The translations under genes were made by a program, and so were the position numbers. The notes under the pieces are model-generated. The model was given only the letters and a program-made list of their open reading frames with translations, did not search any database and was not told the origin of the DNA. DNA of 24,000 bases, from positions 6,215-30,214 of the forward strand of contig JAGXRH010000001.1 of assembly GCA_018335975.1 (NCBI GenBank), in the 5' to 3' direction. This stretch comes from Ignavibacteriales bacterium (GTDB taxonomy: Bacteria > Bacteroidota > Ignavibacteria > UBA10030 > F1-140-MAGs086). Positions 1 to 24,000 of this stretch are shown one piece after another; the first letter of the stretch is position 1, and each line of letters starts with the position of its first letter.

Positions 1-470
1 GCTTTACCGAAGTCTTTGCAGGGAGTTTAACGGGGGTAGTTTGGGGTTCCGTTGTTTGGGGCGATTATGATAATGACGGTGATTTGGATATTCTCCTGAC
101 GGGATACGTTAGTAGTGAATTTTACATTTCCAAAATTTATCAAAATACGGGAAGCGGATTTACTGAAGTTTTTGCTGGGAGTTTATTGGGAGCTGAAACT
201 GCAGACTGGGGCGATTATGATAATGACGGGGATTTGGATATTCTCTTGGCGGGATACAATGGTGTTTTGGGTTACCTTTCCAAAATTTATCAAAATACGG
301 GAAGCGGATTTACTGAAGTTTTTGCTGGGAGTTTACCGGGTGTTAATTCTGGTTTTGTAGCGTGGGGTGATTATGATAATGACGGCGATTTGGATATACT
401 TCTGACAGGATACGCCGATTCAGTTGTCGTTTCCAAAATTTATAAAAATACTGGGACGACATTTAACACC
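1..470 (+). repeat. Tandem coding repeat with a 150-nt period (about 3 copies), encoding the FG-GAP units
   Basis: nt 127-185 and 277-335 are identical over 59 nt. The block starting near 59 recurs near 209 with one mismatch. The outer copies (1-60 and 420-470) are diverged. Confidence 0.85.
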
Positions 471-2129
471 CCGCCCATTACTCCATCAGGATTAAATGTT
501 TCTATCTCTGGCTCCAACGCAACTTTACACTGGAATAAAACAACCGATGCACAAACTCCTAAGAATGGACTTACCTACAATCTGCGTATCGGCACATCAC
601 CAAACGGAATTAATACTCAATCCCCGATGGCAAATGTGAGCGACGGTTATCGCAGAGTTGTTCAGTTAGGAAATACCAATCACGATACAAGTTGGACGGT
701 CAAGAATCTTGCAAATGGTACGTACTACTGGAGTGTGCAAGCAATTGATAATGCGTTTGCAGGTTCGTCGTTTTCTCAGGAAGAGACGTTCACAATTGTT
801 CCTGTTGCTTCTGTGTTTTCTGTATCATCACCGAATGTTATATATGGAAACGTTTACGTAGGACAAACAAAAAAAGATAGTGTAACGGTTACGAATACAG
901 GAAATGCCACACTGAGCATTTCTTCTGTAACATCCAACAATACGAAGTTTGCTGTTACGCCAACAAGCGCATCAATTTCCGCATCGGGGAGTAAGAAGTT
1001 TTACATTACGTTTGTGCCAACATTAGGAGGAGAACAAAGCGGAACGATTTCTTTTACTGATAATGCAAGCGGCTCTCCGCATACGGTGAGTGTGAGTGGA
1101 ACGGGAGTACAACTTACTATTACCGCAACAACAGGAACAAACGGAAATATTTCTCCGTCGGGAAATGTTTTTGTCAATTATGGAGCGACTAAAATATTTA
1201 CTATTTCTTCAAACACCGGTTATCATAGTGATAGCGTATTTGTTGATGGAGTTTTCATTGGCGCGGTAAATAGTTATCCGTTTGTCAATGTAACGGCGAA
1301 TCATACCATCTCTGCACAGTTTGCAATCAATACGTACATCATTACTGCAACATCAGGAACAAACGGAAGTATTTCTCCATCGGGAAATGTTGTAGTCAAT
1401 TACGGTGAAGACACAACATTTATTATTTCTCCAAGCGTCAATTATCATATTGATAGTGTTATTGTTGATAATCAGTTTAGTGGAAATGATACAACATACA
1501 CGTTCACAAACGTTACGGGTAATCATTCGATTCGCGCTACGTTTGCAATGAATCTTCCATCGAAAGTTTTGTTAGTAACCCCCGCACACGACTCAGTAGT
1601 CAGCAGAGATAGTGTAAAGTTTGTGTGGAGAAAAGCATCGCCGTTTGTTTCTCAATATAACATAGAGCGTGCGTTCGATTCATTATTCACAAATGCAGTA
1701 ATTGATTCCACTTCCGATACATCGCACATCATTAACGGATTAAGTAATAGCCAAACGTATTGGTGGAAAGTAAAAGCAAGAAATGAAAGCGGATTTGGTG
1801 AGTATAGCGAAGCACGAAAATTTAGTGTGGTTATTCTATCCACAAAAGATGAAATTGGTTTGCCAAAAGTTTTCGCGCTTCATCAAAATTTTCCCAATCC
1901 TTTCAATCCCATAACGGAAATACAATTTGATTTACCGGAAGAAGTTTTTACAACACTGAAAATTTACGATGTATTGGGAAGAGAAGTTGCAACGTTAGTG
2001 AATGGAATTGAAACAGCCGGATATAAATCTGTAAGGTTCGATGCTTCTTCATTCAATAGTGGAATATATTTCTACAAACTTACGGCAGGGAATTTTATTT
2101 CAGTGAAGAAACTTGTGCTGATGAAATAA
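1..2129 (+). CDS. Secreted multidomain surface protein, 5'-truncated by the window edge. Contains FG-GAP/VCBS-type repeats, an FN3-like domain, a choice-of-anchor-D/HYDIN-like domain, two InlB-B-type repeats, a second FN3-like domain and a T9SS C-terminal sorting domain.
   Basis: The frame is open from nt 3 (FTEVFAGSL...), so the Met at 84 in the ORF track is internal. Repeated [17 protein letters not shown]...SKIYxNTGxxF motifs are present. There are two ~75-aa repeats (TATxGTNGxISPSGNVxVNYG...TxNHxIxAxFAxN). The C-terminus [20 protein letters not shown]...[22 protein letters not shown] is a typical type-A T9SS sorting domain. Confidence 0.9.
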
Positions 2130-2188
2130 TGTTTTGCTCTCAAAGTAAAGATTAGTATTTTTTCCCCGACAAAAACAACATAAACTCT

Positions 2189-2377
2189 ATGACAACTCAA
2201 ATTCTCGTACAACAACTTAACGAAGAAGTAAAAACACTCCAACGCGATGTAACAGCGTTAAAAACATTATTCTTGCGTATCCTTGCTATTCCGGAAGAAA
2301 CGCTCAATGAATATCAAAATGCGACTGCAATACAAAAGTCGTTGTTAAAAGCGCAAAAGACATTTCCGCGCTCGTAA
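2189..2377 (+). CDS. Small coiled-coil protein, putative antitoxin of the downstream RelE/ParE-like toxin
   Basis: 62-aa ORF whose stop (2375-2377) lies 1 nt before the toxin ATG (2379). Size and position are typical of a type II antitoxin, but I cannot name a motif. Confidence 0.5.
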   Translation: MTTQILVQQLNEEVKTLQRDVTALKTLFLRILAIPEETLNEYQNATAIQKSLLKAQKTFPRS

Positions 2378-2378
2378 T

Positions 2379-2633
2379 ATGGTCATCAATAAAACGGATG
2401 ATTTTATTGCAAGTGTCGAGAAATTACCGAGCGATGCTAAACGACTTCTCAAACGGCAAGAGGAAATTTTTGAACATAACTGGCTTGATACTCGTCTTCA
2501 CCTCAAGAAACTCAAAAATGAAGATGGCGTGTATTCTTTTCGGATAACGCGCCGATATCGGGTTCTCTTTTATTTTAGCAAAGGAGAAGCGGTATTTTTT
2601 GAAGTTGGACATCGAAAAGAAATTTACCGATGA
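2379..2633 (+). CDS. Type II toxin-antitoxin system toxin, RelE/ParE superfamily
   Basis: 84 aa. The C-terminal YSFRITRRYRVLFYFSKGEAVFFEVGHRKEIYR matches the RelE/ParE core pattern (YRxRxGxYRxxF...VGHRKxxY). Confidence 0.8.
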   Translation: MVINKTDDFIASVEKLPSDAKRLLKRQEEIFEHNWLDTRLHLKKLKNEDGVYSFRITRRYRVLFYFSKGEAVFFEVGHRKEIYR

Positions 2634-2707
2634 AAAATAATGCAATAACGATTGTTCTTCCATTGTATATTTGGCTAAAGCCAATAGTATTATTATCAAT
2701 TTTCCTC

Positions 2708-2860
2708 CACTATCTAAAGAGAATGTGTGATAATTCAATCAACCTTGATATGTCATTCCCACGAAAGTGGGAATCCATTTCATTTTCAAAGATTTTTAGA
2801 TTCCCGCTTTCGCGGGAAAGACAGTTTCCTGGAATTTTCACACAGTCTCTAAAGATAGTG
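2708..2860. repeat. MITE/REP-like structured element: 22-nt imperfect terminal inverted repeats enclosing two short GC hairpins
   Basis: cactatctaaagagaatgtgtg (2708-2729) pairs with the reverse complement of 2839-2860 at 19 of 22 positions. Inside are hairpins attcccac-gaaa-gtgggaat (2755-2774) and ttcccgc-tttc-gcgggaa (2801-2818). Confidence 0.6.
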
Positions 2861-2896
2861 GCAATGGGAAAAACTTATTTTGATAATGACCTAAAT

Positions 2897-2999
2897 GTGT
2901 CATTCCGAATTCCCGAATTCATTCGGGATGAGGAATCTTTTCTAAGTAATTGCTGAAATCACAAAAGATTTCTCGTCACTTCGTTCCTCGAAATGACAC
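2897..2999. repeat. Second nested inverted-repeat element of the GTCATTCC...GGAAT hairpin family
   Basis: gtgtcattccga (2897-2908) matches the reverse complement of tcgaaatgacac (2988-2999) at 11 of 12 positions. The inner hairpin is tcccgaat-tc-attcggga (2911-2928). An atttc/gaaat stem lies at 2968-2972 / 2990-2994. Confidence 0.6.
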
Positions 3000-3070
3000 G
3001 GTTGTTTTTTTAGAAGTTTTATAAAGATTATAACTACATATTTACACAATAGATTTTTACACAACCAAAA

Positions 3071-3099
3071 GTGCTACTCACTTTTAAAGTGAGTAGCAC
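3071..3099. other. 29-nt perfect palindrome (stem-loop) 53 nt upstream of the 3152 start codon
   Basis: gtgctactcactttt aaagtgagtagcac: the arm 3071-3084 is the exact reverse complement of 3086-3099. The T-run (3111-3116) starts 12 nt after the stem, so this is not a canonical intrinsic terminator. Confidence 0.6.
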
Positions 3100-3151
3100 T
3101 TGCAAACAATTTTTTAACAACTTATTTTATTAACCAACTCGGAGAATAACT

Positions 3152-4096
3152 ATGACTAAACATATTTTTCAACTTATAATAATTGCACTATTTTATTTTA
3201 CGCTGCAACAAACTGCAGGTGCAAGAGTATGGACAGTAAGCAACAACAGCGGAGACCATGCTAATTTTGCCACACTGCAATTAGCGCATGATGGAGCAAA
3301 TAGCGGAGATACACTTTATGTTTTTGGAAGCGAGACCGTGTATAATAGTCTTACCCTAACTAAAAAACTTACAATAATTGGTACCGGATATTTTCTTACG
3401 CAAAATCCAAATACACAAGCAAGAAAACTAAACGCTCAAGCAAGTGCCATGAACTTTAAATCTGGCTCAGAAGGTTCTGAAGTAATAGGTATGCATATAG
3501 GTTCAGGCAACCAAATTTTTATAAATGCTAATAACATTACGTTAAAAAGAAACTACATTTACGGACAATTTATCATCGGAAAGGATACATTAGTTACAAA
3601 TGTTTTTGTATTACAAAACTATATAGAGTATTGGTCTTCAGGAATCGAGATAAGAAATCTGTCGAGAAATATTTTTTTCTTCAATAACTATATAAGGGTA
3701 TCAATCTCTGGTTACAATGGTCGGGACGTTGGAGTCCAAAACAATATTGTCTTTAATGGAATTTTTATACACTCTGCTTTTGTTCATAATAACATTTTAA
3801 TTGATGGAGATGTATATGGTGAGAATAGTACAGTATCAAATAATTTATCTATTAGTAGCAGCGCCATAAACACAGTATTTGTTGATACGGGAAGTCCCGA
3901 TGGAAAATGGAAACTCAAACCCGGTTCTCCCGCAATCGGCGCGGGTGTTGGCGGAGTTGATTGCGGTATGTATGGAGGCGATAATCCGTATGTGCTTTCG
4001 GGTATTCCGGCAATCCCGTCTATTTATTTCTTTAATGCACCCATCGAGGGAGGAAATCTATTGCCGGTGCAAATAAAAATAAAATCGAATAAGTAG
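3152..4096 (+). CDS. Secreted right-handed parallel beta-helix repeat protein (pectate-lyase-fold-like), lacking a sorting domain
   Basis: N-terminal signal peptide (MTKHIFQLIIIALFYFTLQQTAGA). There are periodic N-N-[IYL] turns (NNITLKRNYIYG, QNYIEY, NNYIRV, QNNIVFNG, HNNILIDG, SNNLSI). A GGAG motif lies upstream of the ATG. Confidence 0.75.
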   Translation: MTKHIFQLIIIALFYFTLQQTAGARVWTVSNNSGDHANFATLQLAHDGANSGDTLYVFGSETVYNSLTLTKKLTIIGTGYFLTQNPNTQARKLNAQASAMNFKSGSEGSEVIGMHIGSGNQIFINANNITLKRNYIYGQFIIGKDTLVTNVFVLQNYIEYWSSGIEIRNLSRNIFFFNNYIRVSISGYNGRDVGVQNNIVFNGIFIHSAFVHNNILIDGDVYGENSTVSNNLSISSSAINTVFVDTGSPDGKWKLKPGSPAIGAGVGGVDCGMYGGDNPYVLSGIPAIPSIYFFNAPIEGGNLLPVQIKIKSNK

Positions 4097-4101
4097 AATA
4101 T

Positions 4102-4232
4102 ATGACTCCTACGGAGTTTGATGCGAGTAAGTTATCAAGCGGAATGTATTTCTATAACTTGTTGCGGGAAATCTTTCGTCAGGCTCAGGACAAGATTACG
4201 TTGCCACGAAGAAACTTTTGCTGATGAAATAA
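4102..4232 (+). pseudogene. Orphan, frameshifted remnant of a T9SS C-terminal sorting domain
   Basis: One frame reads TPTEFDASKLSSGMYFYNLL...; the last 27 nt read TKKLLLMK* in a different frame (stop 4230-4232). Compare the intact ends [15 protein letters not shown]...KKLVLMK (gene ending 2129) and NASNVSSGVYFYRL...KKLMVVK (gene 9119-11845). The N-terminal half of the domain (NYPNPFNP...) is missing. Confidence 0.7.
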
Positions 4233-4289
4233 AGAACAGATACGGGAGAATTTTCTTATTTTCGTCCTGTAATTTTTAGAAAAAACTTT

Positions 4290-4637
4290 ATGCAATCACC
4301 CATCAACACACAAGTAATAGATACCATTCTCGGAAAACCGGCGAAAAATGTCAACGTTGTTTTAGAAACACAAGCCGACAATAGCGAATGGAAAGAACTT
4401 GCGCGTTCTTCCACCAATACCGATGGAAAAATCGAGCAGTTGCTCCCGGAAAATTTTCCGTTGAAAGCGGGATTTTATTCGCTCATCTTCGACACGAAAT
4501 CGTACTATCAAGCAATGGGACTCGAAACATTTTATCCCGTCGTTCCCATCATCATCGAAATAAAAAACCAAACGGAGCAAACACACATCACGCTCTCGTT
4601 GAGTCCATACGGATATTCAACGCATAAAGGAAGGTAA
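4290..4637 (+). CDS. Transthyretin-like / 5-hydroxyisourate hydrolase family protein with atypical active-site positions
   Basis: 115 aa. GKPAxNVxVxL, TNxDGK and LSLSPYGYST align by eye to the HIUase pattern (HxLDxxxGKPA, TNxDGR, HYHxPLLLSPxGYxxYRGS). The C-terminus is HKGR instead of YRGS. Confidence 0.75.
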   Translation: MQSPINTQVIDTILGKPAKNVNVVLETQADNSEWKELARSSTNTDGKIEQLLPENFPLKAGFYSLIFDTKSYYQAMGLETFYPVVPIIIEIKNQTEQTHITLSLSPYGYSTHKGR

Positions 4638-4718
4638 AGAGTCTTCTTCACCGCAGATTAGAGGATGTGTTGGATTATGAATTTTAGAAGAGATATCTTA
4701 TGAGCATCTCTAAAAACT

Positions 4719-4926
4719 CTCTACGAGTCATAGACAAAAATGAATTTAAACGCAAAGGACACAAAGCAGGCACAAAGGTCGCAAAGTATTGAATGTATTC
4801 CCTTGGTGTTCTTTGTGAAAATACTTTGTGCTCTCTGTGTTTAAAAAATATAGTTTTTATTCCAAAGGAATCCCTTCGGGAGAGACGCCCTTATTATCCT
4901 TTTCATTCGCTCTACGAGTCATAGAC
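4719..4926. repeat. 17-bp direct repeats flanking a 174-bp segment that carries a CACAAAG/CTTTGTG imperfect palindrome (MITE-like)
   Basis: ctctacgagtcatagac occurs at 4719-4735 and again at 4910-4926. Between them are three cacaaag-type units (4758-4786) facing ctttgtg units (4811-4838). gcaaagtatt (4781-4790) pairs with aatactttg (4820-4828). Confidence 0.6.
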
Positions 4927-4940
4927 GGTGAATCAACGCT

Positions 4941-6071
4941 ATGAACATTTATTCCGAAATTCTCTCCGCGCTGGAAACCGAGGAACGCGTAATGCTCGCA
5001 ACGATTATTTCCACTTCAGGTTCAACGCCGGCATCCGCTTTTTCAAAAATGTTAGTGAAAGAAAATGGAATTATTTCTATGGGAACGATTGGCGGCGGAT
5101 GTATGGAGGGCGACGTTCTTCTCCATTCGCGGCGGCTTTTAGAAACGGGGAAAACGGAAATTCTCTCGTTTCATTTGAACGAAGACGACATCGAACACGG
5201 TTTAATTTGCGGCGGAAGTCTGGAGGTAATGATTGAACCGGTTACGCGCGGGCAGATTTCCCTTTTCAAAGAAATTCTCTCATCACAAAACGAGGGAAAT
5301 GATACCGTGCTTGCAACGTTGGTTTCTTCAGAAGGAAAAGTTGTTCTTAAAAAGATTTTACGCAAAGAAACCTGGAGTAATGGAGAACTGTCCGAAGGAC
5401 TCCTTTCGGAGGAGCAATGGAGTAAAGAGTTTGACTACTCCAACCCTCCAACCCTCCAACCCTCCGTTCTAAAAGCAGAAATAGAAAAAACCTTTTCAAG
5501 AAATGAGACGCGAAAAATAAAAACCCAAAACGGGACGTTGATTCTCGAACCGATTCAGGGAACACCCTCGCTGATAATTTTCGGCGGCGGACACGTTTCA
5601 AAATACATTTCTAAAATTGCCGCGATGTGCGGATTTCAAATTACGGTAATTGACGACAGGGAAAAATTTGCAAACAACCAACGATTTCCTGAAGCAAAGG
5701 AAACGTTCGCTCGTGATTTCAAGGATATATTTCAAACAATTATCGTAACGCAATCAACGTACATCGTTATCGTAACGCGCGGACATCAGTTTGACGAAGT
5801 GGTTTTGGAACAGGTAATAAAAACGAACGCAAAATACATTGGAATGATTGGCAGCAAACGGAAAGTGCTGGCGACGTACGAACATTTGCGGGCGAGAGGA
5901 ATTTCGAACGAACAATTGAAACACATTCACTCGCCGATGGGAATCGAGATTGGCGCAACGACGGCGGAAGAAATCGCGGTGAGCATTGTGGCGGAAATGA
6001 TTCGTGTGCGGCGTGGGGGAAAAGAGGTACTCTCGCATAAATCCGATTCACTGAAAGAATATCTGCAATGA
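4941..6071 (+). CDS. XdhC/CoxI family molybdenum-cofactor insertion accessory protein
   Basis: 376 aa. The N-terminal XdhC_CoxI-like region has GGGCMEG and LICGG motifs. The C-terminal Rossmann-like region reads LIIFGGGHVSKYISKIAAMCGFQITVIDDREKF...VTRGHQFD...YIGMIGSKRK. Confidence 0.85.
   Translation: MNIYSEILSALETEERVMLATIISTSGSTPASAFSKMLVKENGIISMGTIGGGCMEGDVLLHSRRLLETGKTEILSFHLNEDDIEHGLICGGSLEVMIEPVTRGQISLFKEILSSQNEGNDTVLATLVSSEGKVVLKKILRKETWSNGELSEGLLSEEQWSKEFDYSNPPTLQPSVLKAEIEKTFSRNETRKIKTQNGTLILEPIQGTPSLIIFGGGHVSKYISKIAAMCGFQITVIDDREKFANNQRFPEAKETFARDFKDIFQTIIVTQSTYIVIVTRGHQFDEVVLEQVIKTNAKYIGMIGSKRKVLATYEHLRARGISNEQLKHIHSPMGIEIGATTAEEIAVSIVAEMIRVRRGGKEVLSHKSDSLKEYLQ
5439..5465 (+). repeat. 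Octanucleotide tandem repeat (tccaaccc x3.4) inside the XdhC interdomain linker
   Basis: tccaaccc occurs at 5439-5446, 5447-5454 and 5455-5462, followed by tcc. The repeat encodes SNPPTLQPS. Confidence 0.9.
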
Positions 6072-6313
6072 ATATCAATATCAAATTTTTTGCGGCAGCA
6101 AAAGAGGTCGCAGGGAAAGAAGAAATGCAATTTTCGCTTCCTTCCTCTTCCACCGCATCATCGCTTTTGGATTTACTCGTTGAACAATTTCCCGGACTGC
6201 AGGAATGGAAACAGTACGTTCGTGTTGCAGTGAATCAGGAATACGTTTCGCTCGATTACGCGTTGAATGAAAATGACGAAGTTGCAATTATTCCGCCGGT
6301 AAGTGGAGGATGA
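6068..6313 (+). CDS. moaD: Molybdopterin synthase sulfur-carrier subunit MoaD
   Basis: 81 aa. The N-terminus is INIKFFAAAKEVAGK and the C-terminus is VAIIPPVSGG (diagnostic Gly-Gly). The start overlaps the XdhC stop in an ATGA overlap at 6068-6071. Confidence 0.9.
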   Translation: MNINIKFFAAAKEVAGKEEMQFSLPSSSTASSLLDLLVEQFPGLQEWKQYVRVAVNQEYVSLDYALNENDEVAIIPPVSGG

Positions 6314-6338
6314 GTTCATTTTATATTTTAGATTTGAG

Positions 6339-6764
6339 ATGATAGAAATAGTTTCTGAAAAAATTGACATAACAAAAATTCTGCAAAGCGTGGAAGATAA
6401 TTCTGCCGGAGGAATTGATATGTTCATCGGAACAACGCGCGATAATTCAAAAGGAAAAAGCGTGTTGCGTTTGGAGTATGAAGCGTACATTCCGATGGCA
6501 TTGAAAAAAATGAATGAAATTGCCGGTGAAGCAAAAACGCGATGGAACATCAAAAAAATTTCCCTTGTTCATCGGATTGGGAAAGTGGAAATCGGCGAAG
6601 CGAGTATTGTGATTGCCGTTTCTTCCCCTCATCGCAAAGAAGCGTTTGAAGCGTGTCGTTATGCAATTGACACGTTAAAAAAGATTGTACCGATTTGGAA
6701 GAAAGAATTTTTTGAGGATGGTGAGGTGTGGGTGGATGCGCGGGAGGAGAAGATACTTTCGTGA
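6339..6764 (+). CDS. moaE: Molybdopterin synthase catalytic subunit MoaE
   Basis: FIGTTRDNSKGKSVLRLEYEAYIPMA...ISLVHRIGKVEIGEASIVIAVSSPHRKEAFEACRYAIDTLKKIVPIWKKE is the MoaE core. I prefer the ATG at 6339 (MIEIVSEK...). The ORF track's alternative GTG at 6303 would overlap moaD and adds an unconserved-looking extension. Confidence 0.85.
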   Translation: MIEIVSEKIDITKILQSVEDNSAGGIDMFIGTTRDNSKGKSVLRLEYEAYIPMALKKMNEIAGEAKTRWNIKKISLVHRIGKVEIGEASIVIAVSSPHRKEAFEACRYAIDTLKKIVPIWKKEFFEDGEVWVDAREEKILS

Positions 6765-6872
6765 TAATTATTTTAAGAATCGGCGATACCTGATGTGAAT
6801 GATTGCAATATATTTTACCATAAAATTTTTAATTCACCCTATTGAAAAACAAATCAAATAATCTCTAAAACT

Positions 6873-7289
6873 ATGAAACGAACAATCAGCATACTTATAC
6901 TTATAACGGCATTTGCTTTCGTCTTGACAAATGCTCAGGATAAAATGGAAAAGAAAGACGAAATGATGAAAAAATCGGAAATGATGGAAAAGAAGATGAT
7001 GAAACGAAGCGATATGAAACATGATGAAATGGGAAAAATGAAATCATATATGTGCAGCGATGAAAAATGCGGGTTTATGGTGCAAAGTCCCGATGAAGAG
7101 GAAGTGATGTCCGCAACGAAAATGCACGGCAAAAAACATCACGATGTTGAAATGACAGACGAGATGGTAAAAGAAAAAATGGGCGGCGATATGATGAAAG
7201 GCGATGGAATGAAGAGAGGAAAAAGAATGCGCCGAGACGATATGATGAAAAAAGAGGAAATGATGAAGAAAGACGAAATGAAGAAATAA
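6873..7289 (+). CDS. Secreted methionine-rich protein with a central DUF1059-like small metal-binding (Cys/His) core
   Basis: Signal peptide MKRTISILILITAFAFVLTNAQ. By my count 26 of 116 mature residues are Met, set in MMKK/EMMEKK-type repeats on both sides of YMCSDEKCGFMVQSPDEEEVMSATKMHGKKHH (DUF1059-like C..CGF...EEE...H pattern). A strong terminator follows the gene. Confidence 0.8.
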   Translation: MKRTISILILITAFAFVLTNAQDKMEKKDEMMKKSEMMEKKMMKRSDMKHDEMGKMKSYMCSDEKCGFMVQSPDEEEVMSATKMHGKKHHDVEMTDEMVKEKMGGDMMKGDGMKRGKRMRRDDMMKKEEMMKKDEMKK

Positions 7290-7300
7290 TATATTTTTCA

Positions 7301-7338
7301 GAAAGCGATTCCCGGTTGAGGGAATCGCTTTCTTTTTT
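7301..7338 (+). terminator. Rho-independent terminator after the Met-rich gene
   Basis: Perfect 13-bp stem gaaagcgattccc (7301-7313) / gggaatcgctttc (7320-7332), a 6-nt loop, then tttttt (7333-7338). Confidence 0.85.
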
Positions 7339-7353
7339 CCGCTCCATTCTATT

Positions 7354-8067
7354 ATGAACGAACCAACGAAAACTATTTCTGTAAAGCGGAGAAAACTTCT
7401 CCAGCTTTCACCGCTTGTTTTATTCGCGGGCTGCGATTATTCTGCAAAAGGAAACGTAGATTCTTTCCTTACGTCCTTTCAAAAATTTACCGATTGGACG
7501 CAAGAAAAAATATTCGACCCGAATAAACTTGCGACGGAATATTCCGATGAAGAGGTAACGCCGATTGAGGGTTTTCGCGTGAATGGCTACGATACGGATG
7601 AACCGGATATTGATATGGAAAACTGGAGTCTGACCGTTGAGGGGCTTGTGAAAAATCCCGGCGAATATTCGCTTGAGCAAGTGCAATCGTTTCCTAAAAA
7701 AGTGATGAACACAAGACATTGTTGTGTCGAGGGTTGGAGTATGATTCCGAAATGGGGAGGAACAAGAGTAAGAGATTTTATGAAATCGGTTGGTGTTGAT
7801 GAAAAAGCAAAATATGTTGCCGTTGAGTGTGGCGATGATTATTTCACTTGTTTCTATATGCCAAGTTTTCTTCACGCACAAACATTACTTTGTTATGAAG
7901 CGTACAATAAGCCGCTTTCTCTTCAACATGGAGCGCCGGTGAGAATCGTGATGCCGACAAAACTCGGCTATAAATCTGCGAAGTGGTTAAATAAAATCAT
8001 TGTAACGAATGAAAAACCCGGCGGGTACTGGGAAGACCAGGGGTACGATTGGTTTGCAGGAATATAA
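7354..8067 (+). CDS. Periplasmic molybdopterin-dependent oxidoreductase of the sulfite-oxidase fold (MsrP/YedY-like), with a Tat-type signal and a possible lipobox
   Basis: VKRRKLLQLSPLVLFAGC is a twin-arginine-like leader ending in a Cys. HCCVEGWSMIPKWGG resembles the Mo-ligand Cys motif (CVEAWSM) that I recall for E. coli MsrP. GAPVRIVMPTKLGYKSAKWL matches the GAPxRLxxP.K.G.K motif. Confidence 0.8.
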   Translation: MNEPTKTISVKRRKLLQLSPLVLFAGCDYSAKGNVDSFLTSFQKFTDWTQEKIFDPNKLATEYSDEEVTPIEGFRVNGYDTDEPDIDMENWSLTVEGLVKNPGEYSLEQVQSFPKKVMNTRHCCVEGWSMIPKWGGTRVRDFMKSVGVDEKAKYVAVECGDDYFTCFYMPSFLHAQTLLCYEAYNKPLSLQHGAPVRIVMPTKLGYKSAKWLNKIIVTNEKPGGYWEDQGYDWFAGI

Positions 8068-8078
8068 AAGAGAATTTC

Positions 8079-8154
8079 AATGTAGAATGATGAAGTGAGG
8101 ATGTATGCGCTGGAAACTTGAACATTGGATATTGAACATTGAATATTCTACATT
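8079..8154. repeat. Inverted repeat enclosing a 14-nt-period direct repeat, upstream of the lipoprotein/cytochrome b genes
   Basis: aatgtagaat (8079-8088) is the exact reverse complement of attctacatt (8145-8154). ttgaacattg occurs at 8118-8127 and 8132-8141. The palindrome gaatattc lies at 8141-8148. Confidence 0.6.
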
Positions 8155-8181
8155 TGATACACTCTCAACACCAAGAGTTCA

Positions 8182-8391
8182 ATGAAATCAATTGTCATTT
8201 TTTTGTTAGCATTTTCTTTACTCTCCTGCGAAAAGAAAATCAACGTGGTTGCAATGAACGATAAGACAAAAATATTTCACAAACAAGATTGTCCGAAATT
8301 AATGATGGCGAATGTTCGGTTGATTACTGTTGAAGAAGCAAAACAGCGTGGAGGAAAACCGTGTCCGAATTGCAAACCCGAAACACGATGA
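8182..8391 (+). CDS. Small lipoprotein with an Ada-type (H/C-x3-C...C-x2-C) zinc-ribbon-like motif
   Basis: Lipobox LLSC (Cys16). His33-x3-Cys37-x23-Cys61-x2-Cys64 in IFHKQDCPKL...EEAKQRGGKPCPNCKP resembles the Ada N-terminal zinc site spacing (C38, C42, C69, C72 in E. coli Ada). Its stop overlaps the cytochrome b ATG. Confidence 0.7.
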   Translation: MKSIVIFLLAFSLLSCEKKINVVAMNDKTKIFHKQDCPKLMMANVRLITVEEAKQRGGKPCPNCKPETR

Positions 8392-9026
8392 ATAACACAG
8401 AAAAAGAATTTCACCATCCGCCCATCATTCGCATAACACATTGGCTCAATGCAATTGCGTTGCTGATAATGATAACGAGCGGGTTACGGATTTACAACGC
8501 TTCGCCGATTTTCGATTTCAGGATTCCATCGGTGTTTACCCTCGGCGGATGGCTTGCGGGAGCGCGTCAGTGGCATTTTTTCGGAATGTATTTGTTTACT
8601 GTTAATGGAATTATTTACCTTCTGTATAACCTGTTCACGAAACATGGACGGGAGACAACGCTCTTTCGAAAAAAAGATGCTGCCGGAATTATCCCAATGA
8701 TGAGATACTATGCGGGGTTGCAAAAAGAACATCCGCCGCAACGGAAATACAATGCCTTACAAAAATCTGCTTATACCGTAGTTCTCCTTCTTGGTTTTGG
8801 CGGAATACTTTCTGGGATTGCTATTTATTTGCCCGTGCAGTTATCATTTGTTACTGCATTGTTTGGAAATTATGATGCAGCGCGCGTGTGGCATTTTCTT
8901 TTTATGGGTGCGCTGGTGCTCTTTACAATCGGGCATTTGTTTATGGTTGTAATATCGGGATGGAGCAACTTCCTTTCGATGTTCACGGGGTGGGGGAGGA
9001 AATACTCTGAGCCACCTACTTTGTAA
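8388..9026 (+). CDS. Membrane di-heme cytochrome b (prokaryotic cytochrome b561 / Ni-hydrogenase cyt b-type family)
   Basis: Four predicted TM helices carry His residues in ITHWLNAIALL, QWHFFGMYLF, RVWHFLFMG and TIGHLFMV. I place the start at ATG 8388 (ATGA overlap with the upstream stop at 8389-8391) rather than the GTG at 8361. Confidence 0.8.
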   Translation: MNNTEKEFHHPPIIRITHWLNAIALLIMITSGLRIYNASPIFDFRIPSVFTLGGWLAGARQWHFFGMYLFTVNGIIYLLYNLFTKHGRETTLFRKKDAAGIIPMMRYYAGLQKEHPPQRKYNALQKSAYTVVLLLGFGGILSGIAIYLPVQLSFVTALFGNYDAARVWHFLFMGALVLFTIGHLFMVVISGWSNFLSMFTGWGRKYSEPPTL

Positions 9027-9033
9027 CGCGTAC

Positions 9034-9065
9034 AAAAACAACATTGAGTGATTTGCTCAATGTTG
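9034..9065 (-). terminator. Stem-loop between convergent genes; on the minus strand it acts as an intrinsic terminator for the 908-aa gene
   Basis: caacattgag (9039-9048) pairs with ctcaatgttg (9056-9065), with a 7-nt loop. On the minus strand it is followed by ttttt (complement of 9034-9038). On the plus strand it lies 13 nt after the cytochrome b stop but has no T-run. Confidence 0.65.
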
Positions 9066-9118
9066 CAAGCGTGTTGGCAAGGTCATTAACGAAATTAGGA
9101 ATGAAAATATACTGACCG

Positions 9119-11845
9119 TTACTTTACAACCATAAGTTTTTTTGATTGGATAAAAATTTGTTTCCCGTCACGCAAAACAAGTAAACGATAAAAATACACT
9201 CCGCTTGAAACATTCGAGGCATTCCAATCAACCACGTGATTTCCCAATTCTAATTTTTCATTGTTCAAAAGAGTTTTTACTTCTTGTCCCAAGATGTTGT
9301 AAATTTTGAGTGTAACAGTTGAATTGTGGGGAAGAAAAAACGAGACCGTTGTTTTTGGATTAAATGGATTGGGGTAGTTTTGAGAAAGAAGAAAGTTTGT
9401 GTTCTGTAATGGAACATCTTTTATGGCGGTTGTAGGAGACGAAAAATGTAAAAAAGGAACATCGCTTAATCCCTTACAACCCCAAATGCGAATCGGGCTT
9501 TTGGTTATTATATACGGAGAACCAAGAAATGCATTATTGATTTTCCGAGCAACAGAATCAAGCGCATTATAATCAAAACCAAAGTCAAAAAAAGAAAGCG
9601 CGGAATCTATCTTTGCGGAAATTTGATAAATCGTATAACCGTTGAATGGGTCAGAGGGATTAGCGTTATCAAAGTATTGTAGGTAACCGAAGCGCCGGGG
9701 CGTAATATTTAATTCGCTTGCAAAAATGTTCATCTTCAGGGCAATTTGTTCTCCTGCCAAATGATTTTTATGGCGTGAATAGTACGGGTTAATTCTCTCG
9801 CCGGTTGTGCTATCTGCCCACCACGTAGAATCGTAATTAAGAAAAGGTTTGGCTGCGGCGGAACTGTCCAAGTAAGTTCCATTGATAATTGAATTTTGAG
9901 TAGGAAGGAAGCGGAGCAATCGGTTATACCATGAAATTCGAGCAAAACCATAAAAAGGTGGAAATGGTGATGGCGGCACTATATCGGATTTTACACCGAG
10001 GATAAGGTCGTTTGTTGTAGATAAATCTTTTTGCCGCAAAACTGAATCTCGAACATTTGCCCAAGACCATCGTCCTGTCGAGTCGGGATTACGTTTTAGT
10101 ACTGCCAGTACGAGAGTTTCCTGAGGAACGGTACAAAAACTCGGCTGAACAAGGGAATAAAAATTATTTGCATAAGAAATTCCTTTTCCTTGTTCAGGGT
10201 CTATCGTTATTTGTATTGTTCTTGTGCCAAGCACTTGCTGTGAACTTCCGCCGAAACCAGCAACAGCAGAATACCAATATGGTTTTCCGGAATCACAAAC
10301 GATTGTAAATGTTTGAGCAGCCACGCCAAGATTGCGAAAACTGTAAAATCCCAAATCGTTAGTAAGTGTAGATTCTACGAGGGCATCTCCTACAAAGCGA
10401 AATAATCTCCAATCCCCCTTTCCTTCTCTGTCGTGCGACGTTGCAGTATCGCCATCAAAATCTTCAAGCACTTGTCCGGTAATTGCGCTCGTCGTCGTAA
10501 AATATTTTGCCGTAAGTCCGTTTGTGCCGTTCGTTCCTGTTATATACACAGAGTTTGCCGCATCGAGAGTTATTGCGGTAAGGAAATCATTGTTGCTATT
10601 TCCATCGAGTTGTATATCCCATATTTTCGTACCGTCGAGATGATTCAATTTTGCAGCATAGAAATTTTTCAAACCTGTTGCAGTATCAGTAGAAATATAT
10701 CCACCGACGTACACTGCAGAATCGCTTCCGATTGAAACAGCAATTCCTCTATCAATCGAACTTGTACCAGCCAAAGGTCCGTTTATTTGTTTTGTCCAAA
10801 TTGTGTCTCCGGTGCTGCCACGATACTTTATTGTAAAAATATTTTCGCGTTCAATACCATGGTAATTCGTTCCTGTTATATACACATTATCCTCATTGTC
10901 TATTGCTATATCTGTAGGAATTTCATTCAAACCAACTAAAAAATTGTACCGTTTATTCCATAACACCTCGCCGTTGAGTGAATATTTTATCGTACGAAAA
11001 TCGGCATCGGAATTTCTCGAAACACCTGTAACAATAACATTATAGCTATCATCTACAACTAAGTCCACAACCTGGTCAATCTGAATATACAGTGGGACGG
11101 TATAACGACGTGTCCAAACCGTATCTGCTGAATTTCCGCTATGCGATAGTAGGACAGTAAAAAAATCAAAACTGGAGCCCGGTCCTGCACTGTAACCTCC
11201 AACATAAATTCTCCCCGCGGAAGCAACTCCAATACAAGTTCCTACGTCACTTCCTGTACCGCCATCTACAGTTTTTATCCATTGCGCAGTTGTCAAATTC
11301 GTACCGCTCGTTGCAGAATCGTACTTGATTACTACGAGGTCGGAAATTCCAGAAATAATTTCAACAGAACCGGTTACAAACACATTTCGATTTTTGTCAA
11401 GTACAAGAGCAAGCGCTTCATCAAATCCGGTTTGCCTATAACTGTAATTTCGATCCCAAAGAATGCTGCCACTCGCTCCATTAATTTTCGCTGTATAAAT
11501 GTTTGCGTGTCTTGATAAACCGGAGAAATACATTCTACCACACGCATAGAGATTTCCTTCATCGTCAATTTTCATATCAGCGAGCGAATCATTTCCATCA
11601 TTGTAAAAATTGTTTCTCCACAAAAGCATTCCATCTGCATTGTATTTGAGAATTACCCAATCGTGGTTAGAGGGGAGGGATTCGTTCATAACTCCGCCAA
11701 CAATCACATTCCCAGAACCGTCAACGAGAATTGCAACGGGAGAAAAAGCTTGTTCACTATCAGCCCATGCTTGTGTTACTTGCGCAGCTACCTCCGAAAG
11801 GCGAACACCCAAGAGAAGAAAGAAAAATACAATAAAGTTTTTCAT
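9119..11845 (-). CDS. Large secreted protein: SBBP-type beta-propeller repeats, an uncharacterised C-terminal half and a T9SS sorting domain
   Basis: Signal peptide MKNFIVFFFLLLGVRLSEVAAQ. Repeats are of the form GNV[YFI]VTG...D[FL]xTIKYxxxGxxLW. The C-terminus is LSQNYPNPFNPKTTVSFFLP...GVYFYRLL...KKLMVVK. AGGAG lies 8 nt upstream of the ATG. Confidence 0.9.
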   Translation of the reverse strand: MKNFIVFFFLLLGVRLSEVAAQVTQAWADSEQAFSPVAILVDGSGNVIVGGVMNESLPSNHDWVILKYNADGMLLWRNNFYNDGNDSLADMKIDDEGNLYACGRMYFSGLSRHANIYTAKINGASGSILWDRNYSYRQTGFDEALALVLDKNRNVFVTGSVEIISGISDLVVIKYDSATSGTNLTTAQWIKTVDGGTGSDVGTCIGVASAGRIYVGGYSAGPGSSFDFFTVLLSHSGNSADTVWTRRYTVPLYIQIDQVVDLVVDDSYNVIVTGVSRNSDADFRTIKYSLNGEVLWNKRYNFLVGLNEIPTDIAIDNEDNVYITGTNYHGIERENIFTIKYRGSTGDTIWTKQINGPLAGTSSIDRGIAVSIGSDSAVYVGGYISTDTATGLKNFYAAKLNHLDGTKIWDIQLDGNSNNDFLTAITLDAANSVYITGTNGTNGLTAKYFTTTSAITGQVLEDFDGDTATSHDREGKGDWRLFRFVGDALVESTLTNDLGFYSFRNLGVAAQTFTIVCDSGKPYWYSAVAGFGGSSQQVLGTRTIQITIDPEQGKGISYANNFYSLVQPSFCTVPQETLVLAVLKRNPDSTGRWSWANVRDSVLRQKDLSTTNDLILGVKSDIVPPSPFPPFYGFARISWYNRLLRFLPTQNSIINGTYLDSSAAAKPFLNYDSTWWADSTTGERINPYYSRHKNHLAGEQIALKMNIFASELNITPRRFGYLQYFDNANPSDPFNGYTIYQISAKIDSALSFFDFGFDYNALDSVARKINNAFLGSPYIITKSPIRIWGCKGLSDVPFLHFSSPTTAIKDVPLQNTNFLLSQNYPNPFNPKTTVSFFLPHNSTVTLKIYNILGQEVKTLLNNEKLELGNHVVDWNASNVSSGVYFYRLLVLRDGKQIFIQSKKLMVVK

Positions 11846-12021
11846 AGTGGTCTCCTATAAAGCGAAACAAAGTTAGTTTTTGTTCTGGCAAAATATAGGG
11901 AGTTCCTTTCGCAATTCAAATTCAGAAAATGGTTTGTGATTCCGGGCGTAAATTGTTTCCCTCTTTCCAAAGTGGTATATTTTCCGCGTTAAAATTCAGA
12001 TACGACCAATCAATATTTTTT

Positions 12022-12240
12022 ATGGAACAACTTCTGACTAAAGCGTTTGAACGGGCATCGCAACTTCCAAAACCGCTGCAAGAAAAAATTGCAGAAGAAT
12101 TATTGGAAGACATCGAAGCCGAACTCAAATGGGATTCAACACTCGCAAAATCACAAGACAAACTTGAACAATTAGCGGAAAAAGCGTTGACAGAATTTAA
12201 GTCGGGAAAAACAAAACAATTGGGTTTTGACGAGTTGTGA
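12022..12240 (+). CDS. Putative type II antitoxin (helical, acidic)
   Basis: MEQLLTKAFERASQLPKPLQEKIAEELLEDIEAELKWD... Its stop overlaps the toxin GTG (GTGA at 12237-12240). I start it at ATG 12022 rather than the track's 11929. Confidence 0.65.
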   Translation: MEQLLTKAFERASQLPKPLQEKIAEELLEDIEAELKWDSTLAKSQDKLEQLAEKALTEFKSGKTKQLGFDEL

Positions 12241-12506
12241 TTTCTCATCTTTCTGTTGATTTTATTGATTGCTTTGAACGCTTGCCCGATAGAATCAAAG
12301 ACAAAGCGCGTCAATCATATAAACTTTGGAAAAATAATCCGAATCACCCAAGTCTTGATTTCAAAAAAGTGAATCAGAAAAAATCTATTTATTCCACACG
12401 CGTAGGAATTGGATGGAGAGCGTTGGGAGTACGGGAAGATGAAACAATCATTTGGTTTTGGATTGGCTCGCACACTGAATACGACAAAATTTTGAAACTA
12501 CTGTAA
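12237..12506 (+). CDS. Type II toxin-antitoxin system toxin, RelE/ParE superfamily
   Basis: 89 aa. The pattern is PSLDFKKV...IYSTRVGIGWRALGVREDETIIWFWIGSHTEYDKIL (YSxRxxxxxRALG...WxWIGSHxEYD). Confidence 0.75.
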   Translation: MISHLSVDFIDCFERLPDRIKDKARQSYKLWKNNPNHPSLDFKKVNQKKSIYSTRVGIGWRALGVREDETIIWFWIGSHTEYDKILKLL

Positions 12507-12513
12507 AATAATT

Positions 12514-13815
12514 TTGAAAAATATTTCTTTGAATAAACTTACATATAAACTCTCTCCTTCTTCAACAACGCAGCAACTTAATTCACATTACCAAAAAACG
12601 ATTTTGGAAAATGGCATTCGTGTTGTTACGGAACATATTCCCTGGGTTCATTCTGCTTCGATTGGGGTGTGGTTCGATGCAGGCTCGCGCGATGAAAACA
12701 AATCGAACAGCGGCATTGCGCATTTCCTTGAGCACATGGTTTTTAAGGGAACAAAGAATTTTTCCATCAAAGAAATTTCGCAAAGTTTGGAATCGGTTGG
12801 CGGATATTTAAATGCCTTCACGACGAAAGAGCAGACGTGTTTTCTCGCGAGAATGTTGGATGAACACATCGAGCAAGCGATTTCCGTGATTTCCGATTTG
12901 GTGCAACATCCGACGTTTCCCGAAAAGGAATTGAAGAAAGAAAAATTCGTCGTGCTGGAAGAATTGAAAGACGCGGAAGACGATGCGGAAGATTTCACTC
13001 AAGAAATGTTGGAGAAAGAATTATTTCCGAATCACCAACTCGGCGTTCCCGTGATTGGAACAATGGCGAGTGTAAAAAGTTTTTCGCGTGAGAAATTGAT
13101 TTCGTTTGCGAAAGAAAATTATATCCCGTCGAAAATGGTAATTGCCGCAGCGGGAAATTTGCAACACGAAACGATTGTTGCTTTGGTGAGAAAATATTTT
13201 CAATTGGAATTTGAATTGAATCATTTGCAGAAAAGAATTATTCCACCAAAACACACAAACGGAAAAAAAATAATTTTAGAAAAACCGATTCAGCAAGCGC
13301 ATTTATGTTTGGGAACAACATCGTTCAATGTTCATCATAAACTTCGCTATTCATTTTTGGTTTTGCATACGTTACTCGGCGAAGGGATGAGTTCACGCTT
13401 GTTTCAAAACATTCGCGAGAAATATGGGTTTGCGTACACGGTGTATTCGTTTCTCAATTTTATGCGCGATACAAGCACGTTCGGCGTGTATCTCGGAACG
13501 GATGAGAAGAATATCGAAAATGCAGAAGAACTTGTGTGGAAAGAATTGCACAAACTTTCTGCTAAACCGATTTCCAAACAAGAACTCGCGCGAACAAAAT
13601 CGCAACTCAAAGGAACGATGATGTTGAGTTTGGAAAGTATGAGCAACAGAATGATGCGCCTCGGAAGTGATGAACTCTATTTTGGCGAACAAACTTCTCT
13701 TTCCACAATCACCAAACGCATTGATGAAGTTACCGTAGAAAGTGTTTTGGAAACTGCGCAAAAAGTAATTGATGTGAAAAATTTTTCGACGGTGGTGTTG
13801 AAGCCGGGGAAGTAA
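12514..13815 (+). CDS. M16 family (pitrilysin/insulinase-like) zinc metallopeptidase, apparently cytoplasmic
   Basis: HFLEHMVFKGT is the inverted zinc motif HxxEH, and the downstream acidic motif VVLEELKD is present. I see no signal peptide. The start is uncertain (TTG at 12514, with no upstream ATG in frame). Confidence 0.85.
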   Translation: MKNISLNKLTYKLSPSSTTQQLNSHYQKTILENGIRVVTEHIPWVHSASIGVWFDAGSRDENKSNSGIAHFLEHMVFKGTKNFSIKEISQSLESVGGYLNAFTTKEQTCFLARMLDEHIEQAISVISDLVQHPTFPEKELKKEKFVVLEELKDAEDDAEDFTQEMLEKELFPNHQLGVPVIGTMASVKSFSREKLISFAKENYIPSKMVIAAAGNLQHETIVALVRKYFQLEFELNHLQKRIIPPKHTNGKKIILEKPIQQAHLCLGTTSFNVHHKLRYSFLVLHTLLGEGMSSRLFQNIREKYGFAYTVYSFLNFMRDTSTFGVYLGTDEKNIENAEELVWKELHKLSAKPISKQELARTKSQLKGTMMLSLESMSNRMMRLGSDELYFGEQTSLSTITKRIDEVTVESVLETAQKVIDVKNFSTVVLKPGK

Positions 13816-13817
13816 CG

Positions 13818-14087
13818 ATGGCAGTAATCTCAATGTTCTACGGTTTGATTGTTTCTATGTACTTTTATGACAATCGCCAGCATCACATTCCGCATATTCA
13901 CGCAAAGCATCAGAATGATGAAGCAGTTTTTTCTATCAATGATGGAACTATACTTGAAGGAAAACTACCATCGAATAAGCGAAAACTTGTCGAAGCATGG
14001 ATTGAAATTCACAAAGAAGAACTCATGGCGGATTGGGAGTTGGCAATTTCAGGAGAAAACGTTTTCAAAATTGAACCATTAAAATAA
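13818..14087 (+). CDS. DUF4160 domain protein (cassette partner 1)
   Basis: ISMFYGLIVSMYFYDNRQHHIPHIHAKHQNDEAVFSI..G..LEGKLP....LVEAWIEIHKEELMADW is the DUF4160 pattern (FxGIxIxMYxxDHxPPHFHAxY). It starts 2 nt after the M16 stop. Confidence 0.8.
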   Translation: MAVISMFYGLIVSMYFYDNRQHHIPHIHAKHQNDEAVFSINDGTILEGKLPSNKRKLVEAWIEIHKEELMADWELAISGENVFKIEPLK

Positions 14088-14092
14088 TCGTT

Positions 14093-14323
14093 ATGAATCC
14101 AAGAATAATAAACGTAAAACCAAACGAAGATTATACCTTGCTATTATCTTTTGAAAACGGAGAGCAAAAACTTTTCGATGTAAAACCATATTTGGATAAA
14201 GGAATTTTTCGGGAATTGAAAGATGAATCTCTTTTCAAAACTGTTCGTCCGTTTCTTGGAAGTATTCAATGGAAGAACGGACAAGATTTATGTCCCGATA
14301 CATTGTATTTAGATAGTAAATAA
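14093..14323 (+). CDS. DUF2442 domain protein (cassette partner 2)
   Basis: VKPNEDYTLLLSFENGEQKLFDVKPYL..GIFRELKDESLFKTV....GSIQWKNGQDLCPDTLY is the DUF2442 pattern. Confidence 0.8.
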   Translation: MNPRIINVKPNEDYTLLLSFENGEQKLFDVKPYLDKGIFRELKDESLFKTVRPFLGSIQWKNGQDLCPDTLYLDSK

Positions 14324-14332
14324 TTTCAATTT

Positions 14333-14647
14333 GTGACTGAAATTGTTCGTTCTAAAAATAATATTCCCATTCGATTAACGGAAGAACGATGGATTCATAT
14401 TACAGAAGAACATTCGGAAATGGCTGGATATTTTTTTGACGTTCTTGAAACGATAGAAAACCCGGTAATTATTTTTGAAGGTAAACACGATGAGAAAATT
14501 GCAGTCAAAGAAATTGAAAAAGGAAAATTTCTTTTAGTTTTCTACAAAGAAATTCAACGAGATGATGGTTTTATTATCACCGCATTTTTTACACGACAGA
14601 AAAAACAATTAGAGAAAAGAAAAATTTTATGGTCTCAACAGAAGTAA
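14333..14647 (+). CDS. Small uncharacterised protein, putative toxin partner of the downstream DUF2283 protein (occupies the position usually held by DUF4258-type proteins)
   Basis: 104 aa with a GTG start. It reads IRLTEERWIHITEEHSEM...GFIITAFFT. The family name is uncertain; the call rests on pairing and a 19-nt overlap with the DUF2283 gene. Confidence 0.55.
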   Translation: MTEIVRSKNNIPIRLTEERWIHITEEHSEMAGYFFDVLETIENPVIIFEGKHDEKIAVKEIEKGKFLLVFYKEIQRDDGFIITAFFTRQKKQLEKRKILWSQQK

Positions 14648-14859
14648 GAGAAATACTCAATGCTGTTCCGCAACTTGTTGGAATGCCGTTTCCGCGCGTG
14701 TGGTCAAGTTACGACAAAGAAGCGGATGTGTTATATTTGAATTTCAAAAAGCCAAGCCACGCCGACGATAGCGAACTTACCGATGAAGACGTCATTATCC
14801 GCTACGAACAAGGTGAAGTTGTTGGCATTACAATTTTGAATGCAAGTAAAAGAAAATAA
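14629..14859 (+). CDS. DUF2283 domain protein (putative antitoxin-like partner)
   Basis: SYDKEADVLYLNFKKP....E.....IIRYEQGEVVGITILNASK is the DUF2283 pattern (YDxEADALYIxL...GxIVGIEILxAS). Confidence 0.75.
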   Translation: MVSTEVREILNAVPQLVGMPFPRVWSSYDKEADVLYLNFKKPSHADDSELTDEDVIIRYEQGEVVGITILNASKRK

Positions 14860-14870
14860 TTCTTGATTTT

Positions 14871-16592
14871 ATGAATGTAACCATTACATTAGACGGTCAG
14901 CAACTCGAAACTGATTCGTCGAAAACTATTATTCAAGCGGCAAGAGATAACGGAATTGCGATTCCGAATTTTTGCTGGCATCCGGCATTATCCATTGCGG
15001 GAAATTGTCGCATTTGTCTTGTGGATTCCGGAATGCCGAAGAAAACGCGCGAAGGACAAATCGAACGCGATGCAAGCGGAAATGCAATAATAATGTACGC
15101 GCCGAAATTACAAATCGCTTGCCAAACAACAGTTGCGGATGGAATGGTAGTGCAATCGAAATCGCCGAAGGTCATTAACGCGCGCGAAGCCGTGATGGAA
15201 TTTCTGCTCATCAATCATCCGCTCGATTGTCCGATTTGCGACGAAGCCGGCGAATGTAAATTGCAAGAATACGCATACAAACACAGCGTCGGTTACAGCA
15301 GATTTGAATTTGAAAAAGTTCGCAAACCAAAACGCGTTGATATCGGAACAAACGTTATGCTCGATACAGAGCGTTGCATTATGTGTTCGCGCTGCGTTCG
15401 TTTCTGCGATGAAATTGTGAAAGAGACATCGCTCACGTTCTCCAATCGCGGCGACCATGTTGAACTTACAACATTTCCCGGAACTTCGCTCGACAATGAT
15501 TACTCGATGAACACGATTGATTTGTGTCCCGTTGGCGCGCTCACGAGTAAAGATTTTCGTTTCAAAGCGCGTGTGTGGGAAATGTCGTCAACGGATTCTG
15601 TTTGTGTTGGATGTTCGCGCGGATGCAACACAACAATCGGCGTTCGCAACAATGAAGTTTTGCGATTAACGCCGCGTTTCAACGACGATGTTAATAATTA
15701 TTGGATGTGCGATAACGGAAGATTGAACACGTTTAAAAGTGTGAACGCAGAAACCCGTATCAAAGCGCCGATGATTCGCAAAGAAGGAAAACTTGTTGAA
15801 GTCGGTTGGGATGAAGCGTTTGCAAAAGTTGCATCGGAACTTCGCCGGTTTCAGAAAAATGAAATTGCAGTTCTCGGTTCCGCGTTTGCAACAAACGAAG
15901 ATAATTTTCTTTTACAAAAATTTGCAAAACAAGTTCTCGGAACAAAGAATCTTGATTTCTTTCAACACATAAAAGATGGCGATGAAGACGAACTTCTCAT
16001 TCGCGCAGATAAAACGCCGAATAGTTTCGGAACAAAAGAAATGGGCGTTGGAAATGGAAATGCAGAAAATATTTTAAACGGAACAATTAAAGTTTTGTAT
16101 TTGCTTGAAGATAACATTGCGGAAAATTCTGATGTTGCAAACCTTCTTTCAAAATTAGATTTCCTCGTTGTTCATTCATCGAATCACAATGAAACGACGA
16201 AACTTGCCGATGTTGTGTTTTCTGCTTCAACATACGCGGAAAAAAACGGAACGTTCACAAACTTTCAAGGAAATGTGCAGCGCATTCGTCCCGCAGTTGC
16301 AACGCTGGAACAAGACCGCGCGCTCGATGGATTTGCGATGAGTCGTTTGGATAAATTCGGTTCGCAATTTGATAGATGGATGAAAGGTGAAAAACGCGAC
16401 GCTCGTTCTTCGTGGAAAATTATTTCGGGAGTTGCCAACGCAATGAACGCAAAATGGAAATACAATTCCGCCGAAGATGTGTTCAAAGAAATTGCGAATA
16501 CGGTTTCAAGTTTTCAAGGAATGAGTTATTTTAAGATGAGAAATAAGGGAATGAAGTTGAATAGTAATTCGGTGGTTGAAAAAGGGGTGTAA
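14871..16592 (+). CDS. nuoG: NADH-quinone oxidoreductase subunit G (short form)
   Basis: The N-terminal 2Fe-2S region reads ITLDGQQLE...IPNFCWHPALSIAGNCRICLV. HPLDCPICDEAGECKLQ is the N5 HxxxCxxCxxxxxC motif. CIMCSRCVRFC and CPVGALT are the 4Fe-4S motifs. A molybdopterin-like domain follows. Confidence 0.9.
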   Translation: MNVTITLDGQQLETDSSKTIIQAARDNGIAIPNFCWHPALSIAGNCRICLVDSGMPKKTREGQIERDASGNAIIMYAPKLQIACQTTVADGMVVQSKSPKVINAREAVMEFLLINHPLDCPICDEAGECKLQEYAYKHSVGYSRFEFEKVRKPKRVDIGTNVMLDTERCIMCSRCVRFCDEIVKETSLTFSNRGDHVELTTFPGTSLDNDYSMNTIDLCPVGALTSKDFRFKARVWEMSSTDSVCVGCSRGCNTTIGVRNNEVLRLTPRFNDDVNNYWMCDNGRLNTFKSVNAETRIKAPMIRKEGKLVEVGWDEAFAKVASELRRFQKNEIAVLGSAFATNEDNFLLQKFAKQVLGTKNLDFFQHIKDGDEDELLIRADKTPNSFGTKEMGVGNGNAENILNGTIKVLYLLEDNIAENSDVANLLSKLDFLVVHSSNHNETTKLADVVFSASTYAEKNGTFTNFQGNVQRIRPAVATLEQDRALDGFAMSRLDKFGSQFDRWMKGEKRDARSSWKIISGVANAMNAKWKYNSAEDVFKEIANTVSSFQGMSYFKMRNKGMKLNSNSVVEKGV

Positions 16593-16598
16593 GTTTTT

Positions 16599-16859
16599 AT
16601 GCCAGAAATAAGTAGATTTTTCGGAATCATAATTACGATGAAGGCAAACGACCACAATCCTCCGCATTTACACGCAAAGTATCAAGATGAGCAAGCAATT
16701 TTTGATATTCAAAGTGGCGAAATTCTGCGGGGAAAATTTTCTGAGCGAGCAGCTCGATTAGTTCAAGATTGGATTCAATTACATTCTGTTGAGTTAATGG
16801 TTGATTGGAATTTGGCATCAAAAAATCAACTTATTTTTCCAATAACACCTTTAAAATAA
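16599..16859 (+). CDS. DUF4160 domain protein (second copy)
   Basis: ISRFFGIIITMKANDHNPPHLHAKYQDEQAIFDI..GEILRGKF.....LVQDWIQLHSVELMVDW. By eye it is roughly 40-45% identical to the copy at 13818. Confidence 0.8.
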   Translation: MPEISRFFGIIITMKANDHNPPHLHAKYQDEQAIFDIQSGEILRGKFSERAARLVQDWIQLHSVELMVDWNLASKNQLIFPITPLK

Positions 16860-16861
16860 AT

Positions 16862-17176
16862 ATGATTATGGACGAATGGATTACAATTACTTCCGTAGAA
16901 AATAAAAGCAATTACATTTTACGGTTAACATTCAGCGACGATTGCGTAAAAGAAATTGATATGTCGGATTTGAAATATCTTTCCGGTGATTTTTCTGTTC
17001 TCAACAACGAAGAAGATTTTCGGAAAATAAAAATTGTTGACGATGGCAGAGCGTTGCAATGGGAATGTGGTTACGATAATTGCGCGGATGAACTTCGTTA
17101 CTTTCGTGATTACATTTTTGCAGAAGGTTTAGAAAATTCTTCGTTTGAATTAGAAAAAGAAAATGTTATCGCTTAA
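16862..17176 (+). CDS. DUF2442 domain protein (second copy)
   Basis: ITSVENKSNYILRLTFSDDCVKEIDMS....GDFSVLNNEEDFRKIKIVDDGRALQWECGYDNCADELRY. I place the start at ATG 16862, 2 nt after the upstream stop, not at 16805. Confidence 0.75.
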   Translation: MIMDEWITITSVENKSNYILRLTFSDDCVKEIDMSDLKYLSGDFSVLNNEEDFRKIKIVDDGRALQWECGYDNCADELRYFRDYIFAEGLENSSFELEKENVIA

Positions 17177-17184
17177 CTTTTCAG

Positions 17185-17241
17185 CCACGAATTTCACGAA
17201 TTTTCACTAATGTGGTTTGTGCTAATTCGTGAAATTAGTGG
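17185..17241. repeat. 18-bp-stem hairpin (1 mismatch) built from CACGAATTT repeats, just upstream of nuoH
   Basis: ccacgaatttcacgaatt (17185-17202) pairs with the reverse complement of aattcgtgaaattagtgg (17224-17241) at 17 of 18 positions, with a 21-nt loop. It is followed by an A-rich rather than a T-rich tract. Confidence 0.7.
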
Positions 17242-17259
17242 CAACAAAAAATAAAAATT

Positions 17260-18294
17260 ATGTTTGAACTTTTCATCATCAGCACCATCAAAATCGTCGT
17301 AATGTTAATCGTATTATTAACCACTGCGGCGTATATGGTTTTAGCGGAACGACGAATCAGCGCGGCTGTGCAAGATAGAATCGGTCCCAATCGCGTTGGA
17401 TGGCAAGGGTTTTTGCAGCCGCTCGCCGATTTAGTAAAACTTGTTACGAAAGAAGACATTGTTCCGAAAGCGGCGAACAGATTTATTCACGACCTCGCGC
17501 CGATTATTTCCGTGTTCATTGCGCTTACAACATTTGCTGTTGTTCCGTTCGGAAATACGATTGAACTTTTCGGAAGAACAATCAAATTGCAAATCGCCGA
17601 CGTGAACATAGGCATTCTCTACATTCTTGCGCTCGCTTCGGTTGGCGTGTACGGAATTACGCTCGCCGGTTGGTCATCGAACAATAAATATTCGCTGCTC
17701 GGCGGAATGCGTTCATCTGCGCAAATGATTTCCTACGAACTTTCGATGGGACTTTCGATCATCGGCGTGGTGATGATTTCTTCTTCGCTGCAACTCGATA
17801 AAATTGTCGAAGCGCAAACCGGTTACGTTCTCGGTTTTCTTCCGAAATGGAATATCGTTTTACAACCGATTGGTTTCATTACGTTTCTTGTTTCGTCTTT
17901 TGCGGAAACAAATCGCACGCCATTTGATTTGCCCGAAGCGGAACCGGAACTCGTCGGCGGTTATCACACGGAATATTCGGGATTGAAATTCGGTTTATTT
18001 TTTCTCGCGGAGTATTGTAATATGGTTGTCGCAAGCGCAGTGATTACAACGCTGTATCTCGGCGGTTGGCAATTTCCGTACGTTGAATCATTTGGATTTT
18101 CTCCGTTCGTTGTAAGTTTATTGCAAGTCGGAGCGTTTGCGATAAAAGTTGGAGCGCTTTTATTTTTCTTCATTCTCGTTCGCTGGACTGTTCCGCGTTT
18201 TCGTTACGACCAACTGATGAATCTCGGATGGAAAGTTATGCTCCCGCTTGCGTTGGCAAATATTGTGGTTACGGGAATATTTTTGTTGATGTGA
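17260..18294 (+). CDS. nuoH: NADH-quinone oxidoreductase subunit H
   Basis: 344 aa and polytopic. Motifs: AERRISAAVQDRIGPNRVG, GWSSNNKYSLLGGMRSSAQMISYE, ETNRTPFDLPEAEPELVGGYHTEYSG and RWTVPRFRYDQLM. Confidence 0.95.
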   Translation: MFELFIISTIKIVVMLIVLLTTAAYMVLAERRISAAVQDRIGPNRVGWQGFLQPLADLVKLVTKEDIVPKAANRFIHDLAPIISVFIALTTFAVVPFGNTIELFGRTIKLQIADVNIGILYILALASVGVYGITLAGWSSNNKYSLLGGMRSSAQMISYELSMGLSIIGVVMISSSLQLDKIVEAQTGYVLGFLPKWNIVLQPIGFITFLVSSFAETNRTPFDLPEAEPELVGGYHTEYSGLKFGLFFLAEYCNMVVASAVITTLYLGGWQFPYVESFGFSPFVVSLLQVGAFAIKVGALLFFFILVRWTVPRFRYDQLMNLGWKVMLPLALANIVVTGIFLLM

Positions 18295-18303
18295 GGGAAG
18301 AAA

Positions 18304-18331
18304 TTTTAGATTTTAGAATTCAGATTTTAGA
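18304..18331. repeat. Short TTTTAGA repeat tract in the nuoH-downstream gap
   Basis: ttttaga occurs at 18304-18310, 18311-18317 and 18325-18331. A similar attttagatttgag lies in the moaD-moaE junction (6325-6338). Confidence 0.5.
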
Positions 18332-18391
18332 TTGAACGTTTCGCAAAGAGAATAAACTCGAACCTTGTAACTCTAAACCTCAAACTTTTTT

Positions 18392-18619
18392 ATGAACACA
18401 CAACCAATTTCTTTTTCAGATATTTTGCAATTAAGCGTTTCCGAACGCATTCAACTTGTCGAAGATATTTGGGATAGTCTTCGAGAAGTTCCGGATGAAT
18501 TTGGATTAAGTGATGCTCAGCGAAAAGAACTTGCGCGAAGAGCGGAAGAATTTTATAAAAATCCCAACGAAGGAATTCCTTGGAAAACGTTGAAAGCCAA
18601 TCTTCTCAATAGCAAGTGA
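18392..18619 (+). CDS. Addiction-module antitoxin (putative addiction module component family)
   Basis: LQLSVSERIQLVEDIWDSL....LSDAQRKELARR is the characteristic LSxxERxxLxxxxWDSL motif. Its stop overlaps the toxin start (GTGA at 18616-18619). Confidence 0.8.
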   Translation: MNTQPISFSDILQLSVSERIQLVEDIWDSLREVPDEFGLSDAQRKELARRAEEFYKNPNEGIPWKTLKANLLNSK

Positions 18620-18912
18620 AGTTAGAGAGTTTAATACGCTCTGATGCACAACGAGAAATTACAGAAACATTTCAGTGGTATGAAAATCAGAGTAACGGTC
18701 TCGGTACAGAATTCCTCCGTGCTGTTGATGCTGCAATTGCTTCGATTGAACGATTTCCTAAAGCATTTCCAAAAGTTGAAGGTGAAACAAGAAAAATTTT
18801 GTTACGAAGATTTCCTTACGCTATTTTTTATATTGTTCACCTGGATATAATTGCAATAACCGGATGTTATCATCAAAAACGCCATCCGGAAATTTGGCGA
18901 AACAAATCGTAG
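18616..18912 (+). CDS. Type II toxin-antitoxin system toxin, RelE/ParE family
   Basis: AQREITETFQWYENQSNGLGTEFLRAVDAAIASIERFP.....V.G..RKILLRRFPYAIFY......I.I.GCYHQKRHPEIW is the ParE-like pattern. Confidence 0.8.
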   Translation: MKLESLIRSDAQREITETFQWYENQSNGLGTEFLRAVDAAIASIERFPKAFPKVEGETRKILLRRFPYAIFYIVHLDIIAITGCYHQKRHPEIWRNKS

Positions 18913-18936
18913 CGACAAATAACGAATAACTCTTTT

Positions 18937-19452
18937 ATGAAAGACAACGGACAAACAACAAAACAAGTTCGCAACGAAAACCTATCGTTTTTGCAGCGAA
19001 CATATATTCCCGAAATTGCAAAGGGATTAGTTCTCACGTTTGGAAAAATGTTTGGGAAAAAATTCACTCGGCAATATCCCGAAGAACGATGGACTCCTCC
19101 GGCATCATTTCGCGGAAGACCGGTTCTCGTGCAAGAAGAAAACGGAACAGAACGCTGCGTTGCGTGTGGATTGTGCGCGCGCGTTTGTCCCGCATTAGCA
19201 ATTGAAATGCAAGCGAGCGAAACACCGCTCTACGATAAAGAACGTTATCCCGTAAAATTTGAAATCAATATGCTTCGCTGCATCTTCTGTGGATTTTGCG
19301 AAGAAGCGTGTCCCGAAGAAGCAATCGTTATGAGTGATGAGTACGAACTTGTGTTCGATAAAATGGAAGATGCAGTTTTCGGAAAAGATAAACTCCTCAT
19401 CCCGAAAAAGAAATTACAAAAGCGTTTGGATTTTTTGCGCGAATATAAATGA
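18937..19452 (+). CDS. nuoI: NADH-quinone oxidoreductase subunit I
   Basis: Two ferredoxin-type motifs: [12 protein letters not shown] and [12 protein letters not shown]. An N-terminal amphipathic region is typical of NuoI. Confidence 0.95.
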
Positions 19453-19778
19453 AACTCCCGATTGATGTAACAATTTCAAAAGAGAAACTTACCAATTATC
19501 TTTTGGAATTGAGAATCGAAGATGACAAATCAAAATTTCTTTTACAAGCGGGATATGAAATAGAACTTTGGAAACAATTAGAAGAAGATTTGCGAACGCA
19601 AATATTGACACAAGAAGCAACATTGATTGAACAAACTACTTTCGGAGATGTGTATGAAATACTTGGAACTCTGCAAGGACTGAATGGACGAAAACTCAAC
19701 GTTGTAACTATTTGGATGACAGAATACAAAACTCAGAAAACAAAATTTATCACACTCTTTCCCGATAAGGAAAAATGA
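19449..19778 (+). CDS. DUF6883-like protein (cassette partner 1)
   Basis: KLTNYLLE.....[11 protein letters not shown]...W..LE..L..........[27 protein letters not shown]. Its ATG overlaps the nuoI stop (ATGA at 19449-19452). Confidence 0.65.
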
Positions 19779-20023
19779 AAATGAATTATAACCTTTTTAC
19801 CCGTGTTGCACTTCGAGAAGATTTATTGCGATACAATCTTCAACGAGGAGACATTGCGACCATCGTAGATAAGCACGTAGGAAATAATAATGAAATTGGC
19901 TATTCTCTTGAAGTCTTTAATGCACTTGGCGAAACGATTTCTGTTGTCGTAGTTTCCGAAAATCAAATTGAACCGCTGATGAAAAATGAAATTCTTCATG
20001 TTCGCCAATTAGAAGTCGCATAA
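19775..20023 (+). CDS. DUF4926-like protein (cassette partner 2)
   Basis: LFTRVALREDLLRYNLQRGDIATIVDKH.....GYSLEVFNALGETISVVVVSENQIEPL. It has an ATGA overlap with the upstream gene (19775-19778). Confidence 0.65.
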   Translation: MKMNYNLFTRVALREDLLRYNLQRGDIATIVDKHVGNNNEIGYSLEVFNALGETISVVVVSENQIEPLMKNEILHVRQLEVA

Positions 20024-20040
20024 ATCTTCTTTAAAGTTAT

Positions 20041-21390
20041 ATGAAAATTTTTCTTTACACATTCTTACTTTTTTTCGGAACAATGACCAACTCCATTTCC
20101 CAACTCAACATTCCTTTTGAAAAATATGAACTTGCAAACGGCTTGCAAGTTATTCTGCACGAAGACCACACGGTACCGATTGTGTCGGTAAATATTTATT
20201 ATCACGTTGGCGGCGCGAATGAAAAACTTGGACGAACCGGTTTCGCGCACCTCTTCGAGCATCTGATGTTTGAAGGAAGCGAGCACGTGAAAGACGGAAT
20301 GTATGACCAAATCGTTGATGGTTCCGGCGGACAAAACAATGGTTCGACTGGATTCGATGCAACAAATTATTGGTCAATCGTTCCGGCAAATTATCTTGAA
20401 TCTGTTCTCTGGCTCGAGTCCGATAGAATGGGATTTCTGCTTCCGGGAATTACGCAAGATAGATTAGATTTACAGCGCGACGTTGTAAAAAACGAACGCA
20501 GACAATCGTACGAAAATCAGCCGTATGGAATGTCGTGGATGAAAATTTTTGAATCGCTCTATCCAGCGGGCGTTCCGTACAATTGGCTTCCGATTGGTTC
20601 GCAAGAAGATTTAACTGCCGCTTCGCTCGATGACGTAAAAGATTTTTTCAGAATTTATTATGCGCCGAATAACGCAAGTCTCGTTATCGGCGGCGATATT
20701 GATGTTCTGAAAACAAAACAACTCGTAGAAAAATATTTCGGTGGAATTGCAAAAGGAAAAGAAATTCAGCGACCAAATCCAACGAATGTTTCGATTAAAG
20801 AAACAAAGCGAATGGTGCTCGAAGATAATGTTCAACTTCCGCGATTATATATGTTTTGGCTTTCCACTTCAATGTTTGGAAAAGAAGACGCGTCGCTTTC
20901 GCTGCTTTCCGATATTCTGACGGGAGGAAAAAATTCTCGTCTGTACAAATCGCTTGTGTATGAAAAACAAATTGCGCAAGATGTTTCTGCGTTTCAAGAT
21001 GGCAATGCGCTTTCGGGAGATTTCGGAATTATTGTAACGGCAAAAGAAGGACACACGCTTTCCGAAATGGAACAAGCAGTGAACGAAGAACTGGAAAAAA
21101 TAAAATCGAACGGAATTGAAGAACGCGAGTTGCAGCGTTCAAAAAATAGTATTCGTGCGAATTTTATTTACGGATTGCAAAACGTTGGCGGGTTCGGAAG
21201 CAAGACAGACCAGATGAATCGCTACAATACATTCTTCGGAAATCCCGGACGCTTCAACGAAGATTTGCAACGCTACGAAACTGCGTCTGCAAACGATATT
21301 CAAAACGCAGCAAAGAATTTTCTCGATATGAATAAACGTGTTGTGTTGAGCATTGTTCCAAAGGGAAAATTGGAGTTGCAAGCGAAGTAA
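20041..21390 (+). CDS. Secreted M16 family zinc metallopeptidase, catalytically competent subunit
   Basis: Signal peptide MKIFLYTFLLFFGTMTNSIS. HLFEHLMFEGS (HxxEH) is present, with a downstream VVKNERRQ motif. Confidence 0.9.
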   Translation: MKIFLYTFLLFFGTMTNSISQLNIPFEKYELANGLQVILHEDHTVPIVSVNIYYHVGGANEKLGRTGFAHLFEHLMFEGSEHVKDGMYDQIVDGSGGQNNGSTGFDATNYWSIVPANYLESVLWLESDRMGFLLPGITQDRLDLQRDVVKNERRQSYENQPYGMSWMKIFESLYPAGVPYNWLPIGSQEDLTAASLDDVKDFFRIYYAPNNASLVIGGDIDVLKTKQLVEKYFGGIAKGKEIQRPNPTNVSIKETKRMVLEDNVQLPRLYMFWLSTSMFGKEDASLSLLSDILTGGKNSRLYKSLVYEKQIAQDVSAFQDGNALSGDFGIIVTAKEGHTLSEMEQAVNEELEKIKSNGIEERELQRSKNSIRANFIYGLQNVGGFGSKTDQMNRYNTFFGNPGRFNEDLQRYETASANDIQNAAKNFLDMNKRVVLSIVPKGKLELQAK

Positions 21391-21420
21391 TTTTCTTTTT
21401 TTCATTTAAAGGAATTTATT

Positions 21421-21768
21421 TTGAAATTACCTAATGGCGAACAAGCAATAATTCCCGAAGCAAAACTCGAGGAATATTGTTTAAATCCGCTTCACCCGGA
21501 CGGAAAACATAAAGCGAAAGTTTTTGAAAAAGCGTTGGGATTTTCAATTTCGGAAAGCGATGAATTGAGAAAATTAGTTTTAGAATCTGCCGAGATGGGA
21601 AACGTAACAAAACAATCAAAGAATAATTTTGGAACTCTTTACCGCGTTGAACATACTGTGCAAGGATTGTTACAAGAAGAAATTCTTGTAACATTATGGA
21701 TTATTCCAAATATAGAAACACAACCATACTTAACTACTTCATACATCAAAACTCGAAAGGGTAAATAA
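21421..21768 (+). CDS. DUF6883-like protein (second copy)
   Basis: TTG start. AKLEEYCLNPLHPDGKHKAKVFEKALGFS.....L......A........NNFGTLYRVEHTVQG......LVTLW. It is a divergent paralogue of the gene at 19449. Confidence 0.65.
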   Translation: MKLPNGEQAIIPEAKLEEYCLNPLHPDGKHKAKVFEKALGFSISESDELRKLVLESAEMGNVTKQSKNNFGTLYRVEHTVQGLLQEEILVTLWIIPNIETQPYLTTSYIKTRKGK

Positions 21769-21989
21769 TGATTCACCTCCATGATTTTGTCGCACTTTTA
21801 GACAATATTCCTAACACAACCATTATTAGAGGAACGACGGGAACGGTTGTTTCTCAACTTTCTGATAATTTTTTTCTTGTTGAATTTTCAGATGAGAACG
21901 GAGAAGTGTTTGAACAACTTCCTATTCAACAAGATAGTTTGCTGGTGTTACATCGCATCAGCGAAAACGCAGAATTTGCAAATCCGTAA
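21768..21989 (+). CDS. DUF4926-like protein (second copy)
   Basis: LHDFVALLDNIPNTTIIRGTTGTVVSQLSDNFFLVEFSDENGEVFEQLPIQQDSLLVL. It overlaps the upstream stop by 1 nt. Confidence 0.65.
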   Translation: MIHLHDFVALLDNIPNTTIIRGTTGTVVSQLSDNFFLVEFSDENGEVFEQLPIQQDSLLVLHRISENAEFANP

Positions 21990-22015
21990 TTGTTTTCCAT
22001 TGACTCAACGATACG

Positions 22016-23440
22016 ATGAAAATAATTTTTATACATACACTCATAATTTTACTAATGATAACCAACTCATTCACACAGTTCGATAGAACTATTCCACCGA
22101 AACCGGGAACATTGCCATCACTTACTCTTCCAAACATTCAACGCGCTGAACTTGCAAACGGATTAAAGATAATGATTGTCGAACATCATAAACTTCCCGT
22201 TGTAACAGTGCAACTTATTTTACAAAGCGGCTCATCGCTTGACCCAGCTGGAAAATCCGGTGTTGCGCGATTTACAACTTCGATGATTGATGAAGGAACG
22301 CCAACAAAAAATTCACTTGAGATTGCTGATGCGTTTGATTTTCTCGGTGCGCAGTTTTCGGCTTCTGCCAATTTTGATGGAACGTATCTTTCGCTGACAA
22401 CATTGAAAGAACATCTCGATGTAGCAGTTGAAAATTATGCCGAAGTTCTGCTCCATCCGACATTTCCACAAAAAGAATTTGACCGCTTACAGAAAGAACT
22501 TCTCACTTCGCTTTCACAACAAAAAGACCGCGCTCCCGTTGTTGCCTCGAATGTCTTCAACAAAATACTGTATAACAATCATCCGTACGGAAATCAAGTA
22601 AGCGGAGATTCCATCAGTGTTGCAAATCTTTCTTTGAACGATGTTCAACAATTTTATAATTCGTACTATGCGTCAAATAACGGAACTTTAATTTTCGTTG
22701 GCGATATTACAAAAGAGGAAGCGATAAAGATTGCCGAAAAATATCTCGGCAAGTGGCAGAAGAAAAATATTCCTTCTGCAAAACTTCCCGAATCGAAAAA
22801 CCCTGATGGCGTTACTCTGTATCTTATTGATAAAAAAGATGCACCGCAAACAGAAATTCGCATTGGTCAACTTGGCGCGGCGAGAAATACGGAAGATTAT
22901 TATACGCTCACCGTGTTGCAACACATTCTTGGAAGTTCGAGCGGAAGATTATTTTTGAATTTACGCGAAGCGAAAGGTTACACGTATGGCGCGTATGCAA
23001 ACTTTGGTTACAGAAAATCTACAGGACCATTTGTCGCAAGCGCGGGAGTAAAAACCGAAGTTACCGATAGTTCCATCATAGAATTTCTCTATGAATTAAA
23101 TCGTATGCGCGATGAAGTTGTTTCCGATTCGGAATTTCAAATGTATAAGACTGCGGTGATTCAACGTCTTCCGCGAGGATTTGAAACACCGTCACAAATT
23201 TCTGAGCAACTCGCAAACCTCGTTTTGTATAATTTACCGGATAATTATTTCAATTCGGTCGTTGATAATTTAAGCAAGGTAACGCAAAATGATATTCAAT
23301 CTGCCGCACAAAAATATTTTCAAACGGAAAAACTTTGCATCGTTGTTGTCGGCGATAAAGAAAAAATCCTTTCACCGTTAGAAAAACTTGGTATTGGAAA
23401 AATCGTTTTGTGCGATACAGACGGAAATGTTATAAAATAG
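22016..23440 (+). CDS. Secreted M16 family peptidase-like protein, non-catalytic subunit (HxxEH lost)
   Basis: It has a hydrophobic N-terminus and the overall M16 layout. The position equivalent to GFAHLFEHLMFEG reads GVARFTTSMIDEG (H->R, E->T, H->S). Confidence 0.85.
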   Translation: MKIIFIHTLIILLMITNSFTQFDRTIPPKPGTLPSLTLPNIQRAELANGLKIMIVEHHKLPVVTVQLILQSGSSLDPAGKSGVARFTTSMIDEGTPTKNSLEIADAFDFLGAQFSASANFDGTYLSLTTLKEHLDVAVENYAEVLLHPTFPQKEFDRLQKELLTSLSQQKDRAPVVASNVFNKILYNNHPYGNQVSGDSISVANLSLNDVQQFYNSYYASNNGTLIFVGDITKEEAIKIAEKYLGKWQKKNIPSAKLPESKNPDGVTLYLIDKKDAPQTEIRIGQLGAARNTEDYYTLTVLQHILGSSSGRLFLNLREAKGYTYGAYANFGYRKSTGPFVASAGVKTEVTDSSIIEFLYELNRMRDEVVSDSEFQMYKTAVIQRLPRGFETPSQISEQLANLVLYNLPDNYFNSVVDNLSKVTQNDIQSAAQKYFQTEKLCIVVVGDKEKILSPLEKLGIGKIVLCDTDGNVIK

Positions 23441-23487
23441 AAGTAAGAAGCCAGTAGTCAGAATCCAGAATTTTTTAGGAAAACAAA

Positions 23488-24000
23488 ATGAAACACACCC
23501 TTATATTTTTAACAGTTATTTTTTTCACATCAACTTTTCTTTTTTCAGAAGAAAATAAACCCCGCACTTCAATGCGCGGGAAAATTGAAGATGCATACAA
23601 AAGCGGAAAACTTTCGCACGACGAGTATGTTCTCAATCTTCTGTTCAACATTGTTGATAGAACAAAACTCGATAAAGAGTTTCAGGAAGAAATTCCCGGC
23701 ATTGAAAAATGTGGAACGTCAACATTTCTAAAACTGCGTGAAGAAAATAAAACAGCGTCATCATTTGTGCAAAACGAAATTAACAAAGTAGTTGCTCGAC
23801 CAACGAAGCAAAAATACCTCGACTCGCCCAAAGGGTATTTTCGGATTCACTTTGATACCAGCGGAACGCATGCCGTCTATTTACCGAGCATAGATACACT
23901 ACCGCAAAATGGAATTCCTGATTATGTTGACCGAACATCGGAAATATTCGACCGTGTATGGGAGTATGAAATTGACACACTCGGTTACGACCCGCCCGCC
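23488..24000 (+). CDS. Secreted protein, 3'-truncated by the window edge (possible metalloprotease-like N-terminal region)
   Basis: My own translation from ATG 23488 is open to nt 24000 (171 codons): MKHTLIFLTVIFFTSTFLFSEENKP...YFRIHFDTSGTHAVYLPSIDTLPQNGIPDYVDRTSEIFDRVWEYEIDTLGYDPPA. It has a signal peptide and is missing from the ORF track because no stop lies within the window. Confidence 0.7.
   Translation, partial: MKHTLIFLTVIFFTSTFLFSEENKPRTSMRGKIEDAYKSGKLSHDEYVLNLLFNIVDRTKLDKEFQEEIPGIEKCGTSTFLKLREENKTASSFVQNEINKVVARPTKQKYLDSPKGYFRIHFDTSGTHAVYLPSIDTLPQNGIPDYVDRTSEIFDRVWEYEIDTLGYDPPA

Follow-up and report, generated by a model that had tools for sequence, protein, structure and literature searches.

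The window, the whole 24,000-nucleotide stretch of DNA analyzed here, contains a gene cluster that is probably the Ignavibacteria version of a periplasmic "methionine sink plus reductase" system, of which MrpX-YedY1Z1 in Azospira and C3566-C3568 in UPEC are the described examples. A sequence-only reading had described four plus-strand genes encoding a signal-peptide protein with about 22% Met, a Tat-exported molybdoenzyme of the sulfite oxidase fold with a CVEGWSM motif, a 69-aa lipoprotein with an Ada-like H/C3 site, and a four-helix diheme cytochrome b coupled to the lipoprotein gene, with MoaD, MoaE, and XdhC genes immediately upstream. All of these open reading frames are present (Table 1), and the assignments hold up as detailed below. 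The same reading had likened the cluster to MrpX-YedY1Z1, and comparative genomics strongly supports this likeness through the co-occurrence of Met-rich genes with the molybdoenzyme family in three gene orders and through the placement of the enzyme in the clade of UPEC C3567; neither of the two computable refuting conditions posed in that reading came true.

Based on gene content, homology, conserved residues, synteny, and a promoter motif in Acidobacteriota, we infer every chemical step of the proposed mechanism as follows. By analogy with MrpX, the secreted protein, which is 22% Met, would be abundant and largely disordered, and reactive chlorine or oxygen species that enter the periplasm would oxidize its methionines. 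The Tat-exported, lipid-anchored molybdoenzyme, whose closest characterized relative by sequence is MsrP, would convert the resulting methionine sulfoxides back to methionine, and gene pairing and four conserved His residues suggest that the PF01292 diheme cytochrome b would pass the enzyme electrons from the quinol pool. MoaD, MoaE, and XdhC, which are also found upstream of the module in loci L001, L002, L166, and L167 and on the P0005 contig, would probably supply the cofactor, and the His-Cys3 (Ada-like, presumably Zn-binding) lipoprotein would be a lineage-specific accessory part. We thus propose that the Met-rich protein serves as a sacrificial oxidant sink, the molybdoenzyme as a Met sulfoxide reductase of the YedY1/C3567 type, and the cytochrome b as the quinol-side electron donor; YedY1 itself was termed "putative" by Melnyk et al. 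(2013/2015; PMC3884062, PMC4436054).

Table 1. Features of the cluster and their positions in the window
Feature	Positions	Strand	Basis or remark
XdhC-family Moco chaperone (4941-6071), MoaD (6068-6313), and MoaE (6303-6764) (molybdopterin synthase)	4941..6764	+	Pfam/NCBIfam scan
Secreted Met-rich protein, 138 aa	6873..7289	+	ORF with N-terminal signal peptide, ~aa 1-22
DUF1059 core of the Met-rich protein, aa 56-101	7038..7175	+	Pfam PF06348
Intrinsic-terminator-like hairpin and T run, between the Met-rich and Mo genes	7300..7343	+	14-bp stem, then TTTTTT
Sulfite-oxidase-fold Mo enzyme, 237 aa, predicted to be Tat exported and lipobox bearing	7354..8067	+	Pfam Oxidored_molyb
Three tandem 14-nt repeats (TTGAACATTGGATA)	8118..8159		Intergenic, Mo gene to lipoprotein gene
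Lipoprotein, 69 aa, with exported Ada-like His-Cys3 domain (presumably Zn)	8182..8391	+	Lipobox LLSC
Four-helix diheme cytochrome b, PF01292, 212 aa from ATG 8388	8388..9026	+	Pfam

Relationship to described systems and distribution of the gene pair

In UPEC 536, a histidine kinase-response regulator pair is divergent from a series of cytochrome b, Mo, Met-rich, and hlyCABD genes. This locus matches C3564-C3568, in which c3566 and c3567 mutants are oxidant sensitive (PMC8550376), and the OrhK/OrhR-controlled c3566-c3567-c3568 genes (PMC8550376) are the "yedYZ-mrpX" locus of UPEC 536 PAI-II reported by Melnyk (2015). The window molybdoenzyme belongs to the C3567 clade and aligns over its full length with the UPEC 536 Mo protein at 39% identity (E = 1e-62), sharing with it the Tat RR pair, the lipobox Cys, the CVEGW motif, and the GYWEDQGY C terminus. 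The UPEC cytochrome b is likewise a PF01292 protein (42% identity, E = 4e-36), and the adjacent secreted Met-rich peptide contains a C-x4-C pair. However, the UPEC genes are arranged as cytochrome b-Mo-peptide, are under two-component control, and are fused to the hemolysin operon; they are accompanied neither by the His-Cys3 lipoprotein nor by nearby Moco genes, and the 80-aa near-MXKDX peptide (35.2 bits) has no DUF1059 core.

In Azospira suillum PS, yedZ1-yedY1-mrpX (Dsui_0156-0158) are part of the SigF regulon (Melnyk et al. 2013/2015; PMC3884062, PMC4436054), and MrpX was induced and oxidized by hypochlorite in experiments. The two systems have in common a highly charged secreted protein with about 20% Met, a Tat-exported PF00174 molybdoenzyme, and a membrane cytochrome b that is assigned to PF00033 there and to PF01292 in the window, not to PF01794. 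Three differences from Azospira had been claimed in the sequence-only reading. Two of them, the DUF1059 core and the His-Cys3 lipoprotein, stand, whereas the third, a b561/PhsC-type electron donor in place of a YedZ/FRD-type partner, falls away: the literature lists Dsui_0156 ("yedZ," the first gene in the order yedZ-yedY-mrpX) as a cytochrome b of PF00033 (PMC3884062) and not as an MsrQ-type protein. Since the Azospira "yedZ" is PF00033 and the UPEC partner is PF01292, the window cluster is, as judged by sequence, distantly homologous to the described system and does not represent a different electron donor design.

This link to Azospira is drawn through published Pfam assignments and through Caballeronia and UPEC proxies. 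On a β-proteobacterial plasmid of Caballeronia, DUF1109(NrsF) and sigma factor genes are divergent from cytochrome b, Mo, and "pentapeptide MXKDX repeat protein" genes, a sigF/nrsF-linked layout that is the same as that of Dsui_0154-0158, and the Caballeronia Mo enzyme is 42.5% identical to that of the window. The order in Azospira is cytochrome b-Mo-MrpX, whereas in the window it is Met-rich gene, terminator, Mo gene, lipoprotein gene, and cytochrome b gene. MrpX is described as MXKDX-like and unstructured, whereas its counterpart in the window contains a folded Cys/His core of the DUF1059 type and scores below the TIGR02953 cut-off. Further, Azospira has SigF/NrsF next door and the window has the extra lipoprotein; sigma factors, anti-sigma factors, histidine kinases, and response regulators were all missing from the window genes scanned, where only the stand-alone His-Cys3 domain is present.

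Across the family, a PF01292 cytochrome b gene is the direct neighbor of the Mo gene in 78 of 80 genome loci and in about 145 of 160 loci overall. The two genes occur in three gene orders, found in Ignavibacteria/Bacteroidota, in Acidobacteriota, and, where taxonomy is known, in Proteobacteria, and in each order a secreted Met-rich gene adjoins the pair in roughly half of the loci. The Met-rich partner is present in 5 of 12 informative loci with the order [Met-rich]-Mo-HCCC-cytochrome b and in 33 to 35 of 60 loci with the order cytochrome b-Mo-MXKDX; where the order is Mo-cytochrome b-sigma-antisigma, an MXKDX gene lies on the opposite strand in 25 to 40 of 72 loci. All strong Met-rich open reading frames detected in 1.39 Mb (67/67) are within 4.5 kb of a Mo gene. 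The Met-rich partners of Acidobacteriota and class III pass TIGR02953 (penta_MxKDx; cut-off, 41 bits); the scores are 43.8 bits for the L042 protein and 71.9 bits for the L103 protein. This family name is borne by Brucella BcrX, which has been described as homologous to Azospira MrpX (PMC8315932). In Acidobacteriota, 32 of 37 loci have the motif G[TA]AAC[TC]T-N13-19-[AC]ATC[TC] 5' of the MXKDX gene, and 47 of the 97 matches to this ECF-type promoter motif in 1.82 Mb sit directly 5' of the Mo operon, suggesting that the Mo/cytochrome b operon and the Met-rich gene are co-regulated there through a common promoter motif.

These distributions bear on an alternative that we regard as rather unlikely, namely, that the molybdoenzyme and cytochrome b carry out a general, MsrPQ-like repair of oxidized periplasmic and outer membrane proteins, with the Met-rich protein being just one of its many substrates or the product of a neighboring gene that is transcribed on its own. 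About half of the family loci do have no adjacent Met-rich gene, and none was found next to the pair in the close relatives L167, the P0005 contig, and L081/L090. Further, the window Met-rich gene has its own terminator-like element, a strong hairpin (14-bp stem with 7 G-C pairs at 7300-7333, followed by TTTTTT), so that its co-transcription with the Mo gene is not assured, and E. coli MsrP is reported to have a broad substrate range. However, Met-rich genes were recruited beside the pair independently in three gene orders, and the pair's operon and the Met-rich gene have an ECF-type promoter motif in common in Acidobacteriota, which argues for a specific partnership where a Met-rich gene is present.

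The Met-rich protein

The mature part of the secreted protein contains 26 Met among 116 residues (22.4%), versus a Met content of 2.05% in the 15 remaining window genes (binomial P ~8e-21), and K, D, E, and R account for about 50% of it. Its Met/Lys/Glu/Asp-rich flanks contain 27% Met, and their pLDDT values below 50 in an AF2 model are consistent with disorder. Residues 56 to 101 passed the gathering threshold of PF06348 (28.3 bits versus 21.1). In the model, this core has a beta-beta-alpha-alpha arrangement with pLDDT of ~88 to 94, and C61, C66, H85, and H90 are invariant columns among eight homologues; a fold search of the core against the PDB returned no match. A Pfam scan of the protein at E values up to 0.1 gave nothing besides DUF1059, and with 13.3 bits against TIGR02953 the protein is not a member of that family. 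Compared with described MrpX systems, a DUF1059 core inside the Met-rich protein appears to be new. Secreted DUF1059 Met-rich proteins also occur without an adjoining Mo module (P0125 and P0127).

In the window and L168, the slot 5' of the Mo gene encodes a Met-rich protein of the DUF1059 type, and in L166, L001, and L002 it encodes repeat-type Met/Lys/Glu secreted proteins. Because the slot is conserved while the sequences that fill it differ, the comparison suggests selection on Met richness rather than on one particular fold.

The variable content of this slot is also relevant to a distinctly unlikely second alternative, in which the Met/His/Cys-rich protein is a PcoE/SilE-like periplasmic Cu(I)/Ag(I) buffer and the molybdoenzyme is either unrelated or keeps thioether ligands reduced during copper stress. 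The 22% Met content and the conserved Cys2/His2 set of the DUF1059 core would suit such a role, and one source labels a homologue a "predicted small metal-binding protein." In addition, E. coli MsrPQ is reported to repair the Met-rich copper chaperone CusF under copper stress (PMC9302797), and in Caulobacter, chromate and cadmium elicit a response of the SigF regulon (PMC3511200). Against this, neither the window nor its annotated relatives contain copper or silver resistance genes (P-type ATPase, CusCFBA, or multicopper oxidase), DUF1059 was the sole Pfam match, the repeats that replace the protein in relatives lack Cys and His, and hypochlorite oxidizes MrpX-type proteins experimentally. Membership among the PcoE/SilE-type metal sponges was rejected on the same Pfam result and on the absence of metal resistance genes in the window and annotated relatives.

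The molybdoenzyme and cytochrome b

Oxidored_molyb (E = 3.6e-36) is the sole domain found in the 237-aa molybdoenzyme, which contains an RR pair and the motif HCCVEGWSM. Among 161 family members, conservation is at least 95% for the RR pair, C124, E126, G127, and W128, and the C-terminal GYWEDQGY is also conserved in the family. Because of a lipobox, LFAGC, whose Cys is invariant in 20 close homologues, we predict that the enzyme is a Tat-exported lipoprotein. Its AF2 model (pLDDT 60) is too poor for active-site inspection.

The best NCBIfam match is MsrP (NF003767), which aligns over nearly the full length and stays, with 101.8 bits, under the 207-bit equivalog cut-off. Over 186 residues, the enzyme is 27% identical to E. 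coli MsrP, and the closest solved structure is 1xdq (E = 1.5e-13). Like MsrPQ (E. coli YedYZ), the window pair combines a periplasmic, Tat-exported enzyme of the sulfite oxidase fold, with a C-V-E-A/G-W-S Mo-Cys motif, and a membrane b-type cytochrome that would feed it. The window enzyme is, however, shorter than MsrP by about 100 residues and differs from it at the C terminus, and its partner belongs to PF01292 and has no BLASTP similarity to E. coli MsrQ, a PF01794 (Ferric_reduct) protein. Assignment to canonical MsrP/MsrQ was rejected on this score and this partner family.

The cytochrome b matches Ni_hydr_CYTB (PF01292) with E = 5e-29, and H18, H63, H169, and H183 are at least 97% conserved among 134 homologues. 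Its start is most likely the ATG at 8388 rather than the GTG at 8361 given in the list of open reading frames; at 8388-8391, an ATGA overlaps this start with the lipoprotein stop. Cytochromes of the PF01292 family serve both oxidizing and reducing periplasmic enzymes and can also pass electrons from the enzyme to quinone. Hence, gene content does not fix the direction of catalysis.

A third alternative, in which the pair acts on a small molecule (as a sulfite:quinone oxidoreductase or as a respiratory reductase of S- or N-oxides or another oxyanion) and its Met-rich neighbors are incidental, would fit the sulfite oxidase fold, the weak NCBIfam matches to SoxC, SorA, and SorT (49.8, 43.5, and 30.5 bits versus cut-offs of 420 to 600), the two kinds of enzyme served by PF01292 cytochromes, and some Rhizobium and Methylobacterium homologues that have no Met-rich neighbor, but it is highly improbable given that MsrP is the best profile, that the Mo-Cys motif is the YedY-type C-V-E-G/A-W-S rather than the C-A-G-N-R-R of sulfite oxidases, that a scan of the enzyme and the window genes found neither a C-terminal dimerization domain nor a c-type cytochrome partner, that Met-rich genes co-occur and appear to be co-regulated with the pair, and that the UPEC mutants have oxidant phenotypes (PMC8550376). 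Assignment to the sulfite-oxidizing SorA/SorT/SoxC enzymes was rejected on scores, the single domain, and the b-type membrane cytochrome partner.

The His-Cys3 lipoprotein

In 11 of 17 Ignavibacteria/Bacteroidota-type loci analyzed, the window included, the lipoprotein gene separates the Mo gene from the cytochrome b gene. It occupies this position in L166 as well, and a 74-aa open reading frame fills the slot in L167. Residues H15, C19, C43, and C46 are invariant among 20 homologues, and a profile of the family matched the Ada N-domain structures 1adn, 1zgw, 1u8b, and 1wpk with E values of 4e-5 to 2e-4 and with the ligands aligned. The window protein itself scored 18.8 bits against Pfam Ada_Zn_binding (PF02805; cut-off, 23), and a 41% identical homologue (P0142) scored above the cut-off with 25.5 bits.

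The whole 50-residue domain aligns with the N-terminal Zn(Cys4) domain of Ada (PDB 1adn, 1eyf, 1zgw, 1u8b, and 1wpk; profile E = 4e-5), and the lipoprotein keeps three of the four Zn-ligand Cys residues together with the signature E-A...G-[FY]-x-P-C-x-x-C. In contrast, the lipoprotein family has an invariant His in place of Cys38 of Ada, the ligand that accepts the methyl group, and whereas Ada is cytoplasmic and DNA bound, the His-Cys3 domain is an exported one that makes up a lipoprotein or the periplasmic part of an anti-sigma factor. A conserved exported His-Cys3 lipoprotein encoded between the Mo and cytochrome b genes appears to be new. Because an operon-encoded ECF anti-sigma factor of Acidobacteriota ends in this same domain on its periplasmic side, the lipoprotein would most likely act as a redox-sensitive sensor or as a subunit that docks on the complex of Mo enzyme and cytochrome b.

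The tandem 14-nt repeats 5' of the lipoprotein gene have an inverted partner at 8076-8088 and are not conserved in L166, an 83%-identical relative; they possibly represent an operator or an internal promoter. Separately, the His variant of the Ada-like domain also occurs in large proteins as tandem arrays of five to nine copies.

The methionine-rich protein and its partners

All four plus-strand genes of the module proposed in the sequence-only reading were found where it had placed them. The mature ORF1 product contains 26 Met in 116 residues (22.4%; about 22% had been estimated) and about 50% charged residues; the Met content of the window's other genes is 2.05%. The DUF1059-like core suspected in this protein scores above the Pfam DUF1059 threshold at residues 56 to 101. 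In the AF2 model, the core has a pLDDT of about 90 and the flanks are below 50, so that the flanks are predicted to be disordered; a Foldseek search of the model against the PDB gave no match below E = 1. Proteins of this type are rare, as a search of 5.8 billion sequences recovered only eight. Two of these, the secreted homologues P0125 and P0127, lie in neighborhoods without the Mo module, indicating that the DUF1059 type is not generally tied to the Mo enzyme.

Features of the module and the surrounding window (positions within the window)
Feature	Position	Strand	Description
Large T9SS-sorted proteins (two)	84-2129; 9119-11845		
Hydroxyisourate hydrolase/transthyretin gene	4290-4637	+	cytoplasmic type
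XdhC-MoaD-MoaE	4941-6764		upstream of the module
ORF1, Met-rich protein	6873-7289	+	138 aa, signal peptide
Terminator-like hairpin	7300-7333		between ORF1 and ORF2; 14-bp stem plus T run
ORF2, Mo enzyme	7354-8067	+	237 aa; Oxidored_molyb, E = 3.6e-36
Inverted partner of the tandem repeats	8076-8088		intergenic, Mo gene/lipoprotein gene
Three tandem 14-nt repeats	8118-8159		TTGAACATTGGATA; intergenic, Mo gene/lipoprotein gene
ORF3, lipoprotein	8182-8391	+	69 aa
ORF4, cytochrome b	8388 (ATG)	+	PF01292, E = 5e-29
NADH dehydrogenase gene run	14871-19452		NuoG-like, NuoH, NuoI-like ferredoxin
DUF2442 ORF	16805-17176		breaks the NADH dehydrogenase run

The Mo enzyme bears the expected twin-arginine leader (KRRK), together with a lipobox (LFAGC) whose Cys is, like the RR pair, invariant among 20 close homologues. 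It has about 3,000 detectable relatives, and its family signature comprises TRHxCVEGW, C159-x-D-x-Y, and a C-terminal GYWEDQGY replacing the longer tail of MsrP. The MsrP equivalog model gives the enzyme 101.8 bits, short of its cut-off of 207 but double what any sulfite dehydrogenase model gives. The AF2 model of the enzyme (20 close homologues) had a mean pLDDT of 60 and was kept out of the fold and active-site analysis. The cytochrome b gene is translationally coupled to ORF3, as had been proposed, its start codon overlapping the ORF3 stop as ATGA, and the four His of the cytochrome are at least 97% conserved among 134 homologues.

We sampled 80 genome loci and 80 metagenome loci, which were analyzed by ORF calling, phmmer, and composition scripts. 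The Mo gene adjoins a homologue of the window's cytochrome b gene in 78 of the 80 genome loci and in approximately 145 of all 160, and three gene orders were recognized. Class I, from Ignavibacteria/Bacteroidota (58 to 100% identity to the window enzyme), is organized as [MoaD-MoaE]-[Met-rich]-Mo-small lipoprotein-cytochrome b. Class II, with 75 Acidobacteriota loci (43 to 50% identity), reads Mo-cytochrome b-ECF sigma-anti-sigma, with the Met-rich gene next after the anti-sigma gene on the opposite strand, and class III (37 to 44% identity), proteobacterial wherever its taxonomy is known, reads cytochrome b-Mo-Met-rich. Screening 1.39 Mb of locus DNA for ORFs with a hydrophobic leader ahead of a 40-residue stretch containing 6 or more Met and 10 or more K/D/E returned 67 Met-rich ORFs, none of them farther than 4.5 kb from the Mo gene and each at a position fixed by class. 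The anticipated co-occurrence of Met-rich ORFs with the enzyme was thus seen in all three classes: in 5 of 12 informative class I loci, 25 to 40 of 72 class II loci, and 33 to 35 of 60 class III loci. The Met-rich proteins of classes II and III are members of TIGR02953, "pentapeptide MXKDX repeat protein", scoring 43.8 and 71.9 bits against a cut-off of 41; Brucella BcrX, described in PMC8315932 as a homologue of Azospira MrpX, bears the same family name.

Among class I loci, mutually unrelated Met-rich proteins are encoded at the position preceding the Mo gene. The DUF1059 type occupies it in the window and in L168 (P0123, 67% identical), Met/Lys/Glu(/Gly) repeat proteins occupy it in L166, L001, and L002, and some close relatives, L167 and the P0005 contig among them, have no Met-rich gene of any such kind. 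That differing Met-rich sequences share one position argues that Met content, not fold, is selected. In L168, the DUF1059 Met-rich gene and the Mo gene are directly preceded by a gene (2-538, plus strand) whose secreted product has a SnoaL-like domain (PF07366, E = 1.5e-35); with Met-rich tails at both its N and C termini, this product is a second Met-decorated protein of that cluster. The window's Met-rich protein also has a C-x4-C pair (CSDEKC, aa 61 to 66) at the start of the DUF1059 core, and a C-x4-C pair is found in the E. coli Met-rich peptides (L162, 5873-6115, and ORFs of L145 and L148) within MCKDGMCK; this may reflect a shared disulfide or metal site, or chance.

Relationship to the MrpX and MsrPQ systems

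A class III locus from a human-gut metagenome is 99.9% identical to E. coli plasmids, and uropathogenic E. coli (UPEC) 536 carries a 73%-identical chromosomal copy in which a histidine kinase-response regulator pair is divergent from cytochrome b-Mo-Met-rich-hlyCABD. This copy is the OrhK/OrhR-controlled c3566-c3568 operon of PMC8550376, where c3566 and c3567 mutants were sensitive to oxidants and c3568 was termed an MrpX homologue. The UPEC Mo enzyme is 39% identical to that of the window over its full length (E = 1e-62), and the two cytochromes b are 42% identical (E = 4e-36). On a Caballeronia plasmid, genes for a DUF1109 (NrsF-type) protein and an ECF sigma factor are divergent from those for a cytochrome b, a Mo enzyme, and an annotated "pentapeptide MXKDX repeat protein", the same layout as Azospira Dsui_0154 to Dsui_0158. 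Further, Melnyk et al. (2015) counted PAI-II of UPEC 536 among the carriers of "yedYZ-mrpX".

The membrane donor of the window had been thought to set it apart from the Azospira MrpX-YedY1Z1 system, as a b561/PhsC-type protein in place of a YedZ/FRD-type one. This distinction does not stand, since in the 2013 paper (PMC3884062) Dsui_0156, "yedZ", is assigned to the PF00033 cytochromes b and Dsui_0157 to PF00174. The published MrpX system therefore already has a b/b6/b561-type cytochrome and not an MsrQ-type protein; our comparison with the Azospira and Brucella proteins is drawn from the Pfam table of PMC3884062 and from the Caballeronia and UPEC loci as proxies. What the difference does separate is the window from canonical MsrPQ: E. 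coli MsrQ belongs to PF01794 and shows no similarity to the window's cytochrome b, and identity between E. coli MsrP and the window's Mo enzyme is no more than 27%. In PMC8550376, C3566 is reported as 23.1% identical to MsrQ and the pair is treated as an MsrPQ system; C3566 is a PF01292 protein (L162, 4476-5075), whereas MsrQ is PF01794 (L169, 3484-4119). The literature conflates two different membrane partners. Neither YedY1Z1 of Azospira nor the UPEC pair described as "MsrPQ-like" is orthologous to MsrPQ; both belong to a distinct Mo-cytochrome b561 family.

The suggestion that the window holds an undescribed variant is accordingly upheld only in part. The core of the module belongs, distantly, to a system already described, and what looks new is the DUF1059-cored Met-rich protein together with a conserved exported Ada-like lipoprotein. 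For the window, the outcome is chiefly that its function had been assigned correctly, with two unusual decorations on a known kind of system. To our knowledge, sacrificial-methionine defense has been studied only in Proteobacteria. The gene comparisons place homologous modules in Ignavibacteria/Bacteroidota and in many soil and peat Acidobacteriota genomes, and periplasmic methionine cycling may thus be a common trait of environmental bacteria.

An exported Ada-like domain and a putative Acidobacteriota regulon

A homologue search with the 69-aa lipoprotein returned the query alone and was superseded by an exhaustive phmmer run. In the loci themselves, the homologues are 70 to 90 aa long, each with a lipobox. 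Among 17 class I loci analyzed, 11, the window included, have such a gene between Mo and cytochrome b, to which L166 and a 74-aa ORF in the equivalent slot of L167 are added; the more distant class I loci have none there. H15, C19, C43, and C46 are invariant, and the Ada-like H/C3 site read from the sequence was recovered by a 20-member profile that matches the Ada structures 1adn, 1eyf, 1zgw, 1u8b, and 1wpk (E = 4e-5 to 2e-4) across the whole N-terminal Zn domain with the ligands aligned; another lipoprotein, 41% identical, scores above the threshold of Pfam Ada_Zn_binding. Where Ada has the methyl acceptor Cys38 as a ligand, this family has His. The tandem repeats preceding the lipoprotein gene are not conserved in L166, the closest relative with DNA (83% identical).

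The same His-Cys3 domain forms the C-terminal part of the class II anti-sigma factor, whose N terminus is a zf-HC2 domain; as the His-Cys3 part follows a transmembrane helix, it is periplasmic. The exhaustive search showed that the His variant is also present in large proteins, in arrays of five to nine copies, suggesting from sequence a general small metal-binding module that is not unique to the Mo/cytochrome b system. The array proteins, among them P0130 (711 aa), P0137, and P0143, match Pfam DUF6233 and Ada_Zn_binding, with repeats such as YH..GC...QAVEDGF.PC..C after an N-terminal transmembrane helix.

In the Acidobacteriota loci L006 to L080, where the MXKDX gene is on the minus strand, an ECF-type motif, G[TA]AAC[TC]T-N13-19-[AC]ATC[TC], precedes the Mo gene by approximately 50 to 200 nt; in 32 of 37 loci, the motif precedes the start codon of MXKDX by 72 to 93 nt. 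Across both strands of 1.82 Mb, it has 97 matches, 47 of them just upstream of the Mo gene and most of the others upstream of MXKDX; it is absent from the window. This pattern points to a putative autoregulated ECF regulon of Mo enzyme, cytochrome b, sigma factor, anti-sigma factor, and Met-rich protein, which would parallel SigF in Azospira; the −35 element resembles the GTAAC of the SigF/BcrS promoters quoted in PMC8315932. The zf-HC2 anti-sigma factor appears to control a regulon that comprises Mo enzyme, cytochrome b, and MXKDX Met-rich protein.

We tentatively hypothesize that the exported Ada-like His-Cys3 domain is an unrecognized periplasmic sensor of oxidants (HOCl) or a redox-switch subunit of the Mo/cytochrome b system, though we consider this rather unlikely. 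If it is a sensor, the Acidobacteriota copy could conceivably serve as the extracytoplasmic sensor domain of the zf-HC2 ECF anti-sigma factor, a role we hold equally doubtful, and in Ignavibacteria/Bacteroidota the domain would have become a stand-alone lipoprotein translationally coupled to cytochrome b. Should this interpretation be true, "YedY1Z1"/C3566-7 would be a very widespread Mo-cytochrome b561 family in its own right, not MsrPQ as the literature has it, and sensing in this family would have been solved independently no fewer than three times, by a two-component system, by NrsF, and by the Ada-like anti-sigma factor. The small exported His-Cys3 domain is put forward as a possible sensor of periplasmic oxidants. 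The most interesting by-products of the analysis lie outside the window, in the Acidobacteriota regulon with its Ada-like periplasmic anti-sigma domain and in the distinctness of the YedY1Z1/C3566-7 family from MsrPQ.

Proposed function and genomic setting

What the data show directly are the genes present, their homology and synteny, and the promoter motif; the chemistry of the module is drawn throughout by analogy with relatives of putative activity. Oxidants would turn Met residues of the secreted protein's disordered flanks into Met sulfoxides, which the lipid-anchored Mo enzyme would reduce with quinol-derived electrons delivered via the di-heme cytochrome b; the His-Cys3 lipoprotein might sense the oxidant or dock on the complex. 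Less probably, the Mo enzyme and cytochrome b may be a general, MsrPQ-like repair system, in keeping with the half of the loci that lack a Met-rich neighbor and with the window's Met-rich gene having a terminator of its own. The Met-rich protein could instead be a Cu/Ag sponge, which would fit its Met/His/Cys content and the published MsrPQ-CusF link; however, metal-resistance genes are absent from every gene context examined, and relatives fill the slot with Cys/His-free repeats. Profile scores, motif type, and the Met-rich linkage all run contrary to a small-molecule oxidoreductase.

The XdhC, MoaD, and MoaE genes noted upstream of the module were confirmed. The usual clients of XdhC are xanthine-dehydrogenase-family enzymes, and, with urate-catabolism genes beside it, its role as a chaperone dedicated to the Mo enzyme was rejected as unproven. 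The hydroxyisourate hydrolase/transthyretin gene lies upstream of these genes and the module; on the contig of a 71%-identical relative, the order is Transthyretin-Urate_ox_N-XdhC-MoeA-MoaD-MoaE-Mo, and in E. coli K-12, hiuH is immediately upstream of msrP-msrQ. The HiuH gene near the module could be a coincidence of a urate-catabolism cluster or part of a recurring link. Two class I genomes, L001 (9916-10755) and L002 (10180-10788), encode a second, divergent Oxidored_molyb paralogue (E of approximately 1e-19 to the window enzyme) some 3 kb downstream of the module. Besides the NADH dehydrogenase run with its inserted DUF2442 ORF, the rest of the window encodes two M16 peptidase pairs and the two large T9SS-sorted proteins.

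Follow-up and report, generated by a model that had tools for sequence, protein, structure and literature searches.

Methionine sinks coupled to periplasmic, molybdenum-dependent sulfoxide reductases are known, in the literature found, from Proteobacteria only (Azospira, Brucella and uropathogenic Escherichia coli, UPEC), where they occur as unstructured MXKDX peptides. MrpX of Azospira suillum carries a signal peptide; Met accounts for 20% of its residues and charged amino acids for 44%. Chlorite or hypochlorite induces it 20-60-fold, and it is oxidised in vivo and later reduced again; hypochlorite is the preferred oxidant of the purified protein (PMC4436054). Its authors propose a sacrificial sink, with YedY1 as the regenerating reductase (Melnyk et al. 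2015, PMC4436054). BcrX of Brucella melitensis, an MXKDX repeat protein, is encoded by the first gene of the HOCl-induced bcrXQP operon (PMC8315932). In UPEC, c3566 and c3567 provide protection against oxidants, and c3568 encodes a Met-rich peptide described as a homologue of MrpX (PMC8550376). E. coli MsrP is known to repair the Met-rich copper chaperone CusF (PMC9302797).

The window, i.e., the whole stretch of 24,000 nucleotides analysed here, carries on its forward strand the genes for XdhC, MoaD and MoaE, a Met-rich gene, a hairpin, and the genes for a Mo enzyme, a CxxC lipoprotein and a cytochrome b561, in this order. We propose, with a probability of roughly 0.6, that the product of the gene at 6873-7289 is a sacrificial methionine sink in the periplasm, similar to MrpX, or else a substrate dedicated to the adjacent reductase. 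This reading is based on homology, recurrent synteny and composition. The features of the locus are as follows.

4941-6764, + strand: XdhC (4941-6071), MoaD (6068-6313) and MoaE (6303-6764), molybdenum cofactor (Moco) synthesis and insertion, assigned by Pfam and NCBIfam; directly upstream.
6873-6938, + strand: predicted Sec-type signal peptide, residues 1-22, with cleavage after TNA (between MKRTISILILITAFAFVLTNA and QD).
6939-7037, + strand: N-terminal Met/Lys/Glu-rich arm, residues 23-55, about 27% Met, with an MXKDX-like periodicity of 5-6 residues.
7038-7181, + strand: DUF1059 core, residues 56-103, with C61 and C66 on a β-hairpin, H85 and H90 on helices, and 7 Met.
7182-7289, + strand: C-terminal Met/Lys/Glu/Asp-rich arm and stop, residues 104-138, 26% Met, 60% charged, with MMKK[DE]E hexads.
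7300-7339, + strand: terminator-like hairpin between the Met-rich and Mo-enzyme genes, with a stem of 14 bp and a loop of 6 nt (7300-7333) and a T-run.
7354-8067, + strand: Mo enzyme, a Tat-signal lipoprotein of 237 aa, YedY/MsrP-like and of the C3567 type; putative periplasmic methionine sulfoxide reductase.
8182-8391, + strand: lipoprotein of 69 aa containing C-x22-CPxC; its gene separates those for the Mo enzyme and the cytochrome.
8361-9026, + strand: membrane cytochrome b561 (PF01292), putative quinol-linked electron donor; start placed at 8388 by the gene caller.

The ORF at 6873-7289 (+) runs from ATG to TAA and encodes 138 aa; its translation matches the one quoted in the original prediction. 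The signal peptide was read from the sequence as a KR n-region, a 14-residue hydrophobic core and a small-x-small site. One is present in every secreted homologue, which bears out the view that the protein is secreted. The mature protein of 116 residues contains 26 Met, as first counted, together with 26 Lys, 15 Glu, 13 Asp and 5 Arg, so that 22% of it is Met and 51% is charged. The Met background in the 14 other long ORFs of the 24-kb window is 1.8%, against which the binomial probability of at least 26 Met among 116 residues is about 6e-21. Six MM dipeptides occur in the mature protein. The two arms combined contain 28% Met, and Met-Met spacing in both peaks at lags of 1, 5 and 6. The sole NCBIfam match was TIGR02953 (pentapeptide MXKDX repeat protein), which remained below threshold (13.3 bits, E = 0.06, cut-off 41). 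Upstream of the gene nothing convincing was found as a promoter, just a 9-of-12 sigma-70-like match at 6833-6862, and an Rfam scan of positions 4000-9400 yielded neither a Moco riboswitch nor any other element.

A search of 5.8 billion protein sequences returned seven relatives besides the window protein itself. The closest two have 67-68% identity and the same architecture; the five others (37-54% identity) stem from different lineages, and one carries the label Candidatus Methylomirabilis. The relatives share the signal peptide, a Lys/Glu/Met-rich arm and a C-x3-4-CGF-x-V-x-S-x-DE-x-E...K-x-H-x-K-x2-H core, usually with a second arm. The codon skew of the ORF is extreme (ATG, AAA and GAA make up 43% of its codons) and several antisense ORFs overlap it, both as expected if the region were no gene and merely AT-rich, ATG/AAA-rich low-complexity DNA open by chance. 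Such an origin is extremely improbable. Compared with the P0003/L006 orthologue (67% identity), 74 codons are identical, 22 differ synonymously only and 35 differ non-synonymously; the reading frame is preserved across three indels (9, 1 and 6 codons). As a protein the core hardly varies, and its third codon positions differ; it is, by this comparison, under purifying selection, its differences from L006 being nearly all synonymous. A Pfam domain above cut-off, frame-conserved homologues across several phyla, the conserved signal peptide and downstream terminator, and a confidently modelled AlphaFold2 core also argue against chance. The comparative evidence rules out the non-coding and antisense-ORF readings and indicates that the ORF at 6873-7289 is a real protein-coding gene. 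Two findings had been set in advance as speaking against the original prediction, namely the lack of a conserved homologue with a retained frame and a non-coding codon or frame pattern. Neither materialised, as L006 and other homologues keep the frame and the substitutions relative to L006 are biased towards synonymous ones.

The family assignment first made by eye proved correct: the core matches Pfam DUF1059 (PF06348) over residues 56-101 with 28.3 bits (E = 2.1e-6; gathering cut-off 21.1), and the homologues P0005, P0144, P0153 and L010 are likewise above the cut-off. C61, C66, H85, H90 and the motif CGF.V.S.DE.E are invariant in alignments A1 and A4. AlphaFold2 run on the family alignment gave a pLDDT of 84-90 for the core, mostly below 50 for the arms (below 50 for the N arm, 42-58 for the C arm); run on the core alone it gave a pLDDT of 91 and a ββαα topology. 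The arms are therefore probably disordered, as had been supposed (mostly below 50, versus 84-91 in the core). The model places the two invariant Cys in the β-hairpin loop and the two invariant His where the first helix ends. Searching the PDB by sequence gave no relative (a spurious Zuotin match for the whole protein, E = 0.11; nothing for the core profile), and Foldseek against the PDB gave nothing better than E = 1.5 and a TM-score of 0.45 for the full-length and core-only models. The core thus appears as a confident small fold with no structural precedent detectable by profile or Foldseek. Assignment of the core as a zinc finger found no support in these searches, and metal binding by the Cys2His2 core is predicted. 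A DUF1059 core between Met-rich arms had been regarded as an undescribed architecture, and none was found in the searchable literature, where DUF1059 is mentioned in two papers, both on other topics.

The family was surveyed by a scan of one genome per species and by phmmer, with which 1.84 billion representatives were searched exhaustively for the core. The subfamily has two forms. The bare form, of about 54 aa and apparently cytoplasmic, occurs in MAGs labelled Nitrospirota, Thermodesulfobacteriota, 'Deltaproteobacteria' and archaea, among others. The secreted form with charged arms comprises roughly 30 distinct sequences from Ignavibacteria, Chlorobi and Bacteroidota MAGs. Tandem DUF1059 proteins were also found with phmmer. 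Several secreted forms have literal MXKDX repeats as arms, e.g., 'DAMKKDAMKKDAMMKE' in P0153 and 'MKKDEMKKDEMKKD' at the C-terminal end of P0144. Across the secreted proteins the Met content of the arms ranges from 3% to 31%, with the window protein, its two close relatives, P0005, P0142 and P0144 at the top; their cores mostly contain 7-8 Met, versus 2-5 in most other relatives. A conserved neighbour of the more distant secreted DUF1059 genes was sought and none was found: the genes of L001/L002 lie near an MBL-fold gene, MarR, glyoxalase and YceI, that of L003 near a LytTR two-component system and that of L008 after an RND pump, and the others vary. Distant secreted homologues, including P0005 (23% Met), are not adjacent to a Mo enzyme, so the architecture of DUF1059 with arms also exists independently of the operon. 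In L017 a bare DUF1059 gene is located 200 nt upstream of a Mo enzyme of the sulfite-oxidase type; the Mo enzymes that lie close to bare DUF1059 genes in L017 and L026 (387-398 aa, sulfite-oxidase type, unrelated contexts) were judged coincidental.

The window Mo enzyme matches Pfam Oxidored_molyb with 124.7 bits. Its best PDB match is E. coli YedY/MsrP (1XDQ), with HCCVEGWSM aligned to the Mo-ligand motif RMRCVEAWSM, and 22 homologues all retain the RR and the lipobox Cys. The best NCBIfam match is MsrP (NF003767 equivalog) with 101.8 bits, below the cut-off of 207. On these matches the enzyme is MsrP-related and belongs to a distinct subfamily. The cytochrome b561 matches Pfam Ni_hydr_CYTB (101.8 bits). 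The 69-aa lipoprotein is conserved in the FCB clade loci L032-L041 (tblastn, ORF conservation; Mo enzyme 58-83% identical), and Pfam gives a weak Ada_Zn_binding match alone. The hairpin has a folding energy of -24.6 kcal/mol (z = -5.05); its stem is conserved in L006 and L113, and its loop differs. No oxidant-responsive regulator lies near the locus. The human-gut contig L096, recovered with the Mo enzyme, led to E. coli plasmid and chromosomal clusters. The chromosomal cluster consists of a sensor kinase, a response regulator, a cytochrome b, a Mo oxidoreductase, an 80-aa Met-rich protein and hlyCABD, and is the c3564-c3568 locus of UPEC (PMC8550376). Over its full length, the window Mo enzyme shares 39% identity with the UPEC C3567-type enzyme (E = 1e-62), and the window cytochrome shares 42% with the C3566-type protein (E = 2e-36; both PF01292). 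As these neighbours are homologous to C3567 and C3566, and the third gene of that UPEC system is one for a Met-rich peptide, the functional class is already known.

A metagenome scan with the Mo-enzyme alignment yielded 80 loci. In a distant clade (Mo enzyme 37-44% identical) the cytochrome b561 gene precedes that for the Mo enzyme. Of its 60 assessable loci, i.e., those with enough downstream sequence, 32 have a secreted ORF of at least 10% Met that begins within 900 nt downstream of the Mo enzyme; as a control, the same criterion gave 4 ORFs in the other 242 kb of the distant-clade loci. Five linked Met-rich proteins were scanned with TIGR02953: four scored 72-102 bits (cut-off 41) and the E. 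coli plasmid one 38.8.

The close clade (58-83% identity, Ignavibacteria/Bacteroidota type) has the order Mo enzyme, CxxC lipoprotein, cytochrome b561. The order XdhC-(MoeA)-MoaD-MoaE-Mo enzyme is also found in L034, L113, L114, L115 and the P0013 contig. What lies immediately upstream of the Mo gene varies. In L113 (Mo enzyme 83% identical), MoaD and MoaE are followed by a secreted K/E/M-rich protein of 111 aa that lacks DUF1059, by the same terminator stem and by the Mo gene; the stretch aaaatggaaaagaaagacgaaatga in the N arm DNA is common to this slot protein and the window gene. L034 contains MoeA, MoaD, MoaE, a secreted Met-rich repeat protein without DUF1059 and the Mo gene, and L036 and L037 encode similar Met-rich proteins ahead of their Mo genes. 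In L006 the DUF1059 form is present, and the gene directly upstream of it encodes another secreted protein, in which Met-rich N and C arms flank a SnoaL domain (122 bits). The slot is empty in L114, L115 and the P0013 contig, where the Mo gene directly follows MoaE, and L032, L038-L041, L043 and L044 have unrelated genes upstream of the Mo gene. This variability makes the sink gene an optional, exchangeable accessory of a conserved reductase module, and the DUF1059-cored version is one form of it. About ten close operon relatives lack any Met-rich gene, so the sink is dispensable.

The linkage of the enzyme family to secreted Met-rich proteins, together with the slot in close relatives, makes a methionine sink or substrate the best reading, and the gene context is the decisive evidence for it. 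Redox buffering by Met oxidation, one of two functions originally suggested, is strongly supported by the adjacent genes for a YedY/MsrP-like Mo enzyme and a cytochrome b561. The presence of dedicated Moco genes upstream also speaks for it. We infer a cycle of the following kind. The Met-rich protein would be exported by the Sec pathway, and its charged, probably disordered arms, and to a lesser degree the Met-enriched core, would expose about 26 thioethers. These would react fast with hypochlorite-type or peroxide-type oxidants to give methionine sulfoxide, which the Tat-exported lipoprotein Mo enzyme (7354-8067) would reduce to Met again, with electrons passing from the quinol pool through the cytochrome b561 (8361-9026) to the Mo enzyme. 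The strong hairpin after the Met-rich gene would permit production of the sink in excess of the enzyme. As to the core, our preferred guess is that it most likely serves as a stable scaffold, possibly with a bound metal (possibly Zn), that carries the MXKDX-like arms. Retention of the Cys2His2 core under purifying selection is left unexplained by a pure sink. Further points against the sink reading are that the protein is not a TIGR02953 member, that the enzyme scores below the MsrP cut-off and its partner is not of the MsrQ type, that more distant secreted DUF1059 homologues, the Met-rich P0005 among them, are unlinked to a Mo enzyme, that some ten close operon relatives do without a Met-rich gene, and that the locus has no oxidant-responsive regulator nearby.

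In a rival explanation, function resides in the DUF1059 core, and the arms act as generic hydrophilic spacers whose Met content is secondary. The core could then be an oxidant-sensitive Zn/Cys switch, an electron shuttle or a Mo-enzyme assembly factor. The purifying selection on it would fit, as would the occurrence of some 30 secreted armed DUF1059 proteins in FCB-group bacteria whatever their neighbours, with arm Met anywhere between the extremes given above, and the existence of bare cytoplasmic forms, one of which (L017) is near a Mo enzyme. This explanation is nevertheless unlikely: the slot proteins of L113 and L034 lack the core entirely, the Met enrichment reaches into the core itself (7 Met, against 2-5 in most relatives), and it peaks in the reductase-linked lineage, although the unlinked P0005 is equally rich. 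The Mo enzymes of L017 and L026 also belong to a different subfamily and their proximity is seemingly coincidental.

In a second rival explanation the protein is a periplasmic Cu(I)/Ag(I) buffer or metallochaperone, in which arm thioethers and core His and Cys capture ions in the manner of PcoE/SilE or CusF. The high Met content, with 4 His and 2 Cys, and the invariant Cys2His2 set are compatible with this, and a homologue has been labelled 'predicted small metal-binding protein' by JGI. A Met-rich metal protein beside a methionine sulfoxide reductase is conceivable given the repair of CusF by MsrP (PMC9302797). Soft-metal capture was the second function suggested at the outset, and it is without contextual support, since the 24-kb window contains no cop, cus, pco, sil, HMA or multicopper-oxidase genes. 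The Met residues lie in K/E/D-rich MMKK[DE]E motifs that resemble MXKDX repeats, unlike the Q/G/H-rich Met motifs of the L026 protein from a Cu context; the slot proteins of sister genomes are K/E/M repeats without a Cys/His core, and no metal-binding family of Pfam or NCBIfam was matched. A metal buffer is accordingly quite improbable here, and a methionine sink or reductase substrate is preferred over both alternatives.

An elaboration of the preferred reading, which we regard as doubtful, is that the Met-rich arms may be a transferable 'antioxidant module' carried on small folded domains, with the DUF1059 core as an oxidant-labile metal site that acts as sensor and sink. Ignavibacteria-type bacteria may have grafted such arms beside a C3567-type reductase, on DUF1059 here and on SnoaL in L006. 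Oxidation of the core would unfold the domain and expose its 7 buried Met. If true, both architecture and mechanism would be undescribed for MrpX-type peptides.

The locus suggests that the logic known from the proteobacterial sinks also operates in Ignavibacteria-like FCB bacteria (Ignavibacteria/Chlorobi/Bacteroidota), that the sink slot is swappable (empty, repeat-only or with a folded domain) and that DUF1059, a domain of unknown function, can be embedded in a sink. DUF1059 thereby gains its first testable functional context. A folded core with Met arms is also a natural design in which to compare Met oxidation and MsrP-type repair in ordered and disordered segments.

Among described systems, MrpX (Azospira suillum PS, with YedY1/YedZ1), BcrX and C3568 are the closest. 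Like them, the window protein is small, Sec-secreted, about 20% Met and 45-50% charged, with a Met period of 5-6 residues, and its gene adjoins those for a YedY-like Mo enzyme exported by the Tat pathway and for a b-type cytochrome of the membrane. The Met-rich gene also comes first in the window order, as bcrX does in its operon. The three proteins all belong to the TIGR02953 family, whereas the window protein does not, and MM dipeptides feature in its repeats. For MrpX a natively unfolded state was proposed; the window protein has a predicted folded DUF1059 Cys2His2 core of 48 residues between its arms. The hosts of the three are Proteobacteria, in contrast to the Ignavibacteria-like host here. 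The window operon differs further in an extra CxxC lipoprotein gene, in a terminator hairpin between the Met-rich gene and the enzyme genes, and in having no adjacent SigF/NrsF-type or two-component regulator.

Proteins of the PcoE/SilE, CusF and CopM type are likewise secreted and Met-rich with some His, but share no sequence or HMM similarity with the window protein, whose arms are lysine- and acid-rich repeats rather than MxxM- or H-rich. Within the DUF1059 family, the window core shares C-x3-4-CGF...H-x4-H with the bare forms of about 54 aa; most members are bare cytoplasmic proteins or tandem repeats, whereas the window protein is secreted with Met/Lys/Glu-rich arms and its core carries extra Met.

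Compared with E. coli MsrPQ (YedYZ), the window Mo enzyme has the same Oxidored_molyb fold, likewise bears a Tat signal and has its Mo-ligand Cys within CVE[AG]WSM, and its putative electron donor is again a membrane haem b protein. It differs in being a 237-aa lipoprotein below the MsrP equivalog cut-off. MsrQ is a YedZ-type haem b/FMN protein, whereas the window partner is a PF01292 cytochrome b561, as is UPEC C3566. E. coli MsrPQ has no dedicated Met-rich partner. By its gene content, the window system belongs to the functional class of MrpX, BcrX and C3568, and extends an existing principle rather than establishing a new one. What is new is a DUF1059 core flanked by Met arms, in an Ignavibacteria-like host, together with an additional CxxC lipoprotein and direct coupling to Moco genes.

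The cluster around the Met-rich DUF1059 gene contains further genes on both sides of the YedY/MsrP-like molybdenum enzyme gene. Two features of the window are concerned.
4290-6764, + strand, XdhC-(MoeA)-MoaD-MoaE region
8182-8391, + strand, 69-aa lipoprotein (lipobox LLSC; C-x22-CPxC motif)

The lipoprotein gene is flanked by the genes for the Mo enzyme and cytochrome b561, and the lipoprotein is retained in the same slot in six related loci of Ignavibacteria/Bacteroidota type (L032, L033, L034, L037, L038 and L041). The proteobacterial cytb-Mo-MXKDX loci are without this CPxC lipoprotein. Its sole family match is a weak one to Ada_Zn_binding. The protein may act as a so far uncharacterised third subunit or as a redox partner.

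The molybdenum cofactor genes lie directly 5' of the YedY-like enzyme in the window and in four other contigs of Ignavibacteria type (L034, L113, L114 and L115). XdhC of the window, matched to 'XdhC family aldehyde oxidoreductase maturation factor', scored 334.7, slightly below the cut-off of 350. The gene just before XdhC encodes HIUase in the window and urate oxidase in the contig of homologue P0013.

Farther downstream in the window, NuoG-, NuoH- and NuoI-like genes (14871-19778, + strand) are interspersed with small genes, namely DUF4160/DUF2442 (twice), PBECR2/DUF2283 and DUF6883, of a kind typical of toxin-antitoxin or phage-related pairs. This nuo cluster is interrupted to an unusual degree.

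Met-rich proteins were also observed in two other loci.
L006, 2-538, + strand, secreted SnoaL-domain protein (Pfam, 122 bits), Met-rich N- and C-terminal arms
L026, 7415-8047, + strand, 210-aa secreted protein, 23% Met in Gln/Gly-rich surroundings

Directly downstream of the SnoaL gene come those for the Met-rich DUF1059 orthologue and the Mo enzyme, and the SnoaL product is a second case of a folded domain between Met-rich tails. Tandem DUF1059-like units ('EYTCPEPGCDF...IEHAHMHQELEHG'), two to six per protein, occur among the homologues P0129, P0130, P0136, P0138 and P0157, one of which is 2769 aa long.

The cytb-Mo-Met-rich cluster has a second copy type, found in locus L096 and on E. coli plasmids (e.g., NZ_AP022328.1, 2709-4518). 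This type shares approximately 73% DNA identity with the chromosomal UPEC cluster, and among 5426 complete E. coli genomes 73 carry it on plasmids. The Met-rich gene of this second type bears no annotation beyond 'hypothetical protein'.

Locus L026, from a Thermodesulfovibrionales MAG, also carries a bare DUF1059 gene. Its 210-aa protein, whose gene has small SHOCT-like and HMA-like ORFs as neighbours, is probably a Met-rich protein of copper type, and its composition, with Met in a Gln/Gly context, is unlike that of the K/E/D/M arms.

Follow-up and report, generated by a model that had tools for sequence, protein, structure and literature searches.

Why should genes for respiratory complex I and for M16 peptidases be interleaved with small two-gene cassettes that resemble toxin-antitoxin (TA) systems? 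The question is raised by an uncultured Ignavibacteriales bacterium, in which positions 12022-23440 of the stretch analysed (24,000 nt, hereafter the window) hold three M16 peptidase genes, nuoG, nuoH, nuoI and seven such cassettes. A first-pass annotation of this DNA had described 20 co-oriented genes with a cassette at every junction of the string, and its coordinates were reproduced: 20/20 ORFs lie on the plus strand, and cassette genes occupy 3783 of 11419 nt (33%; about one third had been claimed). When the small proteins were annotated by HMM, its gene and family assignments also proved essentially right. The housekeeping genes, with nuoG, nuoH and nuoI named via NCBIfam and the three peptidases assigned to M16 via Pfam, are as follows.

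12514..13815, plus strand: M16 peptidase a (M16a), Peptidase_M16 and M16_C, HFLEH motif present
14871..16592, plus strand: nuoG, short 573-aa form (TIGR01973, E 2.8e-139)
17260..18294, plus strand: nuoH (NuoH equivalog models, E 1e-107 to 1e-122)
18937..19452, plus strand: nuoI (TIGR01971, E 1.5e-40)
20041..21390, plus strand: M16 peptidase b (M16b), HLFEH motif present
22016..23440, plus strand: M16 peptidase c (M16c), inactive partner, M16 by Pfam and without the HxxEH motif

All seven cassettes carry TA signatures: two are ParE-type, two DUF4160/DUF2442 (DhiTA-type), one PBECR2/DUF2283 and two DUF6883/DUF4926. We number them from 0 by slot.

12022..12240, plus strand: cassette 0 gene 1, putative antitoxin, 72 aa (weak Unstab_antitox match, E 0.033)
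12237..12506, plus strand: cassette 0 gene 2, ParE-like toxin, 89 aa (PF24732 ParE_like, E 1.8e-12)
13818..14087, plus strand: cassette 1a gene 1, DUF4160, DhiT-type toxin (PF13711, E 2.5e-24)
14093..14323, plus strand: cassette 1a gene 2, DUF2442, DhiA-type antitoxin (PF10387, E 7.4e-13)
14333..14647, plus strand: cassette 1b gene 1, PBECR2, BECR-fold RNase-type toxin (PF18810, 31.5 bits, cut-off 27.1)
14629..14859, plus strand: cassette 1b gene 2, DUF2283, putative antitoxin (PF10049, E 7.7e-16)
16599..16859, plus strand: cassette 2 gene 1, DUF4160, second DhiT-type toxin (PF13711, E 2.9e-22)
16868..17176 (start per gene call; 16865 also listed), plus strand: cassette 2 gene 2, DUF2442 (PF10387, E 4.3e-8)
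18392..18619, plus strand: cassette 3 gene 1, Unstab_antitox antitoxin (PF09720, E 3.8e-17)
18616..18912, plus strand: cassette 3 gene 2, ParE-fold toxin (homologue domain, PDB profile, AF2 model)
19449..19778, plus strand: cassette 4 gene 1, DUF6883, putative BECR-like toxin (PF21814, E 9.5e-21)
19775..20023, plus strand: cassette 4 gene 2, DUF4926 (PF16277, E 2e-14)
21421..21768, plus strand: cassette 5 gene 1, DUF6883 (PF21814, E 1.3e-25)
21768..21989, plus strand: cassette 5 gene 2, DUF4926 (PF16277, E 3e-16)

Some of these assignments call for comment. In cassette 0, the stop of gene 1 overlaps the start of gene 2 (GTGA), and the start codon of gene 1 is uncertain, an ATG at 11929 also being open. 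The pair at 14333-14859 had been described as an unknown gene with DUF2283; the DUF2283 gene stands, overlapping its neighbour by 19 nt, and the unknown gene is PBECR2. The second gene of cassette 3 has no Pfam match; its homologue P0159 carries PF05016, its profile matches ParE2 in the PDB (8c26, E 0.018), and its AlphaFold model (pLDDT 83) reaches a TM of up to 0.75 against ParE toxins. For the DUF6883 protein of cassette 5, the top structural match of the model (pLDDT 92) is a CDI toxin-immunity complex (6cp9). The DUF6883/DUF4926 and PBECR2/DUF2283 pairs count only as TA candidates, on grounds of association and fold.

Cassettes fill 6/6 slots of the string, compared with 2 occupied junctions out of about 16 in the remaining ~23 kb of the contig (hypergeometric p ~4e-4, a post hoc value whose background is the contig's own ~16 junctions), and 9/9 pairs are co-oriented with their neighbours. 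Outside the string, a further pair reported earlier is present, with a ParE likeness that turned out to be weak: the 84-aa gene matches ParE_like at E 2.6e-5 and ParE_toxin at E 1.5e-4, both at or under the Pfam cut-offs.

2189..2633, plus strand: eighth pair, a 62-aa gene and an 84-aa weakly ParE/RelE-like gene

Upstream of the window, ~3-4 kb from where it begins, the same contig has a ninth pair, DUF2281/PIN.

Junctions in relatives were compared with those of the window. In about 60 other Ignavibacteriota loci, and in relatives whose NuoH is at most 77% identical, the string (M16, aminotransferase or AlaDH, then nuoG-H-I) is likewise present, and its short junctions hold no cassettes; junctions are below 250 nt in all Ignavibacteriota-like loci. 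Cassettes occur only in a small clade with NuoH at least 84% identical, six lineages of which carry at least nine cassette types, spread over six slots. These lineages differ by presence or absence of cassettes; they also include one with a swapped cassette order, one with a deletion scar and one whose antitoxin is probably eroded. Cassette 0 is absent 5' of M16a in loci L167, L163 and L169; four other slots compare as follows.

M16a-nuoG: window, DhiTA and PBECR2/DUF2283; L167, the same two in reversed order; L169, DhiTA and a BrnT pair; L163, empty
nuoG-nuoH: window and L167, the second DhiTA; L163, L193, L169 and L194, none
nuoH-nuoI: window and L169, Unstab/ParE; L193 and L194, none
nuoI-M16b: window, DUF6883/DUF4926; L169, a HicB-like ORF; L194, antitoxin/ParE_toxin; L193, the pair of L194 with a broken antitoxin frame

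The conserved feature is the slot, not the cassette type; as insertions at gene boundaries, the cassettes are restricted to particular lineages. The deletion scar, in L163, is a 15-codon DUF2283 remnant, and the order swap in L167 shows a TAA-CG-ATG junction, the one expected from tandem duplication. The same families were also found on plasmids and phage-like contigs and, in other phyla, directly 3' of unrelated genes with which they are co-oriented; the DUF6883/DUF4926 pairing was seen again in unrelated genomes.

Most shared cassettes have diverged at synonymous sites much as their neighbours have. M16a orthologues are 52-86% identical in relatives, and those of M16b 76% (L169) and 90% (L194); among cassette genes, identities are 85% (L167) and 71% (L169) for the first DUF4160, 87-88% for its DUF2442 partner, 86% for PBECR2 (L167), 92% for the second DUF4160 (L167) and 91% for the cassette 3 antitoxin (L169/L170). 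With dN/dS of 0.06-0.21 (0.06 for the first DUF4160, ~0.10 for its partner, 0.13 for PBECR2) against 0.08-0.19 in housekeeping genes, shared cassettes are, by this estimate, under purifying selection as are their neighbours, toxin and antitoxin genes alike, across divergences from species to genus level. Between the window and L167, dS is 0.52-0.71 in 5/6 cassette genes and 0.52-0.64 in the flanks, with the first DUF4160 at 1.4. Cassettes are AT-richer (35.4% vs 41.5% GC). Paralogous cassettes within the window share 29-45% identity (45% for the two DUF4160 copies, 29% for the two DUF6883 copies), and were therefore acquired independently.

How might such cassettes be transcribed? Spacing between genes ranges from -19 to +30 nt, apart from two longer gaps, one of 83 nt (17177-17259), the other of 97 nt (18295-18391). 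The M16a stop is 2 nt from the DUF4160 ATG, and the nuoI stop and the cassette 4 DUF6883 ATG share ATGA, both as first described. Cassette borders lie 0-10 nt from start or stop codons, with no upstream sequence in common between contexts, and so leave no space for promoters of the cassettes' own. Two elements of the locus may bear on its transcription.

11953..11992, plus strand: conserved promoter-like motif (TTG, 20 nt, TATATTTT), Bacteroidetes-type -33/-7 pattern
17184..17242, plus strand: strong hairpin, 27-nt arms, REP-like (-28.2 kcal/mol, z -6.4), just 5' of nuoH

The motif is conserved over ~40 nt in the window, L167, L163 and L169. In the last three it stops ~19 nt short of the M16a start, and in the window it precedes cassette 0; we infer that it is the promoter of the string. 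The ancestral start of M16a is probably the TTG at 12526. The string had been called terminator-free, and indeed no terminator-like site is intergenic on the plus strand (13 sites found vs 13.1 expected from shuffling); the hairpin, which lacks a U tract, had been missed. It is possibly an mRNA processing or stabilising site, and could divide the transcript. Another hairpin family occupies the same pre-nuoH position in L167, L163 and L193, with more copies elsewhere in L163.

Taken together, we think it probable that TA islets colonised a permissive operon and live on read-through transcription, as passengers without a role in complex I or the M16 protease. The ancestral state, an order conserved throughout Ignavibacteriota, is a tight, co-directional string of M16a, aminotransferase/AlaDH, nuoG, nuoH and nuoI, often with M16b and M16c nearby. 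One Ignavibacteriales clade would have lost the aminotransferase/AlaDH gene, and its junctions would have turned into landing sites for type II TA modules drawn from a pool in horizontal circulation, each inserted at a gene boundary in sense orientation as little beyond two ORFs. One cassette would have settled between the promoter-like motif and M16a. Given near-bare sense cassettes at gene boundaries, one of them behind that motif, read-through from host promoters is the most likely source of their transcripts, as judged from geometry, and translation may in places be coupled to host genes. Addiction, or selection of another kind, would keep the cassettes in place, while slots would turn over through microhomology deletion, tandem duplication followed by deletion, and replacement by other TA families; spread between lineages would probably proceed by homologous recombination in flanking core genes. 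Operon hitch-hiking by addictive modules, one of two explanations offered in the first-pass annotation, thus gains comparative evidence from the ancestral cassette-free string, the lineage-restricted insertions and the slot-wise family swaps, as well as from cassette borders too tight for promoters and from the cassette placed between the promoter-like motif and M16a.

Alternatively, each islet may be autonomous, with an autoregulated promoter that lies within the upstream gene's 3' end, so that the string is not one transcript and co-orientation is no more than a result of selection against antisense or head-on transcription. As a rule, type II TA modules autoregulate, DhiTA of Dickeya has its own promoter, and the hairpin might mark a transcript boundary. 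Moreover, Bacteroidetes-type promoter-like matches in the nuoH 3' end (18253-18285) and within the ParE gene (18799-18829) could drive separate transcripts; both, however, lie in coding sequence and are conserved for coding reasons. Spacers 5' of cassettes measure only -4 to +30 nt in 5/6 slots (97 nt between nuoH and the antitoxin), and in L169 the antitoxin starts 4 nt past the nuoH stop. Furthermore, the first DhiTA and PBECR2 cassettes, whose neighbours differ between the window and L167, moved with at most ~5 nt of upstream sequence. We therefore regard autonomy as unlikely.

The other explanation offered at first was a regulatory or quality-control role: toxins of RNase and gyrase type, once domesticated, would adjust mRNA processing, subunit stoichiometry or the quality control of complex I and of the M16 protease. 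The purifying selection on toxin and antitoxin genes, their retention at the same slots across species and the overlap of the DUF6883 start with the nuoI stop would fit such a role. However, lineages with NuoH 87-92% identical have a cassette-free nuoG/nuoH or nuoH/nuoI junction, no cassettes occur in any of the more distant Ignavibacteriota, unrelated toxin families occupy one slot across lineages, and the same families adjoin unrelated genes elsewhere. We consider domestication improbable and read the cassettes as operon passengers rather than components of complex I or of the M16 protease.

Chromosomal integrons are known to harbour TA cassettes, and co-oriented, promoter-less two-gene cassettes behind one promoter-like motif, with changes in cassette order, recall a site-specific system that inserts and shuffles them 3' of a fixed promoter. 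Yet the 34.5 kb known around the locus contain no integrase or other recombinase gene, the cassette flanks show no repeat family or attC-like inverted repeats and their spacers are too short for them, the cassettes alternate with essential-type genes instead of being stacked, and duplication plus deletion accounts for the order swap, all of which makes an integron-like system very improbable. Finally, all data on the locus are metagenomic and, as far as such data allow, an assembly or binning artefact is refuted, its likelihood being negligible, since three assemblies from three accession sets (ENA ERZ27300258, Logan SRR6213120 and JGI 3300001798) are 100% identical over their overlaps and across junctions, and other species have orthologous interleaved arrangements at 64-93% protein identity.

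TA islets of this kind have precedents. The premise that TA loci usually sit in islands or on mobile DNA needs qualification, as TA islets alone between two core genes are already described, together with their clustering, turnover and erosion, and are modelled to spread through recombination at the core genes that flank them (PMC13617665). This model fits the present locus. Lasting purifying selection on the toxins is unlike the prediction of pure selfish addiction and erosion (PMC13617665), and hints at a host-level function; a host benefit such as phage defence is a candidate only. DUF4160/DUF2442 is DhiTA, an experimentally functional TA system in Dickeya (PMC8198452). The TA islet between core genes is thus a known arrangement, seen here in an extreme form, apparently promoter-less and with pairs in every gap.

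The housekeeping string at 12022-23440 (M16a, nuoG, nuoH, nuoI, M16b and M16c) is interleaved with seven two-gene cassettes, and every gene within it lies on the plus strand, as the first-pass annotation had described. The cassettes are listed below, upstream partner first.

Cassettes of the string (window positions)
12022-12506, plus strand: 72-aa product weakly matching the Unstab_antitox family (12022-12240), then a match to PF24732, ParE_like (12237-12506)
13818-14323, plus strand: DUF4160/DUF2442 (DhiTA-1)
14333-14859, plus strand: PBECR2 (14333-14647)/DUF2283
16599-17176, plus strand: DUF4160/DUF2442 (DhiTA-2)
18392-18912, plus strand: Unstab_antitox, PF09720 (18392-18619), then its partner, a ParE-fold protein (18616-18912)
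19449-20023, plus strand: DUF6883/DUF4926
21421-21989, plus strand: DUF6883/DUF4926

Packing is tight throughout. Partners are spaced by -19 to +5 nt in all seven pairs, and the junctions of the string measure -19 to +30 nt, apart from the two spacers flanking nuoH (83 nt upstream, 97 nt downstream). Start-stop overlaps occur both between nuoI and DUF6883, which share ATGA, and between partners within pairs, while the two DhiTA-type pairs begin 2 nt after the M16a stop and 6 nt after the nuoG stop. Cassette genes make up 33% of the span, in agreement with the earlier estimate of about one third. The identities given to the housekeeping genes likewise held: nuoG, nuoH and nuoI are clear, and the three M16 genes comprise one active (HFLEH), a second active (HLFEH) and one inactive member. 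The arrangement is genuine rather than an assembly artefact, as three assemblies (ENA ERZ27300258, Logan SRR6213120 and JGI 3300001798) are identical over their overlaps and related species carry orthologous arrangements. Neither an Rfam family nor a tRNA gene was found in the whole window.

HMM annotation against Pfam returned the small-gene families named at first pass, with refinements at two genes. The product of 14333-14647, previously left without a family, belongs to the PBECR2 nuclease-type toxin family (above the Pfam cut-off). That of 18616-18912 has no Pfam match; however, a homologue 58% identical to it carries PF05016, its profile matches M. tuberculosis ParE2 over the full length (E 0.018), and a PDB search with its AlphaFold model (pLDDT 83) is topped by ParE toxins (TM up to 0.75; 6xrw, 8c26, 6x0a, 5cw7 and 3kxe), which together identify it as a ParE-fold protein. 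The remaining putative toxin partners, i.e., DUF4160 (twice), PBECR2, DUF6883 (twice) and ParE_like (once), were assigned by Pfam, and in both DhiTA-type pairs DUF4160 precedes DUF2442, with matches above the Pfam cut-offs. The DUF6883 model shows three helices followed by four strands, where a BECR fold is defined by N-terminal helices and then a 4-stranded antiparallel sheet. It is a putative toxin by structural similarity to the CDI complex 6cp9 (TM 0.64-0.67), in which the matched chain may be the toxin or the immunity protein.

Going by source names, the organism is an uncultured Ignavibacteriales bacterium. The string is ancestrally cassette-free. In ~40 Ignavibacteriota loci (NuoH identity 60-77%) we found a conserved, tightly packed order of M16a, a 370-480-aa aminotransferase or alanine dehydrogenase, nuoG, nuoH and nuoI, often with M16b and M16c a few kb downstream. 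The nuoG-nuoH and nuoH-nuoI junctions are shorter than 250 nt in all of these loci, and nuoG-H-I is therefore a stand-alone sub-cluster in the phylum, set within an operon-like string. Apparent nuoG-nuoH insertions in Acidobacteriota and similar loci were rejected, the gaps of 576-1033 nt being accounted for by a longer NuoG. A contiguous nuoA-N set, or its 11-gene subset, is absent both here and in the ~40 related loci, where only nuoG, nuoH and nuoI are present, flanked by M16 and other genes; the other nuo genes would have to lie elsewhere. The aminotransferase/alanine dehydrogenase gene is missing from every lineage whose contigs cover the M16a-nuoG junction (L163, L167 and L169/L170); those of L193 and L194 stop short of it.

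A NuoH scan of public genome and metagenome contigs gave a best relative of 72% identity, and five closer lineages were obtained through protein-cluster searches and exact-protein look-ups and verified by tblastn: L194 and L167 (both 92% NuoH identity to the window), L163 (90%), L193 (87%) and L169/L170 (84%), L169 being GCA_964358705.1. Comparing the same junctions across these lineages, we found that the presence or absence of cassettes differs slot by slot, a slot being a junction of the string, or the leader before M16a, that can carry a cassette.

Slot occupancy in the window and its relatives
Promoter to M16a: window, antitoxin/ParE-like; L167, L163 and L169, empty; L194 and L193, not covered
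M16a to nuoG: window, DhiTA-1 and PBECR2/DUF2283; L167, both, in reversed order; L163, empty; L169, DhiTA-1 and a BrnT pair; L194 and L193, not covered
nuoG to nuoH: window and L167, DhiTA-2; L194, 4 nt; L169, 42 nt; L163 and L193, hairpin element only
nuoH to nuoI: window and L169, Unstab/ParE; L194, 64 nt; L193, 72 nt; L167 and L163, rearranged
nuoI to M16b: window, DUF6883/DUF4926; L194, antitoxin/ParE_toxin (PF05016); L193, pair as in L194 with the antitoxin frame broken; L169, weakly HicB-like ORF; L167 and L163, rearranged
M16b to M16c: window, DUF6883/DUF4926; L169, 38 nt; L167 and L163, rearranged; L194 and L193, not covered

The slot is conserved and the cassette is not: at least nine cassette types occur in six slots among six related lineages. 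As in a TA islet, accessory TA genes stand between core genes that are syntenic neighbours in relatives, and they vary in presence. Cassettes fill 6/6 slots of the string versus 2 of ~16 junctions on the rest of the contig (by our own post hoc arithmetic, p about 4e-4). The gene-caller tables were misleading at two points: tblastn located the Unstab/ParE pair in L170 and the second DUF4160 gene in L167, both listed as missing, and neither was kept as a polymorphism. A 77-aa ORF of L170 belongs to the N-terminus of M16c and is no cassette. Downstream of nuoH the string breaks off in L167 and L163, with other genes in place of nuoI, M16b and M16c; in L167 an island of small ORFs follows nuoH (11090-16329), including a 155-aa Y1_Tnp (IS200/RAYT-like) gene.

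Elsewhere on the contig, a ninth TA pair, DUF2281/PIN (VapBC-like), is found at 2493-3126 of L175 (same contig), ~3-4 kb upstream of window position 1. It precedes the gene of a 1712-aa T9SS protein, whose 3' part occupies window 84-2129 and which is followed by a weak ParE pair (2189-2633); this giant gene is thus also bracketed by co-oriented TA pairs. The adjoining region, 2630-3150, is a nest of palindromes, in which 39-nt arms (2707-2745 / 2823-2861) enclose 25-nt arms with GGGAATC/GATTCCC cores and a perfect 16-bp palindrome lies at 3069-3101; a 108-aa ORF there (2630-2956) is probably no gene. Further on, 6873-7289 encodes a secreted-looking 138-aa protein with an extreme content of Met, Lys, Glu and Asp, arranged in part as MMKK/EMMKK repeats; it matches DUF1059 weakly. 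Its gene is flanked on one side by genes for molybdopterin synthesis (XdhC, MoaD, MoaE) and on the other by an MsrP/MsrQ-like pair (Oxidored_molyb and cytochrome b).

Several of the differences between lineages have left traces. Directly before nuoG, L163 carries a 15-codon ORF, MKQEVKKILNASKRK followed by a stop, that joins the first and last DUF2283 codons at a repeated ILNA microhomology; this deletion scar shows that L163 lost its cassettes. In L167, where the order of the two cassettes is swapped, the junction DUF2283-TAA-CG-ATG-DUF4160 repeats the arrangement M16a-TAA-CG-ATG-DUF4160 seen in the window. Such a junction is precisely what would be expected had the two-cassette block been duplicated in tandem and the outer copies then deleted. 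Downstream of nuoI in L193 (2355-2530), the antitoxin appears broken by stops or frameshifts relative to L194; the TA pair may be eroding, or the contig, which is short and of low coverage, may contain errors.

Substitution rates bear on the age of the cassettes. When the window is compared with L167, dS is 0.52-0.71 for five of the six cassette genes, resembling the flanks (0.52-0.64), the exception being the first DUF4160 gene (1.4); most of the shared cassettes are therefore about as old as the lineage split and were inherited with the operon. Orthologous cassette genes have dN/dS values of 0.06-0.21, and neighbouring housekeeping genes 0.08-0.19. The Unstab/ParE cassette behaves differently: between the window and L169 its dS is ~0.55 against 1.0-1.3 for the flanks, it is missing in the intermediate lineages L193 and L194, and nucleotide identity rises from 0.70-0.79 to 0.83-0.89 over 17860-18760, a stretch that spans the last third of nuoH and the cassette and is followed by a fall at the nuoI start. 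This combination suggests that the cassette was exchanged later, through homologous recombination within the genes beside it, for which 17860-18760 may be the recombination tract, though multiple losses of the cassette may instead explain its distribution. As to ultimate origin, the cassettes are AT-richer than the host genes (GC 35.4% against 41.5%), same-family members within the window are only 29-45% identical, the nearest outside relatives of the second DUF6883 gene belong to other phyla and share no more than 67% identity with it, and the cassette families also occur on plasmids and phage-like contigs. All of this suggests that the cassettes were acquired independently of one another, out of a mobile pool.

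How the cassettes are expressed can be approached from their borders, which lie within ~10 nt of the cassettes' own start and stop codons. In cases where the neighbour of a cassette has changed, no upstream sequence has moved along with it, and in five of six slots the spacer upstream of the cassette is -4 to +30 nt. Just upstream of M16a, a ~40-nt motif with a Bacteroidetes-type -33/-7 pattern is kept in L167, L163 and L169; in the window the same motif lies upstream of the first cassette, which thus sits between the presumed promoter and M16a. From this layout we infer that read-through of the host string would transcribe the cassettes, some of them with translational coupling to it as well, and that they would be promoter-less passengers. 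The earlier reading that the string lacks intrinsic terminators was borne out, no canonical terminator being found between its genes. Promoter-like matches were found only at 18253 (3' end of nuoH) and 18799 (inside the ParE gene), and the 83-nt spacer before nuoH can fold into a strong hairpin that lacks a U tract (positions 17184-17242; z -6.4, -28 kcal/mol); these features could subdivide the transcript. A sigma-70 promoter scan gave 19 sites versus 29 expected, with a model that is uninformative for this phylum.

Of note, REP-like palindromes lie immediately upstream of nuoH in the window (17184-17242), L163, L167 (9843-9931) and L193 (615-727). The window's is of one type, with CACGAATTTCACGAAT arms, and the other three share another, AATAGAACAC...GTGTTCTATT, which is a multi-copy element, given that it recurs elsewhere in L163 (sites at 9865-9953 and 14133-14221); a U run comes after it in L163, giving it the look of a terminator. 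The Y1_Tnp gene of L167 could be a mobiliser of these hairpins. Similar CACGAATTTCACGAATT motifs stand just upstream of nuoH in loci of unrelated phyla (L058, L069). Several spacers within the clade share a short repeated motif, TTTAGATTTTAGA or its complement (window 18295-18391; L167 7475-7515; L163 11018-11100), beside cassettes and in empty sites alike.

Two readings had been offered at first pass, and the comparative evidence supports the one in which the cassettes hitch-hike on the operon. A bolder variant is that they act as a dead-man's switch: without promoters of their own, they would depend wholly on transcription of the host string, their labile antitoxins would decay once the M16/nuoGHI transcript stops, and several predicted toxins (ParE-type, DhiT-type and BECR-type RNases) would fire. 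Cells could then grow only while the respiratory/protease string is expressed, and the gene order would be locked against deletion, which would explain both the purifying selection on toxins and antitoxins across species and the accumulation of insertions in one transcription unit; we nevertheless regard it as improbable. The other first-pass reading, a regulatory role tied to complex I, found no support and is unlikely, since near relatives are cassette-free at the same junctions, unrelated toxin families swap within one slot, and DUF6883/DUF4926 is found elsewhere behind a restriction-modification system or an acetyltransferase gene.

The locus bears on how chromosomal TA systems lacking mobile-element genes integrate, how long they persist and whether they serve the host. 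It is a compact natural experiment: six defined slots of a conserved operon, compared over six related lineages, have held at least nine types of cassette, and the record shows both gains and losses, one deletion scar, one swap of order, a likely case of erosion and a possible lateral replacement. For several cassettes, purifying selection has lasted as long as it has for the respiratory genes beside them, in contrast to the fast erosion pictured for enterobacteria. If read-through holds, TA modules can live as promoter-less passengers in housekeeping operons, with bearing on operon prediction and annotation in uncultured phyla, on models of selfish-element persistence and on small ORFs in respiratory gene clusters.

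Integron arrays, e.g., Vibrio superintegrons, consist of promoter-less, co-oriented small cassettes, including TA modules, in variable order behind an upstream promoter. Our locus resembles them in its small co-oriented cassettes, variable order and upstream promoter-like motif, yet here the cassettes alternate with conserved housekeeping genes. Among the genes called in 34.5 kb around the locus none encodes an integrase or recombinase; at the cassette borders (spacers of 2-30 nt) we found neither attC-like sites nor direct or inverted repeats, and homologous cassettes in different contexts revealed no common sequence. In E. coli relA-mazEF, a TA module is transcribed with, or controlled by, host genes. 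The toxTA pair of Haemophilus influenzae is reported to be competence-regulated (bioRxiv 10.1101/633164). The likeness lies in a TA pair under a host promoter or regulon; both, however, are single modules at an operon end or apart from one, not placed serially between its genes. The nqo/nuo clusters of Paracoccus denitrificans and Rhodobacter capsulatus contain interspersed unidentified reading frames (URFs); there as here, complex I gene clusters tolerate small unrelated ORFs between structural genes. In our case only nuoG-H-I is present and the inserts are recognisable TA families, whereas those URFs are not known to be TA pairs.

At the level of single pairs, DUF4160/DUF2442 corresponds to DhiTA of Dickeya dadantii, an experimentally validated TA system that forms a stand-alone locus with its own autoregulated promoter (PMC8198452). 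The pairs at 13818-14323 and 16599-17176 are likened to it by domains, having the same domain pair in toxin-first order (PMC8198452, Table 1 and text), but they follow the M16a and nuoG stops by 2 and 6 nt. The ParE-like domain (12237-12506) and ParE fold (18616-18912), the antitoxin-first order and the stop/start overlap recall ParDE/ParE-RelE; unlike in ParDE, the partners are Unstab_antitox (PF09720) or a weak match to it instead of a ParD ribbon-helix-helix protein, and both pairs are predicted ParE-type toxins with non-ParD antitoxins.

A close likeness is also to the type II TA islets of bacterial chromosomes (Belot et al. 2026, PMC13617665, citing Hayes and Van Melderen 2011). Such TA pairs stand alone between core genes, cluster in small spots and disappear through deletion or pseudogenisation; their spread has been proposed to proceed via recombination at flanking core genes (PMC13617665). 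As in those islets, the pairs described here lie alone between conserved genes, lack mobile-element genes, tend to co-localise, are heterogeneous among related genomes and are lost by the same routes. The Photorhabdus study reported short-lived linkage and relaxed selection on TA (PMC13617665), whereas here several cassettes keep the same slot across species with dN/dS ~0.1; intact predicted toxins held under purifying selection for a long time are unusual among known TA islets. In the literature covered, which is incomplete, we found no precedent for TA cassettes strung through the genes of an operon, and none for TA pairs within nuo operons or Ignavibacteria. Unlike those of known islets, the cassettes of this locus abut or overlap host genes, one of them in the leader, and they occupy all consecutive junctions of one conserved operon-like string.
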